In this document: one piece after another, positions 1 to 14,377 of the stretch
How positions within the stretch are numbered: the stretch's first letter is position 1
How the letters are laid out: each line of letters starts with the position of its first letter
Virus record (IMG/VR): IMGVR_UViG_2675903352_000015
Span: 1 to 14,377 of that record
Direction: 5' to 3' (one strand)
DNA from: a virus
Taxonomy: Duplodnaviria; Heunggongvirae; Uroviricota; Caudoviricetes
Length of the DNA stretch: 14,377 nucleotides
Made by a program: the position numbers and the translations under genes
The notes under the pieces: model-generated
Seen by the model: the letters and a program-made list of their open reading frames with translations, nothing else
Databases searched by the model: none
Told to the model about the DNA's origin: nothing

Positions 1-750
1 AGCCGGTGACTCCGGATCAACGGCAATGCTGACCACCGTCTTTTCCTGTGGCGGGTTTTGCTGGTGGGCGTGAGGCAGCAGCGCAAGATTTTTTGTGCGC
101 TGCTTCAGTATGCTGGTGGCGGTCTGCTCTCCCGGTACGATGTCGCTTTCGCGGTACACCGAGCGGATTTTTTCCGCACGCAATCCCAGAGAACGACGTA
201 ATACTGCCTCCGGCAATACGTCCGCTACCTGATTGCAGACCGCCCACCAGGATAATTCAGCCAGCGATAACTCCCGCTCCTGTGTACCGTTTATTGCGTG
301 GCGGATGACGTCAATCATCCAGGATGTCAGGTTTTGTTGAGCAAGTTGCCCGAGTGATTCTGAAGTCTGGTCGCGTAACTGATTATCACAGTGCCAGCAC
401 AATACCATCGCGCCGGTACCGTAACGATGTATGACGGTTTCACTGTGGTGGTAGTCACCATGAGGCCACTGGCAGGATTTAACATGGCGTAACAGCCAGT
501 CAGACAATGCGCCAGCGCCGCCAGCAGCACGAATCACCCGCTCATCGCTGAAAAATGGCAGTAATGATTTATCTTCCGCGAGCGGCTGGCGCACGGCAGG
601 AACAGCTCCTGACGGCAGACCGCGCATGCTTTTCGGTTCCGGCTCCACCAGCACCCGGGGATTATGAAATACCTGCATGGATTCACGGCCCGGCTTAAGG
701 ACCACCAGCCCGAGTTCCGGTACCAGAACAGGTCGAAGTAATATCCGCAC
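1..750 (-). CDS. hypothetical protein, N-terminal part only (gene continues beyond the left edge)
   Basis: Minus-strand frame aligned to plus triplets 1,4,7... has no stop from position 825 down to position 1 (more than 270 codons). Candidate starts are GTG 750..748 (GGAGG 4 nt upstream, 1 nt after the stop of the upstream gene) or ATG 678..676. Translation contains a His/Cys-rich segment (CQWPHGDYHH...LCWHCD). Absent from the ORF track because it is edge-truncated. No family recognised. Confidence 0.4.
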   Translation of the reverse strand, partial: MRILLRPVLVPELGLVVLKPGRESMQVFHNPRVLVEPEPKSMRGLPSGAVPAVRQPLAEDKSLLPFFSDERVIRAAGGAGALSDWLLRHVKSCQWPHGDYHHSETVIHRYGTGAMVLCWHCDNQLRDQTSESLGQLAQQNLTSWMIDVIRHAINGTQERELSLAELSWWAVCNQVADVLPEAVLRRSLGLRAEKIRSVYRESDIVPGEQTATSILKQRTKNLALLPHAHQQNPPQEKTVVSIAVDPESPA

Positions 751-751
751 G

Positions 752-1030
752 TTACCTCCAGATACGTTGCTGGAATGTGCGGGAAGGACGCGGTGGGCGC
801 TCGGAGTAAGGGAGCCTTACAGAGATTATCCAGTGCAGGCGATCCAGACTGAGATCTTTCTGAACCTCATAGCCACGTCTGCGGTAGCTCTGAATTAGCC
901 ATTCAGCCTGTTCTTCTGTGCATGGAGGGTGCTGATACCAGCGAGTTTTAAATGCGTGCAAACGCCGCCCGTGCCTGCTGGCAAAGACGGCTGAATTATC
1001 AGAATTGTGTAACTTGGTATCGTGCGCCAT
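752..1030 (-). CDS. hypothetical small protein (92 aa from ATG 1030; ORF track extends it to a TTG at 1084)
   Basis: Open frame 752..1084 on minus strand; first ATG at 1030..1028; stop abuts the GGAGG/GTG start of the downstream edge gene, suggesting an operon. No family recognised. Confidence 0.35.
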   Translation of the reverse strand: MAHDTKLHNSDNSAVFASRHGRRLHAFKTRWYQHPPCTEEQAEWLIQSYRRRGYEVQKDLSLDRLHWIISVRLPYSERPPRPSRTFQQRIWR

Positions 1031-1098
1031 CGGTTGTCTCTGCTGGCGCAGCAGGTGCCAGTTGTTCAGGCTGGCGTGCGGCAATATTGTCTCTGATT

Positions 1099-1148
1099 TC
1101 TGTTGTCGTCAACAGACAGCGTGCTATCATCGAATAGTGTTCTATACT
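1099..1148 (+). promoter_or_regulatory. putative parDE promoter with palindromic operator
   Basis: Palindrome CTGTTG-tcgt-CAACAG at 1100..1115; candidate -10 hexamers TATCAT 1125..1130 and TATACT 1143..1148 upstream of the ParD start at 1166. ParD antitoxins typically autoregulate through such palindromes. Confidence 0.4.
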
Positions 1149-1165
1149 ACTCTGTGAGGTTTACC

Positions 1166-1423
1166 ATGCGTACAACCCAACAATTCAGCATTACATTAAC
1201 TAACGAGATGGCTGACATGGTGCGCGCCCGTGTGGCTTCCGGTGCCTATGCTTCAGAAAGTGAGGTCATTCGTGAAGGGCTTCGCGCACTGAATGAGCGC
1301 GATAAAGCAATCGAAGAGTGGTTAACGCATTCAGTCGCCCCCTCTCTTGATTCTATCCGCGAAAATCCAAGCAACGGACGCTCCATTTCACAGGTTCGCG
1401 CCGCGATTCGATCCGGAAAGTAA
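1166..1423 (+). CDS. parD: ParD-family antitoxin (ribbon-helix-helix)
   Basis: 85-aa product from ATG 1166 (GAGG 7 nt upstream); sequence ...MADMVRARVASGAYASESEVIREGLRALNERDKAIEEWL is typical of RHH ParD antitoxins; immediately followed by a ParE-like gene. The ORF-track start at 1103 is an unlikely N-terminal extension. Confidence 0.8.
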   Translation: MRTTQQFSITLTNEMADMVRARVASGAYASESEVIREGLRALNERDKAIEEWLTHSVAPSLDSIRENPSNGRSISQVRAAIRSGK

Positions 1424-1428
1424 TCTGC

Positions 1429-1740
1429 ATGACATATGAAGTCATCATTACTCCTGAGGCCGAACAACAAATAATCAACATGCACAGATATATAACTGAG
1501 AAAGCAGGGAACGTCATTGCTGACAATTATGCCAATGCACTTCTTGATTATCTTGATGGGTTTTCTACATTCCCGCATCGGGGCAATAAACGCGATGATA
1601 TTCGCCAGGGGATGCGGGTAACTCATTTCCGCCACAGAACGATTATTGCTTTTGCCGTTGATGACAATAAAGTTTTTATCGCAGGCGTATACCACGGTGG
1701 GCAAATCTATGAAACCGATTTTTTATCCAGTGCACCGTAA
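1429..1740 (+). CDS. parE: ParE/RelE-family toxin
   Basis: 103 aa; starts 5 nt after the parD stop; C-terminal part (THFRHRTIIAFAVDDNKVFIAGVYHGGQ) matches the ParE/RelE fold pattern; canonical antitoxin-then-toxin order. Confidence 0.8.
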   Translation: MTYEVIITPEAEQQIINMHRYITEKAGNVIADNYANALLDYLDGFSTFPHRGNKRDDIRQGMRVTHFRHRTIIAFAVDDNKVFIAGVYHGGQIYETDFLSSAP

Positions 1741-1780
1741 AACCCCCATCCTTCAGGGCGTGGCGGATATCAAACTTTGT

Positions 1781-2863
1781 TCATTTTCTCTGGCTGATCT
1801 TTACCGGATAACCATCCCGAAGATCAATTAAGTGCTCCGGTTCAGAAGCAAACCATGCATAAGATCCCCACGCCAATTCTGGTATTGCCTTTTTAAAAGG
1901 CAGAGCACTTCTGTCAATAAATGCCGTAAGGAATGCAAGATTTTTCTCGCTGAACCCAGCGTCAATAGCCAAATGAGTGAGAGTAACTTTTCGTTCCCTG
2001 TTTATAGGCCCATCTGTCGCAACTACCTCAGTGAAAACTACAAGCATATCCGAACCCGTTCGGTCCTCTCCCAAATCAATCAAAATAATATCTGGAAGTG
2101 CTTTTGAGGCATCAATATTCAGCCCCAATGCTTTTGCCAATACATCATCCTGAGCAACAACTTTATTCCCAGATTCAGACAACCAGAGCACAGTTGGATT
2201 CTTAAGAAAATTAGGAGCAAAAACTTCGATGACGGCCTTAGCTATTGTACTTGACGGGCCCGGAGCTAAAGTTCTCTTCTCTCCATTTGGGAAAGTGACG
2301 ACTACGGCATCAGCAGCAATCACTGCCCCTGATTTCAATAAACGCAATCTAGCAAGAGCGGCTTTGTTCAAATGATTTTCCTGCCAGGAACTTATTGCAC
2401 TCAGCAGCGAATCTCCTTCAAGCCCAGCATCAAAGAGTGCTGCAAAAGAGCGATTCAAACTGTAACGAGGATGAGAGGATGTGGTGGGTATACCTTTACG
2501 CTCAACAATTGCATTGCAAGGTATTAGGCCATTTTTTATAGTTTCATCACGTATTGGCTCACGCGTATTTTCCGCATACCATGCATCAGCAGGCCTTATC
2601 TTTTGTTTAGAGAAAGTCATCTTTACCCAACTTTCTCTGGACGCATCATCAGTAAGAGCAGCCTGTGAATCTCCCATACTTACAACCTGGCTGGGCCTTA
2701 TCCATCGCCCCAGCCCCTCAACCGCACCAGCATAAAACATGACAAAAATTGTTTTTGCAGCTATTTCCCGAATTAAATATCCACGATTCTCAGTCCCTTC
2801 AGGGAAAATTAATGGTAATCTTTCCCGGATAACATTCAATGGGGGAACAACAGGCAGATTCAT
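1781..2863 (-). CDS. putative type II restriction endonuclease (resembles BsuBI/PstI family, from memory)
   Basis: 360-aa ORF directly downstream of the methyltransferase on the same strand, with ATGA start/stop overlap at 2860..2863; AT-rich composition; size and context match REases paired with Eco57I/PstI-type methyltransferases. Family assignment is from recollection only. Confidence 0.6.
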   Translation of the reverse strand: MNLPVVPPLNVIRERLPLIFPEGTENRGYLIREIAAKTIFVMFYAGAVEGLGRWIRPSQVVSMGDSQAALTDDASRESWVKMTFSKQKIRPADAWYAENTREPIRDETIKNGLIPCNAIVERKGIPTTSSHPRYSLNRSFAALFDAGLEGDSLLSAISSWQENHLNKAALARLRLLKSGAVIAADAVVVTFPNGEKRTLAPGPSSTIAKAVIEVFAPNFLKNPTVLWLSESGNKVVAQDDVLAKALGLNIDASKALPDIILIDLGEDRTGSDMLVVFTEVVATDGPINRERKVTLTHLAIDAGFSEKNLAFLTAFIDRSALPFKKAIPELAWGSYAWFASEPEHLIDLRDGYPVKISQRK

Positions 2864-4692
2864 GCAATCATCACTCCATAGAAACCAGCGATAGTTCTCT
2901 CAATAATCCGTCTGTGGACGCCGGCATCAATTAACGATTGAATCTCCATCACCTGCTCCAGAGAAGGCAACGGGATTGAATTCAATTCATAGGCCGAAAC
3001 AGCAACACTTCCGCTTATACACCTGAACGCCCGATCGACAACATGCGAATTAAGTAGCATATCAATAACATCAGGGCGAACCGCAGAGAACAATCCGTTT
3101 GAATACACAATATTAATATGGTTTTCAACTACTACGCCACCAGTTTCATCTATAAATCCCTGAGGTAAAATCGCAGCTAAAATCCTTCTGTCCTGCTCCT
3201 TCGATGTTGTCCGCTGAACAAGCACACATTCAGATTTTGTCACAAGGAAACCCTGTTGTGGGGTTATATCGATATAGGGAACATGATTTTTTCTGTCTGC
3301 GCTAAAACGGAAACCAGCTGAAGTTATTGATTCCGCCCAGACTAATGGATAGCTATTTTTTCCTTTCGTCGTACGCAACTGCGACTTAAATCGATTCCAG
3401 ACTAACTGACCTGTAGAGACTGAGTATCCCAGATCAGCTAAACGCGTAGACATCTGTTTTAATACATTAAGAAAACAAGCATCATCTTTAACTCGTGGCA
3501 AAAGCCACGTTGCTCCACCTTTTTCTATATCAACATTACCTATTTTCTCAATTTTTGCTTTGTTCAACCCCTTAGGGACAAGTGAGGATACCTGGGCCCG
3601 AACTTTATGTTCTCCCGCCTTGAATGCTGTCAACATTGTTTCCTGGAGAACATCGTCAAAGACCCCATCCCTGTCAGCGACGAAATCAAGGGCATACGGA
3701 GTAGTTTTTTCGGTCAAAAGGGTTCGCAGCGCGGTGAAATACTGCCCACCAAGAAAAGAAGTTGGCGTAAGAAATGCAATAACTCCTGTTTTCTCTTTAA
3801 CCATGCGAACAGCTAAGTCGGTGAACAATCCATATAGATTTGCATGACCAAATAACGAACGAGAATATTTTTCTCTCGTTTTAATATCGAGAGTGACACG
3901 TCCGTAAGGCGGATTCCCTACCACAAGATCATAACCAGAAATTTTATCTTGCTGAAGCGCATCAGCAACAATAATTGTATCTTCAGGCAATCTACGTTTT
4001 ACCTTTACACATAGTGGCATTAGTACAGATTCGAGCAATACCAAACTCATCCAAGCCGCAAATGGATCGATTTCTATCCCCTTTAAACGACGACTGATTC
4101 TCCTCAACATCCATTCAGGGGAAGACCCCTTGTCTTTTTTTAACATTCGAATGGCTACTGGTGCCAAAAATGCACCGCCACCACACGCAGGATCAATAAC
4201 CGATGCATGAGAAAAATCAACACCAGACTTTTCAGCCAGGTCCAAGAGACGCGCTACCAAAGGTGGGGGGGTATAGTAAGCCCCCAATTCCGAACGGTAA
4301 GCGGATGGCAGCATTACCGTATAAATTGACCCAATCAGATATCCAGCGTCCTCCGCCGGAAATTGAGCAATAAGCTCACCTGTTCGTTCAGCGAGCTCGC
4401 GTGCATCACATGGAATGTCTTCTATGTAAACAGTGTGCGGTACTGCCCTCATTTTAATGCTGCTTTTTTGCTTTTTTGCAAGGGTATCCCAATATGCAGC
4501 TACGATGCTGAAGCAGTATGAGCGGGCATGCATCAACCTTGACTGCCCGGTTTTGTAATTGCCCGCATAACCTTTGGCCATGGCTTTACAAGTTTGATAT
4601 CTTTCCAGATTAGAAAACTCATTATCTGTAAAAAAATCAAAATGTTGCACATTCATAATGTAAAATCCTAATGTATCAAACATGCGGGCCAT
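2860..4692 (-). CDS. gamma-class N6-adenine DNA methyltransferase (Eco57I/PstI-like modification subunit)
   Basis: 610 aa; motif X GAYYTPP, motif I DPACGGGAFL (SAM binding), motif IV NPPYGRV in gamma-class order. Start choice is uncertain (ATG 4692 with weak SD; internal ATG at MNVQHF has an AGGA upstream). Confidence 0.85.
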   Translation of the reverse strand: MARMFDTLGFYIMNVQHFDFFTDNEFSNLERYQTCKAMAKGYAGNYKTGQSRLMHARSYCFSIVAAYWDTLAKKQKSSIKMRAVPHTVYIEDIPCDARELAERTGELIAQFPAEDAGYLIGSIYTVMLPSAYRSELGAYYTPPPLVARLLDLAEKSGVDFSHASVIDPACGGGAFLAPVAIRMLKKDKGSSPEWMLRRISRRLKGIEIDPFAAWMSLVLLESVLMPLCVKVKRRLPEDTIIVADALQQDKISGYDLVVGNPPYGRVTLDIKTREKYSRSLFGHANLYGLFTDLAVRMVKEKTGVIAFLTPTSFLGGQYFTALRTLLTEKTTPYALDFVADRDGVFDDVLQETMLTAFKAGEHKVRAQVSSLVPKGLNKAKIEKIGNVDIEKGGATWLLPRVKDDACFLNVLKQMSTRLADLGYSVSTGQLVWNRFKSQLRTTKGKNSYPLVWAESITSAGFRFSADRKNHVPYIDITPQQGFLVTKSECVLVQRTTSKEQDRRILAAILPQGFIDETGGVVVENHINIVYSNGLFSAVRPDVIDMLLNSHVVDRAFRCISGSVAVSAYELNSIPLPSLEQVMEIQSLIDAGVHRRIIERTIAGFYGVMIA

Positions 4693-4751
4693 AACATCTC
4701 ATGGTGGCGCATAGCAAACTGGCCCGAAGAATATCACGCACCAAGTCGATC

Positions 4752-4767
4752 TCATAACCCGTTATGA
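4752..4767. promoter_or_regulatory. 16-bp palindrome TCATAACCCGTTATGA upstream of the restriction-modification operon
   Basis: Perfect inverted repeat CATAAC-cc-GTTATG (4753..4766, extendable by one base each side), about 60-75 bp upstream of the methyltransferase start in a 214-bp AT-rich intergenic region; position fits an operator. Confidence 0.3.
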
Positions 4768-4906
4768 CAATAAATCTTTGTAGCTGAACTCACTTGGTGA
4801 TTTGTCAATCATTCCTGGCCTCCAGTTCGTCCTGAATCTCTTTATCGAGTTCACCGTATTTGTTAGTCCTCATCACTCACGACTTGACTTCCAGAAATAA
4901 CCTTGA

Positions 4907-5263
4907 TTATTCGGGGCTATATTTTGTCACCCTGCGTATCCGCGCTTTCGCATTACGCTCAATCTGGATTAGCTTTTCTATATTTTTTCGCCTTTCCCGC
5001 TCCTCCTGGCGCAAGAGCCTTACATCATCTGCCAGTCTGGTTTCTCTTTTCGCCACAGAGAGCATCCAGTCAAATGGCTCCACAACTGCACCGCAGATTT
5101 TACAGCGGACCTGACGCTCTTTTTCGTCAACCCGGACAGAAGCGTGATGGCAATATGGTCTTTCCGATGGCTCATAAAGAAAATTAACCTGATTACGAGG
5201 GTTATCCTCTTTTACCGGAAATAAAACAATATTGCTTAACTCATCTTCTGGTTTTATTTCCAT
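4907..5263 (-). CDS. hypothetical protein with putative zinc ribbon (C-H-H ... C-x2-C) and basic C-terminus
   Basis: 118 aa from ATG 5263..5261, preceded by AAGGAGAGGAGC on the minus strand. The ORF-track start (GTG 5320) directly abuts the upstream stop and lacks an SD. Motif YCHHASVRVDEKERQVRCKICG. No family recognised. Confidence 0.5.
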   Translation of the reverse strand: MEIKPEDELSNIVLFPVKEDNPRNQVNFLYEPSERPYCHHASVRVDEKERQVRCKICGAVVEPFDWMLSVAKRETRLADDVRLLRQEERERRKNIEKLIQIERNAKARIRRVTKYSPE

Positions 5264-5320
5264 GCTCCTCTCCTTTGATGCGAATGCCAGCGGTAATTGA
5301 AGCCTGATAGCTAATTTCAC

Positions 5321-5743
5321 TCACAGTACCGCCTCCTGAAAATCACCCTGATAGAAAGCCAGTACACGCTGCATAACTTCACTCTTCCGGCACTCGCGAC
5401 AGATTATGTTCTGATGTCTGTCGTAGCGGCGTATTTCTCCGTCTGGTAATGACCAGATAAGGTCCGGATCAACCGCAGATGGTTTCTTCAGCTTTGCCCT
5501 TGAGAGCTTTTTACGGGCATTTTGCCAGTCCTTACGCGCCTGTTCAGACGGGAATAACCCGTAACCAGAGTTGCATACATCGCCACTGGCAACCAGCTCT
5601 CTGGCCAGAACGCTCATCAGATATCTTGTTGCCCCAGTTTTAGCTTCCAGTTGTCGTAACGTCTCGCGCCCACTCTGGCGTACGAGTTCAACAACCTGCC
5701 CTTTAATTTTTTCCCGCTCTTCTTGTGTAAAAACTTTTGCCAC
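5321..5743 (-). CDS. hypothetical protein (possible winged-helix/HTH) in the position where a helicase loader would be expected
   Basis: 140 aa; GTG start 5743..5741 with AGGAGGG upstream; lies 40 bp downstream of the O-like gene; no Walker A motif, so not DnaC-like. Confidence 0.5.
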   Translation of the reverse strand: MAKVFTQEEREKIKGQVVELVRQSGRETLRQLEAKTGATRYLMSVLARELVASGDVCNSGYGLFPSEQARKDWQNARKKLSRAKLKKPSAVDPDLIWSLPDGEIRRYDRHQNIICRECRKSEVMQRVLAFYQGDFQEAVL

Positions 5744-5783
5744 AAGCCCTCCTGAAAATTACCTCATGACCAGAAATTAACAC

Positions 5784-6749
5784 TTACCCCCTGAAGCCCG
5801 GCGGAATTTCGTTATCCGGTTCAGAAATGTGATTCACGCAACGCTGTACAGGCGAACGCCCCAGACGAATAACCAGCTCATCCCATTTTTCGCGAAGCTT
5901 TGACGGGCTCATGACGTTTTTTACCCAGAATGGATCCCGCTGTACCCGACCAAACATTTCGCAAATTTGTCTGTGAGTTCTGCCATCCAGCATCCGCATT
6001 GTGCGCACATCATTGGCCCATGCAGTCCAGTTTGGTTCTTTCGGTCGCATGATTTCGCCATCATCGCTGGCAGCCTGCTCGTAAAGACTCACGATTCGCC
6101 CCCAGATCCACTGCGCACACGCCAAATCTTCCTGGCTGCCCCACTGGCGTTTTTTCGCACTGAACACAACAGCGTCAGGGTGTCGGGTTAAAAAATCCTG
6201 TTCAGCCGTCTGCCTGTCCGGTTGCGAAGATTCCGGACGAGAAGTGTTTTTATTCTCTGTAGTAATCTCTGTTGTATTCTCTGTAAGATCATCGGGCCAT
6301 TTTGACCCGATGACATTGGGTCGTTTTGAACCAATGGAGCGTGTCATTTTGGCTCCTTCCATCGTGTCATTTTGACCTGATGGAGCGGCGCATTTTGACA
6401 TGATGGATTCGCTCACTTTGCCACCATCTAAAAGCTCGCTCTCGTAATTAATCGTGTAAAAATTAGTCATATCACGCTTTGATTTGTTGAGCTTTTCACA
6501 ACGCAAAAGCCCCAGCGTTTTCAGACTTGCAAATGCGCGTTTTAACGTTGACTCTGACCAGAAAGGGAACTGTTCCAGCCATTGTTCTGTTGTGTTATAA
6601 ATCCAGCGAACACCATCACATTCCATGCCGGAACCGGTATCTCTCAACCAGTAATGCAGCTGCTGCAACACGATGGCTTCGTTCAGACCAATTTTCATCG
6701 CCAGCTGCGTGTTTATAACCAGCGGGCGTTCAGCAAAAAGGAGCTTCAT
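5784..6749 (-). CDS. phage replication initiation protein (lambda O / Rac YdaU-like replisome organiser)
   Basis: 321 aa; strong SD (GGGGGAGGGG) before ATG 6749; follows the Cro-like and YdaT-like genes in the rightward-operon position; an iteron array and AT-rich repeats lie inside the central linker of the gene, as in lambda O/ori. Confidence 0.65.
   Translation of the reverse strand: MKLLFAERPLVINTQLAMKIGLNEAIVLQQLHYWLRDTGSGMECDGVRWIYNTTEQWLEQFPFWSESTLKRAFASLKTLGLLRCEKLNKSKRDMTNFYTINYESELLDGGKVSESIMSKCAAPSGQNDTMEGAKMTRSIGSKRPNVIGSKWPDDLTENTTEITTENKNTSRPESSQPDRQTAEQDFLTRHPDAVVFSAKKRQWGSQEDLACAQWIWGRIVSLYEQAASDDGEIMRPKEPNWTAWANDVRTMRMLDGRTHRQICEMFGRVQRDPFWVKNVMSPSKLREKWDELVIRLGRSPVQRCVNHISEPDNEIPPGFRG
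6250..6430. repeat. putative replication origin: six 23-bp-spaced iterons plus three tandem 12-bp AT-rich repeats
   Basis: TTTTG cores at 6300, 6324, 6347, 6370, 6393 and (CTTTG) 6416, unit consensus about GTCATTTTGACCnGATGGAG; adjacent TATTCTCTGTAG-like 12-mers with TCTCTGT at 6254, 6266, 6278. Confidence 0.6.
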
Positions 6750-6770
6750 CCCCTCCCCCAGAACACGTTA

Positions 6771-7196
6771 TCAATGCGCCACCACGGCATTTCCCGCCGG
6801 ACCACCACGATTCATCTGATTGAAACCAGCAATTACCACCGCGACAAGTTCATCAGCGTCTCTCACCAGTCGTTCATGCGTATCCACCAGTTCCCGAAAA
6901 TAATCGGAACTGTGGCTGCGCATCCAGGCCACCAGCGGAGGTGGCATTGCCTTTTCGATCGCTGGTAACAAAGCCTGAATTTTTTTAACCGCATCAGGGG
7001 TGTCTTTCTCCACCCAGCGGAAAATTTTCTGAGTATTGCGAGCCAGGGCTTCCGGATGGCTGTCGTCATACAGTTCCGGGAATGTCATACCCAGCTCAAA
7101 ATAAGCCCGGGTTATTTCAGCTGCCGGAACTTTTTCACCGTCCGGACGCGCCCAGGCATTCATCGCCATGCGGATGTGTTCATGCTTGATTTTCAT
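6771..7196 (-). CDS. YdaT-like protein (Rac prophage family; role assignment from context)
   Basis: 141 aa; overlaps the end of the upstream Cro-like gene by 17 bp; SD GGGGA upstream; position and size match Rac ydaT. Confidence 0.5.
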   Translation of the reverse strand: MKIKHEHIRMAMNAWARPDGEKVPAAEITRAYFELGMTFPELYDDSHPEALARNTQKIFRWVEKDTPDAVKKIQALLPAIEKAMPPPLVAWMRSHSSDYFRELVDTHERLVRDADELVAVVIAGFNQMNRGGPAGNAVVAH

Positions 7197-7452
7197 GAAT
7201 CATCCCCGGTGTATTTGGTGTGTTAACTTTACATCCAACAGGTAAACCGTCGGTTGGGTTAGGATAAATATCAGGGCGAATTTCATGCGGGGTAACTTCC
7301 CACTTCATTAGCTGGCATAACGGAATTACCTGCTTTGGGGGAACACCAAAGCTAAACCATTGCCAAACAGTCTGTTGAGCAACTCCCATATAACGACCTA
7401 TTTCAGCTTGAGTGTGTTTCTGCCTAATTTTTTCGCGAGTGCTATCTAGCAT
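7180..7452 (-). CDS. Cro/YdaS-like HTH transcriptional regulator
   Basis: 90 aa; strong SD (GAGGAGGG) before ATG 7452; HTH segment TQAEIGRYMGVAQQTVWQW; divergent from the repressor gene across an operator-bearing intergenic region. Confidence 0.65.
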   Translation of the reverse strand: MLDSTREKIRQKHTQAEIGRYMGVAQQTVWQWFSFGVPPKQVIPLCQLMKWEVTPHEIRPDIYPNPTDGLPVGCKVNTPNTPGMIHENQA

Positions 7453-7481
7453 TTTGCCCTCCTCTAAAAAACTATAAGCAA

Positions 7482-7523
7482 ATCCTACAATAAAAAACTG
7501 TATGCGATCAACAGTTTTTTATT
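7482..7523 (-). promoter_or_regulatory. pR-like promoter with operator palindrome O1 (AAAAACTGT-N9-ACAGTTTTT)
   Basis: Perfect 13-bp inverted repeat AATAAAAAACTGT (7489..7501) / ACAGTTTTTTATT (7511..7523); on the minus strand TTGATC (-35, 7511..7506), 18-bp spacer, TAGGAT (-10, 7487..7482) upstream of the Cro-like gene. Confidence 0.5.
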
Positions 7524-7561
7524 GTGATGCTTTTAACAGTATTTGCCTGTAAAATTGGAAA

Positions 7562-7963
7562 ATGATGAACGCCCTAGAAGTATCTATGTACAGAATCAGC
7601 AAGCTTCTTCAGGAAACTGGATGGAGCCAGGCTGAGCTTGCCCGTAGAATTGGTGTGACACAGCAAACTGTTCAACAATGGGTCAGCGGTAAGGCAACAC
7701 CTAAAGCCTCAAGTTTGGATAAACTGGTTGAGGTTACAGGGCATCCATTGCATTGGTTTTTATTGCCTCCTGAAGAGAGGGAGCAAATTTTCACCCCTGA
7801 TACGATGAAAATTGGTCCTCGCCAACGCGAACTGCTCCAAGCTTTTAGTGCGTTTCCTGAGGAAGACCAGGAAAAAATGCTTCAAGAAATCAAAGACAAG
7901 AAAAAATCAATGGAAGAAACCATTGCCCGATGGTTAGCGGCACAAAAAAGCCGCCTGGCGTGA
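7562..7963 (+). CDS. CI/RacR-like prophage repressor (XRE-family HTH, no S24 peptidase domain)
   Basis: 133 aa; HTH SQAELARRIGVTQQTVQQWVSGKATP; sits between the two operator-bearing divergent promoters in the same arrangement as lambda cI; no C-terminal Ser/Lys autocleavage motif recognised. Confidence 0.7.
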   Translation: MMNALEVSMYRISKLLQETGWSQAELARRIGVTQQTVQQWVSGKATPKASSLDKLVEVTGHPLHWFLLPPEEREQIFTPDTMKIGPRQRELLQAFSAFPEEDQEKMLQEIKDKKKSMEETIARWLAAQKSRLA

Positions 7964-7990
7964 CCACTGAACAAGAAGAGGAGTTATGCC

Positions 7991-8068
7991 ATGAGTACAG
8001 CCCTTTCTCCGATAGTTTCAGAATTCGAAACAACCGAACAAGAAGACAGTTATAACTTCAAGCATTGA
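7991..8068 (+). CDS. possible small ORF (25 aa, acidic) downstream of the repressor
   Basis: ATG 7991 preceded by GAGGAG with a 7-nt spacer; MSTALSPIVSEFETTEQEDSYNFKH; lies between the repressor stop and the terminator. Could be non-coding. Confidence 0.25.
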   Translation: MSTALSPIVSEFETTEQEDSYNFKH

Positions 8069-8133
8069 AATTGCAAATATTGTGCATGCCCGACGACAAT
8101 TTACCTTCTCTATCTAAGCAGAACAATTTTCAT

Positions 8134-8159
8134 ACTCCCTCATTCGAGGGAGTTTTTTT
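8134..8159 (+). terminator. rho-independent terminator ending the repressor transcript
   Basis: 8-bp stem ACTCCCTC / GAGGGAGT with ATTC loop followed by TTTTTT (8154..8159); U-run present only for the plus-strand transcript. Confidence 0.65.
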
Positions 8160-8173
8160 GCCTAAACCAACAA

Positions 8174-8213
8174 TTAAAAACTGTTGACACAAAACAGTTT
8201 TTAATTGTAGATT
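8174..8213 (+). promoter_or_regulatory. pL-like promoter with operator palindrome O2
   Basis: TTGACA (8184..8189), 18-bp spacer, TAGATT (8208..8213); perfect 12-bp inverted repeat TTAAAAACTGTT (8174..8185) / AACAGTTTTTAA (8193..8204) overlapping the -35; same CTGT-N9-ACAG core as O1. Confidence 0.55.
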
Positions 8214-8224
8214 ATTTTCACCAA

Positions 8225-8237
8225 CCCCCCCCCCCCC
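8225..8237. repeat. homopolymeric C13 tract
   Basis: Thirteen consecutive C at 8225..8237, starting about 12 bp downstream of the pL-like -10 hexamer, in the transcript start/5' leader region. Confidence 0.9.
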
Positions 8238-8389
8238 ACAGAACGCCGGGCAATACTTCGAGTTACCCGGCAGTGGTCAGGGGTTAAGTAGCCAGCCCGA
8301 GGCGTAAGAACATGACGGCAGGGTTCAACTTTAACTATGCAGCAGGTTTTTGTTCCGCTACCCCGGCGTTAAGGGGAAATGAGGTCAAC

Positions 8390-8545
8390 ATGGATACTAT
8401 CGATCTTGGCAACAACGAATCTCTGGTGTGCGGCGTGTTCCCAAACCAGGACGGCACATTCACCGCGATGACGTATACCAAAAGCAAAATGTTTAAAACC
8501 GAAAATGGTGCCCGTCGCTGGCTGGAAAGAAACTCAGGTGAGTGA
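8390..8545 (+). CDS. small prophage protein (51 aa; resembles Rac/Qin YdaF/YdfA-type proteins from memory)
   Basis: ATG 8390 with GAGG 5 nt upstream; an in-frame upstream ATG at 8312 (GAGG 9 nt upstream) would give 77 aa, so the start is ambiguous. Confidence 0.5.
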   Translation: MDTIDLGNNESLVCGVFPNQDGTFTAMTYTKSKMFKTENGARRWLERNSGE

Positions 8546-8546
8546 T

Positions 8547-8675
8547 ATGGATTTCGACACAATCATGGAAAAGGCTTACGAAGAATACTTCGAAGGCCTT
8601 GCCGAAGGCGAAGAGGCTCTCAGCTTCAGTGAGTTTAAACAGGCGCTTTCCAGCCCGGCAAAATCTAACGGCTGA
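8547..8675 (+). CDS. small acidic protein (42 aa)
   Basis: ATG 8547 one nt after the preceding stop (coupled); MDFDTIMEKAYEEYFEGLAEGEEALSFSEFKQALSSPAKSNG. The ORF-track alternative (GTG 8542, other frame, Arg-rich low complexity) looks less protein-like. Confidence 0.4.
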   Translation: MDFDTIMEKAYEEYFEGLAEGEEALSFSEFKQALSSPAKSNG

Positions 8676-8704
8676 TAAGCGAAGCAGCACCGCGAGGAAT
8701 CAGT

Positions 8705-8923
8705 ATGCAGAAACGAGAACCCGTCATCATCGCGCCAGACTATACCGATGATGAACTTTATGAGTGGATGCACCAGAAAATTAAGGCAGCGCAGGACCTG
8801 AAATGGGCCAATGAAGCCATGGCTAAGCAGGCCGAAAATCTGTCTGCTCTGGAAAAAGATATTACCAATCTGGAAAAAGCAGCGGCATTAAGCATTGCCA
8901 GAATGATTACATACCCACGTTAA
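8705..8923 (+). CDS. hypothetical helical protein (72 aa)
   Basis: ATG 8705 with GAGGA 6 nt upstream; heptad-like, probably coiled-coil sequence; no family recognised. Confidence 0.5.
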   Translation: MQKREPVIIAPDYTDDELYEWMHQKIKAAQDLKWANEAMAKQAENLSALEKDITNLEKAAALSIARMITYPR

Positions 8924-8945
8924 TAGCTAACCAACGAGGCTAATA

Positions 8946-9353
8946 ATGGAATTTAAAGATTTACCAAAAGAAATCCAGACAATTGCTGCAACGACTCTCG
9001 GTGATAGTCTGGTGAAAATTGACCCGGCATACACCAAAAAAGAAACCATCGATAATATGGTTCGTAATGTGCGCAATGCTTTTTCTGGGCTATATGGTTC
9101 TGATAATCAAAAGCAGGAAAGCGATGTTAATAAACGGGTAATTTCTGTTTGCGTGAATGGCCATGTTCTTTCATCAATCAAAACAGAAACGGCGACAGTC
9201 TTCGATTGCCTTTGCATTGTACAGAGCCTTGTTGATGCCCTGTTTCGTTCAGTGAATTTAGAAAATGATGCAAATCTGCGAGGGCGCACAATAGCACATC
9301 CATATGCACATACTTTAGGCTCTGTGGATATCAAAGATCCCACAAATCTTTAA
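8946..9353 (+). CDS. hypothetical protein (135 aa) in an AT-rich accessory insert
   Basis: ATG 8946 with GAGG 8 nt upstream; visibly AT-richer than flanking prophage genes; no transmembrane segment or known motif recognised. Confidence 0.55.
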   Translation: MEFKDLPKEIQTIAATTLGDSLVKIDPAYTKKETIDNMVRNVRNAFSGLYGSDNQKQESDVNKRVISVCVNGHVLSSIKTETATVFDCLCIVQSLVDALFRSVNLENDANLRGRTIAHPYAHTLGSVDIKDPTNL

Positions 9354-9564
9354 TGAAATAGTTAACGCGAATTGTACTTGCTCTTTCAGTTGCTTTCAGA
9401 ATACGCGTTGAAACTGCTGGCGGTAATTTGGTATTCCATTTATTAAAATCATGCCCGGGAAAGTACTCTTCGAAAATACTTTTAACTGCAGACTCGCCTA
9501 TTGAAATGCTGCTTACCATGCGATTTTGATAAAGGCATTTAGCAATAAGAGTTGATTTTAACAT
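9331..9564 (-). CDS. hypothetical protein (77 aa), convergent with and overlapping the 3' end of the 135-aa gene
   Basis: ATG 9564..9562 preceded by AGGAGG (spacer GTGA) on the minus strand; AT-rich; 3' end overlaps the convergent gene by 23 bp. Confidence 0.45.
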   Translation of the reverse strand: MLKSTLIAKCLYQNRMVSSISIGESAVKSIFEEYFPGHDFNKWNTKLPPAVSTRILKATERASTIRVNYFIKDLWDL

Positions 9565-9957
9565 TCACCCTCCTGAGGGTTGGTAATTAAGGAGTTCTCC
9601 ACGGGTGAAATGGAGTGCGTGCGCCGGACACGGGTGAACATCCGGCACTGACAGTTTACTGAAAGGATATTTCTCTGAAAAGTCAGAGCATAACGCGAAA
9701 GCGCACGGCGAGGTTGCTGGTTCATAGATAGCCTGTCGTTAAATTTTCGTCGACCGTGCGCTTCCGGTTGTGGCACTCCGCGAAATGGCGCGGCGGTAAG
9801 TATGGCGGGGTTATTCCTTCCCCCGTTGAGGACACCGGGTTGTCAGGTTGACCATACGCTTAAGTGACAACCCCGCTGCAACGCCCTCTGTTATCAATTT
9901 TCTGTGACGTTTGGCGGCATCTGTTTGCCCATGAACTGATGTCCGCCCTTTTTAAAG

Positions 9958-10105
9958 TGAATTTTGTGATGCGGTGAATGCGGCTAAGCGCACGCGGAAC
10001 AGTTAAAGCTAAAAACAGTGTTATGGGTGGATTCTCTGTATCCGGCGTTAATTGTTAACTGGTTAACGTCACCTGGAGGCACCAGGCACCGCATCACAAA
10101 ATTCA
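9958..10105. repeat. 19-bp perfect inverted repeat pair flanking a 110-bp segment
   Basis: TGAATTTTGTGATGCGGTG at 9958..9976 and its exact reverse complement at 10087..10105; right arm ends 4 nt before the GAGGA SD of the ORF starting at 10123; internal segment contains GTTAAC-tg-GTTAAC. Confidence 0.85.
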
Positions 10106-10122
10106 TTGTTGAGGACGCGATA

Positions 10123-10311
10123 ATGGAAACGTTATTACCAAACGTTAATACGTCTGAAGGTTGTTTTGAAATTGGTGTCACTATCAGCAATCAGATATTT
10201 ACTGAAGATGCCATTAATAAAAGAAAACACGAACAGGAACTGCTAAATAAAATATGCATTGTTTCGATGCTGGCCCGTTTACGTCTGATGCAAACAGGAT
10301 GCAGGCAATGA
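10123..10311 (+). CDS. hypothetical small protein (62 aa) in the kil-region position
   Basis: ATG 10123 with GAGGA 7 nt upstream; the ORF-track GTG 10018 start would read through the inverted-repeat arm and is less likely. Confidence 0.4.
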   Translation: METLLPNVNTSEGCFEIGVTISNQIFTEDAINKRKHEQELLNKICIVSMLARLRLMQTGCRQ

Positions 10312-10406
10312 ATACGGCATTTGTACTCGTTCTGACTGTTTTTTTGTTTCTGGTGAACCGATTGATCTTGTTATTGACATACATGACTCAATGGAAGAAT
10401 GCATGA
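10308..10406 (+). CDS. possible hydrophobic micro-protein (32 aa, single predicted TM helix)
   Basis: ATG 10308 overlaps the upstream TGA (ATGA coupling); MNTAFVLVLTVFLFLVNRLILLLTYMTQWKNA. Below the length cut-off of the ORF track. Confidence 0.3.
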   Translation: MNTAFVLVLTVFLFLVNRLILLLTYMTQWKNA

Positions 10407-10498
10407 CTGCCGCGGCAGAGCAAAAAATTCCCGGGAACTGTTATCCTGTCGACAAAATTATTCGCATGAACAATAACGAAATCCCGGCAGGCCTTTAA
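10403..10498 (+). CDS. possible micro-ORF (31 aa; 35 aa if started at ATG 10391)
   Basis: ATG 10403 overlaps the preceding TGA (second consecutive ATGA coupling); MTAAAEQKIPGNCYPVDKIIRMNNNEIPAGL. Confidence 0.25.
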   Translation: MTAAAEQKIPGNCYPVDKIIRMNNNEIPAGL

Positions 10499-10590
10499 AA
10501 CAGCCCCATAATAAATATCCGGTTTTATTTTTATATGTCAGCAATGGCAGGGATTTGTCCACCCTTAAATCTGTAATGAGGTAAAACAAA

Positions 10591-13071
10591 ATGAGTAAAG
10601 TCTTTATTTGCGCCGCCATTCCGGACGAACAGGCAACAGCAGAAGGCGCCAAACCTGTGGCCACTGCCATTGAAGCAGGCGACGAACGCCGGGCAAGAGC
10701 CAAATTTAGCTGGTTATTTCTGGAACAATACCCGGAAGCTCAGGACTGTGCTTATAAATTTCTTGTCTGCGAGGATAAACCCGGCATGGCCCGCCCTGCT
10801 CTCGATTCCTGGGATTCCGAATATATGCAGGAAAACCGCTGGAATGAGGAGTCGGCTTCCTTTGTTCCGGTCGACCCTGAACCGGACGCAGAAATTGTTA
10901 ACTTTAATCAGTTATCTGACGACAAGCGGGCTGCTGTCCTTGTCAGGTTCGGTACACATGAAAACATCACCGTGGATATGGTCATCAATGCAAGCGGGCT
11001 TCTCGGCGATGACGAGATGACGACTTTTGATGGACACCTCGCTGAAGCAATTATCCGGACCAGAGAAATTAACGCCATGTATCCAGAGCGTCAGATTGAG
11101 TACATCAACGATGCCAGACGTGATTTAAAACCAACAGCCAAATGGCCCGACGTTCAGGCGTATTTTCTCGAACGTAAAAAACGCATGGAAAAGGAGCGCA
11201 AAGAAGGTGGCGCATATAATTCCGTCGTCGATCTTGCCCGCGCCAGAGTCAACCGGCAAGGCACTGAAAACTCTGCAGGAAAAACTGACTCCGTAACTGC
11301 TGTCATTCGTCGCGAATACAGGCAGACATGGAAAACACTGGATGAAGAACTGGCCTACGCTTTCTGGCCTGGTGATATTGATGCCGGAAACATTGACGGC
11401 AGCATCCATCGCTGGGCAAAAAATGAAGTTATCGACAAAGATCGCGAAGACTGGAAGCGTATTTCCGCATCAATGCGCAAACAACCTGATGCCGTTCGCT
11501 ACGACCGTCAGACTATTTTTGGCCTTGTCCGTGAGCGTCCGATCGACATTCACAAAGATCCCGTGGCGCTGAACAAATACATCACTGAATACCTGGCGAC
11601 AAAGGGCGTGTTTGAGGATGAAGAAACAGACCAGAGCACTGCTGATATTCTCCAGCCGTCAGCAGCACAAACTGATGCAGTGGAAACTGAAGTATCTGAT
11701 ACCCAAAAAAATGAAAGCGCGCTGGAAACTGAACCATCTGTAGAGCGTGAGGGGCCGTTCTACTTCCTCTTCACCGATAAGGATGGCGAAAAATATGGTC
11801 GTGCAAACAAACTTTCTGGTCTGAATAAGGCGCTGGCTGCAGGGGCTACTGAAATCACGAAAGAAGAATATTTTGCCCGTAAAAACGGCACGTACTCAGG
11901 TTCACAACAAAATACTGGTGCATCTGACACGACCGCACAACCAGAGCCGGTAAAAGTTACCGCTGACGAAGTAAACAAAATTATGCAGGCAGCCAATATC
12001 AGCCAGCCTGACGCCGATAAGTTGCTTGCTGCCTCTCGCGGAGAATTTGTTGCAGGGATTAGCGACCCGAATGATCCGAAATGGGTGAAGGGGATTGAAA
12101 CCCGCGATTCTGTAAACCAGAACCAGCAAGAATCGGAACAGAACGACCAGAAAGCGGAACAAAACAGTCAAAATGCGTTACAAAACGAGCCAGAAACGAA
12201 ACAACCTGAGGCAGTAGCGCAACAGGAACCGGAAAAAGTCTGCACCGCCTGCGGTCAGAGCGGTGGCGGCAACTGCCCTGATTGTGGCGCGGTGATGGGC
12301 GACGCAACATACCAGGAAACATTCGATGAAGAGAATCAGGTTGAAGTTCAGGAAAATGATCCGGAGGAAATGGAAGGCGCTGAACATCCACACAAGGAGA
12401 ATGCTGGCAGCGCTCAGGACCACGCCAGCGATAATGAAACTGGTGAGACGGCAGATCCCTTAATTGTGGTGAACGGTCATCACGTTATCACATCCACCAG
12501 CAGAGTGTGGTACCACCTGATGATCGACCTTGAAACAATGGGAACCAACACCAATGCGCCCATCGTGGTTATTGGTGCGGTTTTCTTCGACCCACAAACA
12601 GGGGAAATCGGGCCAGTATTTTATATCGTTATCAGTCTGACTGACGCAATGAATACAGGGGCTGCTCCTGACGGTGGAACCATCAAATGGTGGCTGAAGC
12701 AGTCCAGTGAAGCCAGAGCTGCCATTTTAACAGACCAGGTAAAACTGAAGGATGCCCTTTCGCGGTTTCGGGAGTTCATCAACGAATACTCAGATGAAAA
12801 ATTCGTTCAGGTATGGGGTAATGGTGCAACTTTCGATAACGCAATTTTGCGCACCTCATACGAACGTCTGGACATCCCCTGCCCGTGGCGCTACCACAAC
12901 GATCGCGATGTACGCACAATCGTTGAGCTGGGAAAAACAATCGACTTTGATGCTAGAACCGTTATTCCATTCGAAGGCGTTCGCCACAATGCACTGGATG
13001 ACGCCCGTCACCAGGCAAAATACGTTTCAGCAATCTGGCAAAAACTGATCCCGAATCCGGTTGATTTTTAA
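10591..13071 (+). CDS. RecE-like prophage exonuclease: RecE-type N-terminal/central region and Cys4 zinc ribbon fused to a DnaQ-like DEDDh 3'-5' exonuclease domain
   Basis: 826 aa; GAGGT 8 nt upstream. Segment DKLLAASRGEFVAGISDPNDPKWVKGI...CTACGQSGGGNCPDCGAVMGDATYQETFDEE closely matches Rac RecE as I recall it. C-terminus has DEDDh motifs: MIDLETMG (D646, E648), WGNGATFDNAIL (D749), HNALDDARH (H799, D803/D804). Confidence 0.8.
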   Translation: MSKVFICAAIPDEQATAEGAKPVATAIEAGDERRARAKFSWLFLEQYPEAQDCAYKFLVCEDKPGMARPALDSWDSEYMQENRWNEESASFVPVDPEPDAEIVNFNQLSDDKRAAVLVRFGTHENITVDMVINASGLLGDDEMTTFDGHLAEAIIRTREINAMYPERQIEYINDARRDLKPTAKWPDVQAYFLERKKRMEKERKEGGAYNSVVDLARARVNRQGTENSAGKTDSVTAVIRREYRQTWKTLDEELAYAFWPGDIDAGNIDGSIHRWAKNEVIDKDREDWKRISASMRKQPDAVRYDRQTIFGLVRERPIDIHKDPVALNKYITEYLATKGVFEDEETDQSTADILQPSAAQTDAVETEVSDTQKNESALETEPSVEREGPFYFLFTDKDGEKYGRANKLSGLNKALAAGATEITKEEYFARKNGTYSGSQQNTGASDTTAQPEPVKVTADEVNKIMQAANISQPDADKLLAASRGEFVAGISDPNDPKWVKGIETRDSVNQNQQESEQNDQKAEQNSQNALQNEPETKQPEAVAQQEPEKVCTACGQSGGGNCPDCGAVMGDATYQETFDEENQVEVQENDPEEMEGAEHPHKENAGSAQDHASDNETGETADPLIVVNGHHVITSTSRVWYHLMIDLETMGTNTNAPIVVIGAVFFDPQTGEIGPVFYIVISLTDAMNTGAAPDGGTIKWWLKQSSEARAAILTDQVKLKDALSRFREFINEYSDEKFVQVWGNGATFDNAILRTSYERLDIPCPWRYHNDRDVRTIVELGKTIDFDARTVIPFEGVRHNALDDARHQAKYVSAIWQKLIPNPVDF

Positions 13072-13137
13072 TGTTCAACCCTGATCGCCGTCTCCGAATT
13101 ATATTGGCGGCGGTCATGCTGTAAGGCACGTGACCAC

Positions 13138-13389
13138 ATGTACGAATTAACTCTATCGCCAGCAGAGATTCAAGAGATCACGAAATACGAGCGATACACA
13201 AAACAGCAACACCAGTTAAGGCTGCACGGTATCCCATTTGTAATCGGTCCTAAAAACGAACCAATAGTTCTTCGCAGGGATATTCCACACGGACTGACTA
13301 CGATGCCAAAAGCACCTGAACTAGTTTCCGCTGAACCCGATTTTGAGGCGCTGAACAATGGGAAGACCAAGAAAAAACAAAAAAGATAA
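13138..13389 (+). CDS. xis: excisionase (lambda Xis-like)
   Basis: 83 aa; N-terminus MYELTL and lysine-rich C-terminus NNGKTKKKQKR resemble lambda Xis (MYLTL...NGKKAKS) from memory; overlaps the integrase start by 32 bp as in lambda. Confidence 0.55.
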   Translation: MYELTLSPAEIQEITKYERYTKQQHQLRLHGIPFVIGPKNEPIVLRRDIPHGLTTMPKAPELVSAEPDFEALNNGKTKKKQKR

Positions 13390-14377
13390 TGCACTACCAC
13401 CGCGTGTTAGATCGAATGGTTACAGTTACGTGTGGAAACCCGAAGGAAGCACAAGAACTATAGGGCTCGGAAGAGTACGGGAAACCAGCGTAGCTAAAGT
13501 CTGGCAAAATTATGAACTGGAAAAAGCAAAACTCCACAACATAATGACCGTCGCTAAATTATGGCACATGTTTATGGACTCCCCTGCATTTACAGAACTG
13601 GCACCCCGAACCCAAAAAGATTATCGACAACATCAGAGGGCGTTGCTGGCGGTATTCGGTAAAGTGCTTGCTGATAATGTAAAAATTGAGCAAGTAAGAA
13701 TTTTCATGGATAAGCGGGGACTTGAGAGCAAGACCCAGGCAAACCATGAGCTGGCAAGCCTGAGTCGCGTATACGGATGGGGATATGAGCGTGGGTATGT
13801 GAAAAATAATCCATGCAAAGGCGTCAGAAAATTCACGCTTAAAGCCCGCACTGTTTACATAACCGATGAACAGTATGCGGCGATATACGCGGAAGCAATT
13901 CCACAGTTACGCATTGCAATGGAGATTTCCTATCTTTGTGCGGCAAGGCTCGGTGATGTTCTCGAGCTGAAATGGCAGGATATTATGGATAAAGGGATCT
14001 ACATTGAGCAAAACAAAACAGGCACCAAACAAATCAAGGAATGGTCTCCGCGATTACGTACGGCGATCCAGTTAGCCCGAAATGTATCTTCCGGCATATG
14101 CGGGTATGTGATCAGCACAACCAAAGGCGGGAAAGTCATCGCTAAAACGCTGAACAACTGGTGGAATCAGGCTAAACGCGCAGCCGAGCAAAAAGCAGGC
14201 GTTCCGTTCGGATGTAATTTTCATGACATAAAAGCCAAAGGGATTTCAGATTATGAAGGCAGCAGCCGCGACAAACAAATTTTCAGTGGGCATAAAACAG
14301 AAAACCAGGTGTTGATTTATGATCGCAAAACAAAAATCACCCCAACACTGGATTTGCCGCTTGTGGTCAGTAAGTAG
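13358..14377 (+). CDS. int: tyrosine integrase, lambda Int family
   Basis: 339 aa; N-terminal MGRPRK...LPP...NGY like lambda Int; box I Arg (AARLGDVLELKW); box II FHDIK...SGHK...LIYDRK with candidate catalytic Tyr; stop codon TAG is the last three bases of the window. Confidence 0.9.
   Translation: MGRPRKNKKDNALPPRVRSNGYSYVWKPEGSTRTIGLGRVRETSVAKVWQNYELEKAKLHNIMTVAKLWHMFMDSPAFTELAPRTQKDYRQHQRALLAVFGKVLADNVKIEQVRIFMDKRGLESKTQANHELASLSRVYGWGYERGYVKNNPCKGVRKFTLKARTVYITDEQYAAIYAEAIPQLRIAMEISYLCAARLGDVLELKWQDIMDKGIYIEQNKTGTKQIKEWSPRLRTAIQLARNVSSGICGYVISTTKGGKVIAKTLNNWWNQAKRAAEQKAGVPFGCNFHDIKAKGISDYEGSSRDKQIFSGHKTENQVLIYDRKTKITPTLDLPLVVSK

Follow-up and report, generated by a model that had tools for sequence, protein, structure and literature searches.

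The DUF968 and DUF1364 proteins, with YdfU and YbcO among their members, make up His-Me finger group 7 (Jablonska et al. 2017, PMC5714182); genes of this group have RusA and Q as neighbours, and a role in recombination or repair has been proposed for them (PMC5714182). The Escherichia coli K-12 member YdfU (b1560) is encoded within the Qin prophage; no biochemical or other experiments on YdfU or its close homologs were found in the literature. YbcO (DLP12/phage 82; DUF1364; PDB 3g27) is a 96-aa single-domain protein whose gene, like ydfU, has a nin-region position by rusA. Phage P1 encodes two proteins of interest here: Ref, a RecA-dependent HNH nuclease (PDB 3plw; PF16786) with a disordered, basic N terminus, and PdcB, the product of "post-doc" gene B, whose gene has the phd-doc toxin-antitoxin module on one side and lpa, the late activator gene, on the other. 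In λ, an HNH-type structure-specific endonuclease, Rap/NinG (PF05766), is encoded in the nin region immediately before Q (PMC4118853, PMC5714182).

We examined a pair of closely spaced genes at the left end of a window of 14,377 nucleotides (the whole stretch of DNA analysed, IMG/VR virus record IMGVR_UViG_2675903352_000015, positions 1 to 14,377). Pfam scans of the larger ORFs identify the window as the early part of an E. coli lambdoid prophage of the Rac/Qin type. On the plus strand, reading leftward from the far end, lie the integrase (13358-14377), an excisionase-like DUF4224 gene (13138-13389), an 826-aa exonuclease (10591-13071), DicB (10018-10311), DUF1391 (8312-8545) and a cI-like HTH repressor (7562-7963). 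On the minus strand these are followed by YdaS, which is cro-like (7180-7452), YdaT (6771-7196), an O-like replication initiator (5784-6749), DUF977 (5321-5743), a zinc-ribbon protein (4907-5320), and the methyltransferase (2860-4692) and restriction endonuclease (1781-2863) of a PstI/BsuBI-type type II restriction-modification pair; ParD and ParE (1166-1740) are on the plus strand. The gene pair has the setting of a lambdoid nin region: it lies between the replication genes and Q in the early-right orientation, and int, repressor and cro-like genes are present. An Rfam search of the whole window gave no match.

Both genes of the pair are read from the minus strand. The smaller ORF (92 aa, PHROG 1212) occupies 752..1030, stop codon included, and runs from an ATG at 1030 to a TAA at 754-752. 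A single base (751) separates this stop from the GTG start (750-748) of the long frame, and the GGAGG Shine-Dalgarno sequence of the long gene (755..759, minus strand) is placed within the last codons of the small ORF, so that the small ORF ends in a layout for translational coupling (...TGGAGGTAAcGTG). The junction TGGAGGTAAnGTG was kept in 7 of 7 intact related loci (L003-L009). From 750 the long frame continues uninterrupted for 250 codons to position 1; it represents the first 250 codons (1..750, minus strand) of a 351-aa YdfU ortholog that is cut by the window edge, and it is missing from the ORF list because the frame runs off that edge. This geometry had been given accurately in a preliminary description made from the letters of the window (a one-nucleotide gap, a GGAGG-GTG start and a frame of more than 250 codons), and its reading of the two as real, tightly coupled genes, the second truncated by the edge, was borne out. 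Its term "unannotated" holds for the ORF track from which it was made but not beyond it, since both genes carry RefSeq annotations in genomes numbering in the thousands.

Among Escherichia homologs, dN/dS had a median of 0.19 in the small ORF and of 0.10 in the long frame. Constraint upon the small ORF is strong over codons 27-92 (pN/pS 0.15), which form its conserved core; residues 1-26 are weakly constrained (pN/pS 0.64) and predicted to be disordered. Both frames are genuine genes under purifying selection and not chance ORFs.

The long gene is, with very little doubt, the ortholog of E. coli K-12 ydfU, a prophage nin-region gene of HNH type. It aligns closely with K-12 YdfU over its whole length, occupies the same position in the prophage, and has a dN/dS of 0.09 against the K-12 gene. 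The fragment within the window matched Pfam DUF968 (PF06147) over residues 160-250 and profile positions 1-76 of 171 (E=7.9e-17; 62.3 bits, where the Pfam gathering score is 27.8 bits); the full-length protein P0003, which is 96% identical, matched DUF968 over residues 160-343 with 213.6 bits (E=2.6e-63). The long frame also matched PHROG 96, "HNH endonuclease", with E=1.1e-107. The preliminary description had considered the unit to be of unknown function and not assignable to a family; the long gene instead belongs to ydfU/DUF968, His-Me finger group 7, and the family is thus one that is already known and catalogued.

The remainder of the gene, and its surroundings to the left of the window, were recovered from the near-identical genome CP043262 (L025), where positions 5281-6336 supply the complete ydfU gene of 351 codons, as the preliminary description had proposed could be done by extending the sequence leftward. 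CP043262 differs from the window by 16 mismatches in the shared 1030 bases and by 4 in the 5 kb upstream, and it carries the same cargo, restriction-modification together with ParDE. Downstream of ydfU it has RusA, the Q antiterminator, holin, lysozyme, Rz, a small HNH gene and terminase; leftward extension in L016 likewise gave RusA, Q, lysis genes and terminase. The gene is placed directly before RusA and Q, or before Q alone, in L001, K-12 Qin, L016, L020 and L021-L026, and the same slot is filled by ydfU in vB_EcoS-689R5, SfIV and mEp390, in Hafnia and in a Klebsiella-type phage. The K-12 gene resembles the window allele in length (349-351 aa), GTG start context, three-part layout of the protein and intact HNH motif, and in its position upstream of the Q-like ydfT with toxin-antitoxin cargo (hokD, relBE) just upstream; it differs in that Q follows ydfU directly, without RusA, and in the second zinc knuckle, which reads CRKHH in K-12 YdfU and CRKCH in the window-type protein.

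Few uncharacterised proteins of E. coli are as widespread as YdfU. By megablast, 4548 of 5426 complete E. coli genomes matched the 1.1 kb from window positions 1-1100, and in 4368 of these the match covered at least 80% of the stretch; in RefSeq the matched stretch is labelled "DUF968 domain-containing protein" and "hypothetical protein". A tblastn search detected members of the YdfU family in 175 phage records, among them Stx2 phages, SfII/SfIV, ST64B, mEp390 and P1 (PdcB), with further matches in Klebsiella, Pantoea, Serratia and Vibrio phages. The family is one of Gammaproteobacteria (Escherichia, Klebsiella/Raoultella, Hafnia, Xenorhabdus, Pantoea, Cronobacter, Plesiomonas, Vibrio, Gilliamella).

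The small ORF has a much narrower range. It matched PHROG 1212 over residues 27-92 with E=9.1e-35, and 154 homologs were found in 5.8 billion proteins; among the matches listed (120), all that were named came from Escherichia or Shigella. A scan of one genome per species, made to look beyond Escherichia, gave nine small-ORF loci, all from Escherichia/Shigella except one on a contig binned to a Veillonella MAG. A 67-aa homolog matching PHROG 1212 (E=1e-25) came to light only from the surroundings of a distant YdfU homolog; it is the immediate upstream neighbour of a Klebsiella/Raoultella-type YdfU, whose start it overlaps by one base. The two-gene pairing is kept in Escherichia and in a phage of the Klebsiella/Raoultella type. 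In other lineages YdfU is preceded by unrelated genes, i.e., MT-A70 in Hafnia, DUF4406 in Vibrio, KilA-N in SfIV, RusA in mEp390 and PdcA in P1, and the pair is therefore not obligate; a check of co-occurrence had been suggested in the preliminary description, and it went against a fixed partnership. We regard the 92-aa gene as a lineage-specific, translationally coupled nin-region gene whose product has a small alpha/beta fold.

Two candidate relatives of the small ORF were rejected. It is not a homolog of K-12 Rem, whose gene is the annotated neighbour of ydfU, the sequences being unrelated; the true K-12 counterpart is an intact, conserved ORF of 92 codons between rem and ydfU in MG1655, at 1644306-1644584 on the complement strand of NC_000913.3, that is absent from the annotation. 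Nor is P1 PdcA a homolog, as it belongs to PHROG 3345 and not to PHROG 1212, and the two have no similarity.

Proximity to ParDE and the restriction-modification operon had suggested a defence-island setting, in which the pair would be an anti-phage defence or toxin-antitoxin-like module, an HNH effector with a small inhibitor or sensor, within one island. The homology that the window shares with other E. coli prophages breaks off at about 1051-1080, a short way upstream of the small ORF, and what lies beyond this point varies from one prophage to the next: L001 has hokD and paa there, K-12 has rem, hokD and relBE, and L021 has hokD together with an isochorismatase gene. It follows that ParDE and the restriction-modification genes are interchangeable cargo, and that the pair belongs to the conserved phage backbone. 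The full cargo was present in 2 of 5426 complete genomes; the rest of the 365 genomes matching in that search had partial matches, which, among the matches listed, covered the ParDE segment only. With PADLOC-DB 2.0, no defence model matched the long-frame fragment, the full-length P0003 or the 92-aa ORF, while the neighbouring restriction endonuclease (E=2.4e-129) and methyltransferase (E=6.6e-300), serving as the positive control, matched type II restriction-modification models.

Further points weigh against a defence module. The pair keeps its slot before RusA/Q in inducible, lytic-capable temperate phages while the neighbouring cargo changes; the small ORF is absent upstream of the YdfU homologs of the five lineages named above, which argues that the nuclease needs no cognate inhibitor; and genes packed as closely as at the junction are usual in phage operons. 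The pair is also situated downstream in a repressed early-right operon, and a search for a promoter or terminator belonging to the pair yielded nothing beyond a weak site of sigma-70 type, placed before the small ORF and no better than those in shuffled sequence. We consider a defence function for the pair highly improbable. Both genes belong to the ordinary backbone of a lambdoid prophage and do not constitute a new defence system, and the defence content of the locus should be read as the ParDE and PstI-type restriction-modification cargo, with the pair excluded.

The structure of the long protein was examined in an AF2 model of P0003 built with a 40-sequence alignment (mean pLDDT 86). The DUF968 region starts at residue 160, and its portion within the window (1..273, minus strand) includes a conserved W169, a RESDI motif and a linker, of which residues 226-242 have pLDDT below 50. 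The HNH motif lies in the 101 codons missing from the window; in the L025 protein it is seen as C275xxC278, H286-H287 and C309xxC312-H313-N314...H317. The fold is the beta-beta-alpha-metal fold, and the catalytic HNH and CxxC residues are kept in most family members. The C-terminal domain is a canonical His-Me finger (HNH) domain of the DUF968/DUF1364 group and, by analogy, is predicted to have nuclease activity.

The HNH core was closest in structure to P1 Ref and YbcO, with marginal similarity in sequence (E ~0.02-0.4). The matches all fell within residues 262-327: BLASTP placed Ref upon residues 286-327, and phmmer and hmmsearch matched YbcO and McrA to the same core. YbcO shares the core motif H..G.GTK..D...C..CH with YdfU, as well as the His-Me finger group, but it has neither the linker nor the N-terminal zinc domain, and its similarity is marginal (E ~0.3-0.4). 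YdfU had no match to the Pfam RecA_dep_nuc model of Ref, and it has an N-terminal domain of its own where Ref is disordered. Rap/NinG is a positional, and probably a functional, analogue of YdfU; the two differ in His-Me finger group (24 for Rap/NinG, 7 for YdfU), size and domain layout, and a Pfam scan of the full-length YdfU-type protein gave no detectable Rap/NinG match.

The N-terminal part of the protein, residues 1-158 (~155 aa; 277..750, minus strand), is a family-specific domain, most of which was modelled with pLDDT of 80-97. It had no significant match to Pfam, even at E<=10; in a profile search of PDB sequences it was unmatched and only the C-terminal HNH core was hit; and from the viral structure library (BFVD) only short DUF968/HNH-like proteins were returned. 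The domain was present in 172 representative clusters among 1.84 billion proteins, and the full-length members that have it are DUF968 proteins with the domain at the N terminus. Curators may note that the N-terminal domain of YdfU, with its predicted zinc site, is without a Pfam model. A λ Orf/NinB-like domain was suggested for Gram-positive DUF968 proteins, in their N-terminal part (PMC4118853); no Orf-like (RAGNYA) fold or sequence match was found in the ydfU-type protein. Sequences of 582-807 aa in which this domain appeared fused to a tail-fibre, portal or glycine-rich domain were set aside, as they probably arose from chimeric assembly or frameshifts.

Within this domain is the segment CQWPHGDYHH...LCWHCD (residues 93-122, nt 474-385), rich in Cys and His, for which the preliminary description had guessed at metal binding. 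This segment is not the HNH motif, the canonical copy of which is found beyond the window edge. Column conservation points to a zinc site composed of C93, H101, C118 and C121 (388..474, minus strand). Among 67 representatives, position 93 was Cys in 65 and position 118 was Cys in 61, while position 101 was His in 54 and Cys in 10, and position 121 was Cys in 44 and His in 21; the remaining histidines of the segment were poorly conserved. In the AF2 model the four putative ligands flank a beta-hairpin and helix (residues 105-125). The segment has the conserved four-ligand pattern of a metal site, in keeping with the guess, and would bind zinc.

The hairpin-helix topology at the N-terminal site parallels that of the C-terminal finger, and the domain might be a second, degenerate His-Me finger or a treble-clef zinc module. 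When the N-terminal profile was aligned by hhalign with the C-terminal HNH profile of the same family, the result (E=0.24) was not significant, and position 108, the would-be catalytic His of the N-terminal domain, was His in only 9 of the 67 representatives.

The explanation we prefer, with a probability of roughly 70% for the whole, is that the two genes are a lambdoid nin-operon pair in which a ydfU-type HNH protein takes part in DNA processing during the lytic cycle. The pair forms the end of the early-right (nin) operon farthest from the promoter, in a lambdoid prophage of Rac/Qin type, and, from its orientation and position, would stay unexpressed in the lysogen until induction, when it would be transcribed along with the delayed-early genes. 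YdfU itself consists of three parts: the N-terminal domain (~155 aa) with its predicted Cys/His zinc site, a partly disordered linker, and the C-terminal HNH domain with two predicted CxxC zinc knuckles (C275/C278 and C309/C312) and putative catalytic residues H286/H287, N314 and H317. It may act as a metal-dependent HNH nuclease or nickase upon branched or recombination-intermediate DNA, beside the neighbouring RusA resolvase, as Rap/NinG does from the equivalent slot in λ and Ref in P1. This narrower proposal of a recombination or branched-DNA nuclease role in the lytic cycle is drawn by analogy and is tentative; we would give it slightly less than an even chance.

The homologs that have lost the HNH residues bear upon this assignment. 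P1 PdcB is a full-length YdfU homolog (27% identity over 90% of the length) with the N-terminal zinc domain kept, but its HNH catalytic residues are lost and the gene upstream of it, pdcA, is of PHROG 3345 where the window has PHROG 1212. The PdcB subfamily and the Pantoea homolog P0312 are both without the catalytic HH, N and H, and both keep the N-terminal domain, from which it follows that nuclease activity may not be the conserved core function of the family; curators should be aware that the PdcB subfamily appears to be nuclease-dead. It could then be that the conserved function resides in the N-terminal zinc domain, acting as a DNA- or protein-binding factor for the early-to-late switch or for DNA maturation, with the HNH domain optional or degenerate. 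Residues C93, Q94, C118, W119, D122/N123 and N140 are kept in P1 PdcB and in the HNH-dead Cronobacter and Pantoea homologs; the gene is directly upstream of a late activator gene in two unrelated types of phage (Q in lambdoids, lpa in P1); and no relatives of the domain were found in Pfam or among PDB sequences. Most members, including the window gene, nevertheless have an intact HNH motif under purifying selection, the adjacency to Q may merely reflect the layout of the nin region, which is also home to rap and rusA, and no link between the domain and transcription was found. We consider this alternative unlikely. The fuller form of it, that the undescribed ~155-aa domain is the functional core of YdfU/PdcB and is tied to the early-to-late switch or to the recognition of a specific DNA structure, and not to recombination of a generic kind, is a little less likely again; on this view the 92-aa PHROG 1212 protein could modulate the domain in its own lineages.

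HNH proteins assist terminases in many siphophages, and YdfU might likewise be an HNH accessory of terminase in DNA packaging, of the HK97 gp74 type. The location of P1 pdcB two genes upstream of pacA/pacB would agree with this, but in the lambdoids Q and the lysis cassette separate ydfU from the terminase genes, and YdfU is much larger, with an HNH domain of a different group. Such a packaging role for YdfU thus seems very improbable when set against the lytic-cycle DNA processing favoured above; in CP043262 a separate HNH gene of 116 aa is found immediately before the terminase small subunit.

The ParDE genes and the PstI/BsuBI-type restriction-modification genes occupy positions 1081-4900 of the window, and homology of the window to other prophages ends at about 1051-1080; there is therefore a variable cargo site directly upstream of the small ORF. 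The combined cargo is rare: at a coverage of at least 80% it was found in 2 of 5426 complete E. coli genomes, and also in CP043262, which belongs to another collection. At least a partial match to the cargo was obtained for 365 genomes, and among the partial matches listed every one was to the ParDE segment only. In E. coli VL7S7 (locus L016), one of the two complete genomes sharing the cargo, the rusA gene 3' of ydfU is annotated as frameshifted (4227-4605) and an IS911 copy adjoins the holin gene, and because of these two features this copy of the prophage is probably decaying.

The order phd-doc-pdcA-pdcB-lpa in phage P1 parallels the lambdoid order of toxin-antitoxin cargo, small ORF, ydfU and Q. 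P1 PdcB (pdcB, 2405-3448 of the P1 locus L017) and a Pantoea protein (P0312), with P0348 as a further entry under this observation, are full-length homologs of YdfU, and both retain the invariant residues of the predicted N-terminal zinc domain along with the CxxC knuckles. The catalytic HH, N and H residues of the HNH domain are missing from both, so that these two proteins are probably nuclease-dead. Another departure was seen in YdfU homologs from Vibrio and in related homologs (P0332, P0351, P0308), where H..EH.K or a similar motif stands in place of CRKCHN, the HNH domain's second zinc knuckle, and the HH pair is retained; the motif change suggests that this subfamily is an HNH variant without the second-knuckle zinc site. 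In six further representatives of 400-807 aa (P0263, P0264, P0266, P0254, P0260, P0282), the N-terminal domain of YdfU is fused to a tail-fibre, tail-tip J, portal or glycine-rich domain. We did not accept these fusions as real architectures; they appear to be chimeric assemblies, or products of frameshift fusion, originating from prophage-rich contigs.

A DicB homolog lies at 10018-10311 of the window, within the stretch 9353-10311. An Rfam scan of the whole window at gathering thresholds returned no RNA family, including DicF, whose gene precedes dicB in the Qin prophage of K-12.

Between rem and ydfU, K-12 MG1655 has an intact homolog of the small ORF, likewise 92 codons long, on the minus (complement) strand at 4307..4585 of its Qin locus L002 (NC_000913.3 1644306-1644584), for which the retrieved RefSeq annotation table holds no feature; the junction, GGAGGTAAcGTG, is identical to that of the window pair. 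The GenBank record of phage vB_EcoS-689R5 labels the small ORF (2658-2936 of locus L020) "toxin to Rem", a label that found no support here: the small ORF is unrelated to Rem and matched no toxin family. The small ORF and ydfU also occur as a pair on a 22.9-kb contig (L007, JAGZPX010000007.1) labelled as a Veillonella parvula MAG; apart from this contig, the pair turned up only in Escherichia and Shigella, and the placement of this contig in the Veillonella MAG is probably a binning error.

Follow-up and report, generated by a model that had tools for sequence, protein, structure and literature searches.

PstI and BsuBI (CTGCAG) are the enzymes after which the Pfam families PF06616 and PF17728 are named; the PstI genes are divergently transcribed and the PstI and BsuBI methyltransferases are about 500 aa in length. 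SdaI (CCTGCAGG) provides the only solved structure (PDB 2ixs) that matches the endonuclease described here. EcoGIII, a prophage-borne BsuBI/PstI system of Stx2a phages, was found to be active and to methylate CTGCAG (PMC3893438). Gene pairs of the same subfamily as the one described here are found in SGI1-related islands (AGI1 A025-A026 and relatives; PMC9035990), with a methyltransferase about 59-60% identical to the present one, and P2-like prophage hotspots are known to harbour anti-phage systems (Rousset et al. 2022, PMC9122126).

In the window, i.e. the whole stretch of 14,377 nucleotides that was analysed, an intact, ordinary type II restriction-modification system was found, in which an adenine methyltransferase gene is followed by a PstI/BsuBI-family endonuclease gene. 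The pair is carried by a lambdoid E. coli prophage as swappable cargo, and it is very probably a functional type II (IIP-like) module held as accessory cargo among the early-right genes, with the replication genes on one side and the DUF968/RusA/Q genes on the other. The first-pass annotation had proposed a type II restriction-modification operon inside a prophage region, and the proposal was borne out by the domain matches, the paired genes and the prophage gene neighbours, the surrounding genes being integrase, excisionase, exonuclease, cI/cro/YdaT, replication, ParDE, DUF968, RusA and Q. The features of the locus were as follows:

1727-4902, no strand: segment carried as cargo, by comparison with E. 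coli prophages that do not contain the system (blastn, L019 and L020)
1781-2863, minus strand: BsuBI/PstI-family restriction endonuclease gene, 360 aa (Pfam, PADLOC and SdaI matches)
2006-2098, minus strand: endonuclease catalytic core, P257-D258 ... E279-V-V followed by G285-P (family invariants)
2860-2863, minus strand: ATGA overlap, in which the methyltransferase stop TGA and the endonuclease start ATG share bases (read from the sequence)
2860-4656, minus strand: gamma-class N6-adenine DNA methyltransferase gene, 598 aa from the likeliest start, M13 of the longest ORF
4657-4692, minus strand: 12 further in-frame codons at the upstream end of the longest ORF, probably untranslated (1-nt indel in relatives)
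4657-4823, minus strand: leader travelling with the module (homologous at the nucleotide level to the prophage modules of Kluyvera and Klebsiella)
4728-4736, minus strand: extended -10-like promoter element TGATATTCT, 71 nt upstream of the methyltransferase start (leader comparison)
4752-4767, no strand: imperfect palindrome, TCATAAC and GTTATGA about a CC centre, with its promoter-proximal arm overlapping the -35 zone of the putative promoter

The endonuclease was found to contain an N-terminal HTH-type recognition domain followed by a C-terminal PD-(D/E)XK-type catalytic domain. Both of the Pfam domains named after PstI and BsuBI were present, PF17728 (2e-30, 105.8 bits) and PF06616 (1.5e-44, 151.5 bits), each above the gathering cut-off of 27 bits. 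The PADLOC model REase_II PDLC03589 (429 bits) far outscored all other REase_II models, none of which exceeded 96 bits, and the endonuclease is therefore placed in a subfamily distinct from PstI and BsuBI. A sequence match to SdaI was found (3e-16), which was also the sole significant PDB fold match. The earlier assignment of a PstI/BsuBI-like endonuclease was thus confirmed by the Pfam, PADLOC and SdaI matches, and profile searches of the downstream ORF gave clear BsuBI/PstI-family matches where a lack of homology had been allowed for.

The two-domain layout and a D...E-x-V...G-P...R core were common to SdaI and the window endonuclease, whereas the identity was about 26% over the aligned part, the window endonuclease extended about 40 aa further at its N-terminal end, and the Lys that follows E-x-x in SdaI was replaced by Ala. 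In an alignment of 15 family sequences, ten residues (R101, E102, R105, D258, E279, V281, G285, R291, R318 and P342) did not vary, and the window endonuclease contained every one of them. The invariance of D258, E279, V281, G285 and R291 extended to SdaI and the biochemically active EcoGIII-type enzyme, and R291 was located just downstream of the catalytic core (1991-1993). The structure model of the endonuclease was of low confidence (pLDDT 67) and no active-site geometry was drawn from it.

The Ala in place of the SdaI Lys, along with the frameshift of a related endonuclease gene in phage ArgO145, could be taken to mean that the endonuclease is inactive and that only the methyltransferase matters, as in a decaying system or a solitary methyltransferase. 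This is highly improbable, because the endonuclease ORF was intact in every copy examined, all ten family invariants were kept, and the codon differences from the Kluyvera homologue were 139 synonymous against 38 non-synonymous. The active EcoGIII-type enzyme contains Thr at the position after E-x-x, so Lys is not required by the family, and its loss was rejected as a sign of a dead nuclease. The methyltransferase gene showed the same kind of difference from its Kluyvera homologue (226 synonymous and 66 non-synonymous), and both genes were intact in three E. coli copies, in Kluyvera and in Klebsiella, with a large synonymous excess. As read from these sequences, purifying selection acts on both genes and every family-invariant residue is kept.

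The longest methyltransferase ORF was 610 aa (2860-4692, minus strand). On the comparison of homologues the true start is most likely M13 at 4656, because the homologues were 598 aa in nearly all cases and the upstream ATG was out of frame, owing to a 1-nt indel, in the leaders of Kluyvera, Klebsiella and Citrobacter. An AGGA Shine-Dalgarno sequence was present at 4666-4669, 9 nt before the M13 ATG. With the start at M13 the leader is 250 bp long, and the intergenic length of 214 bp given earlier, which was based on the longest ORF, is replaced accordingly. The 598-aa protein contained motif X (GAYYTPPPLV, 4255-4284, residues 125-134), followed by motif I (DPACGGGAF, 4168-4194, residues 155-163), motif IV (NPPYG, 3901-3915, residues 248-252) and a C-terminal target-recognition region, and this order assigns it to the gamma class.

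Matches of the methyltransferase to PF07669 (3.6e-13), PF02384 (6e-9) and, over the full length, the PADLOC model MTase_II PDLC03338 (994 bits) were found. In its AF2 model (pLDDT 87) five helices at the N terminus preceded a TaqI/CamA-like fold, for which Foldseek returned CamA, M.TaqI and M.BseCI at E-values of about 1e-18 to 1e-20, with a TM-score of 0.73-0.76 when normalised to M.TaqI. The first-pass reading of a gamma-class N6-adenine methyltransferase with motifs X-I-IV agreed with the motif order, the Pfam and PADLOC matches and the predicted M.TaqI-like fold.

The methyltransferase and endonuclease genes were adjacent, and their pairing was kept at every homologous locus examined. The methyltransferase-then-endonuclease order was found at all of these loci and the 4-nt overlap at all but two, with an identical overlap in Kluyvera, Klebsiella, Citrobacter, Serratia, Burkholderia, Enterobacter and Erwinia; a GGAG sequence was present 10 nt before the endonuclease ATG. 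The overlap at 2860-2863 had been said to ensure that modification is made before restriction. Its presence was upheld and it was found to be conserved across the subfamily, but the order of events was not, as the overlap couples the expression of both genes and creates no temporal delay.

EcoGIII resembled the window system in its carrier, a lambdoid E. coli prophage (PMC3893438), in its content of a gamma-class m6A methyltransferase and a BsuBI/PstI-family endonuclease, and in its arrangement, with the methyltransferase gene followed by the endonuclease gene, a 4-nt overlap and no C protein. It differed in that both of its proteins were 26% identical to the window proteins, its endonuclease was 317 aa against 360 aa, and its methyltransferase was 489 aa, without the roughly 110-120 aa of N-terminal helices found in the window enzyme. 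EcoGIII was located directly downstream of cI (a rexAB-like position), whereas the window system was located between the replication genes and Q.

The comparison of leaders revealed a TGnTATTCT element at 59-71 nt from the start codon in seven of the nine leaders, with the divergent leaders of Enterobacter, Erwinia and K. africana included, and TGATATAGG was found at 64 nt in the Serratia leader. A motif of the TGnTATTCT type is expected by chance in about 0.5-0.9% of shuffled 200-nt leaders. The element is probably the module's own promoter, to judge from its recurrence in the leaders. It was detected solely through the leader comparison; the generic sigma-70 promoter scan, which gave no minus-strand promoter in the leader, missed it because its -35 is poor. 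The terminator scan gave no intrinsic terminator downstream of the endonuclease gene, and no RNA family reached threshold in the Rfam scan of the window.

No controller-sized ORF was found in the leader, where the largest ORF was 32 aa, which agreed with the earlier statement that a separate controller-protein gene is absent. The system stands apart from the C-protein-controlled class in this respect and also in the direct overlap of the endonuclease gene with the methyltransferase gene. The zinc-ribbon ORF at 4907-5320 (137 aa) was considered as a hidden regulator and was rejected, being a common prophage gene (1,680 E. coli genomes) that is unrelated to the genes upstream of the homologous modules.

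The palindrome TCATAACCCGTTATGA at 4752-4767, for which an operator role had been suggested, does exist and contains 7-bp arms (the left at 4761-4767, the right at 4752-4758) and a 2-bp centre. An inverted repeat this strong (arms of at least 7, spacer of 0-4) was found in 5.6% of shuffled leaders, and five such repeats were present across the window, so that the palindrome, taken by itself, hardly exceeds chance. The exact dyad was confined to the window and the Kluyvera homologue, the leader of which is near-identical over the stretch; one mismatch was found in Klebsiella and a degenerate left arm in Citrobacter. The dyad was absent from the leaders of Serratia, Enterobacter, Erwinia, K. africana and Burkholderia, and the distant leaders kept only the arm nearest to the -10 element (the right arm, TATG.GA), in the -35 zone.

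It was considered that the system regulates itself, with the N-terminal part of the methyltransferase (compare SsoII, EcoRII and MspI) or the HTH of the endonuclease binding at 4752-4767 in place of a C protein and thereby repressing or timing transcription. With its end 15 nt upstream of the conserved TGATATTCT, the palindrome covers the -35 zone, and the methyltransferase was found to contain an additional N-terminal region, conserved and about 120 aa long, that is missing from TaqI and EcoGIII. However, this region was an all-helical five-helix bundle, placed where HsdM-type methyltransferases contain their N-terminal helical domain, and the N-terminal 120 aa gave no HTH family match, which leaves an HTH in the methyltransferase N terminus unsupported. 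A loose TCA(Y)...(R)TGA symmetry was present at a similar place in the Enterobacter and K. africana leaders, but its spacing varied between lineages. With the loss of the dyad in the more distant relatives and a chance probability of about 6%, such an operator is quite improbable, and the expression of both genes would proceed without any controller protein.

Under the preferred reading, both genes would form a single transcription unit served by the module's own weak promoter, with the extended -10 TGATATTCT and a poor -35, and additional read-through from the phage early-right operon would be expected on induction. Translation of the endonuclease would follow by coupling through the ATGA overlap, aided by the weak GGAG. 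The methyltransferase, predicted to be a monomeric TaqI/CamA-like gamma-class enzyme, would methylate adenine within a short target on the host and prophage DNA, and the SdaI/PstI-like endonuclease would cleave incoming DNA that does not bear the methyl mark. Such cleavage would shield the lysogen, and hence the prophage, from other phages and plasmids, with stabilisation of the prophage through post-segregational killing as a possible side effect. In carrier strains the module would be expected to shape phage and plasmid entry and to add an m6A motif to the methylome.

The target may be CTGCAG-like, by analogy with the other characterised family members. CTGCAG specificity, which had been implied by the first-pass annotation, cannot be assumed at 26% identity of both proteins to EcoGIII. 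The single CTGCAG site reported earlier (9486-9491) was corrected to three sites in the window, at 9486, 11273 and 11837; the site count in 14 kb is uninformative on the target, as had been said of the one site. A literature search for the specificity of the subfamily (BsuBI, ATGCAT, CTGCAG and methylomes) found nothing applicable. The ATGCAT methylation in Salmonella is the work of a different, solitary enzyme. The CTGCAG methylation found in the search belongs to EcoGIII (PMC3893438).

A further reading was considered, in which the widespread subfamily of 598-aa methyltransferases and 360-aa endonucleases has a target other than CTGCAG and also uses the conserved leader, instead of a C protein, to control its own establishment. 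The parts of this self-control might be the TATG.GA element and the promoter with the extended -10, perhaps joined by the additional helical domain at the methyltransferase N terminus. The combination is unlikely. A target other than CTGCAG, if true, would give the SdaI/PstI fold a new specificity, and self-control, if true, would mean a self-contained 3-kb cassette that is mobile among SGI1-type islands and phages of the lambdoid and P2-like types.

The module was found to be 3.05 kb in length (1776-4823) and occupied the variable stretch that separates the replication genes of the lambdoid prophage from Q. Nucleotide homology was found from 1776 to 4815 with the Kluyvera prophage module and up to 4823 with the Klebsiella prophage module. 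Homology to the E. coli prophages without the system stopped at 1726 and restarted at 4903; in these prophages different genes occupied the slot, and in ECOR29 a different insert of 1.2 kb was present instead of the cargo segment. The module was found in 2 of 5,426 complete E. coli genomes, whereas the left flank was found in 328 E. coli genomes and the right flank in at least 557. No near-identical DNA was found in the phage and plasmid collections, where the only matches were distant, of the EcoGIII type, and in Stx phages. From this comparison the module appears to fit the description of accessory (moron-like) phage defence cargo, with a variable slot, its own putative promoter and absence from related prophages.

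The subfamily contained 3,708 endonuclease and 3,797 methyltransferase matches, always paired, with about 598 aa for the methyltransferase and about 360 aa for the endonuclease. Homologous modules were found in the identical lambdoid-prophage slot in Kluyvera, Klebsiella, Citrobacter and Enterobacter, and in the P2-like gpA-portal hotspot in Serratia and Erwinia. In Serratia fonticola and Erwinia billingiae the homologues were about 66-70% identical and were located exactly between gpA and the portal gene, whereas the window copy was present in a lambdoid prophage and in a different variable slot. The SGI1-related pairs differed from the window system in their carrier, which is an integrative mobilisable island instead of a prophage, and in the lack of a free leader, since their methyltransferase and resolvase genes overlap; at the Vibrio mimicus locus the pair was found after the resolvase gene and before the helicase and endonuclease (Gabija-like) genes. 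Other homologous modules were located in defence islands, one of them adjoining Gabija in an SGI1-type island (PMC9035990). The module is a clean example of a compact, putative defence cassette of 3.05 kb, its own leader included, which is found repeatedly across Proteobacteria, both in genomic islands and in the variable slots of temperate phages of unrelated types. Its significance beyond cataloguing is small, as one more uncharacterised subfamily of PstI/SdaI-like enzymes.

The ParD/ParE genes adjoin the endonuclease gene in convergent orientation, and type II systems are established post-segregational killers. The module might accordingly be seen as mainly a selfish addiction or epigenetic element, which together with ParDE kills the cells that lose the prophage, or the methylation of which re-programmes host transcription, as reported for EcoGIII. 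Prophage-borne CTGCAG methylation alters the methylomes of EHEC strains (PMC3893438). This view is possible though somewhat unlikely, as copies of the module were found repeatedly in defence islands and in hotspots recognised as anti-phage, beside Gabija, SIR2 and McrA-like genes, and ParDE was found in at least 328 E. coli prophages without the restriction-modification system, so that the two are not linked. Moreover, the same enzymes serve both roles, and a defence function would be compatible with addiction.

The AT-rich composition had been taken as a sign of separate acquisition, and the acquisition itself was supported, the comparative evidence being stronger than the compositional evidence. 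The GC contrast was real, with 43.5% in the restriction-modification genes (GC3 0.34-0.37) against 52% leftward and 46.9% rightward, but it was not unique to them, since a low GC3 was also found in the ORF at 8946-9353 (0.32) and in parE (0.39).

The type II restriction-modification operon was found to be real and intact, as the first-pass annotation had rightly recognised, with Pfam and PADLOC matches for both genes and an SdaI match for the endonuclease. It carries little novelty and little surprise: the operon is already covered by defence-system profile libraries and is already named as such in RefSeq. The new points are a promoter-like conserved element, the exact limits of the module and its repeated occurrence in hotspots of lambdoid prophages, P2-like prophages and islands. 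Four earlier points were amended, namely where translation starts, how many CTGCAG sites there are, what the overlap implies and how the palindrome is read. The module contained the following features:

1781-2863, minus strand: downstream ORF, endonuclease, 360 aa
2860-4692, minus strand: upstream ORF, methyltransferase, 610 aa as the longest ORF
4728-4736: TGnTATTCT element of the leader

The methyltransferase was found to match the Eco57I-type methylase (PF07669, 3.6e-13) and N6_Mtase (PF02384, 6e-9) families of Pfam, followed by weak matches to the Alw26I/Eco31I/Esp3I and PglX models of NCBIfam, and the PADLOC Type II methyltransferase model PDLC03338 (994 bits) spanned the entire protein. 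Motifs X (GAYYTPPPLV), I (DPACGGGAF) and IV (NPPYG) were present in this order followed by a long C-terminal region, and the X-I-IV order together with the N6-methylase matches upheld the proposed gamma-class N6-adenine methyltransferase. The AlphaFold model, built with an input of 30 homologues (pLDDT 87), began with five helices, after which came a fold with CamA, M.TaqI and M.BseCI, all monomeric gamma-class adenine methyltransferases, as the best PDB matches. Residues 1-120 were found to be conserved within the subfamily and absent from M.TaqI and from the methyltransferase of the EcoGIII type, the prophage-borne system of Stx2a phages. No HTH family matched these 120 residues; the alignments of 5ybb and 2okc began at chain residues 132-141, and the first 120 residues match the HsdM-type N-terminal helical domain by position.

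Nearly all methyltransferase homologues were found to contain 598 aa, covering 98% of the 610-aa ORF. The upstream ATG was out of frame through a 1-nt indel in the leaders of Kluyvera, Klebsiella and Citrobacter, and an AGGA was located 9 nt ahead of the M13 ATG. These observations place the start most likely at M13 (4656), and the leader, previously taken as 214 bp, is accordingly revised to 250 bp.

The endonuclease was found to contain both BsuBI/PstI domains of Pfam (PF17728, 2e-30; PF06616, 1.5e-44) and to match the PADLOC Type II endonuclease model (429 bits) and the SdaI structure 2ixs (3e-16), so that the PstI/BsuBI-like assignment was borne out by profile search. The AlphaFold model was weak (pLDDT 67), with SdaI as the sole significant PDB match. 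In an alignment of 15 family sequences, with identities as low as 23% and with SdaI and the EcoGIII-type enzyme of a Stx2a phage among them, R101, E102, R105, D258, E279, V281, G285, R291, R318 and P342 were invariant, and all ten were conserved in the window endonuclease. The residue after E-x-x was Lys in SdaI, Ala in the window endonuclease and Thr in the EcoGIII-type enzyme. A defect due to this Ala was ruled out, because the EcoGIII-type enzyme is reported to be biochemically active with Thr at that position (PMC3893438).

The ATGA overlap was read directly at 2860-2863, where the TGA stop of the methyltransferase and the ATG start of the endonuclease share bases (...GATTGCATGAATCTG...), and a GGAG was present 10 nt before the endonuclease start. 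The overlap had been said to ensure modification before restriction; such an order is not imposed by an overlap alone. Against Kluyvera, the methyltransferase codons contained 226 synonymous and 66 non-synonymous differences and the endonuclease codons 139 and 38, respectively. Intact copies of both genes were present in the window, Kluyvera, Klebsiella and two E. coli genomes, and the codon pattern indicates that selection maintains both.

The subfamily comprised 3,708 endonuclease and 3,797 methyltransferase matches (the endonucleases with E below 1e-30 formed 177 clusters at 50% identity) in Enterobacterales, Burkholderia, Cupriavidus, Pseudomonas, Vibrio and Aeromonas. The methyltransferase gene was first and the endonuclease gene second in every locus read, with a 4-nt overlap in all but two. 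The same slot, from the replication genes to DUF968/RusA, was occupied in lambdoid prophages of Kluyvera, Klebsiella, Citrobacter and Enterobacter. A few genes downstream of the module, between DUF968 and RusA, the lambdoid prophage of Enterobacter sp. P82 was also found to contain a 552-aa C5 cytosine DNA methylase (L021, 9122-10780) as a second, solitary methyltransferase of the variable region. The module was present in the gpA-portal slot of P2-like prophages, which we take to be the defence hotspot of Rousset et al. (PMC9122126), in Serratia fonticola and Erwinia billingiae, and in a mobile-element-like region in Burkholderia. In Vibrio mimicus (L017, 5414-12468; annotated overlap 41 nt, not 4) its neighbours were a resolvase gene and a Gabija-like pair of OLD nuclease and UvrD helicase, as has been described for SGI1-related elements (PMC9035990). 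In K. africana (L023) it was located in a chromosomal island near SIR2/ParA-like and ScoMcrA-HNH (McrA-like) genes, and both settings are typical of defence islands.

The window corresponds to the early part of a lambdoid prophage. It contained genes for a cI-like repressor, YdaS/cro-like and YdaT proteins, a replication organiser and DUF977, then a zinc-ribbon ORF, the restriction-modification pair, a convergent ParD/ParE and the first part of the DUF968/RusA/Q block. The restriction-modification genes share the orientation of the early-right operon. The other end contained:

10591-13071, plus strand: 826-aa protein with a C-terminal Rv2179c-like 3'-5' exonuclease domain (1.7e-69)
13138-13389: 83-aa ORF at the position where both E. 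coli matches have an annotated excisionase gene
window end: truncated integrase gene

The N-terminal part of the 826-aa protein, an exonuclease in the RefSeq annotation, is long, acidic and of low complexity; homologous prophages of Klebsiella and Citrobacter contained an Exonuc_VIII and Rv2179c-like protein in this position.

The 3.25-kb region was found by megablast in 2 of 5,426 complete E. coli genomes (identity 99.3-99.7%), both times in a prophage with the integrase gene adjoining potC, and no copy was found in the phage and plasmid collections searched. The flanks were common in E. coli (ParDE side, 328 genomes; zinc-ribbon side, at least 557). Nucleotide homology to the Kluyvera and Klebsiella prophages extended exactly from 1776 to 4815/4823, that is, the two genes and about 165 bp of leader with nothing downstream. 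In prophages without the module, homology to the window ended at 1726 and restarted at 4903, with other small genes filling the slot; this break is direct evidence of the separate acquisition proposed earlier, stronger than composition. The AT-rich contrast with the neighbours was real (module GC 43.5%, GC3 0.34-0.37; most neighbours GC3 0.44-0.52) but not unique to the module within the window. The lowest GC3 of the window (0.32) was found in a 135-aa ORF without Pfam match (8946-9353, plus strand) between the repressor region and dicB, which may represent a further AT-rich accessory gene of this prophage. The ParD/ParE toxin-antitoxin pair (1166-1740, plus strand) was convergent to the endonuclease gene and 40 bp from its stop codon. 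The homology end at 1726 lies within the 3' end of parE, and ParE of the window therefore contained 103 aa with a different C-terminal tail (99 aa elsewhere); recombination at this junction gave the toxin gene a new end.

The palindrome of the leader (4752-4767) contained arms of 7 bp and a centre of 2 bp; shuffled leaders gave inverted repeats equal or better in 5.6% of cases, and the window contained five. Its proposed role as an operator found no comparative support and is the less likely reading: when nine leaders of homologous modules were compared, the exact dyad was confined to the window and Kluyvera, followed by one mismatch in Klebsiella and a degenerate left arm in Citrobacter, and no such dyad was found in the remaining leaders. 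The nucleotides TGnTATTCT were conserved 59-71 nt before the start codon in seven of the nine, including the otherwise divergent leaders of Enterobacter, Erwinia and K. africana, and the Serratia leader contained TGATATAGG at 64 nt. With a chance occurrence of 0.5-0.9% per shuffled 200-nt leader, TGnTATTCT looks like a putative extended -10 promoter element. The palindrome's right arm, in the form TATG(A/T)GA, was kept 15 nt upstream of it in three lineages and would thus fall in the -35 zone of the putative promoter, which explains the partial conservation of the palindrome.

No controller-sized ORF was found in the leader, in agreement with the earlier statement that a separate controller gene is absent. 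The zinc-ribbon ORF directly upstream (4907-5320, minus strand) was not linked to the module. Its TFIIB-type zinc-ribbon match was weak, falling short of the cut-off at 2e-4, and its C-terminal tail is charged. The annotation gives a hypothetical protein of 118 aa; the ORF was present in 1,680 E. coli genomes, being widespread in E. coli prophages.

The module is most likely an ordinary type II restriction-modification system, in which the methyltransferase would methylate an adenine within a short target sequence of the resident DNA. The endonuclease, probably built like SdaI from an N-terminal recognition domain and a PD-(D/E)XK-type C-terminal domain, would cut incoming DNA without the mark. 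In the lysogen both genes would be driven by the module's own putative promoter and, after induction, also by read-through from the early-right operon, and the overlap, aided by the GGAG, would tie endonuclease translation to that of the methyltransferase. A defence role, with prophage stabilisation as a by-product, is suggested by the gene family and its recurrent placing in defence hotspots.

The targets of the characterised relatives PstI, BsuBI, EcoGIII and SdaI all contain CTGCAG. The window pair was only 26% identical to the EcoGIII-type pair and its subfamily has PADLOC models of its own, so a CTGCAG-like target may apply to it but is not to be assumed. The window contained three CTGCAG sites instead of the one counted previously, and the count is uninformative either way. 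In Stx2a phages (L003, 5824-6778; L004, 858-3277) the EcoGIII-type pair was located directly downstream of cI with a 4-nt overlap, and in phage ArgO145 (L003) its endonuclease gene was frameshifted and its methyltransferase gene intact.

Follow-up and report, generated by a model that had tools for sequence, protein, structure and literature searches.

An O-only replication module in a lambdoid prophage and the DnaT-like tail of its initiator

Introduction

The described systems closest to the locus studied here differ in what follows the replication initiator gene. In phage lambda, the origin lies inside the O gene according to the lambda annotation, its iterons being part of the initiator gene itself, and O is followed by the loader gene P and then, directly after P, by ren. 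The phenotype of Ren is resistance to Rex exclusion; the literature searched on this protein gave no mechanism for it. In Rac, the initiator YdaU, whose N-terminal domain is DUF1376, is separated from a DUF977 gene further downstream by YdaV, a DnaC-like ATPase, and YdaW, a DUF1627 protein. A more compact arrangement is that of phage LLS, which has been grown and studied experimentally and whose replication module consists of an O homologue only, the next gene encoding a methyltransferase. A 2025 study reported such O-only modules in 34 of 314 Enterobacterales lambdoid phages, and their replication is described as 'not yet understood' (PMC12315714); the word DnaT does not occur in that study.

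Another protein relevant to this work is DnaT of Escherichia coli (primosomal protein I), a restart protein. In preprimosome structures published in 2026, the C-terminal domain of DnaT binds PriA by way of a hydrophobic interface and forms filaments on ssDNA, and the same paper proposes the N-terminal domain as the recruiter of DnaB/DnaC. Removal of DnaT residues 154-179 weakens its cooperative binding to ssDNA (PMC4132743). In the literature searched on the PPGFRG motif and on the function of the DnaT tail, no binding partner is assigned to the tail. A domesticated O-like protein that carries a DnaT C-terminal domain, DopC, pairs with DopE (PMC5509034).

Here we analyse a stretch of 14,377 nucleotides from a tailed-phage record (IMGVR_UViG_2675903352_000015), hereafter the window, which corresponds to the early region of a lambdoid (Rac/Qin-like) E. 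coli prophage in reversed orientation, from int to the nin region. An earlier note on this DNA had proposed that two genes, called here gene A (140 aa) and gene B (118 aa), occupy the place of a missing helicase loader next to an O-like gene. The window resembles LLS in containing an O gene and no loader, although its O gene is followed by a DUF977 gene and not by a methyltransferase gene. With lambda it shares iterons inside the initiator gene and a homologous O C-terminal domain, but it has no P-like gene. With Rac it shares DUF977 as an accessory gene, whereas YdaV and YdaW are both absent from it and the N-terminal domain of YdaU is unlike that of its O. The C-termini follow a different pattern. 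YdaU of K-12 and of the Rac type end in LLRQVNTVSLPDSAIPPGFRG, the same DnaT-like tail as in the O of the window, whereas lambda O ends in ...TNTDWIYGVDL and differs over its last ~27 residues. In contrast to DnaT itself, the O of the window is an origin-binding initiator.

Results

The features of the window are collected in Table 1.

Table 1. Features of the 14,377-nt window, with positions counted from its first letter.
Feature	Position	Strand	Remarks
int	13358-14377	+	ORF/profile annotation
xis, 826-aa exonuclease, cI-like repressor		+	further plus-strand genes of the window
cro-like gene		-	minus-strand gene of the window
cII/YdaT-like gene	6771-7196	-
O-like replication initiator	5784-6749	-	321 aa; phrog_391 match
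Putative origin iterons inside the O gene	6290-6405	.	five ~23-bp palindromic units (CATCGGGCCATTTTGACCCGATG), spacing 23-24 bp; repeat search
Short AT-rich repeat adjoining the iterons	6248-6285		repeat search
Codons of the last 21 O residues (VQRCVNHISEPDNEIPPGFRG)	5787-5849	-	near copy of the host DnaT C-terminal tail
Gene A	5321-5743	-	140 aa; GTG start; SD CAGGAGG; PF06163, phrog_142
Shine-Dalgarno-like AGGAGAGGAG	5265-5274	-	one base before the gene B ATG; read from sequence
Gene B	4907-5263	-	118 aa; ATG start; phrog_1621
Type II methyltransferase	2860-4692	-
BsuBI/PstI-type endonuclease	1781-2863	-
ParD/ParE pair	1103-1740	+

The earlier note had read the order O-like gene, 140-aa gene, 118-aa gene correctly, together with their coordinates, lengths and motifs and the strong ribosome-binding site ahead of gene B. 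It had also stated that neither downstream gene has a Walker A motif, and this holds under both a strict and a loose pattern; O lacks the motif as well. The third of its statements on the module, that a helicase loader is missing, agrees with a tblastn search of the whole window with two DnaC-like loaders and lambda P, which gave no DnaC-like or P-like remnant (best E 0.058, obtained with lambda P). Genes A and B matched neither the DnaC/IstB-like AAA+ profiles (PF01695, phrog_50) nor the lambda P-like profiles (PF06992, phrog_109). As positive controls, a DnaC-like loader was recovered with PF01695 (E 7e-19) and phrog_50 (E 3.6e-82), and the P-like protein of a relative with PF06992 (E 1.3e-15). 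The 14.4-kb window contains no helicase or loader gene at all, the late region of the prophage lying beyond it. The junction between O and gene A is clean, and its gap of only 40 nt leaves no space for a decayed loader gene. A scan of positions 4500-5900 found no promoter- or terminator-like site on the coding strand. Judged by its sequence, the module is therefore an O-like initiator without a phage loader, and neither of the two downstream proteins is an ATPase. Parts of the 2.1-kb stretch from O to gene B are matched in 4293 of 5426 complete genomes.

The initiator matches phrog_391 ('replication initiation O-like') with E 1.3e-96, and its residues 147-294 align with residues 135-270 of lambda O at 35% identity (E 6e-28). 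Its predicted architecture comprises a replisome-organiser N-terminal half, a lambda O-like C-terminal domain and a DnaT-like tail. The iteron layout matches that of the lambda origin, and with the iterons and the O reading frame both preserved, the origin looks intact.

The tail was examined further. O residues 301-321 align end to end with E. coli DnaT residues 159-179, and the two proteins share the motif VS-x-PD-x-x-IPPGFRG. The DnaT chains in the PDB (6aep, 2ru8 and 9zbt) also give an end-to-end alignment with the O tail, and the NCBIfam DnaT equivalog places O residues 302-321 on positions 160-179 of its 179, with a score of 17.5 bits against a cut-off of 201. The three-helix DNA-binding domain of DnaT (PF17948) has no match in this O at E <=0.1. 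According to these profiles, the O of the window is not a member of the DnaT family; it has the tail, but neither the three-helix domain nor the N-terminal one. The same tail stands unchanged in three types of O that are otherwise only 25-28% identical. It occurs in 46 phage records, among them Gifsy-1, SPN1S and the Rac YdaU. The O of phage LLS terminates in a variant of it, ...DTKIPEGFRG.

When 59 loci were anchored on the tail, with a search pattern that misses the IPEGFRG and VPPGFRG variants, the next gene encoded a DUF977 protein in 27, a DnaC-like protein in another 27 and some other non-loader in the remaining 5; a P-like gene was found in none. The five loci with tail-less O variants, on the other hand, each continue with a P-like loader. 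In place of the tail, these five variants carry the full DnaT DNA-binding domain (PF17948, E 2e-18 for the one checked), and O variants with this whole domain and a P-like protein are reminiscent of the DopC/DopE pair. The tail thus appears to be associated with loader type, the loader being DnaC-like or absent and never P-like, although the surveyed loci are related prophages and not independent samples, so that the association could partly reflect shared ancestry of the modules. The simpler idea that the tail is a correlate of loader absence was rejected, as tailed O proteins occur both with and without a DnaC-like gene. As a separate observation, the co-occurrence of the tail with phage DnaC-like loaders means that the tail alone does not explain why a loader can be dispensed with.

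A survey anchored on DUF977 gives the position of the loader in relatives of the window. Among 69 viral loci, counted only where enough upstream sequence was available, a tailed O stands directly before DUF977 in 44, a tailed O followed by a DnaC-like gene in 18, and a tail-less O followed by a lambda P-like gene (PF06992, phrog_109) in 5. Individual genomes illustrate the same variation. E. coli KFu019 has an O of matching type and length (321 aa), after which come a DnaC-like ATPase, DUF977, two further genes and gene B. FDAARGOS_943, to which the left part of the window is most closely related (same restriction-modification and ParDE cargo, 97% identity), has O and then a frameshifted DnaC-like gene, with DUF977, gene B, methyltransferase and endonuclease after it. 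A full-length Rac-type phage has ydaU, ydaV (DnaC-like), ydaW (DUF1627) and lygF. Conversely, the complete genome of HannyBb encodes an O 93% identical and a gene A 89% identical to those of the window, with no loader, helicase or gene B, and the loader-less junction of O and gene A recurs in the HannyBb, mEp460, PhiR42_1 and vB_EcoS-813R8 records. These otherwise near-identical modules show that the DnaC-like loader behaves as an optional insert between O and gene A. The loader-less layout is itself a known natural class that has already been reported (PMC12315714).

These data bear directly on the suggestion that the two genes occupy the loader's place, which they do not support. In DnaC-positive relatives the loader lies between O and gene A, and genes A and B persist downstream of it. 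The further suggestion of a helicase-recruitment pair fares no better: gene B, scored as present when it lay <=1.5 kb downstream of DUF977 on a viral contig, is found in 15 of 43 loader-less and 6 of 14 DnaC-positive loci (Fisher p=0.75) and is therefore not rarer where a loader is present, and HannyBb lacks the loader and gene B alike. The occurrence of genes A and B thus shows no link with whether a loader is present.

Gene A matches the Pfam family DUF977 (PF06163) with E 5.5e-31 and 107.9 bits (cut-off 22.1), its residues 1-136 covering positions 1-134 of the 134 in the profile, that is, its full length. It also matches phrog_142 ('Ren-like exclusion protein') with E 4.8e-47; lambda Ren belongs to the same PHROG (E 1.6e-41) but itself falls below the Pfam DUF977 threshold. 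The C-termini of gene A and lambda Ren share the motif N-x-(I/V)-x-(R/K)-E-C-R-x-S-x-x-M-x-R-V-L-x-x-Y, over which a pairwise BLASTP gives E 2e-6, and the alignment with Ren covers both ends of gene A, including the N-terminal winged-helix region. At 88% identity, gene A is close in sequence to LygF of the full-length Rac-type phage. Taken together, these searches show gene A to be a homologue of Ren and LygF (DUF977). By profile search, the gene that had been listed as unknown and in the loader's place is confidently homologous to lambda Ren, and homology to a known protein from this part of the genome was what the earlier note had named as grounds for rejecting its idea. Its position is also comparable, gene A being the first gene after the replication genes just as ren is in lambda.

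Gene A appears to be built of a winged helix at its N-terminus, a basic linker and the Ren motif at its C-terminus, and it is 44 residues longer than Ren, the excess being the basic linker and a beta region of low confidence between the conserved ends. In the AF2 model, residues 11-70 have a block-mean pLDDT of at least 90 and the fold extends from ~7 to 82. The best Foldseek matches are the winged helices of IclR, MarR, GntR and AraR, of high probability but with E values of only 0.1-0.3. The possible winged-helix N-terminus put forward earlier is thus consistent with both the model and the fold search, which fall short of proof. The C-terminal half of the model is of low confidence, owing to the shallow alignment beneath it, as the best 120 homologues retrieved were all near-identical. 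The Cys pair CRECRK to which the earlier note drew attention is present (residues 115-120) but is not conserved as a pair: of the two, C118 in the ECR motif is alone invariant in the Ren alignment, and C115 aligns with a Phe in Ren, which argues against a conserved metal site.

Gene B matches phrog_1621 with E 1.8e-54. A longer reading of 137 aa opens at a GTG at position 5320, but the phrog_1621 profile begins at its residue 20, which supports the 118-aa start. The stretch 5244-5294 matches the 3' end of the 154-aa gene that precedes gene B in KFu019 (88% over 17 aa). The N-terminus of gene B is acidic and disordered, with a conserved NV(V/I)xFP motif. It is followed by the residues of a putative zinc site (C38, H39, H40, C54 and C57) and by a long basic helix bearing the invariant NIEKLIQIERNAKARIRR, the helix motif of the family being ERNAKxRIR. 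In 30 homologues, C38, H40, C54 and C57 and the helix motif are invariant, and in remote homologues all three Cys are still invariant and the helix motif is conserved. The zinc-ribbon motif that had been noticed in this protein is accordingly a real and conserved CxH...CxxC pattern, predicted to bind zinc, and the strongly basic C-terminus was equally well described, the last 39 residues having a pI of 10.9. In the AF2 model, the N-terminus is disordered, two strands span residues 43-46 and 51-54, and a single helix spans 63-115. A fold search of the PDB returned nothing significant for gene B (best E 0.19, a TFIIB zinc ribbon); a coiled-coil profile match to the PDB was set aside as due to chance (E 3.4).

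The distribution of gene B is wide. A profile search collected 1661 representatives at 50% identity, homologues are found across Enterobacterales, and all 30 remote members tested fall in three PHROGs of unknown function. In 14 loci outside Escherichia (from Kluyvera, Erwinia, Pantoea, Yersinia, Photorhabdus, Phytobacter and others), gene B comes after NinG in 8 and stands immediately ahead of the antiterminator gene Q in 11, adjoining neither DUF977 nor O; the neighbouring Q belongs to three different families. Its location between NinG and Q in other genera, well away from the replication genes, identifies gene B as a mobile gene of the nin region. Gene B is thereby shown to belong to a very large zinc-ribbon and long-helix family, entirely uncharacterised, whose position within the nin region varies.

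It had also been proposed that genes A and B might be the first genes of the adjacent defence cargo. PADLOC matches neither of them, and the methyltransferase and endonuclease by themselves match type II models at full length, so that the restriction-modification system is complete without them. The two genes are moreover widespread without restriction-modification genes. Similarity to most relatives ends at ~4921, at the end of gene B, and beyond this point those relatives carry ordinary nin genes and no restriction-modification system. The prophage goes on in relatives with DUF968, RusA, Q, lysis and structural genes. Since nin genes occupy the corresponding position in relatives, the restriction-modification and ParDE genes are morons inserted in the nin region.

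Discussion

Based on the above data, we consider it probable that the window contains a lambdoid replication module of the natural O-only type, that the two genes behind it are the first accessory genes of a nin-type early-right operon, and that the tail of the initiator is directed to the host loading pathway. The initiator would bind the iterons within its own gene and load host DnaB by means of host DnaC. The coupling would be provided by the C-terminus of the initiator, whose 21-residue copy of the DnaT tail would engage whatever the DnaT tail contacts during helicase loading. Such a tail may adapt the initiator to a DnaC-type pathway irrespective of whether DnaC is encoded by the host or by the phage, which would make a phage loader optional. 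The pairing of tailed initiators with a DnaC-type loader or none, and of tail-less ones with a P-type loader, fits this role of the tail in coupling.

More specifically, we tentatively propose, with somewhat less than even confidence, that the C-terminal 13-21 residues (...SEPDxEIPPGFRG) mimic the DnaT tail and couple the origin complex to host DnaB-DnaC loading, either directly or via PriA. A different reading of the same tail is that it recruits the PriA-PriB restart primosome, or aids the oligomerisation or ssDNA binding of O, without acting on DnaB-DnaC directly, loading then being a hijacked restart reaction. The docking of the DnaT C-terminal domain on PriA in the 2026 structures, in which the N-terminal domain is the proposed DnaB/DnaC recruiter, speaks for this second possibility, as do the weakened cooperative ssDNA binding of DnaT without residues 154-179 (PMC4132743) and the existence of O variants that bear the whole DnaT DNA-binding domain (PF17948, E 2e-18). 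However, the O of the window lacks the three-helix domain, and a bare tail may not reproduce contacts made at the level of a domain; nor does the DnaT literature consulted assign a partner to the tail itself. We regard this route as rather unlikely, though worth keeping in sight.

The remaining explanations concern the two downstream genes and the missing loader. Genes A and B come straight after O and probably share its transcript, since the strand shows neither a promoter-like nor a terminator-like site there; the predicted winged helix of gene A is of a DNA-binding type, and a zinc ribbon such as that of gene B recalls the DnaI loader of Bacillus subtilis, which binds its helicase through a zinc-binding module (PMC1636449). 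On these grounds the two proteins could take over from P or DnaC as a non-canonical helicase-recruitment pair. Yet relatives with a DnaC-like loader keep both genes downstream of it, gene B is unassociated with loader absence and adjoins Q in other genera, HannyBb has the same O with neither loader nor gene B, LLS has O only with a methyltransferase gene next to it, and gene A is a homologue of Ren, which lambda possesses besides P. The comparative data largely refute such a pair, which we consider very improbable. The missing loader might instead be the trace of a recent deletion, by which a DnaC-like gene was lost and genes A and B were left beside O in a replication-defective prophage. This would agree with KFu019, where an O of the same type and length precedes a DnaC-like gene, with the decaying, frameshifted loader of the relative that shares the restriction-modification cargo (FDAARGOS_943), and with the presence of a DnaC-like gene after roughly one in four to one in two tailed O genes. 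It is nevertheless an unlikely history for this locus, as the 40-nt junction is clean, no loader remnant is left in the window, the same junction is found in HannyBb, mEp460, PhiR42_1 and vB_EcoS-813R8, most of the surveyed loci are loader-less, and the iterons and O reading frame are intact. Least probable of all, to the point of being hardly credible, is that genes A and B lead the defence cargo (type II restriction-modification and ParDE), for example as a controller or accessory of the restriction-modification system. Gene B and the methyltransferase gene do lie on one strand, with 214 nt between the end of the former and the start of the latter, and a winged-helix protein might conceivably serve as a C-protein-like controller; but neither gene is matched by PADLOC, the methyltransferase and endonuclease each match type II models at full length without them, most relatives continue from genes A and B into ordinary nin genes with no restriction-modification system (similarity stopping at ~4921), and the two genes are common without one.

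An O-only module whose tail serves the host pathway would, if correct, explain how O-only lambdoid phages replicate without a loader of their own, and it would also supply a role for the tail conserved at the DnaT C-terminus. The genes and their layout are ordinary, the gene families being catalogued ones and frequent in E. coli prophages, and the DnaT tail is the part worth following: mimicry of this tail, together with the pairing between tail and loader type, constitutes a concrete and cheaply testable hypothesis for O-only phages that also bears on DnaT in restart.

For the two accessory genes, we can offer suggestions of low confidence, drawn from homology, position and architecture. By analogy with Ren, gene A would most likely be a small winged-helix accessory protein that shields the phage, on infection or induction, from exclusion by the host or by a prophage, rather than a replication factor. 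Gene B, at a guess from its architecture, may be a zinc-ribbon adaptor, small and oligomeric, whose partner in early development would be a host protein or a nucleic acid. The block of the retron-Sen2 toxin by ydaW, seen in a screen, does not bear on gene A, because K-12 YdaW is a DUF1627 protein (E 3.6e-34); the DUF977 gene of the full-length Rac-type record is lygF, not ydaW.

Initiators and helicase loaders

At its C-terminus, the O-like initiator carries 21 residues that are a near copy of the tail of the host DnaT protein. The same tail closes YdaU of the K-12 Rac prophage, the O protein of Gifsy-1 and many more phage initiators, with IPEGFRG as the variant in phage LLS; some annotators therefore name such genes "primosomal protein I". 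Tail-less O variants occur at five comparison loci (L051, L052, L054, L055 and L083; for example, L054:3682-4728), where the protein ends in ALDCxDWRDD. Their N-terminal domain is that of a tailed O type, and the one example checked carries the full DnaT DNA-binding domain (PF17948). The next gene after each of these tail-less variants encodes a lambda P-like loader. The arrangement suggests that the C-terminal module of O and the type of loader have been swapped as one unit.

The window also carries a restriction-modification (RM) pair and a ParD/ParE pair, inserted in the nin region with gene B on one side and the DUF968-RusA-Q genes on the other. Among 5426 complete E. coli genomes, just 2 share the arrangement as a whole, along 80% or more of its length. 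In the closest relative with the RM cargo, E. coli FDAARGOS_943, a DnaC-like gene between O and the DUF977 gene is frameshifted (L087:14761-15508), which is consistent with a phage loader being dispensable in this type of replication module.

Features of the window and their coordinates
Feature	Position	Strand	Remark
ParD/ParE pair	1103-1740	+	
Type II RM pair (Eco57I/N6-type methyltransferase, BsuBI/PstI-type endonuclease)	1781-4692	-	complete
DnaT-like tail codons of the O-like initiator	5787-5849	-	near copy of the host DnaT C-terminal tail
826-aa "exonuclease"	10591-13071	+	Pfam match to C-terminal part only

Gene B and other early genes

In strain KFu019, a 154-aa gene lies ahead of gene B. 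The A-B spacer of the window (5244-5294, minus strand), strong RBS included, matches the 3' end of this gene (88% identity over 17 aa) and looks like a recombination or deletion scar at which a DUF4406 gene and the 154-aa gene would have been lost. Elsewhere, of 14 loci from non-Escherichia Enterobacterales (L212-L226), 11 have a gene B homologue immediately ahead of the gene for the late antiterminator Q, a position that hints at a function connected with the early-to-late switch and not with replication. The Q genes concerned belong to three different families, and NinG often stands just ahead of the homologues. Two short contigs assigned to unrelated taxa, L211 (a Collinsella MAG scaffold) and L218 (Ursidibacter), also bear copies of the gene B region that are 93-94% identical to the one in E. 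coli prophages; assembly or binning contamination is most likely.

The naming of YdaW is inconsistent between E. coli K-12, where the ydaW product (L229:3253-3813) is a truncated DUF1627 protein, and phage records, some of which use "YdaW family" for genes of the DUF977 or DUF1627 type; in Rac-type records (cf. L228) the DUF977 gene is called lygF. Weak similarity to the Ren-like winged helix (phrog_142, E 1e-6) is also seen in DUF1627 proteins.

For the 826-aa "exonuclease", Pfam places an Rv2179c-like 3'-5' exoribonuclease domain (E 1.7e-69) in the final ~180 residues only; the N-terminal 640 residues gave no Pfam match and include an acidic, Gln-rich low-complexity stretch.

Follow-up and report, generated by a model that had tools for sequence, protein, structure and literature searches.

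The window analysed here, a stretch of DNA of 14,377 nucleotides taken at its full length, is a lambda-like prophage of the Qin/DicB type, and a near-identical copy of this prophage adjoins yccA in E. coli CAU16175. The replication initiator gene is the third gene of the rightward early operon, and its surroundings are organized as follows.

7562-7963, divergent from the early operon: cI-like repressor gene
7180-7452, minus strand: cro-like gene, first in the rightward early operon
6771-7196, minus strand: cII/YdaT-like gene, second in the operon
5784-6749, minus strand: O-like replication initiator gene, 966 nt, 321 aa plus stop (open reading frame list and translation)
5321-5743, minus strand: DUF977/Ren-like gene, directly after the initiator
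4907-5320, minus strand: zinc-ribbon open reading frame of 137 aa with no assigned function
1781-4692, minus strand: PstI-type restriction-modification pair

The two proteins of the restriction-modification pair are an N6-adenine methylase of 610 aa with Eco57I/N6_Mtase domains and an endonuclease of the BsuBI/PstI family with 360 aa. The pair lies in the early region of the prophage, apparently as cargo, and in the closest E. coli prophage, that of CAU16175, the site is occupied by other genes. Next to the initiator, no P-, DnaC- or DnaB-like gene was found. The same initiator gene, with 80-91% DNA identity, is carried by phages HannyBb, mEp460 and PhiR42_1, and in these three records no further replication gene is annotated within 3-4 kb on either side; downstream of the initiator, HannyBb has the same arrangement as the window, again without a P-type loader. 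Among other relatives, a Dam methylase gene comes next after the initiator in Klebsiella phage ST147-VIM1phi7.2, and a DnaC-like ATPase is encoded downstream of it in some. The search for promoters and terminators gave nothing in 6200-6450, and over 5500-8000 the counts were at or below shuffle expectation. Two DnaA boxes (TTWTNCACA) were detected in the window against 1.8 expected, neither of them within the candidate origin described below.

The initiator matched phrog_391 ('replication initiation O-like') over its full length (E 1.3e-96; aa 18-321 against positions 13-298 of the 298-position profile), and no Pfam family was matched at E <= 0.01. The gene is labelled 'DNA replication protein O' or 'replication initiation O-like' in phage records and 'hypothetical protein' in RefSeq. 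The following parts of the protein were distinguished.

6429-6749, minus strand: N-terminal winged-helix domain, aa 1-107, proposed to bind the iterons
5868-6152, minus strand: lambda-O-like C-terminal domain, about aa 200-294, identified by BLASTP and proposed to recruit the helicase machinery
5787-5849, minus strand: DnaT-like C-terminal tail VQRCVNHISEPDNEIPPGFRG, aa 301-321, identified by phmmer against PDB sequences

Within the N-terminal domain, the recognition helix is predicted at aa 66-78, with Ser67 as the proposed base-reading residue. The predicted fold of this domain is closest to that of the N-terminal domain of pSK41 RepA, an iteron-binding plasmid initiator domain, the two having 11% sequence identity in the structural alignment. 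The C-terminal domain part was also matched by phrog_2357 and phrog_277. Comparison with the sequences of solved structures in the PDB gave nothing beyond the 21-residue DnaT-like tail, for which phmmer reported 6aep_A (E 0.0024), 2ru8_A and 9zbt_D, in each case over the last 21 residues only. The segment VQRCVNHISEPDNEIPPGFRG matches the very end of E. coli DnaT almost exactly, its last residues VNHISEPDNEIPPGFRG are almost those of the C-terminal tail of the same protein, and the NCBIfam DnaT profile was matched at positions 160-179 of 179. In Stx and Shigella phages, O genes that differ elsewhere have 3' ends with 95-97% identity to the last 63 nt of this gene. The tail may be mimicry of a host primosome contact.

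Relatives carrying another C-terminal domain likewise terminate in P[PAH]GFR[GS]. The GFRG tail was also considered as a marker of loader-less initiators, with a regular expression that overlooked variants with one additional residue, and was rejected as a rule, since some tail-bearers have a DnaC-like ATPase gene next; in others, the next gene is DUF977, PerC-like or Dam.

The original prediction had placed six direct repeats and, beside them, three tandem 12-bp repeats inside this gene. Tandem-repeat analysis with TRF and a repeat finder recovered both the iterons and the 12-mers, the latter at 6251-6286. The elements identified are listed below.

6290-6428, no strand assigned: iteron array of six 23-nt units (repeat finder, autocorrelation, pattern matches against chance)
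6406-6428: iteron unit, degenerate, 13-nt core 6411-6423
6383-6405: iteron unit, centre CATTTTG and one half-site retained, 13-nt core 6388-6400
6360-6382: iteron unit, near-perfect 23-nt dyad, 13-nt core 6365-6377
6337-6359: iteron unit, centre CATTTTG and one half-site retained, 13-nt core 6342-6354
6314-6336: iteron unit, near-perfect 23-nt dyad, 13-nt core 6319-6331
6290-6312: iteron unit, near-perfect 23-nt dyad, 13-nt core 6295-6307
6251-6286, minus strand: three tandem 12-mers, proposed DNA-unwinding element, on the gene strand TTACAGAGAATA / CAACAGAGATTA / CTACAGAGAATA
6275-6286: 12-mer 3, TATTCTCTGTAA (TRF, repeat finder)
6263-6274: 12-mer 2, TAATCTCTGTTG (TRF, repeat finder)
6251-6262: 12-mer 1, TATTCTCTGTAG (TRF, repeat finder)
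6216-6238, no strand assigned: short inverted repeat GTCCGG-N11-CCGGAC just past the 12-mers, a weak feature

On the plus strand the iteron units start at 6290, 6314, 6337, 6360, 6383 and 6406, with start-to-start distances of 24, 23, 23, 23 and 23 nt. All six predicted repeats were therefore found in place, but the period, given as exactly 23 bp, is 24 in one of the five intervals. The predicted consensus GTCATTTTGACCnGATGGAG is present literally at 6365-6384. Units 6290, 6314 and 6360 take the dyad form CATCGGGyCATTTTGACCCGATG, and the dyad common to every unit is nnnCA-N3-TGnnn. With three of the six units degenerate, it is uncertain how many of the sites are functional; at the position of unit 6406, the Klebsiella and Citrobacter relatives have a good palindrome, GGTCAAAGTGACC. 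In the protein, the iterons code for aa 108-153 and the 12-mers for LTENTTEITTEN, aa 155-166 of the 321 residues, in agreement with the earlier assignment of the repeats to the low-complexity linker between the two domains.

The periodicity of the array was evaluated with 5000 dinucleotide-preserving shuffles, in which periods from 5 to 59 were checked. Autocorrelation at period 23 over 6290-6428 was 0.56, as compared with 0.257 +/- 0.042 in the shuffles (z = 7.2), and none of the 5000 attained 0.56 at any of these periods. By the same measure, no other segment of the 14-kb window is as periodic. The 23-mer consensus gave two matches at up to three mismatches where none was expected, and a pattern scan against chance detected no second iteron cluster elsewhere in the window. 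The second most periodic segment is a 21-nt tandem repeat, AACGAGCCAGAAACGGAACAA, present in four copies at 12121-12204 (plus strand) within the gene for an 826-aa exonuclease (10591-13071); its unit is a multiple of 3, and it is therefore probably a 7-residue peptide repeat of the exonuclease.

The 12-mers of 6251-6286 fit the family consensus (T/A)A-CAGAGA-n-TAC. The 40-mer of lowest stability in the gene, 6247-6286, lies at this block (dG -44.3; the mean over the window is -54.05, with a standard deviation of 3.9), so that, as in the lambda type, an A+T-rich segment of low stability directly flanks the iterons on the C-terminal side. With an A+T content of 70% the AT-richness of the block is no more than moderate, and some 100 further 40-nt segments of the 14-kb window are less stable. 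On the other flank of the iteron array there is a second 40-mer of low stability (6445-6484, dG -45.1), which falls in conserved sequence encoding KSKRDMTNFYTINY, where the N-terminal domain ends. The inverted repeat at 6216-6238 is situated where lambda ori has a palindrome beside its AT-rich region; relatives have a different inverted repeat, GGTTGC-N3-GCAACC, at this place.

The arrangement of these elements in other genomes was then analysed. A search with the N-terminal-domain alignment against one genome per species yielded 80 loci of 45-98% identity, including Enterobacterales, Pseudomonas, Acinetobacter, Psychrobacter, Staphylococcus, Limosilactobacillus and Thermomicrobiales MAGs. The plan of a winged-helix domain, followed by 23-nt-phased dyad iterons and then by CAGAGA 12-mers, is common to relatives of many phyla. 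In nearly all relatives, 23 (range 22-24) is the best period over the 160 nt that follow the domain, and nnnCA-N3-TGnnn dyads at multiples of 23 nt numbered 313 in the linkers against 11 in the control, N-terminal coding sequence of equal length. The outer triplet of the dyad is lineage-specific, and both half-sites change in concert.

GGT: E. coli, Klebsiella, Xenorhabdus, Staphylococcus
GGG or GTG: Pantoea, Pseudomonas, Acinetobacter
GGA: some Pantoea, Mixta
GAT: Limosilactobacillus
CGA: Psychrobacter

At least two phased copies of the 12-mer were present in 62 of 84 distinct loci, all of them found via the protein alone. Conversely, an exact scan of viral contigs with the 12-mer pattern detected tandems in the middle of the open reading frame in further initiators, each tandem being preceded by its own 23-nt-phased repeats. 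Judged by eye, the N-terminal domains seemed unrelated and to form several independent families. This was rejected by blastp clustering (E < 1e-4, single linkage), which placed 107 of 113 initiators bearing the 12-mer tandem in a single cluster and thereby makes one superfamily of N-terminal domains probable. Klebsiella phages have only the N-terminal domain and the iterons in common with the window, fused to a C-terminal domain of the Phg_2220_C type. The N-terminal domain and the iterons are inherited together.

The plan is missing from some homologues of the N-terminal domain in Bacillus and Neobacillus (L048, L051, L052, L054, L055, L057 and others; 53-58% identity), in which neither dyads nor 12-mers were found and L048 shows a period of 27 instead; the origin of these is either built differently or located elsewhere. 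Several records carry unexpected taxon labels: the E. coli-type gene (96-97% identity) appears on contigs of Veillonella parvula, Bacillota and Collinsella MAGs (L008, L009, L059), and copies of the Staphylococcus type appear under the names Nocardioides and Micromonospora (L076, L080). Such labels are probably binning or contamination errors in public records. An exact 12-mer match at 765-787 of a giant-virus MAG contig (L186) lies in a long open reading frame with an (RDYN)n peptide repeat of period 21, and looks like a coincidental protein-level repeat and no origin.

Conservation by codon position was compared pairwise among 52 distinct relatives. The N-terminal domain gave identities of 0.93/0.97/0.74 at the three positions, a normal coding signature, as against 0.93/0.90/0.92 for the iterons and 12-mers, and amino-acid identity was lower in the linker (0.84) than in the N-terminal domain (0.93). 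Since the period is 23 nt, all three reading frames occur among the iteron cores, which are translated as SK, QN or KM. Codon usage was examined in the repeated TExT motifs, defined at the protein level in 81 distinct open reading frames. Thr was encoded by ACA in 107 of 107 cases and Glu by GAG in 107 of 107, whereas in the rest of the same frames ACA accounts for 27% of Thr and GAG for 46% of Glu. In the E. coli/Klebsiella group, cores and spacers were conserved equally (0.914 versus 0.916), and the constraint therefore spans the whole 140-nt array, beyond the 13-nt cores. These results altogether indicate that the iterons and 12-mers are under selection at the DNA level.

Of all columns in the N-terminal alignment, residue 67, located where helix 66-78 starts, is the best predictor of the iteron class. 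The residue is paired with the base beside the invariant CA of the iteron as follows.

Ser67: T, 34 cases
Asp67: G, 19 cases
Lys67 or Arg67: A, 7 cases
Asn67: C, 1 case

The few exceptions to this pairing are among the T class. The large classes are confounded by phylogeny, but several switches appear to be independent, with recurrences in distant lineages. Outside residue 67, the Pantoea allii locus L024 (Lys, GGACA) shares 91% identity with L022 and L006 (Asp, GGGCA), and the nearest relatives of L084 (Lys, GGACA) and L086 (Asp, GTGCA) belong to other classes. Literature searches with the iteron or 12-mer strings returned unrelated papers only, and no description of the residue-67 rule or of the CAGAGA motif was found in the searchable literature, older subscription papers and reviews being outside the search.

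The locus was next compared with the origin of lambda, whose annotated record has four iterons inside O, with starts 20, 24 and 23 nt apart, followed by an AT-rich region. By BLASTP, aa 147-294 of the window initiator were aligned with aa 135-270 of lambda O (35% identity over 148 aa, E 6e-28), and in this alignment the last iteron and the TENTTE segment of the window stand opposite the last iteron and the AT-rich segment of lambda. The window and lambda have the following order in common: DNA-binding domain, iterons, A-rich segment of low stability, inverted repeat and C-terminal domain. The candidate origin lies within the initiator gene between the two domains, as in lambda, the C-terminal domain is homologous to that of lambda O, and the six units spaced by 23-24 nt exceed the at least four dyad-symmetric iterons, about two helical turns apart, that characterize the lambda type. 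The lambda iterons, too, are dyad-symmetric with an A-rich centre and are about 23 bp apart. The same parts have been described for lambda and Stx phage origins, the latter with six iterons (PMC7466680); Stx phages 933W and P27 thus agree with the window in iteron count.

The differences from lambda concern both the DNA and the protein. The iterons of the window are of the GGTCA-AAA-TGACC type and those of lambda are TCCCTC-AAAAC-GAGGGA, an unlikeness noted at the outset. In the window, the A-rich segment is made up of tandem copies of one defined CAGAGA 12-mer, and in lambda of an irregular A-tract. The N-terminal domain is not matched by Phage_rep_O (PF04492), for which lambda O scores 5.7e-36, and BLASTP gave no similarity between this domain and the N-terminus of lambda O. 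Lambda O is without the DnaT-like tail that the window initiator has, and lambda has an adjacent P gene, whereas none follows the window initiator. The element agrees with lambda in layout and C-terminal homology, and departs from it in the N-terminal family and the P gene, two defining features of the lambda family proper. Because of the different N-terminal family and the lack of a P-like gene, the element is less lambda-like than was implied. The distinct initiator specificity that had been proposed is supported by the N-terminal domain outside PF04492, by the different iterons and by the co-variation at residue 67.

In lambda itself, one good copy of the 12-mer core, GTCAGAGAATTC, is found just past the AT-rich region (L167, 660-675), where it forms the left arm of the known palindrome, and the AT-rich region ACAAAAGAAAAAAGAAAAGATTAT looks like a decayed CAGAGA tandem.

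Plasmid replicons of the RepA_N type (pSK41 Rep) of Gram-positive bacteria were also considered. In these, the Rep boxes occupy the centre of rep, the linker can be dispensed with, a host replication protein is bound by the C-terminal domain, and ori is swapped together with the N-terminal domain as a module (PMC5703833). The window has the same topology, with the candidate initiator-binding repeats in the centre of the gene and the peptide they encode as a linker, and in the predicted domain fold and in logic it resembles RepA_N replicons equally. The two differ in that the window is a prophage and not a plasmid, has other repeats together with the 12-mer, and carries a C-terminal domain of the lambda O type; the RepA_N family (PF06970) gave no Pfam match in the window initiator. 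The comparison also took in the DnaD/DnaB-type replisome organisers of Firmicute phages and their hosts, such as G38P of SPP1, whose oriL lies inside gene 38. SPP1 encodes a helicase loader and a helicase alongside, whereas the window encodes neither beside the initiator.

Taken together, we conclude that 6216-6428 is very probably the replication origin of this lambda-like (Qin/DicB-type) prophage, situated in the linker-coding part of its own initiator gene. As judged from sequence comparison, the best-supported description of its function and layout would be an intragenic iteron origin of the lambda type, minus the PF04492 domain and the adjacent P gene. We propose that the initiator is produced from the rightward early transcript and that dimers of its N-terminal winged-helix domain would bind the dyad iterons through the core CA-N3-TG, with residue 67 reading the base just outside CA, in the window Ser with T. 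Occupation of five or six sites phased by 23 bp, about two helical turns, would give a bent nucleoprotein complex like the lambda O-some, and the resulting strain could melt the adjoining A-rich block of CAGAGA 12-mers. The lambda-O-like C-terminal domain and the DnaT-like tail would then bring in the host helicase machinery, which is invoked because no phage P, DnaC or DnaB gene is adjacent. Helicase loading is the weakest part of this proposal. The DnaT-like tail hints at the use of host primosome contacts, but it does not cleanly mark modules without a loader. In the searchable papers, no binding, unwinding or origin activity is reported for this initiator family.

Other roles for the repeats were weighed against that of an origin. 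The iterons could be sites at which the initiator exerts autoregulation, copy control or incompatibility (by titration or handcuffing), replication starting elsewhere in the prophage. Plasmid iterons have control roles of this kind, and the co-variation of protein and iteron bears on recognition, not on firing. Even so, this reading is improbable: the iterons abut the least stable DNA of the gene, an invariant 12-mer element conserved at the DNA level; the window has no other iteron cluster; and in position the arrangement is homologous to lambda ori, which has been defined by experiment (PMC7466680). Alternatively, the conserved block might be mainly a recombination junction for the swapping of N- and C-terminal initiator modules and not a part of an origin. 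Such a role leaves the iterons unaccounted for, and phages of Firmicutes, Chloroflexi-type MAGs and Proteobacteria all retain the motif, DNA exchange by homology at this rate being impossible between them. The same 12-mer block of about 40 nt does join different N-terminal to different C-terminal domains, a 40-nt stretch is 97.5% identical between the prophage and Stx phages with otherwise unrelated O genes, and the lambda record marks the recombination points of hybrid phages just past the AT-rich region; module swapping, however, is likely a consequence of the conservation and not an alternative to origin function. We regard a junction as the main role of the block as highly improbable.

Least probable of all is the view that the repeats exist for the sake of the protein or the mRNA, either as a low-complexity flexible linker or as RNA or DNA hairpins affecting translation or mRNA stability. 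Although the region codes for a low-complexity linker, a period of 23 is not a multiple of 3 and the cores fall in three frames; the Thr-Glu codons are invariant where the peptide permits 8 combinations, and third positions are conserved while amino acids drift. A repeat at the protein level was rejected on these reading frames, the codon-position conservation and the codon invariance. Each dyad could in principle form a hairpin, and co-variation of the half-sites by itself would also fit a stem, but a hairpin model does not predict co-variation between an iteron base and one of the residues in the DNA-binding domain. Structured RNA was rejected, as no Rfam family was matched anywhere in the window.

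With an origin as the preferred reading, a wider and much more tentative proposal may be made. It is possible, but rather doubtful at present, that the CAGAGA tandem, in 2-4 copies and always directly behind family-specific iterons phased by 23 nt, is more than a generic AT-rich stretch and a sequence-specific origin element of a very large superfamily of phage initiators across phyla, and that together with the residue-67 rule it constitutes a predictive grammar of origins. The reading of single-stranded DNA by plasmid Rep proteins has been shown, and the tandem could be read by a conserved surface of the initiator, for instance as single-stranded DNA, or by a conserved host factor. If this is true, the grammar of CAGAGA and residue 67 would locate phage origins and assign their specificity and incompatibility from sequence alone.

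For this prophage, the analysis places a candidate origin and its initiator in a gene that is labelled 'hypothetical protein' by RefSeq and is not covered by Pfam. The recurring plan could let the origins of temperate phages and prophages be found by sequence alone. A shared initiator specificity could likewise be predicted, and hence replication interference or incompatibility, and orthogonal pairs of initiator and origin could be designed. The apparent absence of a loader, together with the DnaT-like tail, points to a possible route by which such phages take over the helicase-loading machinery of the host.

Follow-up and report, generated by a model that had tools for sequence, protein, structure and literature searches.

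An immunity switch predicted to use 15-bp operator sites in a Qin/CP-933P-type lambdoid prophage

We characterized a 14,377-nt stretch of viral DNA (hereafter, the window), which we consider probable to contain the immunity region of a lambdoid prophage of the Qin/CP-933P type, with two palindromes acting as the operator pairs OR1-OR2 and OL2-OL1 and a 15-bp binding unit that occurs three times at OR and twice at OL. The region comprises a 133-aa repressor of the DicA/PaaR2 family, a divergent YdaS-type Cro, YdaT (an analogue of CII) with its YdaT-box, a terminator, and a PL-like promoter upstream of ydfABC-dicF-dicB-exo-xis-int. Each protein part has a homologue in systems demonstrated experimentally, namely DicA/DicC/dicBp of Qin and PaaR2/YdaS/YdaT/PL933P of CP-933P. 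In its composition, the switch is most likely of the ordinary lambda-like prophage on/off type already studied in E. coli with Qin DicA and CP-933P PaaR2. The immunity specificity is new and the kind of switch is known; our understanding of such switches is unchanged. An initial annotation of this DNA had proposed a lambda-type outline, in which the repressor gene and a terminator lie between operators on leftward PR-like and rightward PL-like promoters, and this outline is borne out, its parts being homologous to those of tested systems.

The motif AAAAACTGT-N9-ACAGTTTTT was matched exactly at two places in the window (7493-7519 and 8176-8202) and nowhere else, even with three mismatches allowed. 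Two matches compare with a chance expectation of 0.01, and none of 200 shuffles yielded two. Both matches lengthen to perfect 39-bp palindromes of the form ACAAT[A/T]AAAAACTGT-N9-ACAGTTTTT[T/A]ATTGT, which we call O1 (7487-7525) and O2 (8170-8208); the palindromes are thus real, and the coordinates first given for them (7489-7523 and 8174-8204) fall inside these limits. The accompanying description as twin operators stands insofar as there are two exact palindromes, but from comparative data each is likely a pair of neighbouring 15-bp ACA-N9-TGT units, with a further unit at 7536-7550, so that the layout would be 3 + 2 rather than 1 + 1. Since this third site has no partner 9 bp away, ACA-N9-TGT is probably the operator unit, with three copies at OR and two at OL. 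The units start at 7487, 7511, and 7536 in the repressor/cro intergenic region and at 8170 and 8194 at the downstream promoter, and their consensus is ACA[A/G][T/G]-(A/T-rich)-...TGT. Exact ACA-N9-TGT sites number nine in the window, relative to ~3.9 expected, and five of the nine lie within the two control regions.

The five putative operators hold distinct positions relative to the promoters. OR1 (7487-7501; ACAATAAAAAACTGT) is the left arm of O1 and occupies the spacer of the PR-like promoter, which points leftward; it is invariant across seven E. coli-type sequences, and a site at its position occurs in Salmonella, Raoultella, and Arsenophonus loci but is degenerate in Serratia. OR2 (7511-7525; ACAGTTTTTTATTGT) is the right arm of O1 and abuts the -35 of PR. 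Towards the repressor gene, the weak -35 region of the repressor promoter follows it closely, and OR2 is centred about -44 from the ATG at 7562. The lone OR3 (7536-7550; ACAGTATTTGCCTGT) fills the spacer of the PRM-like promoter, with its final T serving as the first base of the -10, and its position over the repressor promoter is conserved in every related locus. At the other end, OL2 (8170-8184; ACAATTAAAAACTGT), the left arm of O2, abuts the PL -35 and overlaps its first T, and OL1 (8194-8208; ACAGTTTTTAATTGT), the right arm, fills the PL spacer, with its last T as the first base of the -10. Natural variants of OL1 are ACAATTTTTAATTGT in CAU16175 and ACAGTTTTTTATTGT in O157. A literature search with the four operator 15-mers returned no relevant paper. 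Within each palindrome, one arm is the exact reverse complement of the other both here and in IHE3034, a feature that the two-site model neither explains nor needs.

The PL-like promoter (8184-8213, plus strand) consists of TTGACA (8184-8189), an 18-nt spacer, and TAGATT (8208-8213), and it scored 10 of 12 in a consensus scan; its -35 sits at the centre of O2, in agreement with the overlap noted earlier. The corresponding putative PR-like promoter of the cro-like/ydaT/O operon (7482-7511, minus strand), which had likewise been placed at O1, reads TTGATC (7511-7506), 18 nt, and TAGGAT (7487-7482). Because its score of 8 of 12 is under the scan threshold, it was read by eye and by the parallel with PL, whose geometry it shares base for base. 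The PRM-like promoter start region (7550-7564, plus strand), also under the threshold, has a -10 of TAAAAT (7550-7555) followed by 6 nt and the repressor ATG at 7562, with a poor -35 (GATGCT). The repressor start lacks a Shine-Dalgarno sequence and the geometry TAAAAT/TAGAAT-N6-ATGATG is kept in five divergent loci; the repressor mRNA is probably leaderless, and a leaderless start has been shown experimentally for PaaR2 (PMC8630535). The repressor operon ends in an intrinsic terminator (8134-8160, plus strand), found where the annotation had put it between the operators, with a stem at 8134-8153 (8 pairs, 5 of them G-C) and a T7 run; it is conserved in relatives, downstream of parE. Rfam gave no match within the window at gathering thresholds, and at E-value thresholds gave sub-threshold DicF-like and STnc100-like matches, both outside the switch region. 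The PL leader (8220-8330) folds no better than shuffles (z = -0.24), giving no sign of structured RNA there.

The repressor gene (7562-7963, plus strand) lies between O1 and O2, as annotated, and its product matches Pfam HTH_3 (E 2e-13). In a structure model, an N-terminal Cro/C1-type HTH domain, whose recognition helix reads TQQTVQQW, is joined by a disordered linker to two helices at the C-terminus. The NCBIfam DicA subfamily aligns with residues 11-129 of 133 (E 2e-14) at 53 bits, below the curated cut-off of 101 bits, indicating that the protein is a relative within the family and not a DicA orthologue; its identity to K-12 DicA is 28% over 111 residues. A fold search with the model retrieved Cro/C1 HTH domains of a generic kind; the C-terminal helices matched nothing. 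By sequence, the best PDB match of the HTH domain is the 434 repressor, which also matches the model structurally (TM 0.77). The recognition helix keeps the Q-Q and second Q of 434 (TQQTVQQ vs. TQQSIEQ), a Q standing where 434 has Gln33, and the DNA is similar too, in that an ACAA or ACAG half-site lies at each outer edge, the centre is A/T-rich, and OR has three sites ~24 bp apart. Still, identity to 434 is confined to the HTH domain (~30%), and the sites of the window and its relatives are all 15-bp ACA-N9-TGT, as opposed to the 14-bp ACAA-N6-TTGT that we read directly in the operators of the imm434 phage HK446. The C-terminus differs as well, with two helices of the DicA/PaaR2 type instead of an autocleaving S24 domain. 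Its last 50 aa are 58% identical to PaaR2 (our own count on the BLASTP alignment); Pfam and NCBIfam gave HTH-type matches only, with no S24/peptidase domain, and therefore induction would not follow the lambda CI/RecA route.

One speculative and rather unlikely extension of these likenesses is that the repressor is a natural chimera, in which a 434-type DNA-reading head is joined to a PaaR2-type octamerising tail and reads half-sites 1 bp further apart. On this proposal, the mirror-image pairs of E. coli (OR1 the reverse complement of OR2, and OL2 of OL1) would have been selected, with a dyad-symmetric tetramer binding each 39-bp palindrome as one unit and bridging 683 bp. If true, the cooperative geometry would be unlike that of the tandem sites of lambda and 434. 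Independently of that proposal, the 434-like head and PaaR2-like tail of the repressor exemplify modular exchange, with the boundaries of the cassette visible against a PL leader that is common to thousands of prophages.

Relatives were sought by scanning species genomes with a recognition-helix pattern, which returned mostly unrelated Firmicutes HTH proteins and four useful enterobacterial loci. The 3 + 2 layout of sites, at the same promoter positions, was found in the relatives from Salmonella (repressor 80% identical to that of the window), Raoultella (68%), and Arsenophonus (49%), the middle OR site being degenerate in the last, whereas the layout is degenerate in Serratia. Sites in these relatives are 24/25 bp apart at OR and 23-24 bp at OL; the N9 within a site is constant, while the spacer between sites is 8, 9, or 10 bp. 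Paired sites are not mutual reverse complements in the relatives, although single sites are internally symmetric (e.g., ACAGTAAATTACTGT). Even the O157:H7 copy, with a repressor 97% identical to that of the window, has an N10 spacer between its OL sites. The promoter register is fixed in all loci (site-TGTTGAC...site-TGTAGATT). Variation across the seven E. coli-type sequences affects 1 of 45 operator columns, relative to 11 of 64 in the remaining intergenic DNA (our own count; Fisher one-sided p = 0.012). When 50 half-sites from five loci were pooled, the half-site was A-C-A-R-K-W-W, with an ACA whose invariance is partly built in because the sites were picked by the ACA pattern, and the central five bases were 94% A/T. 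Half-sites are ACAC or ACAAC in those relatives whose helix carries K or R instead of its last Q, a correspondence that covers four specificity groups only.

These comparisons bear on the reading that each 27-bp palindrome, AAAAACTGT-N9-ACAGTTTTT, is a single operator for one dimer with CTGT/ACAG half-sites, one at PR and one at PL. Such a reading has some appeal, as the symmetry in the window is perfect and reaches the 15-bp arms, and repression of each promoter would need no more than one symmetric site over its -35. We nevertheless regard it as improbable. The 27-bp symmetry is not conserved, given that the arms in Salmonella, Raoultella, Arsenophonus, and (at OL) O157:H7 are not reverse complements and their gap ranges over 8-10 bp, while the ACA-N9-TGT units keep both length and position. 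It also leaves aside the partnerless third unit over the repressor promoter in every locus, and it has no need of the outer ACAAT/ATTGT, which are invariant. Finally, 13 bp separate the CTGT/ACAG centres, and such half-sites would face outwards (TGT...ACA), whereas the recognition helix suggests a 434-type reading of the opposite orientation.

The genes divergent from the repressor are arranged as annotated. The Cro analogue, of the YdaS family (7180-7452, minus strand; 90 aa), matches Pfam YdaS_toxin (E 7e-10) and phrog_35 (transcriptional repressor), and its recognition helix, AQQTVWQW, is similar to that of the repressor. It is followed by YdaT (6771-7196, minus strand), which matches Pfam YdaT_toxin and the structures 3C4R (E 1e-82) and 8BT1, the CP-933P YdaT (E 2e-74), and by an O-like gene (5784-6749, minus strand). 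At the ydaS/ydaT junction is a YdaT-box (7186-7203; TTGATTTTCATGAATCAT) with one mismatch to TTGATT-N6-AATCAA, the sole match that close in the window; its location is that of OM in CP-933P, and its sequence, read on the opposite strand, is that given for the Rac YdaT-box in PMC11879457.

Downstream of the repressor, the slot that was likened to rex of lambda is taken instead by the remnant of a paaA/parE-type toxin-antitoxin module (7991-8068, plus strand). Alignment with IHE3034 and translation showed that a 352-bp deletion has fused antitoxin codons 1-21 to the last four toxin codons, leaving a 25-codon ORF, and an intact paaR-paaA-parE operon is absent in the window. The pair is intact in the IHE3034 and O157:H7 relatives, where it matches PaaA2 (E 1e-22) and ParE2 (E 2e-38). 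The promoter-proximal part of the PL operon (8390-10311, plus strand) contains ydfA-like (DUF1391) and ydfB/ydfC-like genes, a 135-aa ORF, the DicF-like sRNA (9899-9948) that gave the sub-threshold Rfam match, and an intact dicB (10123-10311, plus strand). Exonuclease, DUF4224, and integrase genes lie beyond dicB.

The annotation had also suggested that the repressor may be conditionally essential by analogy with Rac, a comparison that proved weak. Rac does share the divergent repressor/YdaS-YdaT layout and an identical YdaT-box sequence, but its proteins are only distant relatives of those in the window: RacR shows marginal HTH similarity (BLASTP E 0.001 over 53 residues) and no orthology to the repressor, and identity is 33% over 51 residues for YdaS and 31% for YdaT. 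The lethality of racR loss has been attributed to Rac YdaT acting via rcsA, which the YdaT of CP-933P, the type found in the window, does not activate (PMC8630535; PMC11879457). Moreover, YdaS and YdaT of CP-933P are reported to be regulators and not a toxin-antitoxin pair, while prolonged overexpression of YdaS slows growth (PMC8630535; PMC11879457). Should derepression prove toxic, DicB/DicF would be a more plausible source than YdaS/YdaT. Encoded in the PL operon, DicB and DicF would also be the likelier reason for any conditional essentiality of the repressor, as with dicA in Qin.

Loss of the toxin-antitoxin module next to the repressor means that the prophage may be defective, and it raises the question of whether the switch is a fossil, with the palindromes as leftovers of a cryptic prophage that no longer have a regulatory role. 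Many E. coli prophages of the Qin/CP-933P type are indeed defective (PMC8630535; PMC9986795), and the PL leader of the window is interrupted by an apparent C13 tract at 8225-8237, the 141-bp stretch around which is matched at no more than 93.8% among complete E. coli genomes. Against such decay, the ORFs of the repressor, the Cro-like protein, and YdaT are all intact, the promoters retain good hexamers, and the operators are more conserved than the remaining intergenic DNA across the E. coli-type copies. The switches of the cryptic Qin and CP-933P prophages still work, and there is an advantage in keeping repression in force when dicB, still intact, and a DicF-like sRNA lie downstream. A fossil switch is accordingly doubtful in our estimation. 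Least credible by far is that the palindromes are LexA (SOS) boxes, whose core CTGT...ACAG resembles, or structures such as an RNA hairpin/terminator or cruciform, as a scan that flagged 8170-8208 as terminator-like (16 pairs, then a T-rich tail) might suggest. As LexA boxes they were rejected on spacing (CTGT-N9-ACAG vs. N8, with no N8 match in 7400-8300), and O2 was rejected as a second terminator hairpin, having only 3 G-C pairs, lying directly after a strong terminator, and losing its palindromic character in relatives that keep the 15-bp units.

Returning to the five-site reading, we infer from the sequence how binding, stoichiometry, activation, looping, and induction might proceed. One repressor dimer would bind per 15-bp site and read ACA at both outer edges, much as the 434 repressor does with ACAA, over an A/T-rich, uncontacted centre 1 bp longer than in 434. 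Since the site is longer by that base pair, a 434-like geometry should not be assumed. The Cro analogue, with its near-identical helix, would be expected to compete for the same sites. Repressor at OR1, in the PR spacer, and at OR2 would turn off the cro-ydaT-O operon, and at OL1, in the PL spacer, and OL2 would turn off ydfABC-dicF-dicB-exo-xis-int. From its place just upstream of the weak -35, OR2 would probably also serve to activate the leaderless repressor promoter, while OR3, in the spacer of that promoter, would provide negative autoregulation at high repressor levels. PaaR2 octamerises, and the homology of its C-terminal helices with those of the repressor makes it plausible that sites cooperate in pairs and that a loop joins OR to OL, whose centres are 683 bp apart here and 1035 bp apart where the toxin-antitoxin pair is intact. 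During establishment, YdaT at its box would boost repressor synthesis as CII does. Lacking an autocleavage domain, the repressor would be released by an antirepressor or by stochastic takeover by Cro, as reported for DicA. Published footprints of PaaR2 comprise four 18-bp inverted repeats, overlapping "operators", and a continuous 78-bp protection, a complexity suggesting that the number of sites in a DicA/PaaR2-family region may not translate directly into a number of dimers. The analysis offers a testable operator map of five 15-bp sites in fixed register with three promoters.

For PaaR2/YdaS and DicA/DicC, operator binding, repression, and a bistable switch have been shown, while their counterpart in the window is predicted. 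The closest likeness is to CP-933P of O157:H7 (PMC8630535; PMC9986795), which has the same order of repressor, antitoxin, toxin, terminator, PL, and DUF1391 operon on one side and of YdaS, YdaT, and replication protein on the other, the same -10-to-ATG geometry at the leaderless paaR2, and a PL leader whose sequence to the right of the cassette is, in the part read, almost the same. In contrast, the DNA-binding domains are unrelated, PaaR2 beginning MQKKEIRRLRLKEWF... where the window has a 434-like HTH; the operator repeats of CP-933P and phage Evi are of the GTTTAGTGTT type and not ACA-N9-TGT; three sites occur at OL vs. the two found here; and the toxin-antitoxin pair is deleted in the window. 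Qin of K-12 similarly has a short repressor of the same family without a RecA cleavage site, a divergent Cro-like gene, and a repressor-controlled promoter just downstream that drives ydfA-ydfB-ydfC-dicF-dicB, so that dicBp, like PL933P, is the counterpart of the PL in the window. It differs in its 20-bp operator, TTGTTAGTCATAACTAACAA, and in having DicC and YdfX in place of YdaS and YdaT.

At the DNA level, megablast against phage genomes found no immunity cassette like that of the window, the shared PL leader being the sole match. At the protein level, the nearest repressors in phage records are 25-53% identical and include those of Gifsy-1/2, mEp237, and PaaR2 of phage Evi. The immunity type of the window is carried by an O157:H7 genome, with its 97% identical repressor and an intact toxin-antitoxin pair, and this copy possibly corresponds to the locus named "paaR1" by Hallez et al. 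2010. The operator map could be used to predict heteroimmunity among E. coli prophages and which of them keep DicB/DicF silent. This specificity is present in ~500 of 5,426 complete E. coli genomes, O157:H7 and ST95 strains among them.

The best DNA matches of the window are E. coli chromosomes, and the immunity region is present in about 509 of 5,426 complete E. coli genomes. In the closest copies (strains CAU16175 and IHE3034), RefSeq annotates YdaT, a 'transcriptional regulator' and an HTH repressor on the left; rightward, the repressor is followed by a RelB-family antitoxin, a RelE/ParE toxin, DUF1391 (ydfA), ydfB, ydfC, dicB, an exonuclease, DUF4224 and an integrase. This is the gene layout of the dicA-dicC-dicB region of Qin in K-12 and of the paaR2-paaA2-parE2/ydaS-ydaT region of CP-933P in O157:H7. 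The whole of the NCBIfam DicA subfamily model aligned with the repressor (E 2e-14, under the cut-off), and the repressor is 28% identical to DicA. PaaR2 was recovered from phage Evi, where the regulator begins MQKKE, as published, and adjoins a 98% identical PaaA2. The C-terminal 50 residues of the repressor and PaaR2 are 58% identical by a hand count on the BLASTP alignment, whereas their N-terminal DNA-binding domains are unrelated. RacR, YdaS and YdaT of Rac are only distant relatives of the window's proteins. The window's YdaT matches PDB 3C4R (E 1e-82) and 8BT1, the CP-933P YdaT structure (2e-74), and a copy of the published YdaT target TTGATT-N6-AATCAA, differing by a single mismatch, spans 7186-7203; as in CP-933P, it lies where ydaS meets ydaT. 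Read on the other strand, this box (TTGATTTTCATGAATCAT) is identical to the YdaT box of Rac, even though identity between the two YdaT proteins is just 31%, in agreement with published cross-binding between Rac and CP-933P YdaT.

A pattern scan of the 14.4-kb window found exact AAAAACTGT-N9-ACAGTTTTT at 7493-7519 and 8176-8202 and no third copy in the window with three mismatches permitted; two matches arose in 0 of 200 dinucleotide-preserving shuffles, with 0.01 expected by chance. In full, O1 (ACAATAAAAAACTGT-ATGCGATCA-ACAGTTTTTTATTGT, 7487-7525) and O2 (ACAATTAAAAACTGT-TGACACAAA-ACAGTTTTTAATTGT, 8170-8208) are both perfect 39-bp palindromes with 15-bp arms. The twin palindromes reported in the initial annotation are therefore present as sequence, exact twice and above shuffle expectation. 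The spacing of CTGT and ACAG excludes a reading of O1 and O2 as LexA boxes, and a role of O2 as a hairpin is unlikely.

The operator unit is probably the 15-mer ACA-N9-TGT, as judged from its recurrence in related loci. The window has nine such sites (about four expected), and five of these are at 7487 and 7511 (the O1 arms, OR1 and OR2), 8170 and 8194 (the O2 arms, OL2 and OL1) and 7536, a solitary site just before the repressor ATG. Four related loci were compared, from Salmonella, Serratia, Raoultella and Arsenophonus (repressor identity 80, 76, 68 and 49%). Each carries three units in the repressor/cro intergenic region, 24 and 25 bp apart centre to centre, and two units spaced by 23-24 bp over a TTGAC-type promoter of the downstream operon; the Serratia sites and the middle OR site in Arsenophonus are degenerate. 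Unit length is constant across loci, with 8, 9 or 10 bp separating neighboring units. Single units in the relatives are internally symmetric (e.g., ACAGTAAATTACTGT), and paired units in the four relatives are not mutual reverse complements. Even in the O157:H7 copy, whose repressor is 97% identical, the OL gap is 10 bp and the arms are not mirror images. These unit and spacing data go against the binding of one repressor dimer per palindrome, which we disfavor. With the 15-mer as the unit, the two 'operators' of the initial annotation become OR1 (7487-7501) plus OR2 (7511-7525) and OL2 (8170-8184) plus OL1 (8194-8208), joined by OR3 (7536-7550); both palindromes are real, and the conserved unit length and the lone site at 7536 replace the twin arrangement with one of three plus two units. 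The exact mirror symmetry between the arms of each palindrome, seen in the window's lineage, may stem from a recent conversion event involving the PR and PL modules, which are alike over >45 bp, or from selection for a dyad-symmetric tetramer.

It is conceivable that the switch is a non-functional fossil, but we disfavor this since the ORFs are intact and the operator sites are conserved. Among seven E. coli-type copies, counted by hand on the sequences, 1 of 45 operator columns was variable vs. 11 of 64 other intergenic columns (Fisher one-sided p = 0.012). Within sites, natural variation affects position 4 (G/A) and position 10, which lies in the inner part of the site.

The register of the promoters on these units is fixed in the loci compared: the TGT of the upstream unit leads into the TTGAC of the -35, and the downstream unit occupies the 18-nt spacer, its final T opening the -10 (TGTAGATT, TGTAGGAT, TGTAAAAT). 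A consensus scan placed the rightward PL-like promoter at 8184-8213 (TTGACA-18-TAGATT, plus strand), with its -35 in the center of O2 as the initial annotation had proposed. On the minus strand, TTGATC (7511-7506)-18-TAGGAT (7487-7482) has exactly the same register around O1; its score of 8/12 is under the scan threshold, so PR is read through its parallel with PL, and so read it bears out the claim that O1 covers the leftward -35. The repressor ORF (7562-7963) and a terminator stem followed by T7 (8134-8153, consensus scan) were also found between the operators, as claimed, and the YdaS-like, YdaT-like and O-like genes lie divergently to the left of the repressor. For PRM, the repressor's own promoter, a good -10 hexamer (TAAAAT, 7550-7555) ends 6 bases ahead of the ATG, a geometry common to all five loci compared. 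The -35 is poor (GATGCT) and a Shine-Dalgarno sequence is lacking, which by analogy with paaR2 and lambda cI points to a leaderless, activator-dependent promoter.

How the sites may be read is suggested by the HTH domain, which, of all solved structures, matches 434 repressor best (TQQTVQQ aligned to TQQSIEQ); a fold search of the repressor model agreed, but many other Cro/C1 domains were also returned. In the 434 complex, as reported by Aggarwal/Harrison and Koudelka/Ptashne, ACAA is recognized by the first two glutamines of the helix together with Gln33, and the uncontacted A/T-rich center of the operators raises affinity. Those contacts make a 434-like reading of the ACA half-sites plausible here. 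Pooling 50 half-sites from five loci gave the consensus A-C-A-R-K followed by A/T, with 94% A/T in the central five bases of the sites; since sites were chosen by the ACA-N9-TGT pattern, ACA is invariant in part by design. The operators of HK446, an imm434 phage whose repressor N-terminal domain is identical to that of 434, were read directly as 14-bp ACAA-N6-TTGT (three OR and three OL), and the present sites resemble 434 operators with one additional central base pair. A 434-like reading is further supported by the helix of the Cro analog (AQQTVWQW), which nearly equals the repressor's, as in 434, and by covariation in a small sample of relatives: where K or R replaces the last glutamine (Rahnella, Klebsiella spallanzanii, Pectobacterium and a second E. 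coli type), the half-sites are ACAC or ACAAC. Four such loci (L009, L012, L013 and L014), with K/R for Q at recognition-helix position seven and ACAC.../ACAAC... half-sites at equivalent OR/OL positions, offer a small set of natural variants from which the base specificity of the helix could be mapped.

The logic of the lambda-style layout has been demonstrated in the homologous Qin and CP-933P systems and would apply here by analogy. DicA represses dicBp, with operator-like sequences in the dicA-dicC and dicA-dicBp intergenic regions, and its binding to the 20-bp operator Oc serves both to repress dicC and to activate dicA. Footprints of PaaR2 and YdaS were obtained on a 97-bp intergenic region, and the two proteins repress PR and PRM as well as the downstream PL933P, which has related operators; paaR2 is leaderless (PMC8630535), PaaR2 octamerizes and YdaT activates a PRE-like promoter. 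In the window, OR1 in the PR spacer and OR2 against its -35 would block cro-ydaT-O transcription when occupied. Likewise, OL1 in the PL spacer and OL2 against the PL -35 would silence ydfABC, the DicF-like sRNA, dicB and the exonuclease, excisionase-like and integrase genes. OR2, centered at about -44, could activate PRM and OR3 could autorepress it. The PaaR2-like C-terminal helices, by model and alignment, suggest higher oligomers, which would make pairwise cooperativity and OR-OL bridging plausible over 683 bp (1,035 bp in copies with an intact toxin-antitoxin pair). Pfam and NCBIfam searches and the structure model revealed no peptidase domain in the repressor, so release should resemble that of DicA, by the antirepressor Rem or by RecA-independent stochastic switching requiring DicC, rather than that of lambda.

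The parallel with lambda fails at the rex position, which is occupied instead by a PaaA2/ParE2-type remnant. A 352-bp deletion joins codons 1-21 of the PaaA2-like antitoxin to the final four of the ParE2-like toxin, leaving a 25-codon fusion ORF (7991-8068, junction near 8052); CAU16175 has the same deletion, and the addiction module lost in this way is intact in IHE3034 and O157:H7 relatives. The literature agrees that racR is deletable only without ydaS-ydaT; the toxic agent in Rac is YdaT via rcsA, which CP-933P-type YdaT does not activate (PMC11879457). YdaS and YdaT of CP-933P are reported to be regulators and not a toxin-antitoxin pair, although prolonged YdaS overexpression causes a growth defect (PMC8630535, PMC11879457). 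An intact dicB (10123-10311, 87% identical to K-12 DicB) and a DicF-like gene under PL make conditional essentiality of the repressor plausible, the cause, by analogy with dicA, more likely being inhibition of cell division. The DicF-like match (9899-9948, upstream of the dicB start) is full length at 41.1 bits vs. a gathering score of 48 (E 6e-7), and an STnc100-like match (9946-10155, 39 bits vs. 47) overlaps the dicB start.

In the PL leader, a run of 13 C (8225-8237) lies where the variable immunity cassette meets a widely shared leader. Relatives have CCCACCCCGCCCC or shorter there, CAU16175 has a 15-bp deletion, and no complete E. coli genome matches 8160-8300 above 93.8%; the run is a private variant, possibly prone to slippage, or else an artifact of sequencing. 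The leader at 8238-8330 occurs in 3,639 of 5,426 complete E. coli genomes, with up to six copies in each; as far as about 8300, matches extend to phage genomes, Evi among them, irrespective of immunity type. A hairpin (GCCGGG...CCCGGC) is present in this leader, and its predicted fold is no better than that of shuffled sequence (z = -0.24).

This type of system is already well known; the operator set and the combination of a 434-like head with a PaaR2-like tail were not found in the searchable literature. The same immunity type is present in O157:H7, where it may correspond to the locus that Hallez et al. (2010) called 'paaR1'. Elsewhere in the window, a LexA-box-like CTGT-N8-ACAG is exact at 1100-1115 (CTGTTGTCGTCAACAG), just upstream of ORF 752-1084 (phrog_1212); its center is G/C-rich and the count of such matches is at chance level. 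Further down the cro-ydaT-O operon, the prophage's equivalent of an early rightward operon, a BsuBI/PstI-type restriction endonuclease and an Eco57I/N6-type methyltransferase (1781-4692, minus strand) are carried as cargo.

Follow-up and report, generated by a model that had tools for sequence, protein, structure and literature searches.

The window analysed here is a 14,377-nt stretch of viral DNA that carries replication genes, an immunity region, a gene for a RecE-like exonuclease of 826 aa (10591-13071) and an integrase-like ORF starting at 13358. When the whole window was compared with complete E. coli genomes by megablast, the best coverage reached 73% (CAU16175, 98.7% identity) and the others ranged from 56 to 66%. 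This low coverage points to a mosaic segment of a lambdoid prophage that has no exact match in any complete E. coli genome. The features of the immunity region are collected in Table 1. At the head of the operon considered below stands the gene of a CI-like repressor, which, apart from HTH_3, matches Phage_CI_repr more weakly and in an overlapping position (E 8.9e-6, 26.4 bits) among 17 HTH-family matches. A sequence search of the PDB with this repressor returned generic HTH matches only (434 repressor, which was the best, and HipB) and no PaaR2 entry. The functional assignments of the ydaS- and ydaT-like genes are taken from PMC8630535, in which PaaR2, YdaS and YdaT of the CP-933P immunity region (paaR2-paaA2-parE2) are presented as the analogues of CI, Cro and CII.

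Table 1. Features of the immunity region and of the gene remnants that lie within it
Feature	Position	Strand	Evidence or remark
ydaT-like gene (CII analogue)	6771-7196	-	Pfam YdaT_toxin, E 2.4e-9
ydaS-like gene (Cro analogue), divergent from the repressor	7180-7452	-	Pfam YdaS_toxin, E 7e-10
OR-like palindrome, 15-nt arms, between the repressor and the ydaS/cro-like gene	7487-7525	.	Same motif as in the OL element
CI-like / PaaR-like HTH repressor, 133 aa, first gene of the operon	7562-7963	+	Pfam HTH_3, E 2e-13
Shine-Dalgarno sequence GAGGAG	7978-7983	+	Inherited from the antitoxin gene
Antitoxin stump, PaaA-type codons 1-22	7991-8056	+	tblastn, 21/22 identity to the 63-aa antitoxin of UPEC 26-1
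Deletion junction	8053-8057	.	Alignments to L002 and L003; 352 bp missing relative to intact loci
Frameshifted ORF tail, FKH and stop	8057-8068	+	parE sequence read in the wrong frame
parE remnant, last 19 codons and stop, without start codon	8058-8117	+	tblastn; SSIEIANIVHARRQFTFSI followed by the stop
Intrinsic terminator of the repressor (formerly repressor-TA) operon	8134-8160	+	Scan for hairpin and T7
OL/PL-like element	8170-8213	+	Palindrome with 16-nt arms overlapping a promoter, TTGACA-18-TAGATT

Two near-identical palindromes, 683 bp apart, flank the repressor operon. The one at 7487-7525 has arms ACAATAAAAAACTGT and a 9-nt spacer, and the one at 8170-8208 is perfect, with arms ACAATTAAAAACTGTT around a 7-nt spacer. 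Together they look like an OR/OL operator pair whose specificity would be unlike that of PaaR2. By analogy with PL933P (PMC8630535), the PL-like promoter is predicted to drive the early-left operon on the ydfA side. Just 3' of the -10 of this promoter, an uninterrupted C13 homopolymer (8225-8237) takes the place of an interrupted C-rich tract (CCCACCCCGCCCCAC) present in three relatives and of an 18-nt gap in CAU16175; it may be prone to slippage where the early-left transcript begins, or mark a weak spot of the assembly. The leader of ~150 nt that follows (8238-8389) and extends from the PL-like promoter to ydfA (DUF1391) hardly varies across five loci and is matched in 4,163 of the 5,426 E. 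coli genomes, often without annotation. No Rfam match was obtained for this leader, and its single-sequence fold was no better than those of shuffled sequences (z = +0.9). As to ydfA itself, ORF 8312-8545 gives a product of 77 aa when read from ATG 8312, and the start chosen by PGAP in relatives corresponds to ATG 8390 (51 aa). Of the 77-aa form, only residues 28-75 belong to the DUF1391 (ydfA/ydaF) Pfam domain, and the 51-aa gene is probably the real one.

Between the repressor stop codon (TGA, 7961-7963) and the terminator lies ORF 7991-8068, which the initial annotation had proposed as a possible gene for an acidic 25-aa peptide co-transcribed with the repressor, in the position that lambda uses for rexAB. 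The signals invoked for this proposal were all recovered. The GAGGAG motif stands 7 nt (TTATGCC) ahead of the ATG at 7991, the repressor stop precedes the ORF and the terminator follows it, and the product, MSTALSPIVSEFETTEQEDSYNFKH, counts 5 acidic residues against 1 basic. The terminator hairpin, ACTCCCTC-ATTC-GAGGGAGT, has an 8-bp stem with 5 GC pairs, a 4-nt loop and a T7 tract, and is kept in five of five loci. In the lambda layout, cI-rexA-rexB-tL-PL, accessory genes share a transcript with the prophage repressor and are expressed in lysogens. The comparison with lambda holds as regards position, the ORF being placed between a CI-like repressor and its terminator with a PL-like operator/promoter just 3', in a slot where relatives carry cargo, and the transcriptional logic is shared. 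However, there is no sequence relationship with rexAB, and the cargo of the relatives is an addiction-type toxin-antitoxin (TA) module, of which the window appears to hold a non-functional remnant.

A pattern scan for GAGGAG-N5-9-ATG found the motif twice in the 14.4 kb of the window, where 0.43 occurrences would be expected by chance; the second is the start of the divergent ydaS/cro-like gene. The segment GAGGAGTTATGCCATG is found identical before the intact antitoxin gene in two related loci (L002 and L003). A chance ORF can be ruled out, given that the RBS and the frame are homologous to those of a real antitoxin gene, from which, as judged by this homology, both are inherited. Across the same region, the other frames and strands offered only short ORFs of 20-47 aa with TTG starts, which are unsupported. 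A small RNA or a structured element in 7964-8165 was likewise ruled out, as a search of the whole window at the Rfam gathering thresholds yielded 0 matches, DicF included, a permissive Rfam search of 7950-8420 gave sub-threshold noise only, and the RNA fold of 7964-8165 was no better than shuffles (z = -0.88), the terminator hairpin excepted. The region also contains a 17-nt direct repeat (7963-7979, ACCACTGAACAAGAAGA, and 8030-8046, ACAACCGAACAAGAAGA; 88% identical), with one copy just 5' of the RBS and the other within the first 22 codons of the ORF; intact loci have it too, and it is probably due to chance.

The nature of the ORF becomes apparent in comparison with its relatives. In a megablast search of 5,426 complete E. 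coli genomes with positions 7400-8400 as query, 508 genomes covered most of the query and the best match was CAU16175 (97.9% identity). In L002, from an O157:H7 genome, the match is split by ~350 extra bases, which contain the genes of a 'RelB family antitoxin' (63 aa) and a 'RelE/ParE family toxin' (95 aa). At the exact position of the ORF, an antitoxin gene of 192 nt and a toxin gene of 288 nt are found in three loci whose flanks are collinear with those of the window. The flanks of related E. coli prophages are ~95-97% identical to the window (against L003, 479/495 positions in the left flank and 326/344 in the right one), and the repressor is identical at 130-131 of its 133 residues to those preceding intact paaA-parE in L002, L003 and L004. 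The intact 63-aa antitoxin matches Pfam PF21217 (PaaA2 / stability determinant) with an E of 1e-21 and the solved PaaA2 structures (3zbe, 5cw7 and 5cze) with an E of 1.4e-20, and the intact 95-aa toxin matches PF05016 (ParE) over residues 4-91 (E 4e-16).

These proteins belong to a known type of operon. The paaR-paaA-parE loci were described by Hallez et al. (2010), as cited in PMC4803016, as three-component TA operons of E. coli O157:H7 prophages. In CP-933P, paaA2-parE2 is co-transcribed with the repressor, and a PL-like promoter adjoins it (PMC8630535). The ancestral locus of the window would have had the same gene order (the gene of a CI-like HTH regulator first, then those of a small antitoxin that lacks a DNA-binding domain and of ParE) and the same location, across from ydaS and ydaT in the immunity region of a lambdoid prophage and followed by an OL/PL-like element. 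This layout is still recognisable, with the upstream HTH gene, the divergent ydaS-ydaT pair and the OR-like and OL-like repeats all in place. In contrast, only 22 of the 63 antitoxin codons and 19 of the 95 toxin codons are kept in the window, and they are in different frames.

The alignments to intact loci account for the whole of the ORF. Its antitoxin codons are read in frame 2, those of the parE remnant in frame 3. By tblastn, residues 74-95 of the UPEC 26-1 ParE, WP_000936799, match the window, with residues 77-95 on the parE side of the junction, and the same search found no further PaaA- or ParE-like sequence in the whole window. Relative to the intact loci, antitoxin codons 23-63, toxin codons 1-75 and two bases of toxin codon 76 are absent. 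The 352 missing bp are not a multiple of three, and for this reason the antitoxin frame enters the parE remnant out of frame, where it reads FKH and then stops. The junction sequence is CAGTTAYAACTTCAAGCATTGA. In the window the microhomology reads TAAC; CAU16175 and the parental alleles have CAAC, which in L003, the closest intact allele, stands at both endpoints of the deletion. Microhomologies of 4 nt are typical of slippage or illegitimate recombination. What had been annotated as a possible gene for a 25-aa peptide consists, then, of codons 1-22 of a 63-codon antitoxin gene joined to the out-of-frame 3' end of parE. The suggestion that the stretch may simply be non-coding comes nearer the truth than a peptide gene.

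The frequency of the junction was surveyed with a 60-mer centred on it. This probe matches end to end in one of the 5,426 complete E. coli genomes, CAU16175, and in 62 others the match is limited to its right half (100% identity) and falls within RelE/ParE toxin genes that are annotated and intact, whose 3' end is 100% identical to window positions 8054-8086. This identity indicates that the parental allele survives intact. The deleted segment, that is, the intact module, was found in 588 of the same 5,426 genomes. The exact junction pattern had no match in a collection of species-representative genomes or in metagenome contigs, and a phage collection matched the ydfA leader side of the query only, neither the repressor nor the stump. 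In CAU16175, the first 66 bases of the ORF are already annotated by PGAP as 'antitoxin, incomplete, missing C-terminus', a pseudogene with the locus tag GTP13_RS09825. Stump and junction are as in the window except for one synonymous base, and the annotation covers the 66 antitoxin-derived bases only, with no mention of the parE remnant. The window and CAU16175 are the two scar-bearing sequences known, and a comparison of two sequences with one synonymous difference is too small to measure selection on the stump. Both have the substitution N19D; PaaA2 and all three of the distinct intact alleles compared have N at this residue.

The alignments show that both remnants are homologous to the module genes, that the flanks are collinear and that the frame shifts at the junction. 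ORF 7991-8068 is thus almost certainly a deletion scar, that is, a pseudogene remnant of a paaA-parE module, and not a peptide gene. The ancestor would have been a lambdoid prophage of the Rac/Qin/CP-933 kind, with an operon made up of a CI-like repressor of the PaaR type, a 63-aa PaaA-type antitoxin and a 95-aa ParE, ending at the same terminator. A single deletion of 352 bp between two CAAC tetranucleotides, presumably caused by illegitimate recombination or replication slippage, would have brought the RBS, the start and 22 codons of the antitoxin gene up against the final 20 codons of the toxin gene (19 and the stop), which lie in a different frame. Translation across the fusion would add three codons (FKH) beyond the junction before stopping. 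The stump would still be transcribed with the repressor in lysogens, from the repressor promoter to the terminator, and may still be translated, as the ancestral RBS is intact. Its product would keep only ~10 of the ~50 residues that wrap ParE. An antitoxin function is not expected of it, because nearly all of the toxin-wrapping region is lost and no toxin is left to neutralise. The anatomy accordingly predicts neither addiction nor neutralisation activity for the locus. The repressor, the terminator and the OL/PL element are untouched, so that the control of immunity should be unaffected. The stump is an ordinary object of an already known kind, whose partial antitoxin PGAP already recognises.

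The initial annotation raised the possibility of a peptide gene with an exclusion function. As a functional micropeptide gene, the ORF would give an acidic 25-aa product, made together with the repressor in lysogens, that serves exclusion or, as a leftover or decoy antitoxin, counters ParE paralogues of other prophages. This reading is very unlikely. The strong RBS and the place inside the repressor operon are intact, and the peptide does resemble PaaA2, matching it in the PDB over residues 3-22 (17/20 identical; phmmer, E 3.7e-5), the stretch that is best conserved in the pairwise match of the antitoxin to PaaA2. However, the boundaries of the ORF were set by a frameshifting deletion, and the exact ORF recurs in a single genome of the 5,426 against 588 with the intact module, so that the peptide gene fails for want of conservation of its 25-codon frame across homologous elements. 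The peptide has no Pfam match. PF21217, which corresponds to the toxin-binding domain, spans residues 16-48 of the intact antitoxin, and the homology of the stump ends at residue 22, so that 7 of the 33 positions are retained, one of the residues kept being altered by N19D. No intact cognate parE adjoins the stump, the remnant having no start codon and lying in another frame, and no full-length ParE fold (~90-100 aa) is encoded in the window. PaaA2 itself is devoid of a DNA-binding domain and wraps ParE2 as a helix-helix-strand (PMC8251345). In PDB 5czf the PaaA2 chain begins at about residue 12-13. Moreover, PaaA1 and PaaA2 fail to cross-neutralise even at full length (PMC4803016), which makes protection against paralogous toxins improbable. 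The product, a truncated antitoxin, is also unlikely to be a phage-exclusion factor. Of the idea that exclusion-type cargo resides beside the repressor, what stands is that the slot holds co-transcribed accessory cargo in relatives; its content is a TA module, destroyed here.

What speaks against a plain pseudogene is that residues 3-22 are the best conserved against PaaA2, so that the N-terminus may play a separate part in the intact antitoxin, one that the stump could in principle keep. Another reading grants the stump a translated product with residual activity favouring its retention. Clp proteases degrade PaaA antitoxins, and the conserved motif ALSPxVSEFETxEQ could act by titrating Clp or by weakly modulating co-resident ParE paralogues, which we regard as highly improbable.

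That the deletion is an artefact of assembly or sequencing in the source of the window is less probable still. Nothing specific speaks for it beyond the nearby C13 homopolymer, a tract of an error-prone type, and CAU16175, an independent complete genome that differs from the window by the SNP inside the stump and by changes nearby, has the very same junction. Finally, an ancestral empty site, into which the TA module was inserted later in the relatives, agrees with the suggestion of Jurenas et al. (PMC8630535) that paaA2-parE2 was once inserted into an immunity region, but its likelihood is next to nil, as in-frame parts of both genes are present in the window (the antitoxin RBS with codons 1-22, and the last 19 toxin codons with the stop), coding sequence on both sides of the site cannot come from an insertion, intact parE alleles match the 3' piece at 100% and the target-site duplication repeats of a mobile TA cassette are not present. 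The opposite polarity of the event, an insertion, is ruled out by the presence of both gene ends.

The deletion scar sits in an immunity region whose type, to judge from its sequence, is not that of PaaR2, since both the operator motif and the N-terminus of the repressor differ from those reported for PaaR2: the palindrome arm reads ACAAT(A/T)AAAAACTGT in the window against the GTTTAGTAA consensus reported for CP-933P, and the repressor begins with MMNALE instead of the MQKKE of PaaR2. It is probably nearer to the type of the CP-933M paralogue. The closest intact O157:H7 copy, L002, is located next to an 'ECs1072 family' gene at 1.17 Mb and is probably this CP-933M paralogue. As described in PMC4803016 and PMC8630535, CP-933M carries a paralogue of the paaR2-paaA2-parE2 operon of CP-933P.

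On its own, the reassignment is of little importance, as it strikes a candidate micropeptide gene off the list and places it among the pseudogenes of a known family. It also illustrates that a 'perfect' RBS before a tiny ORF can be the legacy of a decapitated gene. For the family, the scar documents a natural loss in which one microhomology-mediated deletion took most of the toxin and antitoxin genes and spared the repressor, the terminator and the OL/PL element. Jurenas et al. (PMC8630535) proposed that paaA-parE acts as an addiction module that guards the immunity region of cryptic prophages from rearrangement or loss. The rarity of the scar is compatible with this stabilisation hypothesis (PMC8630535), without being proof of it, and its presence in one genome against 588 with the intact module provides a rough measure of how seldom such losses survive.

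Follow-up and report, generated by a model that had tools for sequence, protein, structure and literature searches.

A 13-nt poly-C run in a Rac/Qin-type prophage is probably a private allele of a conserved, structured early-left leader RNA

A run of thirteen cytosines lies close to the predicted start of the early-left transcript in the 14,377-nt stretch of viral DNA analysed here (IMG/VR record IMGVR_UViG_2675903352_000015; hereafter the window). The best overall explanation, to which we assign a probability of about 80%, is that this run is a near-neutral allele created by two substitutions in the paired strand of a conserved hairpin in the 5' leader. By sequence comparison C13 is a private version of a conserved 13-mer, CCCACCCCGCCCC, from which it does not differ in length, and folding models place that 13-mer as the 5' strand of the first two helices (P1 and P2) of a three-helix leader RNA hairpin. 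The covariation of these helices across divergent relatives, together with their fixed position behind many different promoters, argues for a conserved, structured leader RNA that would act in cis.

The local sequence reads TAGATTATTTTCACCAA-CCCCCCCCCCCCC-ACAGAACGCC, with the 13 C uninterrupted. It is the only homopolymer of at least 8 bases in the whole window, where the base composition predicts about 1.5e-4 runs this long, and no other C or G run in the 3.09 Mb of related prophage DNA that we compared equals it (the runner-up measures 11). Five other runs of at least 10 occur in that DNA, none of them at the homologous position. The preliminary description of this DNA had called such a tract rare and had placed it about 12 bp downstream of the -10 hexamer TAGATT, and on both counts it was borne out: the run begins 12 nt past the -10 element, as our promoter scan agrees. 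With 13 nt the tract is also above the length, about 8 nt or more, from which homopolymers are considered prone to slippage.

By its gene content the window belongs to an E. coli lambdoid prophage of the Rac/Qin type, of which it is the immunity and early-left region. Upstream of the promoter lies a gene for an HTH_3/CI-type repressor (7562-7963, + strand), which faces minus-strand genes of the YdaS and YdaT types. A relB remnant sits between the repressor gene and the terminator/promoter segment, in which a terminator-like hairpin (8134-8159) immediately precedes a palindrome overlapping the -35 element (Table 1); this palindrome is probably the operator of the upstream repressor. Transcription is predicted to start near A8220. 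Past the promoter the order is ydfA (DUF1391), small genes of the ydfB/ydfC type, a dicB-like ORF, an 826-aa exonuclease, an excisionase and an integrase, an early-left synteny that makes "pL-like" a fair description of the promoter and that, with the promoter scan, fits a run placed at the very start of a repressor-controlled transcript. In the Rac prophage, ydaF, ydaG and kilR are induced 40-70-fold when RacR is perturbed, and the racR-proximal operons have been described as uncharacterised (PMC11014345).

A BLAST search with 8100-8400 matched 4,163 genomes, and about 35 of 40 evenly spaced rows of the result align only from query position 121-139 (window 8220-8238) onward. Homology thus starts at about 8220 irrespective of the upstream DNA, so that the conserved module begins where the transcript should begin. 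In order to collect homologues, we scanned IMG/VR and GTDB genomes for exact motifs, which yielded 133 copies, and extended the collection to 309 by further scans and nhmmer. The consensus over these 309 leaders is (AU)ACCAA-CCCACCCCGCCCC-ACAGAA(C/U)GC(A/C)GGG, and the window reads ACCAA-CCCCCCCCCCCCC-ACAGAACGCCGGG at the same place: there are 13 positions, as in the consensus, and the differences are A8228C and G8233C. Two point substitutions would therefore have erased both interruptions and left a homopolymer. The pure run is unique to the window, no other copy among the 309 having 10 C or more, and a second lineage has independently replaced the G/A position by C, giving C9. E. coli O157:H7, IHE3034 and the K-12 Rac prophage (downstream of racR) carry ...ACC(A)ACCCACCCCGCCCCACAGAACGCC... 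here. Scanning for C10 followed by ACAGAAYGC returned no match in IMG/VR and 25 contigs in the JGI metagenomes, none of them homologous. Over 8165-8295 none of the complete E. coli genomes reaches a 99% match, the best one (96.1%) being a record that lacks a long C run.

One relative differs in length. Strain CAU16175, the best match to the window among 5,426 complete E. coli genomes (98.7% identical), carries TTTTCCCCCCAGAACGCC, an uninterrupted C6 in a version 15 nt shorter. The difference is a complex deletion, the only length change seen among relatives and the sole hint that the tract may be unstable; it could reflect instability of a pure tract, an independent deletion or an assembly problem in an error-prone region.

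These comparisons bear on two other accounts of the run, both of them raised in the preliminary description. According to the first, C13 is a contingency locus that slips, through DNA mispairing or at RNA polymerase, so that its length sets early-left expression. Poly-C and poly-G tracts of phase-variable genes are hypermutable, an uninterrupted C/G run of 13 nt is long enough to behave in this way and is exceptional for such DNA, and a pure run would give rise to the C6 of CAU16175 more simply than the interrupted consensus would. The length of C13, however, is that of the interrupted motif, which two substitutions suffice to convert, and the comparison of tract length in related prophages revealed no length series, either among the 309 homologues or in any collection that we scanned. 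As a rule the motif is interrupted throughout the family, whereas selection for mutability should favour pure runs. The tract lies outside the promoter spacer and outside any ORF, upstream of the first AUG (8312) and in a strand predicted to be base-paired, so that a change of 1-2 nt would have no obvious on/off effect and would merely shift the register of a helix that already slides. Moreover, the documented transcriptional slippage of E. coli concerns A/T runs and, much less, C runs. The proposal that tract length tunes expression is therefore not supported, and we regard a slippage switch as very improbable.

The second account is a sequencing or assembly artefact, in which the true sequence would be CCCACCCCGCCCC or some other interrupted form whose interruptions were miscalled as C. 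The allele is indeed unique among all copies and collections searched, C-rich DNA of low complexity is prone to error, and the odd 15-nt difference of CAU16175 falls at exactly the same place. Errors in homopolymers typically alter length, though, whereas here the length is exact and two specific substitutions are required; the C9 lineage demonstrates that a C can replace the G/A position, and the flanks are otherwise clean. We consider an artefact unlikely.

The reading of C13 as a substitution allele gains its meaning from the RNA in which the 13-mer lies. Table 1 gives the predicted architecture, in which an invariant tail follows the three nested helices. The position of this hairpin is tied to the start of transcription: of the 136 distinct upstream contexts that match sigma-70 well, 126 have the end of the -10 element 34-40 nt before the apical loop, and this distance is kept across more than 15 unrelated -35/-10 combinations, the starts themselves being predicted. 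The window has a distance of 37, so that its P1 would lie at about +9 and its C run at +6 to +18. The promoter comparison thus shows a hairpin that would begin about 8 nt past the predicted transcription start, with the promoter sequence itself irrelevant.

Table 1. Predicted and observed features of the promoter and leader region, in window coordinates
Feature	Position	Strand	Details
Palindrome, 16-bp arms	8170-8208		Inverted repeat ACAATTAAAAACTGTT...AACAGTTTTTAATTGT; overlaps the -35 element
pL-like sigma-70 promoter (predicted)	8184-8213	+	TTGACA 8184-8189, 18-nt spacer, TAGATT 8208-8213; promoter scan, 10/12 match
5' flank	8220-8227	+	ACCAACCC
C13 run	8225-8237	+	Read from the sequence; the window's version of CCCACCCCGCCCC, with A8228C and G8233C
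Three-helix hairpin (predicted)	8228-8284	+	~65 nt; per-family folds and covariation
P1, 5' strand (predicted)	8228-8232	+	CCCCC (consensus ACCCC); pairs with 8280-8284 (GGGGU)
Internal loop between P1 and P2 (predicted)	8233-8235	+	CCC (consensus GCC); opposite 8277-8279 (UCA)
P2, 5' strand (predicted)	8236-8239	+	CCAC; pairs with 8273-8276 (GUGG)
Segment between P2 and P3	8240-8243	+	AGAA
P3, 5' strand (predicted)	8244-8250	+	CGCCGGG; pairs with 8266-8272 (CCCGGCA)
Apical loop (predicted)	8251-8265	+	CAAUACUUCGAGUUA, 15 nt (family consensus CAAUACNNNGAGUUA); invariant columns
3' strands (predicted)	8266-8284	+	P3 8266-8272, P2 8273-8276, P1 8280-8284; folds and pair statistics
Invariant tail	8285-8321	+	UAAGUAGCCAGCCYGAGGCRUANGAACAUGA(C/A)GGCAG; 37 nt, invariant across all families
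Small hairpin in tail (predicted)	8291-8293 with 8301-8303	+	GCC/GGC, 3 bp
SD-like GAGG in tail	8299-8302	+	9 nt before AUG 8312
Leader ORF from conserved AUG (predicted)	8312-8389	+	In frame into ydfA here, as a 77-aa ORF (8312-8545)
Second covarying hairpin (predicted)	8361-8364 with 8373-8376	+	CCCC/GGGG; loop GGCGUUAA (GGCGWYAA)
ydfA (DUF1391), first annotated gene of the early-left operon	8390-8545	+	Annotation

The element is present in most E. coli genomes, including that of K-12, whose Rac copy lies at approximately NC_000913.3 1419460-1419620 on the minus strand, behind TTGACA-17-TATAGT; the curated annotation of MG1655 leaves the interval from racR to ydaG empty. Among E. coli copies the conservation of the leader exceeds 90% between 8220 and about 8390, which leaves too little variation to reveal structure. 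Divergent copies came from a phage isolated on Actinobacillus and from many IMG/VR contigs that we found by means of variant motifs. In these copies the stem around the loop CAAUACNNNGAGUUA (P3) changes on both sides, with the forms GCCGGG/CCCGGC, GGCUGGA/UCCAGCC, CGCUGAG/CUCAGCG, GCAAAG/CUUUGC and CAGA/UCUG, and changes in the counterpart of the 13-mer are matched by changes in the segment immediately 5' of the invariant UAAGUAGCC. Here P2 and P1 vary side by side: CCAC/GUGG occurs with (A)CCCC/GGGG(U), CAG/CUG with GCCC/GGGC, CGCAU/AUGCG with GCUC/GGGC, GAAGC/GCUUC with CAUC/GAUG, GGCAAA/UUUGCC with GCAAC/GUUGC, and GGCAAU/AUUGCC with AGC/GCU.

Two kinds of analysis support the model. Independent minimum free energy (MFE) folds of the 66-nt 5' domain from eight divergent families gave the same nested P1-P2-P3 arrangement in most cases, and these per-family folds are the unbiased part of the structural evidence. 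For the pair statistics we built a structural alignment (A3) segment by segment from 31 sequences of 8 families, with padding at junctions only, and MAFFT left it unchanged. Because A3 was fitted by hand to the per-family MFE structures its statistics lean towards the model; in it 86.0% of cells pair, as against 63.3 ± 1.3% after shuffling (reached in 0 of 500 shuffles) and 25-44% when the partner strand is slid by 1-3 columns, compensatory changes are found in 17 of 18 pairs, and the covariation score is 0.489 versus 0.154 for shuffled alignments (again 0 of 500). By helix, compensatory changes affect all five pairs of P1 (96.5% of cells paired), five of the six pairs of P2 (94.3%) and all seven pairs of P3 (73.7%). 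RNAalifold recovered P1, P2 and the inner part of P3 from the gapped alignment. Given unpadded sequences aligned by MAFFT it recovered the inner part of P3 alone, since MAFFT misaligns the variable helices.

Other measures set bounds on the model. The whole 176-nt leader has a thermodynamic signal no better than that of shuffled sequences (z = +1.1), and in its full-length equilibrium fold long-range pairings compete with the 5' domain, leaving P3 a probability of 0.26-0.37; the hairpin model consequently relies on co-transcriptional folding. Wobble pairs in P1 and P2 do not assign the strand (7 G.U against 7 A.C), and inspection of the apical loop, the tail and the loop of the second hairpin found no consistent complementarity for a kissing or pseudoknot interaction.

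Within this fold consensus A8228 pairs with U8284 and consensus G8233 is unpaired in the internal loop, so that the two substitutions of the window affect only the outermost P1 pair and one internal-loop base and the predicted fold is kept. For 8220-8290 the predicted MFE is -23.4 kcal/mol with C13 and -25.7 kcal/mol with the consensus 13-mer, making the C13 domain about 2 kcal/mol less stable. The probability of the canonical P1 register drops from 0.99 in the consensus to 0.30 in C13, and that of P2 from 0.98 to 0.92, while P3 stays at 1.00 in both; the G-run is nevertheless still paired, with a probability of 0.99, to one part or another of the tract. C13 is thus predicted to make the register of P1 ambiguous, so that the helix can slide, within a domain that is retained. 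Whether the leader serves in anti-polarity, in put-like modification of RNA polymerase or in RNase III processing, the allele would be near-neutral or mildly weakening, with no regulatory switch.

The segment downstream of the hairpin provides further indications of what the leader may do. The conserved AUG in the tail opens a short frame of 6-26 codons overall (6-9 in divergent families and 18-20 in Rac-type copies). In the window and many other E. coli copies this frame continues into ydfA without a break, and some copies have internal frameshifts. Since the frame is so variable and nucleotide conservation extends beyond it, coding alone does not explain the conservation, and we rejected it as the cause; if the leader ORF is used at all, it would be the act of translation that matters and not the product. 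The second hairpin lies just 5' of the ydfA Shine-Dalgarno sequence (GAGG 8381-8384; ATG 8390), and its stem takes the forms CCCC/GGGG, CCC/GGG, GCCG/CGGC, GCC/GGC and CCGC/GCGG across copies.

Could the C-rich 5' end be a rut element that terminates early-left transcription and that C13 strengthens? Rho's primary binding site binds poly(C) best, and in the E. coli families the first ~25 nt of the transcript are C-rich and G-poor, with substitutions there seldom introducing G. In addition, kil in Rac is silenced by Rho-dependent termination (PMC4150792). The mapped Rho terminator of Rac, trac, is nonetheless inside racR, upstream of the leader (PMC4150792). The C-rich stretch here is only ~20 nt and is predicted to pair with 8273-8284, where a rut site calls for ~60-80 nt of unstructured RNA. 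In families B-H the C-richness is absent and the pairing is kept: the homologous strand elsewhere reads GCAACAGGCAAA, GCAUCGACGAAGC or GCUCCAACGCAU and covaries with its 3' partner. Because composition varies while the strand covaries with its partner, pairing and not composition is what is conserved, and for this reason we set aside a rut function as improbable.

A cis-acting anti-polarity device would turn the same features around, and we lean towards it tentatively, at well short of even odds. Under this proposal the first ~65 nt would fold at once and hide a C-rich strand that in E. coli would otherwise be ideal for Rho, ribosomes loading at about +93 would leave little naked RNA in the ~170-nt leader, and the shielded leader would escape Rho or 5'-end-dependent decay before the first gene is reached. 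We favour it because kil in Rac is Rho-silenced, because the Shine-Dalgarno sequence and AUG are invariant while the body of the ORF is unconstrained, because it is pairing that is conserved and not C-richness, and because the short ORF ends just before boxA in N-type relatives. Those relatives, however, have the element ahead of nutL and N, which already supply antitermination, an observation that counts against the proposal. A site for RNase III processing or for transcript stability is possible too, as the hairpin has internal loops and is similar in size to phage processing signals; we give this analogy less weight than anti-polarity.

The leader hairpin might instead bind RNA polymerase in cis and render it resistant to terminators, as the put RNAs of phage HK022 do, with C13 a variant of the polymerase-binding RNA. 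Such an activity would explain read-through of the N-less early-left operon of Rac/Qin-type elements: we found neither an N-like gene in the operon of the window nor a boxA in 8220-8400, where the best match is 7/12. The element is a structured RNA of ~65-70 nt within a few nt of the pL start, as is HK022 putL (PMC9378689), and it shows, in its apical loop and tail, the sequence conservation that a macromolecular binding site should have. It bears no sequence similarity to the HK022 immunity region, however, and its predicted architecture differs from that of put. In relatives it lies ahead of genuine boxA/boxB sites and N-like genes and would be redundant there. The + strand of the window has no predicted strong intrinsic terminator from 8380 to 14377, which lends the put-like reading no particular support. 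We find a put-like antiterminator doubtful. Somewhat less remote, if still improbable, is an undescribed family of cis-acting phage RNAs that would act without N on the transcription complex or on Rho. Were this the case, the leader would represent a second, put-independent route to antitermination or anti-polarity in early operons and would explain how, after derepression, kil, dicB, recET and int come to be expressed from N-less elements.

The homopolymer itself carries little weight: the allele is private, its predicted effect on structure is modest, and nothing marks it as a switch. The folded leader RNA is the more interesting object: it is supported by covariation, unannotated in K-12 and absent from Rfam, and it heads the early-left transcript of the commonest type of cryptic prophage in E. 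coli (Rac, Qin and their relatives), which controls the toxic kilR and dicB as well as recET and int. An RNA element with defined helices and a natural variant offers a concrete handle on how this operon is regulated downstream of the repressor, and the Rac prophage of K-12 is a tractable system in which to study it.

Searches for a known counterpart gave little. The window has no Rfam match at the gathering score, 8100-8450 gives only noise at E values up to 10, and Rfam likewise returned nothing at the element in 10 divergent loci. The literature on RacR, YdaT, DicA and OxyS-kilR does not mention the leader, and a literature search by sequence strings brought up only unrelated primer coincidences. 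Prophage anti-sRNAs of the AgvB/AsxR class were rejected as a match, as they map downstream of PR' and not at the leader. A G-quadruplex on the template strand (GGGGCGGGGTGGGTGG) was set aside as well, since most E. coli variants have only three G-runs of at least 3 and families B-H have none.

Several known systems resemble the element in part. Poly-C/poly-G contingency loci of Neisseria, Haemophilus and Campylobacter share with it an uninterrupted C/G run of more than 9 nt beside a promoter, but C13 lies outside spacer and coding frame, its homologues lack length polymorphism and its ancestral state is interrupted. Rut sites, such as rutA/rutB of lambda tR1, are likewise C-rich, G-poor RNA near a lambdoid early start, and the prophage type is one that is Rho-silenced; the C13 element differs in being short, predicted to be base-paired and not conserved in composition across the family. 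The put RNA of HK022 is the closer parallel, since both are promoter-proximal structured RNAs of ~65-70 nt that open a lambdoid early operon in N-less phages and have conserved unpaired parts. Put, which starts at +2/+3 of the pL transcript and spans ~70 nt, consists of two long stem-loops in a V shape with a triplex in stem I (PMC9378689), whereas the element would form one three-helix hairpin plus a 3-bp hairpin and is also found upstream of nutL/N in relatives. Homology to put was rejected: neither an nhmmer profile nor motif searches detected the element in HK022 22000-31000 (the immunity region), and a BLAST search of the leader against 50,697 phage records did not match HK022.

The leader of lambda N, with boxA and boxB of nutL and a stem sensitive to RNase III, occupies the same slot, between pL and the first early-left gene. 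The window differs from it in having no boxA in the leader, on which ground we rejected a lambda-type nut site, and no N-like gene in the operon. A short AUG-AAG-G frame just 5' of boxA is shared with lambda's leader, and the three-helix 5' domain is not known from lambda. One family of relatives (F) bears on the relation between the two, as its loci carry the element followed by a boxA (CGCUCUUUAACA / CGCTCTTTAACA) and a boxB-like hairpin with a GAAAA loop, and further a lambda-like stem (GGGGUGUGUG / GGGGTGTGTG...CACACACC) and an N-like gene; the units, two of them in tandem, each lie downstream of a repressor gene. As the element precedes nut and N in these loci, it is no substitute for nut and would constitute a separate, more promoter-proximal module.

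At the C13 site, the closest relative, E. coli CAU16175, carries TTTTCCCCCCAGAACG (positions 2205-2235 of its locus) in place of the TTTTCACCAA-C13-ACAGAACG of the window. The minimum free energy structure of the CAU16175 leader retains the CCCC/GGGG pairing together with a P2 helix shortened to CCA/UGG, and the leader hairpin may therefore tolerate this 15-nt loss. In most relatives, relB-relE separates the repressor gene from the promoter; in the window (7964-8133) relB is reduced to a 5' remnant (about 7992-8057), and CAU16175 likewise retains only this remnant.

Downstream of the leader hairpin, the ATG of ydfA (8390) shares its frame with the conserved leader AUG in the window, giving a predicted ORF of 77 aa. 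The window has ACCCCGG at 8360-8366; in relatives with ACCCGG the leader ORF stops at the TAA of GCGTTAAGG after 18-20 aa. The PHROG profile for YdfA has 19 extra N-terminal residues compared with the 51-aa form. Within the same interval lies a second hairpin, whose stem covaries between families (CCCC/GGGG, CCC/GGG, GCCG/CGGC, GCC/GGC and CCGC/GCGG) around a conserved GGCGWYAA loop, with a conserved GTTCCGC on its 5' side. The palindrome at the promoter, which a terminator scan also called as a hairpin, probably serves the neighbouring HTH repressor as its operator.

Features of the window, with coordinates
Feature	Position	Strand	Remarks
Leader ORF joined in frame to ydfA	8312-8545		AUG 8312; SD GAGG 8299-8302
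Second hairpin	8361-8376		Immediately 5' of ydfA SD; stem covariation, conserved loop
Near-perfect palindrome	8170-8208		16-bp arms; centred on -35 hexamer
Eco57I/MmeI-type N6-methyltransferase	2860-4692	minus	
Restriction-endonuclease-like ORF	1781-2863	minus	Adjoins the N6-methyltransferase

Elsewhere in the window, the minus-strand interval 1781-4692 looks like a restriction-modification cargo module within the prophage. A dicB-like ORF is present at 10018-10311 (region 9400-10311). No DicF was detected in the window at the Rfam gathering score; DicF was found in a related locus, L191 (7204-7255).

Four related IMG/VR loci (L301, at 400-4800, L295, L324 and L291) each contain two immunity modules in tandem on the same strand, with every module comprising a cro-like gene (minus strand), a repressor (plus strand), a promoter, the leader hairpin, boxA/boxB and an N-like gene. 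The presence of two modules per locus points to prophages in tandem or to duplication of the immunity region. The leader element of the window is also found in phage vB_Apl-pPE4 (L160, region 1440-1660), reported from Actinobacillus pleuropneumoniae, together with a DicA-like repressor, Kil and exonuclease VIII. This leader type is common among IMG/VR contigs, and leaders of E. coli prophages are identical to that of vB_Apl-pPE4 across long blocks.

Follow-up and report, generated by a model that had tools for sequence, protein, structure and literature searches.

A conserved convergent gene pair with overlapping 3' ends at the sieB-like position of Qin/Rac-type prophages is a candidate phage-exclusion switch

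Introduction

What is the role of two small convergent genes with overlapping 3' ends inside the early-left operon of a lambdoid prophage? The question is raised by a stretch of 14,377 nucleotides (IMG/VR virus record IMGVR_UViG_2675903352_000015, positions 1 to 14,377; hereafter the window), in which an earlier note, made from the letters alone, had singled out two AT-rich open reading frames, here ORF-A and ORF-B, as a candidate exclusion or defence module expressed in the lysogen. An antisense location is typical of prophage accessory loci (PMC7067206). Phage P22 builds an escape from its own SieB into the sieB gene: this function, Esc, is switched by the antisense RNA sas (PMC7067206, PMC12197685). 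In phi80, the defence gene for Tai lies antisense in the lytic operon and is constitutive in the lysogen, a small adjacent operon gene encodes the lytic-cycle antagonist Ati, which binds its cognate Tai, and the defence gene is expressed less when this 'non-contiguous operon' is transcribed (He et al. 2024, PMC11364771). Suppressors of the loss of Ati mapped to Tai. Here, we describe the genes, their operon, their relatives and the signals around them, and weigh what the pair may do.

Results

ORF-A (8946–9353, plus strand, in operon direction) encodes 135 aa from an ATG codon (WP_000394520) and is preceded by the Shine-Dalgarno sequence GAGG at 8936–8939, 6 nt 5' of the ATG. ORF-B (9331–9564, minus strand, against the operon) encodes 77 aa, also from ATG (WP_000920491), and its Shine-Dalgarno sequence AGGAGG is the complement of 9569–9574, 4 nt 5' of the ATG. 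The 3' ends of the two coding regions overlap tail-to-tail by 23 bp (9331–9353), just as the earlier note had described. Its observation that both are AT-richer than their surroundings was also borne out: the segment missing from relatives such as phage Tritos in pairwise alignment, which we refer to as the cassette (8943–9576), has a GC content of 0.39, and ORF-B one of 0.36, against 0.468 for the window, 0.48 for ydfA–ydfC and 0.54 for the DicF leader. The cassette is the most AT-rich 634 bp of the window, only 0.1% of 634-bp windows being equally AT-rich.

Both ORFs are short, lack a Pfam family and are annotated merely as 'hypothetical protein', as might be expected if one or both were chance reading frames in AT-rich DNA and not genes. 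However, pN/pS in the annotated frames was 0.35 for ORF-B and 0.50 for the conserved domain of ORF-A described below (pS near saturation), whereas four of the five off-frames gave 0.9–1.4 and one antisense frame gave 0.46. Moreover, homologs of conserved length occur in many genera, ORF-B being constant at 77 aa with 55–72% identity across genera and invariant N- and C-terminal motifs; its fold is predicted with high confidence, and each ORF has a Shine-Dalgarno site. Because of this fixed length, cross-genus identity and frame-specific selection, ORF-A and ORF-B are real genes under purifying selection, and chance reading frames are effectively refuted as an extremely improbable explanation. 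Separately, a 72-aa ORF starting with GTG (9558–9776, minus strand) was treated as spurious, as it has no family match and sits in the conserved DicF leader.

Judged from its sequence matches, ORF-A is a fusion of two modules. The N-terminal one (8946–9116, plus strand; about 57 aa, 'MEFKDLPKEIQ...') is a helical hairpin with helices at residues 8–23 and 32–50, PHROG cross-hits being confined to residues 1–60. This module is common to sense-strand genes with at least four different C-terminal parts (sequences P0043, P0044, P0046 and P0049). The remainder, residues 58–135 (9117–9353, plus strand), hereafter the partner domain, is predicted to form a beta-hairpin plus two helices, carries the motifs VNG, DY and LExEANxxGKTIxH, and has homologs in 136 clusters of Enterobacterales, among them stand-alone genes of 75–80 aa. 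In prophages assigned as Yersinia-like by their ORF-B sequence, the fusion has a YdfC-like N-terminus ahead of the partner domain instead (L089/L091). The conserved pair takes in only the C-terminal half of ORF-A.

ORF-B was modelled with a pLDDT of 97 as a compact five-helix protein of soluble type (GRAVY −0.13), and it is not a membrane protein. Despite this very confident model, neither it nor ORF-A matched a solved structure. Scans of Pfam, NCBIfam and PADLOC with ORF-A, ORF-B, the partner alignment, the alternative cassette proteins described below and longer members of the ORF-B family gave nothing usable; specifically, ORF-A, ORF-B and the alternative cassette proteins had no match below an E-value of about 0.01 among the PADLOC-DB 2.0 HMMs. 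PHROGs returned matches only to families of unknown function (phrog_1363 for ORF-A and phrog_10348 for ORF-B), and literature searches by RefSeq accession found nothing on the pair. The earlier note had recognised neither protein as a member of a family and had proposed HMM and structure searches as a check; these agree with it, giving no homology to an annotated family or a solved structure for either ORF.

The neighbouring genes were annotated from RefSeq by means of a 99.8% identical genome. The order is dicA, ydfA, ydfB, ydfC, cassette, DicF and dicB, i.e. the DicA-repressed dicB ('pL-like') operon, with ydfC (8705–8923, plus strand, 72 aa, phrog_1744) directly upstream of the cassette. 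Downstream follow a variant of the DicF sRNA (9899–9948, plus strand; Rfam RF00039, E = 2e-7, its 41.1 bits falling short of the gathering score of 48, so that a search at that threshold does not report it) and dicB (10123–10311, plus strand, also seen by translation). This operon carries known toxic products, DicF and DicB, and RNase III processing is part of its biology (PMC10448788). DicB is described as a small prophage protein with a demonstrated anti-phage effect (PMC6832061), indicating that the dicBF operon carries host-protective small proteins. YdaT-type and ParE/PaaA2 modules are found nearby in the same prophage family.

ORF-B is antisense to this DicA-controlled operon. In a CI-type relative from Klebsiella (L007), the partner is the first gene after pL and the convergent ORF-B comes next; directly upstream of the partner lie a cI terminator and then a promoter resembling pL (TTGACC-18-TATTAT) with operators that also occur at OR. 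In lambda, N (35037–35438, minus strand) is the first gene of pL, and sieB (34482–35036, plus strand), which runs against pL, adjoins the 3' end of N. Since lambda sieB has this layout, ORF-B occupies a true sieB-like slot, a position equivalent to N/sieB. The earlier note had placed the pair in the pL operon, in the region where lambdoid phages carry sieB, with the minus-strand gene antisense to pL transcription; on both points it was correct, the operon being the early-left one of a Qin/Rac-type prophage.

Phage Tritos is about 96% identical over the flanks and lacks 8943–9576, so that the cassette behaves as an indel. The E. coli slot, flanked by ydfA/ydfC and the DicF leader, is either empty or filled by one of at least four cassettes, each of which consists of a sense gene and a small antisense gene; these unrelated cassettes share the sense/antisense layout and one upstream leader. 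In the alternative cassettes, the sense and antisense products measure 201 and 63 aa, 212 and 69 aa, and 179 and 80 aa. The cassette studied here was found in 656 of 5426 complete E. coli genomes (~12%), including O157:H7 and O111:H8. Alignment with an alternative allele (L101) revealed an inner swap unit at 9330–9564, which comprises the antisense gene and the 3' tail of the sense gene and is replaced in L101 by 70 further residues on ORF-A and an antisense gene for 63 aa. The alleles part just past the '...GSVD' codons and rejoin at TTCACCCTCCTGAGGG, a ribosome-binding sequence that both have, AGGAGG at 9569–9574 being the Shine-Dalgarno sequence of the 63-aa gene as well. The C-terminus of the sense gene and the small antisense gene switch jointly among cassettes, as expected for cognate pairs at an accessory locus with fast turnover. 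The two-gene cassette at 8943–9576 is one of the alleles that can be exchanged at this site of the early-left operon, which is under repressor control in lambdoid prophages of the Qin/Rac type. As for the suggestion that the AT-richness marks a horizontally acquired insert, an AT-rich indel relative to Tritos does exist, but the slot is polymorphic and the cassette-less phages look like deletions, because they retain the sequence lying upstream of ORF-B.

The pair was then followed from both of its members. From the side of ORF-B, every intact enterobacterial locus has a convergent partner domain (38 distinct combinations), overlapping by 23 nt, or by 26 nt in Yersinia-like loci. From the side of the partner, a convergent and overlapping gene of the ORF-B family was present at 41 of 51 distinct loci, with overlaps of 23, 26, 33, 51 or 53 nt. 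The same arrangement recurs in lambdoid prophages of several genera of Enterobacterales, including Serratia, Klebsiella and Erwinia, and in loci whose protein sequences place them in prophages of Proteus, Xenorhabdus and Yersinia type, and synonymous sites between the genera carrying it are saturated (pS ~0.7). A scan of genome contigs returned only 4 loci. The conserved unit is thus ORF-B plus a partner domain of about 75 aa, co-inherited as a tail-to-tail module, which upholds the convergent two-gene module of the earlier note and corrects its extent, only the C-terminal half of ORF-A being part of the co-inherited pair.

The two members are not equally conserved, the partner showing 29–48% identity across genera against 55–72% for ORF-B. 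Distant relatives of ORF-B occur without a partner, including in non-phage contexts; no conserved neighbour was found for them, as they stand alone or in unrelated contexts. Conversely, about 20% of the partner loci lack ORF-B, as in a Citrobacter fusion to a ClpX zinc finger. An ORF-B that is more conserved and more autonomous, together with partners that lack it, is the pattern expected of an effector and its antagonist. Within E. coli, near-identical ORF-B alleles are paired with partner alleles that are merely 76% identical, which counts against a tightly co-evolving protein interface.

The cassette boundary lies 12 nt upstream of the ORF-B ATG, so the cassette brings no promoter of its own. 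The leader upstream of ORF-B (9577–9700, minus strand) is shared with cassette-less phages, in which it is part of the 'DicF leader'. A standard promoter scan upstream of ORF-B in the window passed no site, and the sole promoter-like site found for ORF-B in E. coli lies in this shared leader, 88 nt before the ATG (TTTTCA-17-TAAACT, minus strand, 8/12 positions, with the −35 element complementary to 9676–9681 and the −10 element to 9653–9658), and is weak. In other genera, the columns TGnTAnnnT are invariant about 35 nt before the ATG and can be read as an extended −10 motif, i.e. a candidate own promoter; the Klebsiella/Serratia counterpart of the minus-strand region 9565–9760 carries TGGTATCTT. 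Because this motif is lost in E. coli and only the weak site in the shared leader is left, ORF-B may be poorly or differently expressed in this window. The own promoter that the earlier note had expected for the minus-strand gene thus finds a candidate in other genera, but not in the cassette itself.

Segment 9620–9650 resembles, by eye, the conserved element upstream of ORF-B in other genera. RNAalifold gave no nested consensus structure for this element. Anchor-based counting of one putative stem showed a nearly invariant 4-bp core; one position adjoining the core has four types of Watson-Crick pairs but is mismatched in 12 of 31 sequences. No terminator follows ORF-B, whose 3' end lies inside ORF-A, and the nearest weak minus-strand site is at 8900–8883. 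As for the traits of prophage 'morons', i.e. autonomous accessory genes, the deviant AT-rich composition (GC 0.39 against 0.468) is present and an own terminator is absent.

Discussion

The explanation that we favour, still tentatively, makes ORF-B a protein of the lysogen with an accessory or exclusion role, which the partner together with pL transcription would shut off in lytic growth. In its favour count the co-inheritance of the pair, its N/sieB-equivalent position, the extended −10 motif in other genera, the higher conservation and autonomy of ORF-B, the joint switching of sense and antisense genes among cassettes, and the precedents of P22 and phi80. In the lysogen, the operon would be repressed and ORF-B would be made from its own promoter to act as an accessory protein, most likely in exclusion of, or interference with, incoming (lambdoid) phages. 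Upon loss of the repressor, strong early transcription would run head-on through ORF-B, with transcriptional interference as one result and, since the 3' ends overlap, an obligatory RNA duplex as another. At that moment the partner protein, as an immediate-early product, would neutralise ORF-B and thereby spare the prophage's own lytic growth. The timing of expression of each gene, the mutual antagonism of the two proteins and the exclusion phenotype are inferred; the proposed switch follows the same logic as sieB/esc-sas in P22 and Tai/Ati in phi80. Against an exclusion role speak the size of ORF-B, 77 aa being very small for a stand-alone exclusion factor, and the finding that it is not a membrane protein. 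The missing matches in PADLOC, Pfam and NCBIfam, the lack of homology to SieB, N, Tai and Ati, the weak promoter-like site in E. coli and the 76% identity among partner alleles there also count against this explanation. An extension of this explanation, in which ORF-B/partner and the pairs that replace it form an unrecognised polymorphic hot spot of defence and self-immunity at the N/sieB position, each small antisense protein, unlike any solved structure and made in the lysogen, excluding other phages and being switched off by head-on pL transcription and by its cognate sense domain, the first product after derepression, is possible but must be called doubtful.

The likeness to sieB concerns arrangement: both genes lie within the pL operon by the immunity region, read against pL and stand tail-to-tail with the first pL gene. 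In sequence, hhalign of the ORF-B profile against lambda SieB indicated no homology (probability 0.5%), and lambda SieB is a membrane protein of 184 aa, whereas ORF-B has 77 aa and is soluble and helical in the model. Likewise, the partner profile does not resemble lambda N (hhalign probability 0.1%), and a folded structure of beta-hairpin plus helices is predicted for the partner; the coding regions of N and sieB abut, whereas those of ORF-A and ORF-B overlap. Whereas the escape factor of P22 comes from sieB itself, as an in-frame fragment, that of the present pair would be a separate convergent gene. The geometry of Tai/Ati, in which an antisense defence gene interrupts a lytic operon next to a small antagonist gene of that operon, is analogous to that of our pair, where ORF-B and the partner would take these roles. 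However, the phi80 operon is late (Q-dependent) and its pair is divergent with overlapping 5' ends, whereas ours is early-left and convergent with overlapping 3' ends; TaiEcA is a 26-kDa protein, and hhalign against TaiEcA (orf63, 0.45%) and AtiEcA (orf64, 0.09%) indicated no homology. DicB is, like ORF-B, a small prophage protein of the dicBF operon, but it is read with the operon, DicA-repressed and unrelated in sequence.

The polarity of the pair could also be the reverse, ORF-A being a harmful immediate-early host-takeover protein, and the ORF-B protein with its convergent transcript serving as a 'safety catch' in the lysogen that neutralises any leaky expression of the early operon, similar to a toxin-antitoxin system. 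The partner is indeed the first gene after pL in the Klebsiella relative, the operon already carries the toxic products DicF and DicB (PMC10448788), the convergent overlap would be a built-in antisense control, and YdaT-type and ParE/PaaA2 modules lie nearby in the same prophage family. Like toxin-antitoxin loci, the pair is a module of two small genes on a mobile element, with one member more conserved and an antisense relation as in type I. Even so, it is not a co-directional bicistron, neither Pfam nor NCBIfam shows a known toxin or antitoxin domain, ORF-B is not a small hydrophobic peptide, and the operon-sense member is repressed in the lysogen. The partner loci without ORF-B, such as the Citrobacter fusion, would be toxins without an antidote, and a higher conservation and partner-less, non-phage relatives are unusual for a dedicated antidote. 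On balance, we regard this reversal as unlikely.

A regulatory device is a little less probable still: transcription from the ORF-B promoter would brake the early-left operon from the opposite direction and supply an antisense RNA against it, much as OOP RNA acts on the 3' end of cII in lambda, while the proteins would have separate roles. Read-through into dicF, dicB and the recombination genes would be tuned in this way, or the lysis-lysogeny decision influenced. OOP and cII are likewise convergent units in an early operon with overlapping 3' ends, where the antisense transcript is able to affect the sense mRNA (PMC7067206), and RNase III processing already belongs to the biology of the dicBF operon (PMC10448788). 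No intact pair lacks the 3' overlap, although its length ranges over 23–53 nt and the partner C-terminus varies in sequence, and unrelated cassettes in the slot share the same layout and leader. However, OOP is a short non-coding RNA, whereas ORF-B encodes a protein that is strongly constrained (pN/pS 0.35, fixed length, invariant termini) and modelled at a pLDDT of 97, indicating that the protein product matters; moreover, a purely RNA-level device needs no co-inheritance of two proteins across genera. That two unrelated accessory genes merely met in a recombination-prone slot, their overlap reflecting genome compaction, is in our estimation very unlikely. It would suit the high mosaicism of the slot, the free recombination of the N-terminal module of ORF-A and the exchange of partner alleles against a near-constant ORF-B within E. 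coli, but the two genes remain a convergent, overlapping pair in E. coli, Serratia, Klebsiella, Erwinia and the Proteus-, Xenorhabdus- and Yersinia-type loci, at saturated synonymous sites (pS ~0.7).

The ORF-B/partner pair is best described as a good candidate for a phage-exclusion switch at the place of lambda sieB. If the lysogen-made exclusion protein and its lytic shut-off are real, a new family pair would join the few prophage systems, such as sieB/esc and Tai/Ati, that wire a defence gene and a self-antidote to the lysis-lysogeny switch through gene orientation. Should the wider hot spot also be real, convergent 3'-overlapping genes would provide a general lysogeny-coupled switch, carried by ~12% of the complete E. 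coli genomes, EHEC O157:H7 among them. The slot, with at least four alternative pairs, could then be mined and tested in E. coli, O157:H7 prophages included. Antisense transcription from the cassette could also affect DicF and DicB, factors of cell division and phage resistance encoded shortly downstream of it; the dicBF literature treats only the cassette-less operon of K-12 (Qin prophage). Whatever its function, a convergent pair with overlapping 3' ends that is conserved across Enterobacterales offers a clean model for regulation by convergent transcription.

Results

The cassette at 8943–9576 holds two genes, ORF-A on the plus strand (8946–9353, 135 aa, WP_000394520, phrog_1363) and ORF-B on the minus strand (9331–9564, 77 aa, WP_000920491, phrog_10348), whose 3' ends overlap by 23 bp and which each have a Shine-Dalgarno sequence at normal distance, just as the earlier note had described them. 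Its claim that they are AT-richer than the surrounding genes was also borne out, the 634-bp segment having a GC content of 0.39 versus 0.468 for the window (lowest 0.1% of equal-size windows). The segment is not in phage Tritos, whose flanks are otherwise ~96% identical, and was found in 656 of 5426 complete E. coli genomes, O157:H7 and O111:H8 among them (for comparison, 4339 genomes have some part of the ydfC/DicF-leader flanks).

Homologs of ORF-B with 55–72% identity were observed in Klebsiella, Serratia, Dickeya, Xenorhabdus, Morganella, Yersinia, Salmonella and Erwinia, all of exactly 77 aa except for that of Yersinia frederiksenii (78 aa), with the invariant motifs MLKSTLIAKCL at the N-terminus and FIKDLW at the C-terminus. 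Across genera, pN/pS was 0.35 for ORF-B and 0.50 for the 'partner' domain, i.e. residues 58–135 of ORF-A (9117–9353, plus), at a pS of ~0.7 that is close to saturation; four of the five off-frame values were 0.9–1.4 and the remaining one, in an antisense frame, was 0.46. ORF-A and ORF-B are real genes, and the alternative that they are spurious reading frames is effectively excluded. The AlphaFold2 model of ORF-B was a compact arrangement of five helices (pLDDT 97.3), and that of ORF-A, which was less confident (pLDDT 71), consisted of a helical hairpin (1–50), a disordered linker (52–62) and a beta-hairpin with two helices (65–128).

In Serratia and Klebsiella prophages, ORF-B was convergent with a 77–79-aa gene, also with an overlap of exactly 23 bp, whose product aligned to the C-terminal half of ORF-A. 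Among the fetched ORF-B loci, the partner domain stood in the same convergent arrangement at every intact ORF-B copy (38 distinct sequence combinations), and a search starting from the partner gave a convergent, overlapping ORF-B-family gene at 41 of 51 distinct viral-contig loci, with overlaps of 23, 26, 33, 51 or 53 nt. Erwinia pyrifoliae had the same convergent pair, ORF-B there being merely called too long upstream by the gene caller. On this comparison of loci, ORF-A and ORF-B are a conserved two-gene module, which is our main result.

Since the partner gene aligns to the C-terminal half of ORF-A, ORF-A is the 'MEFKDLPKEIQ' module (~57 aa, 8946–9116) fused to the partner domain. This N-terminal module also begins genes with entirely different C-terminal parts, and in other prophages the partner domain is stand-alone or fused to a YdfC-like N-terminus or a ClpX-type zinc finger. 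Such fusions (C4 zinc finger, PF06689, or YdfC-like N-terminus) were seen at the comparison loci L083, L089 and L091, viral contigs that are Yersinia-like by ORF-B sequence, and at L100 from Citrobacter, where the zinc-finger fusion is without ORF-B and another convergent gene of 147 aa (phrog_5286) lies ~670 bp downstream. The partner family comprised at least 136 clusters in Enterobacterales, was less conserved than ORF-B and sometimes occurred without it. The wider ORF-B family comprised 157 clusters at 50% identity, and its members in an integrative element and in ordinary chromosomal contexts had neither a partner nor a conserved neighbour, so that ORF-B is an autonomous small domain. Among E. 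coli alleles, ORF-B was near-identical (pS 0.045) and the adjoining partners were distant (pS 0.35, 76% amino-acid identity, ORF-A versus the partner at locus L063), so that a recombination break-point lies at the 3' overlap or close to it.

The window is part of an E. coli Qin/Rac-type lambdoid prophage, and the prophage adjoining yccA in strain CAU16175 was 99.8% identical to it over the queried 1.2 kb. Beside a dicC/cro-like gene (7180–7452, minus) lies a dicA-like repressor gene (7562–7963, plus), followed by ydfA, ydfB and ydfC (8705–8923), ORF-A and ORF-B, a long leader, a variant DicF sRNA (9899–9948, plus; Rfam 41.1 bits, under the gathering score of 48) and dicB (10123–10311); distal to dicB are a frameshifted ydfD and then an exonuclease gene, an excisionase-like gene and an integrase gene. 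In E. coli K-12, DicA and DicC are the functional counterparts of CI and Cro, and the dicBF operon has one DicA-repressed promoter, upstream of ydfA (PMC10448788), so ORF-A and ORF-B do lie inside a pL-like early operon; together with the gene order, this upholds the pL-operon location proposed in the earlier note.

Several other features of the prophage were recorded. The DicF copy differs in its first stem-loop and has two 1-base deletions, one in the terminator stem and one in the single-stranded 5' region. Between DicF and dicB (9960–10100, plus), STnc100 gave a match under its threshold (38.7 bits versus 47), and the ydfD (DUF1482) homolog (10308–10498, plus) is frameshifted according to the annotation of a near-identical genome. 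RefSeq annotation of a near-identical genome places a remnant 'antitoxin' pseudogene directly after the dicA-like repressor (~8006–8071, plus); in a related prophage (L102, 1694–2172), this position is taken by PaaA2/ParE, an intact toxin-antitoxin pair. The window prophage also carries a type II restriction-modification system (1781–4692, minus), consisting of a BsuBI/PstI-type endonuclease gene (1781–2863, minus, 360 aa; PADLOC REase_II, 2.4e-129) and an N6-adenine methyltransferase gene (2860–4692, minus, 610 aa; PADLOC MTase_II, 6.6e-300), both AT-rich (GC 0.42–0.44) and with a 4-nt overlap between them; the CAU16175 prophage has hokD and small genes annotated in the equivalent position and no restriction-modification system.

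Besides the window allele, the slot in E. coli was found empty (Tritos) and with three further alleles. In the first (L101/L102, 3001–3775), a 201-aa sense gene overlaps a convergent 63-aa gene (phrog_2605) by 23 bp; the sense gene is ORF-A through '...GSVD' followed by a different 70-aa tail, the antisense gene is unrelated to ORF-B, and identity to the window restarts exactly at the shared ribosome-binding sequence. The second (L103, 2501–3349) has a 212-aa gene (phrog_2151) abutting a 69-aa antisense gene (phrog_4274), and the third (L104, 2501–3263) a 179-aa gene overlapping an 80-aa antisense gene (phrog_10133) by 20 bp. The 80-aa protein looks like a zinc ribbon by its CPxC/CPxH motifs, and both it and the 69-aa protein start with MPNKP. 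All sense genes of the slot have the N-terminal module in common, and the leader upstream of the antisense genes, containing GTGCCGGAT...TCCGGCGCAC, is likewise the same in all. The proteins of the slot alleles gave no match to Pfam or PADLOC, and those of the alternative cassettes belong to PHROG families, all of unknown function.

Cassette-less phages, compared here by way of Tritos (L002, 3243–3560), retain the sequence upstream of ORF-B (window 9577–9700) as part of their 'DicF leader', which, in alignments judged by eye, resembles the conserved element upstream of ORF-B in other genera. Because of this retention and resemblance, the empty state looks to have arisen by deletion and not to be ancestral, and the putative end-points (window versus Tritos) fall inside the two ribosome-binding regions. 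The idea of an inserted gene pair is thus sustained only as far as the slot is exchangeable. The classical K-12-type operon presumably has an empty slot as well.

At the Klebsiella locus L007, the terminator at the end of cI is followed by operators identical to the OR operators, a pL-like promoter (TTGACC-18-TATTAT), the partner as first gene, the convergent ORF-B and recombination-type genes. In lambda, the first pL gene is N (35037–35438, minus), with sieB (34482–35036, plus) convergent to it and abutting. Because the two geometries are the same, ORF-B occupies the sieB slot and the partner the N slot, and the sieB region named in the earlier note holds as a positional equivalence; profile comparison detected no homology to SieB or N. 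In the phi80 record (L176, 5905–6170), PHI80_43 and PHI80_44 are annotated as antisense to each other between N/tL1 and kil of the pL operon; this further annotated pair from roughly the same region is unrelated in sequence to ORF-A/ORF-B.

Outside E. coli, the ~75 nt upstream of ORF-B were conserved (L003, L007, L011, L083, L089, L098 and L112–L129), and the columns invariant across genera were TGnTAnnnT, ~35 nt before the ATG, which we read as an extended -10 promoter signature. The window counterpart (9565–9660, minus) has diverged, with an 18-nt insertion and several substitutions, and has lost TGnTAnnnT, and the cassette boundary lies just 12 nt from the ORF-B ATG. No minus-strand promoter was found upstream of ORF-B in the window by a standard scan, and a relaxed search gave only TTTTCA-17-TAAACT in the shared leader (complement of 9676–9681 and 9653–9658). 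A promoter of its own for ORF-B is plausible for the family and unproven for this window. The element conserved outside E. coli also contains interleaved inverted repeats. GCCTG...CAGGC and CCAC...GTGG are ordered like the stems of a pseudoknot, and a third repeat, TCTTGG...CCAAGA, shows co-variation with TCCTTGC...GCAAGGA and has an overlap with the Shine-Dalgarno site. For this element RNAalifold gave no nested consensus structure; one position adjoining the CCAC/GTGG stem showed four Watson-Crick pair types, yet was mismatched in 12 of 31 sequences. The element may be a promoter, a structure of the ORF-B 5' UTR or a structure of the sense-strand pL transcript.

Discussion

Our preferred reading, held tentatively and at less than even odds, is that ORF-B is an accessory protein made in the lysogen, probably of the exclusion type, which is shut off at lytic growth by the partner and pL transcription. 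Upon derepression the partner would be the first product made; it and the pL transcription running head-on would turn ORF-B off, as would the RNA duplex that the overlapping 3' ends inevitably form. Prophage accessory loci are described as typically oriented against a repressed operon (PMC7067206), and a switch-off of the proposed kind is published for two systems. One is SieB of P22, with Esc and an antisense RNA, sas (PMC7067206, PMC12197685). In the other, Tai/Ati of phi80, the defence gene tai is embedded in a lytic operon on the opposite strand and expressed in the lysogen, the antagonist Ati from an adjacent operon gene binds its product, and operon transcription lowers Tai expression (PMC11364771); Tai/Ati have no homology to ORF-A/ORF-B and are divergent, in the late operon.

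The accessory reading fits best because ORF-B is better conserved and more autonomous than the partner and opposes the repressed operon, and because the partner would come first after derepression. The polarity might instead be reversed, with a harmful partner and ORF-B as its safety catch, which we consider unlikely, and we would give slightly less credence to a pair that mainly restrains the operon at the RNA level, in the manner of OOP and cII. That the two genes are functionally unrelated neighbours is improbable, as the co-inheritance of ORF-B and the partner speaks against it.

What the earlier note observed is borne out, and its interpretation is upheld in part. ORF-B and the partner are an unannotated pair of families, whose architecture is of a known type. 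The pair may best be regarded as a new two-gene cassette, conserved and with its genes convergent and overlapping, that fills the sieB-like slot in lambdoid prophages, and it is a well-defined candidate for experimental testing.

Follow-up and report, generated by a model that had tools for sequence, protein, structure and literature searches.

The window (the whole stretch of viral DNA analysed, 14,377 nucleotides) contained a block at 9565-10122 that lies directly upstream of dicB. Positions 9578-10125 shared 95% identity with the ydfC-dicF-dicB intergenic region of the cryptic Qin prophage of E. coli K-12, in which dicF is annotated as an ncRNA. Both dicF and the dicBF operon of this prophage were reportedly described by Faubladier et al. 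in 1990. The window and the orthologous K-12 Qin dicBF region (Balasubramanian et al., 2016, PMC5069750; Ragunathan et al., 2023, PMC10448788) shared the order of leader, DicF, spacer, and dicB, as well as the terminator and both of the helices that are discussed below as RNase III sites. The genes ydfB and ydfC were located upstream of the block according to the RefSeq annotation of a 99.8% identical strain, which places nothing within 9565-10122. In contrast to K-12 Qin, the window harbored, between ydfC and the leader, two additional genes, a 135-aa gene (+ strand) and a convergent 77-aa gene (- strand), neither of whose proteins matched any family. Homology to K-12 Qin began at approximately 9578, which marks the insertion junction (9577/9578), and relatives fell into two groups, matching either from 9565 or from 9578. 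Neither DicF nor dicB was recognised in the earlier note on this DNA. The features of the block and its borders were as follows.

9565-9577, - strand: translation start region of the 77-aa gene (ATG at 9564, AGGAGG-type Shine-Dalgarno)
9578-9688, + strand: leader module A1, kept in K-12 and in many phage contigs
9696-9766, + strand: hairpin I2, arms 9696-9708 and 9754-9766 (repeat search and MFE fold)
9776-9880, + strand: domain B, a conserved part of the long DicF precursor (conservation and compensatory changes)
9899-9953, + strand: DicF sRNA, variant allele (Rfam RF00039, K-12 alignment, and position)
9956-10107, + strand: STnc100/PasD-family structured RNA, 152 nt (Rfam, own covariance model, and covariation)
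9956-9976 and 10087-10107, + strand: closing helix P1 of that RNA, 21 bp, which is the inverted repeat of the earlier note
9967/9968, + strand: predicted RNase III cleavage within the 5' arm of helix P1, giving the 3' end of 72-nt DicF (K-12 orthologue and counting)
9977-9979, + strand: junction AAU
9980-9995, + strand: helix P2 with a bulged A
10000-10006, + strand: segment X (CAGUUAA), followed by a variable region
10046-10051 and 10063-10068, + strand: stem of P4, the loop of which (UUAACUG, 10055-10061) is predicted to pair with X
10072-10086, + strand: P5 (CCUGG-AGGCA-CCAGG)
10110-10114, + strand: Shine-Dalgarno GAGGA, directly before dicB
10123-10311, + strand: dicB, 62 aa (Pfam DicB PF05358, E 4e-39, full length; RefSeq annotation in the 99.8% identical strain)

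The block had been flagged as GC-rich non-coding DNA with nested inverted and direct repeats, including a perfect 19-bp inverted repeat. A repeat search recovered this pair (9958-9976/10087-10105, 19 nt, 100% complementary, arms 110 nt apart), and the addition of flanking pairs extended it to a helix of 21 consecutive Watson-Crick pairs. When 9565-10122 was shuffled 300 times with dinucleotides preserved, the longest perfect inverted repeat had a mean length of 7.4 nt and was at most 13 nt long. Inverted 8-mer matches numbered 22, against 2.6 ± 2.1 expected, and 12 of the 22 were inside the 19-mer; individual 8-nt repeat pairs were at chance level. The shorter inverted repeats and the GTTAAC-tg-GTTAAC motif (10054-10067) were present as described, and the search identified the arms of I2 (13 nt, 92%) and a 9-nt pair, I6 (9837-9845/9865-9873). 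The direct repeat CACGGGTGAA was also found, with copies at 9600-9609 and 9629-9638, but it is not significant alone because 12% of the shuffles contained a direct repeat of at least 10 nt. The block is GC-rich only in comparison with its flanks (52-56% GC in 9600-9999 versus 38-41% in both flanks).

The claim that the block carries no convincing open reading frame was borne out. A minus-strand 72-aa ORF (9558-9776) had no Pfam match, hidden coding by this ORF or by a GTG-extended dicB frame (10018-10311) was unsupported, and close relatives were separated by 1-nt indels across 9565-10122. One of the options that had been listed, a structured regulatory RNA, agreed with the results. Folding gave -217 kcal/mol for 9575-10135 (z = -5.8 versus shuffles) and z = -5.7 for 9899-10135, with the inverted repeat forming a closing helix. 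No Rfam family reached its gathering score anywhere in the window; however, a permissive scan returned two abutting, full-length, significant + strand matches, DicF (9899-9948) and STnc100 (9946-10155). The block is not protein-coding, and the inverted repeat belongs to the second of these RNAs.

DicF aligned column by column with the annotated dicF of K-12, with ydfC upstream and dicB downstream. It consists of a single-stranded 5' seed, a terminator hairpin (9913-9947, -17.3 kcal/mol), and a run of five U residues (9949-9953), and therefore has the GC-rich hairpin and U run of a rho-independent terminator. A simple terminator scanner called no terminator in the segment and missed that of DicF because the stem is interrupted. 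The match to Rfam RF00039 covered model positions 1-52 of 52 with 41.1 bits (E 2.2e-7), which is under the gathering score of 48 because the stem-loop is a variant. Compared with K-12 dicF, the terminator stem-loop is a different allele, found in 290 of 5426 complete E. coli genomes, and the 5' seed is shorter by 1 nt, a deletion that occurred in only two of these genomes. A crude test of complementarity to the ftsZ start region (K-12 ftsZ, -60 to +45) gave a best duplex of -28.8 kcal/mol for this allele, which is not stronger than that of the shuffled sRNA (-31.9 ± 4.5); in the same test the K-12 allele, which pairs across the ribosome-binding site, gave -38.5 versus -34.1 ± 4.2. Other targets of DicF rely on the conserved 5' seed. 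A pairing of the seed with dicB codons (ACGUUUGG, 9907-9914, with CCAAACGU, 10138-10145) was considered and rejected, as this 8-nt match is at chance level.

The spacer between DicF and dicB matched Rfam STnc100 (RF02076) with 39 bits (E 8e-7), under the gathering score of 47, and the STnc100 consensus structure closes with exactly the inverted-repeat helix. A covariance model (R1) was constructed on 37 diverse relatives, none of them of the dicB type. R1 gave a single match in the window, at 9967-10096, with 73.3 bits and an E of about 4.5e-17, and it also matched K-12 and phages P1 and P7. Membership in the STnc100/PasD family is therefore firm despite the sub-threshold Rfam score. When viral contigs were scanned for the signature CACCNGGAGGCACCNGGCAC, more than 120 loci with 108 distinct cores were recovered. 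The family layout comprises P1 (inner GGUG/CACC), the AAU junction, P2, a variable hairpin, P4, and P5 (CCNGG-AGGCA-CCNGG). P2, with its bulged A, occurs as CCCCC..GG-A-GGG or as GCGGC..GC-A-CGC, which is a fully compensatory swap. The RNA of the window shares with STnc100 and PasD the signatures GGUGAAU, P2 with a bulged A, CACCNGGAGGCACCNGGCACC, and a closing helix starting GGUG/CACC. It differs in its sub-threshold Rfam score, its P2 of the GCGGC..GCACGC type, its closing helix of 21 bp instead of the usual 7-10 bp, and its operon leader position directly before dicB.

Helices P1 and P2 covaried among the 37 relatives. Cells changed on both sides numbered 84 versus 35.6 ± 4.7 in shuffles, and involved seven of ten P1 pairs and three of five P2 pairs. 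Furthermore, 90% of cells were paired, versus 37-49% with a slid partner, and the covariation score was 0.302 versus 0.129 ± 0.012 when shuffled and at most 0.159 with a slid partner. The segment after P2 was complementary to the P4 loop in most members, with 117 different helix sequences, and a run of at least 7 nt was present in 65% of elements with their own partner versus 26% with the partner of another element. The pairing between X and the P4 loop, as predicted from these comparisons, is a covarying pseudoknot of the family. In the window it joins CAGUUAA to UUAACUG, which explains the GTTAAC-tg-GTTAAC motif. The family was spread over Enterobacterales, often in tandem arrays of three to six copies and frequently adjoining tRNA genes. 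The covarying pseudoknot and the tandem arrays suggest a structure-dependent function of the family. STnc100 and PasD have been reported as prophage sRNAs that are abundant, associate with Hfq, and have partners in RIL-seq (bioRxiv 10.64898/2026.05.13.724894), and the function of STnc100 has been described as unclear (PMC12370729).

Two other identities were tried and rejected. The C4 antisense RNA of phages P1 and P7 (Rfam RF01695) gave no match at E up to 10 in 9400-10300, and the similarity to P7 and D6 that was seen belongs to another STnc100-type element of the ban operon and not to c4. A relationship of domain B or of the STnc100-type element to the put antiterminator RNA of HK022, putL or putR, was tried by blastn and R1 against the HK022 immunity region (27.6-30.1 kb), a sequence-level and therefore weak test, in which both searches were blank.

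The closing helix sets the spacer RNA apart from most of its relatives. P1 measured 7-10 bp in most members, and lengths of approximately 20 bp were confined to a few lineages. Of these, the dicB type has 21 bp; the kilR type has 10 bp, a one-base bulge, and approximately 12 bp, and its ORF matches NCBIfam NF008465 ("FtsZ inhibitor protein"). A third type, located upstream of 36-aa hydrophobic ORFs, has a perfect helix of 20-22 bp with an unrelated outer sequence. RNase III requires a helix of about two turns, and the 21 consecutive pairs in the window provide uninterrupted double-stranded RNA of about that length. In K-12, a 72-nt DicF species is made by RNase III (PMC5069750, PMC9438474). 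Counted from the DicF 5' end by this size, as quoted in secondary sources, the cut falls at 9967 in the window, nucleotide 12 of the 21-nt 5' arm. A comparison of wild-type and delta-rnc transcriptomes listed a "dicF-dicB" site at 1649470, marked as known (PMC5371410, Table S1), approximately 17 nt downstream of the mapped 72-nt end. From the 2-nt stagger of RNase III, a second cut would be expected near 10097/10098 in the 3' arm; it would create a 5' end of the dicB mRNA with a 5' UTR of approximately 25 nt, starting approximately 12 nt before the Shine-Dalgarno.

Natural variants of the arms indicated the strand on which the helix acts. C/U changes retained G-C or G.U pairs only in the + strand RNA, whereas on the other strand the same changes would give A.C mismatches and break the symmetry of the DNA; this speaks for an RNA helix on the operon strand. 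The K-12 helix contains two G.U pairs at positions that are G-C in the window, and the repeat is thus perfect here. Taken together with the K-12 mapping, the inverted repeat is likely to be a helix that is cut by RNase III and separates DicF from the dicB message. Known RNase III signals in phage polycistronic transcripts include the lambda N-leader and sib sites and the T7 R1.1-type sites. In these, too, a helix of about two turns lies in an early transcript, and when it is cut, functional RNAs come apart and a neighbouring message acquires a new 5' or 3' end. Unlike these signals, the helix in the window closes a conserved multi-helix, pseudoknotted RNA and not a simple hairpin, and the upstream product is a trans-acting sRNA. 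The elaborate core (P2, pseudoknot, P4, and P5) is not explained by a plain RNase III site, because the closing helix of most members is too short for RNase III.

The core could also be the actual product, with 9956-10107 acting mainly as a free-standing, trans-acting, Hfq-dependent sRNA; the RNase III helix would then serve only as a signal for cutting this sRNA out of the operon transcript. The kinship with STnc100 and PasD agrees with this reading, and cutting of both P1 arms would free a discrete RNA of approximately 130 nt. However, no such species was reported for the K-12 dicF-dicB spacer in the DicF literature examined, and STnc100 itself is described as unclear in function. An excised sRNA as the main role is rather doubtful; it is compatible with a separating cut between DicF and dicB and the two do not exclude each other.

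Upstream of DicF, the leader begins with module A1, whose first two hairpin stems (9597-9601/9611-9615 and 9623-9628/9641-9646) hold the direct repeat CACGGGUGAA in their loops. The third A1 hairpin (CUCUGA-AAAG-UCAGAG, 9673-9688) showed one compensatory change in relatives (CUCUGA/UCAGAG versus CCCUGA/UCAGGG). In some phages, A1 was split from the rest of the leader by inserted genes. Hairpin I2 follows. A 190-nt DicF precursor of K-12 owes its 5' end to RNase III, the mature 5' end is produced by RNase E, and no internal promoter was found (PMC10448788). Counting 190 nt, a size likewise quoted in secondary sources, back from the DicF 3' end leads into the 3' arm of I2. On the K-12 segment this end lies at 2746-2751, inside the arm 2739-2751 that corresponds to 9754-9766 of the window, and the cleavage coordinate 813/814 of PMC10448788 fits this mapping only if transcription starts approximately 75 nt upstream of ydfA. 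I2 is probably the RNase III site that gives the 5' end of the ~190-nt precursor. Covariation does not bear on this assignment, since the stem never varied informatively among the relatives compared.

The left part of the leader, at ~9565-9700, might in addition provide a promoter or regulatory region for the 77-aa gene on the minus strand. That gene starts at 9564, and its promoter must therefore lie to the right, near 9565-9700. However, the sequence of this part is 95% conserved in K-12, which lacks the gene, and a promoter scan found no sigma-70-like match on the minus strand within 9565-9800. The sole minus-strand sigma-70-like match in the segment (10058-10031) is approximately 470 nt away from the gene, and the two promoter-like sites reported by the scanner were at chance level (1.4 expected). 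We regard such a double use as improbable. As the role of the whole block, for which promoter and activator sites of this gene had been offered, the reading fails because K-12 retains the block without the gene.

Domain B lies between I2 and DicF and was found upstream of every DicF-type sRNA collected. It contains two hairpins, Hb (~9806-9826) and the 9-bp Hc (9837-9845/9865-9873), as well as a candidate pseudoknot between GUAUGG (9801-9806) and CCAUAC (9853-9858). Compensatory changes in relatives were seen in Hb (CGGGG/CCCCG, CUGGG/CCCAG, and CAGGUG/CACCUG), in Hc (U-A to C-G), and in the candidate pseudoknot (U-A, C-G, and U.G), and the evidence from them is modest because diversity was low and the search pattern fixed part of the loop. 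A helix Ha (CCGCG/CGCGG, 9779-9794) and a pairing of GCGGCGG with CCGCUGC were discarded, since they carried uncompensated changes in relatives or could not form in phage P1. A permissive Rfam scan gave no family match for domain B. In phages P1 and P7 the domain was also present, directly behind the Pban promoter that C1 controls; there the P1 annotation reads "dicF-like region". The leader of the P1/P7 ban operon shares domain B with the window at 77-82% identity, with compensatory changes, and an STnc100-type element lies further down the same operon. In contrast to the window, the domain in P1 and P7 comes directly after the promoter and is followed by another terminator hairpin, tRNA genes, and tci/ter genes, and there is no dicB. 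Domain B may be a second, unnamed structured RNA that accompanies DicF-type sRNAs and the P1/P7 ban leader.

Two readings at the level of DNA had also been put forward. Two identical 19-bp half-sites, 110 bp apart and immediately upstream of a gene, could be the paired sites of a DNA-looping regulator of dicB. This is very improbable, as the arm variants break the symmetry of the DNA and retain pairing in the + strand RNA through G.U, and the arms enclose a covarying RNA fold. Moreover, two other lineages have closing helices of like length (20-22 bp) and unrelated sequence, which is expected of an RNA helix and not of a site recognised by a protein. The terminal inverted repeats and short length (148-152 bp) of the repeat-bounded segment recall a MITE-like mobile insertion, a reading with next to no probability given the lack of a target-site duplication (flanks ...CCCTTTTTAA and GTTGAGGACG..., that is, ..TTTTTAA before and GTTGAGG after the segment), the fixed syntenic position between the DicF terminator and dicB or kilR, the identity of the inner 7-10 bp of the "TIR" with the conserved closing helix of an RNA family whose covarying helix the arms extend and of which most members have no long arms, and the proposed comparison of relatives, in which the dicF-dicB loci seen included no clean empty site, one relative with its 5' half replaced by unrelated sequence indicated recombination and not excision, and copies at many unrelated sites were not found, with a DicF-type terminator preceding, and dicB, kilR, or another small ORF following, each of the long-armed copies seen, all of them in prophage early regions. 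The block is not a DNA-level element.

In K-12, transcription of the dicBF operon, partial termination at the DicF terminator, and processing by RNases III and E yield species of 190, 72, and 53 nt (PMC5069750, PMC9438474, PMC10448788). A corresponding pathway can be proposed for the window. Transcription would start from a repressor-controlled early-left promoter upstream of the ydfA/B/C homologues and read through into the block and its structured leader; this read-through is an assumption because the 135-aa gene and the convergent 77-aa gene separate ydfC from the leader. RNase III would cut the hairpin at 9696-9766 to give the ~190-nt precursor, and RNase E would trim the precursor to the DicF 5' end at approximately 9899. 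Some transcription would end at the intrinsic terminator of DicF (hairpin and U5, to 9953). In read-through transcripts, the next 152 nt would fold as the STnc100/PasD-type multi-helix RNA with its 21-bp closing helix, and RNase III would cut this helix at ~9967 in the 5' arm and presumably at ~10098 in the 3' arm, releasing 72-nt DicF and the dicB mRNA. Since cleavage and read-through would produce the dicB mRNA, we propose that expression of the toxic DicB is tied to both. We infer the exact cut positions in this strain, as well as an effect of the cuts on dicB translation or stability.

These results suggest that 9578-10122 is, very likely, the untranslated centre of the transcript of the prophage dicBF operon, a chain of RNA modules that is read on the + strand, with the processing proposed above. 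This locus and the way it is processed belong to textbook knowledge of DicF, and in this respect the finding is already known; as a dicF locus with known processing signals, the block requires no new mechanism. The assignment of the dicF-dicB spacer to the STnc100 family, the pseudoknot of this family, and the long-helix subclass before cell-division inhibitors are modest, incremental points that were obtained by computation. All three were absent from the literature searched, and neither DicF nor dicB is mentioned in the 2026 Pas preprint.

Both the DicF allele and the spacer RNA lie under the Rfam gathering scores. RefSeq annotates neither of them in hundreds of complete E. coli genomes, among which are O157 and O121 strains, and readers who work from sequence alone will go on flagging them. 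The RNase III site mapped by experiment in K-12 is here tied to the closing helix of an STnc100/PasD-type RNA, which gives the family its first concrete processing context. Tentatively, the STnc100/PasD element may be more than a base-pairing sRNA, namely a compact, pseudoknotted module that is widespread in Enterobacterales prophages and could serve as a scaffold for processing, stability, protein binding, or catalysis. The long-helix subclass, with a closing helix that would have grown to about 20 bp more than once, would then form an RNase III gate immediately before small toxic genes (dicB, kilR, and the 36-aa hydrophobic ORFs), and domain B might be a second RNA of this kind.

Throughout the STnc100/PasD family, the segment that follows hairpin P2 pairs with the loop of hairpin P4 as a covarying pseudoknot, which is represented by 117 different helix sequences among the collected relative loci (L003-L300). 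In the window, this helix is formed by positions 10000-10006 with 10055-10061. The pseudoknot is absent from the Rfam consensus of STnc100; the published consensus in a preprint on prophage sRNAs was built with RNAalifold (bioRxiv 10.64898/2026.05.13.724894). STnc100-type elements also formed tandem arrays, each with three to six diverged copies and often adjoined by tRNA genes, and the elements were found across many Enterobacterales genera, in phages, prophages, and a Pantoea plasmid. The arrays were located as follows, by relative locus:

L013, 2265-3380
L101, 4349-5513
L029, 342-1038
L270, 948-1990
L298, 6399-7835

A closing helix P1 of about 20 bp was observed in at least three STnc100-type lineages, with examples in L011 (about 5760-5960), L036 (about 9740-9930), L095 (minus strand), and L082, and was in every case located directly 5' of a small gene. 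These genes comprised dicB, a gene for a KilR-type FtsZ inhibitor (NF008465), hydrophobic ORFs of 36 aa, and one ORF of 94 aa. A DicF-like terminator was likewise present 5' of the kilR-type STnc100 copy. Two kilR-type relatives, L011 (11213-11391) and L052 (9891-10069), harbored the RalA antitoxin RNA (RF02694) and are therefore Rac-like prophages.

DicF of the window (9899-9953) differed from that of the E. coli K-12 Qin prophage in its terminator stem-loop. The window-type allele was detected in 290 of the 5426 complete E. coli genomes, O157:H7 and O121 among them, and it was left without annotation in the carrier genomes. In addition, the 5' seed of the window DicF lacked one G (UUUCUGUGAC vs. 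UUUCUGGUGAC), and this exact version was common to only 2 of the 5426 genomes. The predicted duplex between the window DicF and the ftsZ start region was no stronger than that formed by shuffled sRNA sequence. Codons 6-8 of dicB contained CCAAACGU (10138-10145), the complement of the DicF seed ACGUUUGG (9907-9914), inside a tandem repeat, AAACGUUAUUAC / AAACGUUAAUAC (10127-10151); complementarity of this length (8 nt) was at chance level in this region. The ydfD-like (DUF1482) gene 3' of dicB (about 10308-10500; 7009-7199 in L001) was annotated as a frameshifted pseudogene in the RefSeq strain with 99.8% identity.

Upstream, the following features were identified in the window, the last of them also in phages P1 (L123) and P7 (L124):

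8946-9564, two-gene insertion between ydfC and the DicF leader, absent from K-12 Qin: ORFs of 135 aa (+ strand) and 77 aa (- strand), convergent, with a 23-bp overlap
9597-9646, two copies of CACGGGUGAA, each the loop of its own small hairpin, in leader module A1
9776-9880, domain B, conserved and structured (3001-3095 in P1; 1592-1689 in P7)

Neither inserted ORF was matched in Pfam or NCBIfam, and operon transcription would read the 77-aa gene antisense. In some phages, 600-800 bp of inserted genes separated module A1 from the DicF leader. The two A1 hairpins share a loop motif and could form a protein-binding pair. Domain B of the window had no match among Rfam families. It was found 5' of all DicF-type sRNAs in the collected set, and in P1 and P7 it immediately followed the Pban promoter; it contained compensatory changes and a candidate pseudoknot.

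Follow-up and report, generated by a model that had tools for sequence, protein, structure and literature searches.

Among described systems, the closest to the locus studied here is the dicBF operon of Qin, a prophage of Escherichia coli K-12. DicA keeps its promoter, dicBp, repressed; this repression can be relieved by urea, heat or the Rem antirepressor, or lift spontaneously (PMC10448788). By binding MinC, DicB (b1575) prevents FtsZ rings from forming, and it likewise blocks the entry of phage DNA that depends on ManYZ (PMC8835842, PMC10448788). The ydfD gene (b1576), which partly overlaps dicB, leads to lysis when overexpressed; its product is reported to bind and inhibit IspG, and DicB offsets the lysis caused by YdfD (PMC8835842). 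Intact YdfD protein is needed for lysis, with killing activity lost on removal of even 1-5 terminal residues and every terminal truncation tested failing (PMC8835842).

A second point of comparison is the kilR/ydaE/racC locus of the Rac prophage. KilR and DicB are both division inhibitors, and the Rac genes occupy a niche analogous to that of the genes described below: in each case, small genes of a lambdoid prophage are flanked by the immunity region on one side and the exonuclease/recombination genes on the other.

Here we analyse a 14,377-nt stretch of Caudoviricetes DNA (IMG/VR record IMGVR_UViG_2675903352_000015), referred to throughout as the window. An earlier note on this DNA had described a chain of three translationally coupled small ORFs at the Rac-type position, the second of them encoding a hydrophobic, putatively transmembrane peptide. 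We hold with high confidence that the chain instead represents the intact dicB and the frameshifted ydfD of the dicBF operon in a Qin-like lambdoid prophage, and that this ydfD copy is most likely null. The combination of dicB with a frameshifted ydfD is already known and is annotated as such in public genomes. The main value of the analysis lies in correct annotation: one homopolymer indel in a small gene can mimic a coupled micro-ORF chain, complete with a spurious transmembrane peptide.

The dicBF operon of a Qin-like prophage

The three ORFs lie within the dicBF operon of a lambdoid prophage resembling Qin, with a full-length ydfE. The features of the operon that frame the small ORFs are as follows.

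7562-7963: DicA-like HTH repressor gene (Pfam HTH_3 match)
8184..8213, plus strand: candidate operon promoter, TTGACA-18-TAGATT (consensus scan)
9899..9948, plus strand: DicF-like sRNA gene (Rfam RF00039, sub-threshold; alignment)
10123..10311, plus strand: dicB, encoding a 62-aa cell-division inhibitor (Pfam, NCBIfam, protein identity)
10591..13071, plus strand: gene for an 826-aa YdfE-type exonuclease, the next gene of the operon (Pfam)

The gene order runs ydfA/B/C, dicF, dicB, ydfD, YdfE-type exonuclease, xis and int, and the dicBF layout matches that of K-12 Qin. Like the Qin operon, the window combines a DicA-like repressor with ydfA/B/C, dicF, dicB, ydfD and ydfE. The neighbouring genes include a YdaT/YdaS-like pair on the minus strand, homologues of ydfA/B/C, a DUF4224 excisionase-like gene and an integrase gene. 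There are differences from K-12 Qin. As in O157-type prophages, the interval from ydfC to dicF in the window holds an additional 135-aa ORF plus a 77-aa antisense one. In addition, ydfE of K-12 Qin is a pseudogene truncated by IS2, whereas the copy in the window is full-length. Its 826-aa product carries a C-terminal Rv2179c-like 3'-5' exonuclease domain (Pfam, 1.7e-69), and YdfE_N and YdfE_C matches are recorded for the 826-aa product at this position in near-identical loci. The exonuclease homologue of the PPompW prophage differs again, being frameshifted by a 4-bp deletion.

In a whole-window megablast, the closest match in a complete E. coli genome was the CAU16175 prophage (73% coverage, 98.7% identity), and none was identical. 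The prophage also contains a restriction-modification pair on the minus strand (1781-4692), comprising a BsuBI/PstI-type restriction endonuclease (360 aa) and an N6-adenine methyltransferase (610 aa; Eco57I-like and N6_Mtase domains). This pair is present in other relatives, CAU16175 itself matching just 73% of the window.

In the segment 8170-8213, the sigma-70-like candidate promoter (8184-8213) lies inside an inverted repeat with 16-bp arms, 3' of the DicA-like repressor gene, which is where dicBp sits in Qin. Gene order thus marks it as a candidate counterpart of dicBp. Directly downstream is a C13 homopolymer (8225-8237) whose length differs among near-identical prophages, being C6 in CAU16175 and EPSSH018; it may represent a poly-C tract of variable length in the leader of the operon. 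In the near-identical CAU16175 prophage, PGAP annotates a partial 'antitoxin' remnant without its C-terminus just 3' of the repressor gene (1107-1172 of the CAU16175 locus, L001, corresponding to approximately 8006-8071 of the window).

The DicF-like RNA scores 41.1 bits against Rfam RF00039 (E 2.4e-7), under the gathering score of 48. At gathering thresholds Rfam returned nothing in the whole window, and DicF surfaced only with E-value thresholds. The window copy has the O157-type loop and one G fewer in its 5' part (UUUCU-GUGAC versus UUUCUGGUGAC) than the copies in K-12, Tritos, O157 and PK8241. A further sub-threshold Rfam match, to the gammaproteobacterial sRNA STnc100 (39 bits against a gathering score of 47, E 9e-7), covers the dicF-dicB spacer and the dicB leader (9946-10155).

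ORF1 is an intact dicB

The ORF coordinates and lengths, and both ATGA overlaps, stand exactly as the earlier note placed them. ORF1 runs from ATG 10123 to TGA 10311 (62 aa), ORF2 from ATG 10308 to TGA 10406 (32 aa) and ORF3 from ATG 10403 to TAA 10498 (31 aa), with ATGA at 10308-10311 and 10403-10406. What these frames represent is nonetheless different from what had been proposed.

ORF1 is DicB, and the gene is intact. It matches Pfam PF05358 (DicB) over positions 1-62 of 62 (E 4.3e-39, 132.5 bits, cutoff 27) and NCBIfam NF049927 (DicB) at 132.6 bits (cutoff 100), and its protein is identical to WP_000449200.1, named DicB by PGAP in several complete E. coli genomes (that of locus L002 among them). 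An SD-like GAGGA lies 8 nt upstream of the gene. As in Qin, the product has 62 residues and a full-length DicB HMM match, and the gene lies 3' of dicF and shares an ATGA overlap with ydfD. The window protein is identical to K-12 DicB at 54 of 62 positions (87%), the eight substitutions falling mostly in the C-terminal tail. At this level of identity, MinC-dependent inhibition of the FtsZ ring would be expected of the window DicB as well.

These matches, together with the gene order, rule out an identity with kilR, ydaE or racC, and the Rac placement is consequently replaced by a dicF-dicB-ydfD-ydfE order of the Qin type. Pfam scans of ORF1-3 gave just DicB, DUF1482 and one sub-threshold PspB match, with nothing resembling KilR, YdaE or RacC. 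No sequence relationship to the Rac genes was found in these scans, ORF1 matching DicB only. The downstream exonuclease is of the YdfE type, and in K-12 the counterpart of this arrangement is Qin. Phage Evi has a 'Kil protein' annotated at the matching position. The broader expectation, that small host-toxic proteins are encoded in this early-left region of a lambdoid prophage, was borne out: ORF1 is DicB and the next gene encodes a relative of the YdfD lysis protein.

ORF2 and ORF3 are two halves of ydfD

Downstream of dicB, the features that matter for the remaining two ORFs are the following.

10308..10311, plus strand: dicB/ydfD ATGA start/stop overlap (junction kept in relatives)
10308..10498, plus strand: ydfD, a DUF1482 lysis-protein gene of 191 nt, frameshifted and spanning ORF2 and ORF3 (repaired ORF, PF07358, PGAP)
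10339..10345, plus strand: T7 homopolymer, site of the 1-nt deletion (alignments)
10344..10406, plus strand: out-of-frame tail of the truncated product, LFLVNRLILLLTYMTQWKNA, plus stop (hydropathy and frame comparison)
10403..10498, plus strand: ORF3, corresponding to YdfD residues 33-63, the C-terminal domain (Pfam DUF1482)

A single gene, ydfD, accounts for both ORF2 and ORF3, each being one half of it; it is a disrupted member of the DUF1482 family. Evidence comes from an intact sister allele in strain DCE7 (192-nt gene, WP_001090221.1), which has T8 where the window has T7 and is otherwise identical in alignment. Adding one T to the window ydfD yields a 63-aa ORF identical to WP_001090221.1. 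This repaired protein matches PF07358 (DUF1482) over the whole model (positions 1-57 of 57, 6.1e-23, 80.9 bits, cutoff 25) and is 73% identical to K-12 YdfD. Fragments of the match are visible without repair: ORF3 alone scores 35.6 bits against DUF1482 (8.8e-9, cutoff 25, positions 30-57), and extending the ORF3 frame to the 50 codons that precede its stop gives 61.3 bits (cutoff 25, positions 11-57). NCBIfam holds no model matching YdfD, whether repaired or split. In the complete E. coli genomes CAU16175, PS1Thumoskin9 and EPSSH018, PGAP labels the T7 allele "DUF1482 family protein, frameshifted".

The window gene thus shares with Qin ydfD its position, its ATGA overlap with dicB, its length of 63 aa once repaired and its whole-model DUF1482 match. 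It differs in being one T short, with a frameshift after codon 12, so that no intact protein is encoded and a single uninterrupted ORF of ~63 aa is absent from the window. K-12 ydfD reads T5CT2 at the run and, unlike the T7 of the window, has no long homopolymer there.

Conservation of the reading frames points the same way. The earlier note had itself held that a lack of conservation in related elements would speak against its proposal, and as separate frames ORF2 and ORF3 are not conserved. In all six intact copies examined (DCE7, K-12 Qin, mEp460, Tritos, the PPompW prophage and an O157:H7 prophage), ydfD is a single ORF of 62-63 aa overlapping dicB. At the site of the T-run most relatives have T5CT2, reading GTTTTTCTTG (Val-Phe-Leu-Val). 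The frame of the ORF2 tail encodes an unrelated peptide in relatives, FPESQLILQSVFTGQCRSV, or contains stops, as in PPompW. Across this out-of-frame stretch, substitutions between the window and K-12 number 8, 3 and 13 at codon positions 1, 2 and 3 of the YdfD frame. As they sit mostly on its codon position 3, the YdfD frame appears to be the one under selection.

The two ATGA overlaps consequently have different standing. The first, at 10308-10311, is the only conserved junction, that between dicB and ydfD; it reads ATGA in K-12, mEp460, Tritos, O157 and DCE7, and GTGA in PPompW. The second, at 10403-10406, is a by-product of the frameshift, because the ORF3 ATG is the internal and variable Met33 codon of ydfD (Val, GTG, in the O157 and mEp460 copies) and the TGA that closes ORF2 (10404-10406) is just the first stop that the wrong frame runs into.

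The hydrophobicity of ORF2 was likewise correctly noticed. Its 32-aa product has a GRAVY of 1.25 and a top 19-aa hydropathy window of 2.71, with N17 and R18 interrupting the stretch. Its resemblance to a transmembrane peptide arises from the out-of-frame tail at 10344-10406, however, the product being 12 native YdfD residues followed by 20 out-of-frame ones whose sequence is not conserved.

The one-base deletion is present in many assemblies

Homopolymer-length errors are the commonest indel error in long-read assemblies, and the difference here is one base in a T-run. This would be consistent with an assembly artefact, in which the true sequence is T8 and the gene intact. Against this, the T7 allele is present in three complete genomes from different sources. 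Furthermore, all ten loci retrieved with the 31-aa ORF3 fragment, including NCBI draft contigs and metagenome scaffolds, carry the T7 allele: T7 was seen directly in nine of these, with 0-1 differences from the window over dicB-ydfD, and the tenth aligned to the window without gaps. In exact-protein look-ups, the 31-aa fragment was found on 34 contigs, and the exact intact 63-aa sequence on 123; the fragment also has entries in 71 index blocks, which take in metagenome scaffolds as well as NCBI draft contigs. The alternative tract is on record too, short megablast queries reporting T8 in eight further complete genomes. The remaining homopolymers of the window leave their ORFs unbroken, runs of 7 at 4135, 4265, 4630, 6980 and 11705 all lying within long ORFs that are still open. 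Given the recurrence of T7 across many independent assemblies, the deletion is real, sequencing error is rejected, and an artefact is extremely unlikely.

The count of alleles among complete genomes requires some caution. Short megablast queries across the T-run missed CAU16175 and EPSSH018, and the resulting T7:T8 count of 1 to 8 is therefore incomplete; probably, with the run masked by the low-complexity filter and a SNP close by, no 28-base seed survived. We supplemented the count with direct alignments and the exact-protein look-up.

Tract length varies among close relatives, T7 and T8 occurring on otherwise identical ydfD sequences. All T7 carriers share at least 99.4% identity across the region, with one mosaic locus having diverged flanks. 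They share one ydfD-exonuclease haplotype, PS1Thumoskin9 and the L019 locus being mosaics with other flanks. A single origin of T7, spread by descent and recombination, would be enough to explain the carriers. We found no evidence of repeated, independent switching between T7 and T8, all carriers examined representing one haplotype, and phase variation through independent recurrence of T7 is consequently unsupported.

Proposed history and consequences of the T7 allele

The alignments suggest a simple history for this allele. A C-to-T change in the lineage of the window would have converted T5CT2 to a slippage-prone T8, from which replication slippage would then have removed one T to give T7. 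Translation from the ydfD start would now yield 12 native residues and a 20-residue out-of-frame tail ending at the stop at 10404-10406, and the C-terminal 31 ydfD codons would be left without a start of their own. On derepression of the operon, the 62-aa DicB would be made, with ydfD inactivated. We infer both the direction of these mutational steps and the loss of YdfD function. Because terminal truncations of YdfD are known to abolish killing, T7 is most likely a null allele of the toxic prophage gene ydfD, in an operon that would still encode DicF and DicB. Beyond annotation, the locus would add a case in which a toxic gene of a cryptic prophage (ydfD) has been knocked out and its neighbour dicB, which shields the host from phage, has been left intact.

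Recoding and reinitiation

The frequency of T7 (34 contigs, compared with 123 carrying the exact intact sequence) makes it a fairly common allele, which shows that it is well tolerated; retained function would also fit. One way in which function might be retained is leaky recoding, with the T7 allele producing a little full-length YdfD and so specifying an attenuated, rather than dead, lysis gene. This could occur either through RNA polymerase slipping on the U7 run and inserting an extra U or through -1 ribosomal frameshifting on U_UUU_UUG. The local sequence lends itself to such a reading: the in-frame GT[T TTT TTG] fits the X_XXY_YYZ pattern in the ORF2 frame (T_TTT_TTG, 10340-10346), -1 is the shift needed, and the shifted product, TVFL|VSGEP, is the consensus of the K-12, O157 and mEp460 YdfD proteins. 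U7 runs are also prone to transcriptional slippage and indels (PMC4066793), and the T7 allele is widespread.

The heptamer, however, belongs to a weak class. U_UU.U_UU.G is not among the efficient E. coli motifs (PMC4066793), falling outside the 18 motifs chosen for under-representation and for more than 0.1% frameshifting without a stimulator, and the U_UUG tetramer gave only 1.8- to 3.6-fold over background even with a pseudoknot (PMC4066793). No stable structure follows the site either: the fold of 10347-10430 has an MFE of -13.1 kcal/mol (z = +0.73), equalled or bettered by 159 of 200 shuffles. Finally, the two-frame state has no counterpart in relatives, where a single frame, over T5CT2 or T8, encodes YdfD; the site is thus a recent deletion rather than an evolved recoding signal. 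A programmed -1 frameshift is accordingly rejected in spite of the heptamer, and leaky recoding in general appears improbable.

Along the lines of the earlier note, the split gene could instead give two separate functional small proteins, a 32-aa membrane peptide and a 31-aa soluble one, by termination-reinitiation at the second ATGA. The overlap at 10403-10406 does exist, with a weak SD-like GGAAGA 6-11 nt upstream, and a ribosome ending there could in principle reinitiate to give the C-terminal 31 aa. The best 19-aa window of ORF2 is strongly hydrophobic (2.71), and YdfD's C-terminal domain by itself is reported to have reduced, non-zero killing activity (PMC8835842). Nevertheless, N17 and R18 break the hydrophobic stretch; conservation is lacking in the tail of ORF2, which contains stops in one relative, with substitutions following the YdfD frame; and several relatives have Val at the codon where ORF3 starts. 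A collection of 15 billion proteins contains neither the 32-aa nor the 50-aa version of ORF2 in exact form, and the split state is limited to one very recent haplotype. Two functional products are thus highly improbable. Even when recoding, transcriptional slippage and reinitiation are considered jointly, it is unlikely that any of them applies.

A more far-reaching proposal is that the T8/T7 tract is a reversible on/off switch of a prophage lysis gene, or else a leaky site at which slippage or a -1 shift on U_UUU_UUG restores VFL|VSGEP, such that the lysis output of dicBF would be tuned, not lost. We regard this as very improbable. If it were true that the T-run is a functional switch or recoding site, it would tell us something new about the control of prophage-mediated lysis, and only then. 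Our preferred reading remains that of a null ydfD beside an intact dicB.

Related alleles of dicB and ydfD

Several further variants of these genes were encountered during the comparison. Alleles related to those described here are present in E. albertii (exact-protein look-up). A 67-aa DUF1482 variant is common, occurring on 204 contigs (PK8241 and TB4019; loci L010 and L011, 3412-3615). Its gene departs from that of the window at several sites of the 3' part and, near its end, has a 1-nt gap; this gap probably accounts for the longer C-terminus. The reverse state of the operon is also found: in a prophage of E. coli Z1323CEC0009 (locus L012, 3227-3414), ydfD is intact, whereas the annotation gives dicB a frameshift, a 1-nt gap falling at the site that corresponds to 10274 of the window.

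Follow-up and report, generated by a model that had tools for sequence, protein, structure and literature searches.

The gene at positions 10591 to 13071 on the plus strand of IMGVR_UViG_2675903352_000015, a stretch of viral DNA analysed here over its full 14,377 nucleotides (the window), is on balance best explained as an intact ydfE, the gene that in K-12 Qin is a pseudogene; its product, YdfE, is an early protein of several domains in lambdoid prophages of the Qin/Rac type. At its C-terminus this protein has a DEDDh exonuclease domain of the DexA/Rv2179c family (PF16473), predicted to be catalytically complete. A sequence-only reading of the same DNA had described the product as a RecE-like exonuclease with a swapped catalytic domain and without a RecT partner. 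What it observed is borne out in part and its interpretation is partly supported: the swapped nuclease and the departure from RecET-type function hold, but the novelty that it implied does not, since near-identical RefSeq proteins named '3'-5' exonuclease', PHROG 2082, the Pfam families YdfE_N and YdfE_C and the survey of Zheng et al. 2025 had already catalogued the family, and its genomic setting had been described.

The open reading frame is real, with an ATG start, a GAGG 8 nt 5' of it and a product of 826 aa that matches PHROG 2082 end to end (positions 1-823), and the whole gene is 99.9% identical in nucleotides to a RefSeq CDS named '3'-5' exonuclease'. Its N-terminal and central modules belong to the YdfE family (PF27430 YdfE_N and PF27432 YdfE_C; PHROG 2082), the two Pfam assignments being indirect, as they come from precomputed matches in proteins 86-99% identical to the window protein. 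Full-length copies are present in at least 2100 of 5426 complete E. coli genomes, and the isolated, viable phage Tritos carries the gene in an identical gene order. Together with an overall dN/dS of 0.25-0.30 against diverged copies, which points to purifying selection, this distribution indicates that the gene is functional.

In the AlphaFold2 (AF2) model, four confidently predicted N-terminal scaffold domains are followed by a linker of about 200 residues and the nuclease domain, all encoded on the plus strand. The YdfE_N scaffold (aa 1-205; 10591-11205) folds into two domains, one small and alpha/beta (1-95), the other helical (101-205), and is followed by a further helical domain, D3 (aa 241-344; 11311-11622; pLDDT 89-96; dN/dS 0.16-0.37), which aligns weakly with RecE 278-345 in BLASTP and, according to phmmer comparisons of YdfE_N and RecE_N proteins, is the module most widely common to YdfE-type and RecE-type proteins. 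D4, a small beta-hairpin/helix domain (aa 385-437; 11743-11901; pLDDT 79-92) with the pattern GPFY...GRANK...EI.KEEY.ARK.G, has no match in K-12 RecE and is under the strongest constraint in the whole protein (dN/dS 0.04-0.06). Across the scaffold domains dN/dS ranges from 0.04 to 0.37, and in the DEDDh domain it is 0.15-0.17. No structural relative of the scaffold pointed to a partner. The long, acidic, Q-rich linker (aa 438-640; 11902-12510; dN/dS 0.33-0.39) is mostly predicted to be disordered, with a pLDDT mostly of 25-50 and up to 69 in short helices at aa 458-482. Direct reading places within this acidic Q-rich stretch a Cys4 zinc-ribbon-like motif, CTACGQSGGGNCPDC (12241-12285; C551-x2-C554 ... 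C562-x2-C565), which all 120 close homologues have, against only 14 of 150 cluster representatives, and over which the AF2 model is not confident.

The relation to Rac RecE is narrower than the sequence-only reading had proposed when it matched the whole N-terminal and central part to that protein. The match stands for the acidic linker with its CxxC...CxxC motif (aa 474-626; nt 12010-12468, plus strand), which aligns by BLASTP to RecE 454-592 at about 80% identity and is 77% identical to recE in nucleotides, the DNA-level match being confined to nt 1425-1877 of the gene. It does not stand for residues 1-256, which are 67% identical to K-12 Qin YdfE and do not match RecE. Overall, BLASTP aligns only aa 262-626 to RecE 278-592 (39% identity, gapped); the NCBIfam RecE equivalog NF007259 fails with 280 bits against a cut-off of 1269, covering model positions 263-603 of 877; and the N-terminal PF06630 (Exonuc_VIII), found at aa 2-178 of RecE and of the relative P0130, has no match here at E<=1. 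Mosaic break points lie at both ends of the 474-626 segment (at the DNA level, aa ~480-500 and 626), and dS differs about five-fold between gene segments. RecE similarity stops at aa 626/627, equivalent to RecE 592/593, which we take to be near the start of the minimal active RecE fragment (about 588/606-866). To judge from these alignments, the window protein is not a RecE with a new tail, as its first 256 residues form a different scaffold (YdfE_N), and the part strongly common to both proteins is mainly a linker predicted to be disordered.

Beyond the swap point, a nuclease of another fold replaces that of RecE. The possibility that the C-terminus might after all be a PD-(D/E)XK domain was dismissed by the alignment to RecE and the domain HMM scan, as neither a PF12684 match nor a BLASTP or phmmer match to RecE 593-866 was obtained and a DEDDh domain is found there instead (aa 641-826; 12511-13068, plus strand). 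PF16473 (Rv2179c-like/DexA family) matches aa 642-816 with E 1.7e-69 and 233.5 bits against a cut-off of 27, spanning profile positions 2-177 of 177, and all five catalytic residues that the sequence-only reading had recognised by their motifs are present: D646 and E648 (DLET), D749 (FD), and H799 and D804 in H799-x4-D804 (HNALDD). Close homologues of full length preserve these motifs in 107 of 112 cases; the cluster representative P0268 has lost two catalytic residues. The domain is modelled with a pLDDT of 71-94 per 10-residue block, mostly above 80, and a Foldseek search of the model against the PDB returned as top matches DEDDh enzymes only, with the RNase H-like DnaQ fold. Phage T4 DexA, which itself scores in PF16473, is the best PDB match both by sequence (E 8e-8) and by fold (E 1e-7, TM 0.62-0.71), and its catalytic residues align with those of the window protein, the H-x4-D motif alone being displaced by MAFFT. 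By fold, Orn/REXO2 and RNase T follow closely (E 1e-6 vs 1e-7), and Rv2179c does not figure among the first 50 PDB matches of Foldseek. DexA is a 3'-5' DNA exonuclease that prefers single-stranded DNA (PMC12153337), and for the window protein both the polarity and the substrate, DNA or RNA, are predicted from homology to DexA at 22-24% identity. A separately translated DEDDh domain starting at M644, the equivalent of the start methionine of the E. coli DexA homologue EcD, was considered and set aside, with no Shine-Dalgarno sequence visible upstream.

The exonuclease gene is the last of a Qin-type dicBF early-left operon, directly before xis-int. Upstream, on the plus strand (8312-10311), lie a ydfA-like DUF1391 gene, ydfC, a 135-aa ORF, a DicF-like sRNA (9899-9948) and dicB (10123-10311; Pfam DicB). 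The sRNA, at 41 bits, falls short of the gathering score of 48, and at the gathering threshold Rfam reports nothing in the window. An intergenic region of the operon is 96% identical to K-12 Qin, and the gene order is that of both K-12 Qin (ydfABC-dicF-dicB-ydfD-ydfE) and Tritos. Downstream, as had been read from the sequence, only 66 bp (13072-13137) separate the gene from an xis-like DUF4224 gene (13138-13389, plus strand; PF13986, E 1.8e-9), which overlaps by 32 bp a tyrosine integrase gene (13358-14377, plus strand; PF00589). In related genomes (H1 and H36, by annotation) the prophage adjoins yccA. No plus-strand sigma-70 promoter consensus was found in 9300-13500. A Chi site, GCTGGTGG, lies on the minus strand at 12494-12501, in codon 635 at the junction of linker and DEDDh domain; it is also present in Tritos and in the loci L009 and L011, and missing in L007. 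Chi sites in active versus opposite orientation number 12 and 4 in the near-identical prophage L004, 9 and 2 in Tritos, and 4 and 2 in the window, where 0.4 are expected from shuffles.

The absence of a RecT partner, also noted in the sequence-only reading, holds well beyond the window. RecT was sought with a three-sequence RecT HMM together with Pfam, as K-12 RecT used on its own in tblastn did not pick up the divergent recT of the loci L006 and L008. No RecT-family ORF was detected in the window, no RecT-family match at E<=1 in L004 or Tritos, no annealase among the annotated genes of the whole Tritos genome or of 30 kb of L004 reaching from the tail genes as far as int, and none of the Pfam annealase families was found among Tritos proteins without assignment or window ORFs. 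Related loci were sought in genome contigs, a scan of which gave only seven Escherichia/Shigella loci, and in IMG/VR, which was more useful. Among them recT is found in 0 of 86 DEDDh loci, whereas it lies directly downstream in 4 of 4 PD-(D/E)XK loci, the loci not being phylogenetically independent; in the loci examined, the PD-(D/E)XK form is thus accompanied by recT and the DEDDh form never. In the cluster representatives, YdfE_N or RecE_N scaffolds are combined with DEDDh, PD-(D/E)XK or C-termini lacking assignment: P0130 has RecE_N joined to DEDDh and followed by xis-int, L008 and L006 have a YdfE scaffold with PD-(D/E)XK and RecT, and ten scaffold proteins with other C-termini have no Pfam domain there. 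By its sequence, the exonuclease belongs to a shuffled family in which scaffolds are joined to nucleases through a common linker. Given the different catalytic domain and the lack of recT across its DEDDh relatives, a RecET-type mechanism is unlikely, as had been proposed. The ground given for that proposal, namely that 3'-5' degradation is of no use to an annealase, is however too absolute, as DnaQ-type genes occur inside annealase-bearing Rec modules (PMC12315714).

The biological role that we infer for the YdfE-type exonuclease would begin with its production on prophage derepression. Acting without an annealase, it would be a Mg-dependent 3'-to-5' exonuclease on DNA 3' ends, with a preference for single-stranded DNA like that of DexA, while the scaffold and linker might tether the nuclease to a DNA structure or partner also used by RecE-type proteins. 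Here we speculate that the trimming of 3' tails could make phage DNA ends substrates for host RecBCD/RecA recombination, in place of RecET-type resection. This last step is the most speculative and we offer it only tentatively; it is put forward because these phages are without annealase, without anti-RecBCD functions and rich in correctly oriented Chi. Against the explanation as a whole, which we nevertheless hold to be the most probable, it may be said that 3'-5' exonucleases usually inhibit homologous recombination, according to a passage of PMC12315714 that cites Lovett 2011. The Pfam family PF16473 is, moreover, named after an exoribonuclease, and such a phage lifestyle does not need the nuclease. 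A wider and rather doubtful extension is that the YdfE/RecE scaffold and the conserved linker form a general platform by which lambdoid phages place interchangeable nucleases at DNA ends, the DEDDh version having a distinct job. If so, the DEDDh form, present in about 40% of complete E. coli genomes, may blunt 3' tails and let the phage exploit host RecBCD-Chi recombination instead of an annealase system of its own, or alternatively might be a widespread prophage nuclease directed against incoming or host nucleic acids.

Two other substrates for the same domain have to be weighed. A prophage-encoded, DexA-like nuclease of the 'HREX' kind for defence or superinfection exclusion, which would degrade incoming DNA such as the 5hmC-containing DNA of T-even phages and spare the host, seems unlikely, even though the domain shares its Pfam family with DexA, Kang et al. 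2025 (PMC12153337) showed that EcD degrades T4 DNA and is protective, and named Escherichia as the source of 38% of bacterial DexA homologues, and accessory and defence-type genes abound in the window (a PstI-like R-M pair, ParE, DicB). The residues to which that study ascribes 5hmC recognition are not kept, DexA W152 corresponding to H769 in an alignment-dependent equivalence and D169 lying in a DexA-specific insertion absent here, whereas the tetramer residue D90, lost in EcD, is retained as D721. EcD is also a stand-alone and hence different protein (MIDTET...TIPETY), and on these residues and the EcD primer sequences we rejected membership of HREX. Moreover, the gene ends a repressed early-left operon and has no promoter consensus to itself, the one PADLOC match is weak, generic and of a CRISPR-associated DEDDh type (E 3.7e-5), so that no defence system was assigned, and a 640-aa scaffold common with RecE would be left unexplained. 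An RNA-directed 3'-5' exoribonuclease or oligonucleotidase, which would trim or break down RNAs or short oligonucleotides while the phage develops and possibly remove host signalling or primer molecules, is likewise improbable. The name of PF16473, taken from the Rv2179c exoribonuclease, and the agreeing PGAP label favour it, as do the many homologues named '3'-5' exoribonuclease' in their sources, the strong fold matches to Orn/REXO2 and RNase T and a weak NCBIfam oligoribonuclease match; but the DNA exonuclease DexA is the best match in both sequence and fold, the domain has taken the place of a DNA exonuclease, at a Rec-module position and on a scaffold also found in RecE, and such DEDDh enzymes often act on both nucleic acids, so that a family name is no evidence of substrate.

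Annealase-dependent recombination, in which single strands of reversed polarity would be handed to a distant, unrecognised or host annealing protein, is very unlikely. DnaQ-type genes are tightly packed with annealase genes in lambdoid Rec modules such as that of epsilon34 (PMC12315714), and the gene lies at the Rec-module position, but the RecT HMM and Pfam searches of L004, Tritos and the window were negative, every PD-(D/E)XK sibling has the recT that all 86 DEDDh loci lack, and the early-left operon contains no ORF above 135 aa lacking assignment. Least probable by far, and largely refuted, is that the gene is a decaying remnant, a recE-like gene that lost nuclease and partner and persists as non-functional prophage cargo. 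Damaged copies do occur: IS2 has cut K-12 ydfE short, L012 from Shigella carries a frameshift and P0268 is short of two catalytic residues; the window copy, however, is undamaged, purifying selection acts on every folded domain, viable phages carry the gene, and the motif conservation among close homologues, together with dN/dS, led us to reject a pseudogene reading.

The reading of the gene as an intact YdfE-type exonuclease settles an annotation problem, since many copies bear the label 'exodeoxyribonuclease VIII', 'RecE' or 'exoribonuclease', a consequence of the fact that the regions spanned by Pfam Exonuc_VIII and by the RecE equivalog are not catalytic. A YdfE-type DEDDh protein should thus not be counted as a RecET recombination function, and the K-12 pseudogene ydfE gains an identity at the level of function. 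The protein is very common, and is of interest for DNA-end handling in annealase-less, Chi-rich lambdoid phages. A literature search on Rv2179c in prophages, on PF16473 and on a Qin ydfE exonuclease returned nothing, and ydfE with dicB gave only incidental mentions.

Among known systems, Rac RecE (exonuclease VIII, b1350) resembles the window protein in placing its nuclease at the C-terminus, behind a large N-terminal part that is not catalytic. The nuclease, however, is a 5'-3' PD-(D/E)XK enzyme (PF12684 at aa 615-850) in RecE and a DEDDh domain of predicted 3'-5' polarity here, and the N-terminus is PF06630 in one and YdfE_N in the other. In Rac the order is recE-recT-ralR-rcbA-xisR-intR, in line with the recT placed after recE by the sequence-only reading, whereas the window gene is followed by none of recT, ralR and rcbA. 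T4 DexA (exonuclease A; PDB 8KEL/8KEN) shares PF16473 and all DEDDh catalytic residues in alignment with the window protein, but is a stand-alone protein of 227 aa from a virulent phage, without scaffold or linker and with extra loops, one of which holds D169. EcD/'HREX' (Kang et al. 2025, PMC12153337) is, like the window protein, an E. coli DexA-family DEDDh exonuclease, and differs from it in standing alone and in having no D90 equivalent. The founder of PF16473, Mycobacterium tuberculosis Rv2179c, is of the same Pfam family and is a stand-alone protein described as an exoribonuclease.

The Qin and Tritos loci contain the gene itself. K-12 Qin YdfE (pseudogene b1577) occupies the same operon slot, ydfABC-dicF-dicB-ydfD-[exonuclease gene]-xis-int, and is 67% identical over aa 1-256, but is cut by IS2 after about 256 residues with the loss of everything downstream. 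Zheng et al. 2025 (PMC12315714) described DnaQ-type nuclease genes beside int and a nuclease-only "Tritos" class that is nuclease-positive, annealase-negative, anti-RecBCD-negative and Chi-rich, and viewed sporadic int-proximal nucleases as probably outside the Rec module; the domain architecture and the RecE-shared scaffold were not dissected in that survey. The window agrees with this class, as its operon (7562-14377) contains only ydfA/B/C, the 135-aa ORF, DicF, dicB, a ydfD remnant, the exonuclease gene, xis and int, and hence a nuclease without annealase, SSB or anti-RecBCD, and as Chi is abundant and biased to the active strand in L004 and Tritos, and 4 to 2 in the window. Tritos differs in its integrase, but as the prototype of the nuclease-only class it carries the same gene as the window: its gp27 (CAH1234810.1), mislabelled 'exonuclease VIII, ds DNA exonuclease', has 823 aa, the same five modules and 77% overall amino acid identity to the window protein.

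The YdfE-type exonuclease gene (10591-13071, +) is a real ORF that ends just before the xis-int genes, as the sequence-only reading had proposed: it opens with an ATG that has a GAGG 8 nt upstream, encodes 826 residues, and stops 66 bp short of a DUF4224 xis-like gene (13138-13389), which in turn overlaps the gene of a tyrosine integrase (13358-14377). Over its last ~185 residues the protein matches the whole Pfam profile PF16473 (Rv2179c-like 3'-5' exonuclease domain; E 1.7e-69, 233 bits, cut-off 27) and holds the full catalytic set of D646 and E648 (DLET), D749 (FD) and H799-x4-D804 (HNALDD), which bears out the DEDDh assignment, and the Cys4 motif that had also been claimed was located at C551-x2-C554...C562-x2-C565 within an acidic, Q-rich region. 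AF2 models, based on a 50-sequence alignment with a second run on aa 1-470 alone, predict an alpha/beta domain D1 (aa 1-95, pLDDT about 81-95), two helical domains D2 (aa 101-205, 82-95) and D3 (aa 241-344, 89-96), a beta-hairpin plus helices in D4 (aa 385-437, 79-92), and a DnaQ-like DEDDh domain (aa 641-823, 71-94 per block, mostly >80).

Early-region DNA of a lambdoid prophage of Qin/Rac type makes up the window. A cI/DicA-like repressor is encoded at 7562-7963, the other strand has ydaS/ydaT-like genes, a gene for an O-like replication protein and a DUF977 gene, and the plus strand carries, in order, ydfA-like, ydfC, a 135-aa ORF, a DicF-like sRNA, dicB, a ydfD remnant, the exonuclease gene, xis and int. 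This order is that of K-12 ydfABC-dicF-dicB-ydfD-ydfE-(IS2)-intQ and of the isolated Escherichia phage Tritos, and thus identifies the exonuclease gene as ydfE in intact form, placed last in the dicBF early-left operon. Between ydfC and dicB, the DNA shares 96% identity with K-12 Qin. No sigma-70 consensus promoter was detected on the exonuclease gene strand within 9300-13500, which hints at co-transcription with dicBF.

The DicF-like sRNA (9899-9948, +; 41.1 bits, under the Rfam gathering score of 48) has flanks 96% identical to K-12 and a different RNA centre, which may give it other targets; it is followed at 9946-10155 by an STnc100 match, likewise sub-threshold. Of the ydfD/DUF1482 gene, which lies between dicB and the exonuclease gene (~10308-10498, +) and carries an annotated frameshift in the near-identical genomes H1 and H36, the window retains only a 50-aa ORF (10254-10406). 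A 77-aa ORF inside the operon (9331-9564, -) has a full-length match to PHROG 10348 and overlaps the 135-aa ORF (8946-9353) at the latter's end. In the early-right region, a PstI-like type II restriction-modification pair (1781-4692, -; local GC lower, 0.42-0.45) comprises an endonuclease of the BsuBI/PstI family (1781-2863, -) together with an N6-adenine methyltransferase (2860-4692, -), and is present in only some related prophages, such as H37 and H40. Adjoining it, a ParE-family toxin ORF (1429-1740, +) and a possible antitoxin ORF just 5' of it (1103-1423, +) look like a toxin-antitoxin cassette.

Searched exhaustively with a profile of aa 1-626, 1.84 billion cluster representatives yielded only 232, among which every combination of scaffold and nuclease occurs: YdfE_N with DEDDh (P0121, P0123), RecE_N with DEDDh (P0130, P0137, P0230, P0268), YdfE_N with PD-(D/E)XK (P0132, P0208, P0254) and RecE_N with PD-(D/E)XK (RecE, P0141, P0224 and others). 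Many further scaffold proteins have a C-terminus without any Pfam domain and are probably what Zheng et al. call 'RecE-2'. P0268 has DLKT and FAN in place of the family's DLET and FDN, a loss of two catalytic residues that may have left this lineage with an inactive DEDDh domain. A RecT-family gene lies directly 3' in all four PD-(D/E)XK loci, namely Rac and the YdfE-scaffold loci L006, L008 and L077 (PF03837, E 2e-36 and 3e-44). Of the 86 DEDDh loci, which comprise the window, L001, L004, Tritos, L007, L009-L012 and 77 IMG/VR loci where xis-int or the end of the contig comes next, none has such a gene; these loci are not independent of each other yet include several integrase types.

Against the diverged copies of Tritos, L009, L011 and L010, dN/dS is 0.15-0.17 in the DEDDh domain, 0.04-0.06 in D4 and 0.16-0.37 in D3, reaching about 1 or more in the spacer at aa 345-384 in three of four comparisons; against Tritos, L009 and L011 it is 0.24 in D1-D2 and 0.33-0.39 in the long linker (aa 438-640). 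Among 112 close homologues of full length, 107 have complete catalytic motifs, and the Cys4 motif is kept in 120 of 120 close homologues. Together, these data argue that the gene is functional, and the dN/dS values largely refute the reading of it as a decaying remnant. In addition, dS is about five-fold lower in D3 and the linker (~0.15-0.25) than in D1-D2 and the DEDDh domain (~1.0-1.1), and DNA similarity to various relatives begins or ends at aa ~480-500 and aa 626, a pattern indicative of within-gene recombination. A Chi site at codon 635 (12494-12501, -), where the RecE-like linker meets the DEDDh domain, also occurs at this codon in Tritos, L009 and L011 and is missing in L007; it might have promoted exchange at the junction.

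The protein carries an intact DexA-family DEDDh domain on a long, flexible acidic linker and a conserved scaffold, at the Rec-module position and never with an annealase. DexA prefers ssDNA and has roles in host-DNA breakdown and intron homing; by analogy, the present protein, presumably made upon derepression of the early-left operon, would digest DNA from 3' ends as a 3'-5' exonuclease. E. coli RecBCD requires nearly blunt ends, which host single-strand exonucleases help to supply, and trimming of 3' tails, by which phage ends would enter the RecBCD-Chi-RecA route, is therefore a plausible role, albeit one that we propose only tentatively. The window contains 6 Chi sites versus 0.4 expected from shuffles, and sites in the active versus the other orientation number 12 versus 4 in the related prophage L004 and 9 versus 2 in Tritos, which fits the Chi-rich, RecBCD-using lifestyle that Zheng et al. 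propose. Against the trimming role, the same study finds phages without any nuclease to be Chi-rich too and proposes for them a like dependence on RecBCD, and it notes, citing Lovett 2011, that recombination is usually inhibited by 3'-5' exonucleases (PMC12315714). Four of the window's Chi sites fall within 650 bp at its GC-rich left end as two oppositely oriented pairs (60-67 and 112-119, +; 645-652 and 702-709, -), the counterpart in L004 being a DUF968/YdfU-like gene; the paired layout recurs in L004 (17560, 17612 / 18145, 18202) and Tritos (38644, 38702 / 39108, 39160).

A hidden annealase working with the exonuclease is unlikely, given that recT is missing from the 86 DEDDh loci and that no annealase was annotated or detected in 30 kb of L004 (tail genes to int) or the complete Tritos genome, where the RecT HMM gave no match at E<=1 and the unassigned Tritos proteins contained no Pfam annealase. 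A defence role of the DexA-like 'HREX' kind (Kang et al. 2025) is weakened: DexA W152 corresponds to H769, D169 lies in an insertion missing here, the equivalent of D90 is kept as D721, the E. coli DexA homologue EcD is, going by its cloning primers, a different, stand-alone protein, and the present gene sits in a repressed operon. The substrate may also be RNA or oligonucleotides rather than the DNA 3' ends of the trimming role.

The protein is very common and already catalogued. Megablast matches its gene in 4741 of the 5426 complete E. coli genomes, with at least 80% of it in at least 2100, the best match being 99.9% identical and annotated '3'-5' exonuclease'; PHROG 2082 ('exonuclease', a profile of 823 positions) is matched along its entire length, and near-identical proteins have precomputed Pfam PF27430 (YdfE_N), PF16473 and PF27432 (YdfE_C). 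The genomic setting was described in 2025 in a survey of 314 lambdoid phages, which also defines a nuclease-positive, annealase-negative, anti-RecBCD-negative, Chi-rich class with Tritos as prototype (Zheng et al. 2025, PMC12315714), and our literature search found no paper testing YdfE or this protein. The present study contributes a module map, the identification of the gene with K-12 ydfE, the placing of the swap point at the conserved linker and the strict rule linking nuclease type to recT.

The sequence-only reading had matched the N-terminal and central part to Rac RecE, which holds for aa 262-626 (RecE 278-592; 39% identity, gapped) and strongly, at ~80%, only for aa 474-626 (RecE 454-592; BLASTP); in DNA, similarity to recE is confined to nt 1425-1877 of the gene (77%). 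In contrast, aa 1-256 are not RecE-like and are 67% identical to the product of K-12 Qin ydfE, a pseudogene truncated by IS2. That decayed copy (L003, 7079-7999) is interrupted after about 256 codons, and the Shigella flexneri copy (L012, CP182557.1, 6298-8735) has decayed into several frames. With 280 bits, the protein falls far short of the NCBIfam RecE equivalog cut-off of 1269. Pfam 'Exonuc_VIII' (PF06630) covers RecE aa 2-178, outside the nuclease (PF12684, aa 615-850), which explains why such proteins are frequently mislabelled as exonuclease VIII. Tritos (L096) has homologues of ydfABC, DicF, dicB, ydfD, intact ydfE, hokD, ydfU, cspB, cspI, ydfR, gnsB and ynfN ordered as in Qin; it is in effect a viable relative of this K-12 cryptic prophage, and hence a convenient system for tests of Qin gene function. 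The view of a domain-swapped RecE relative without RecT, not of the RecET type, was correct, yet YdfE describes the protein better than RecE does.
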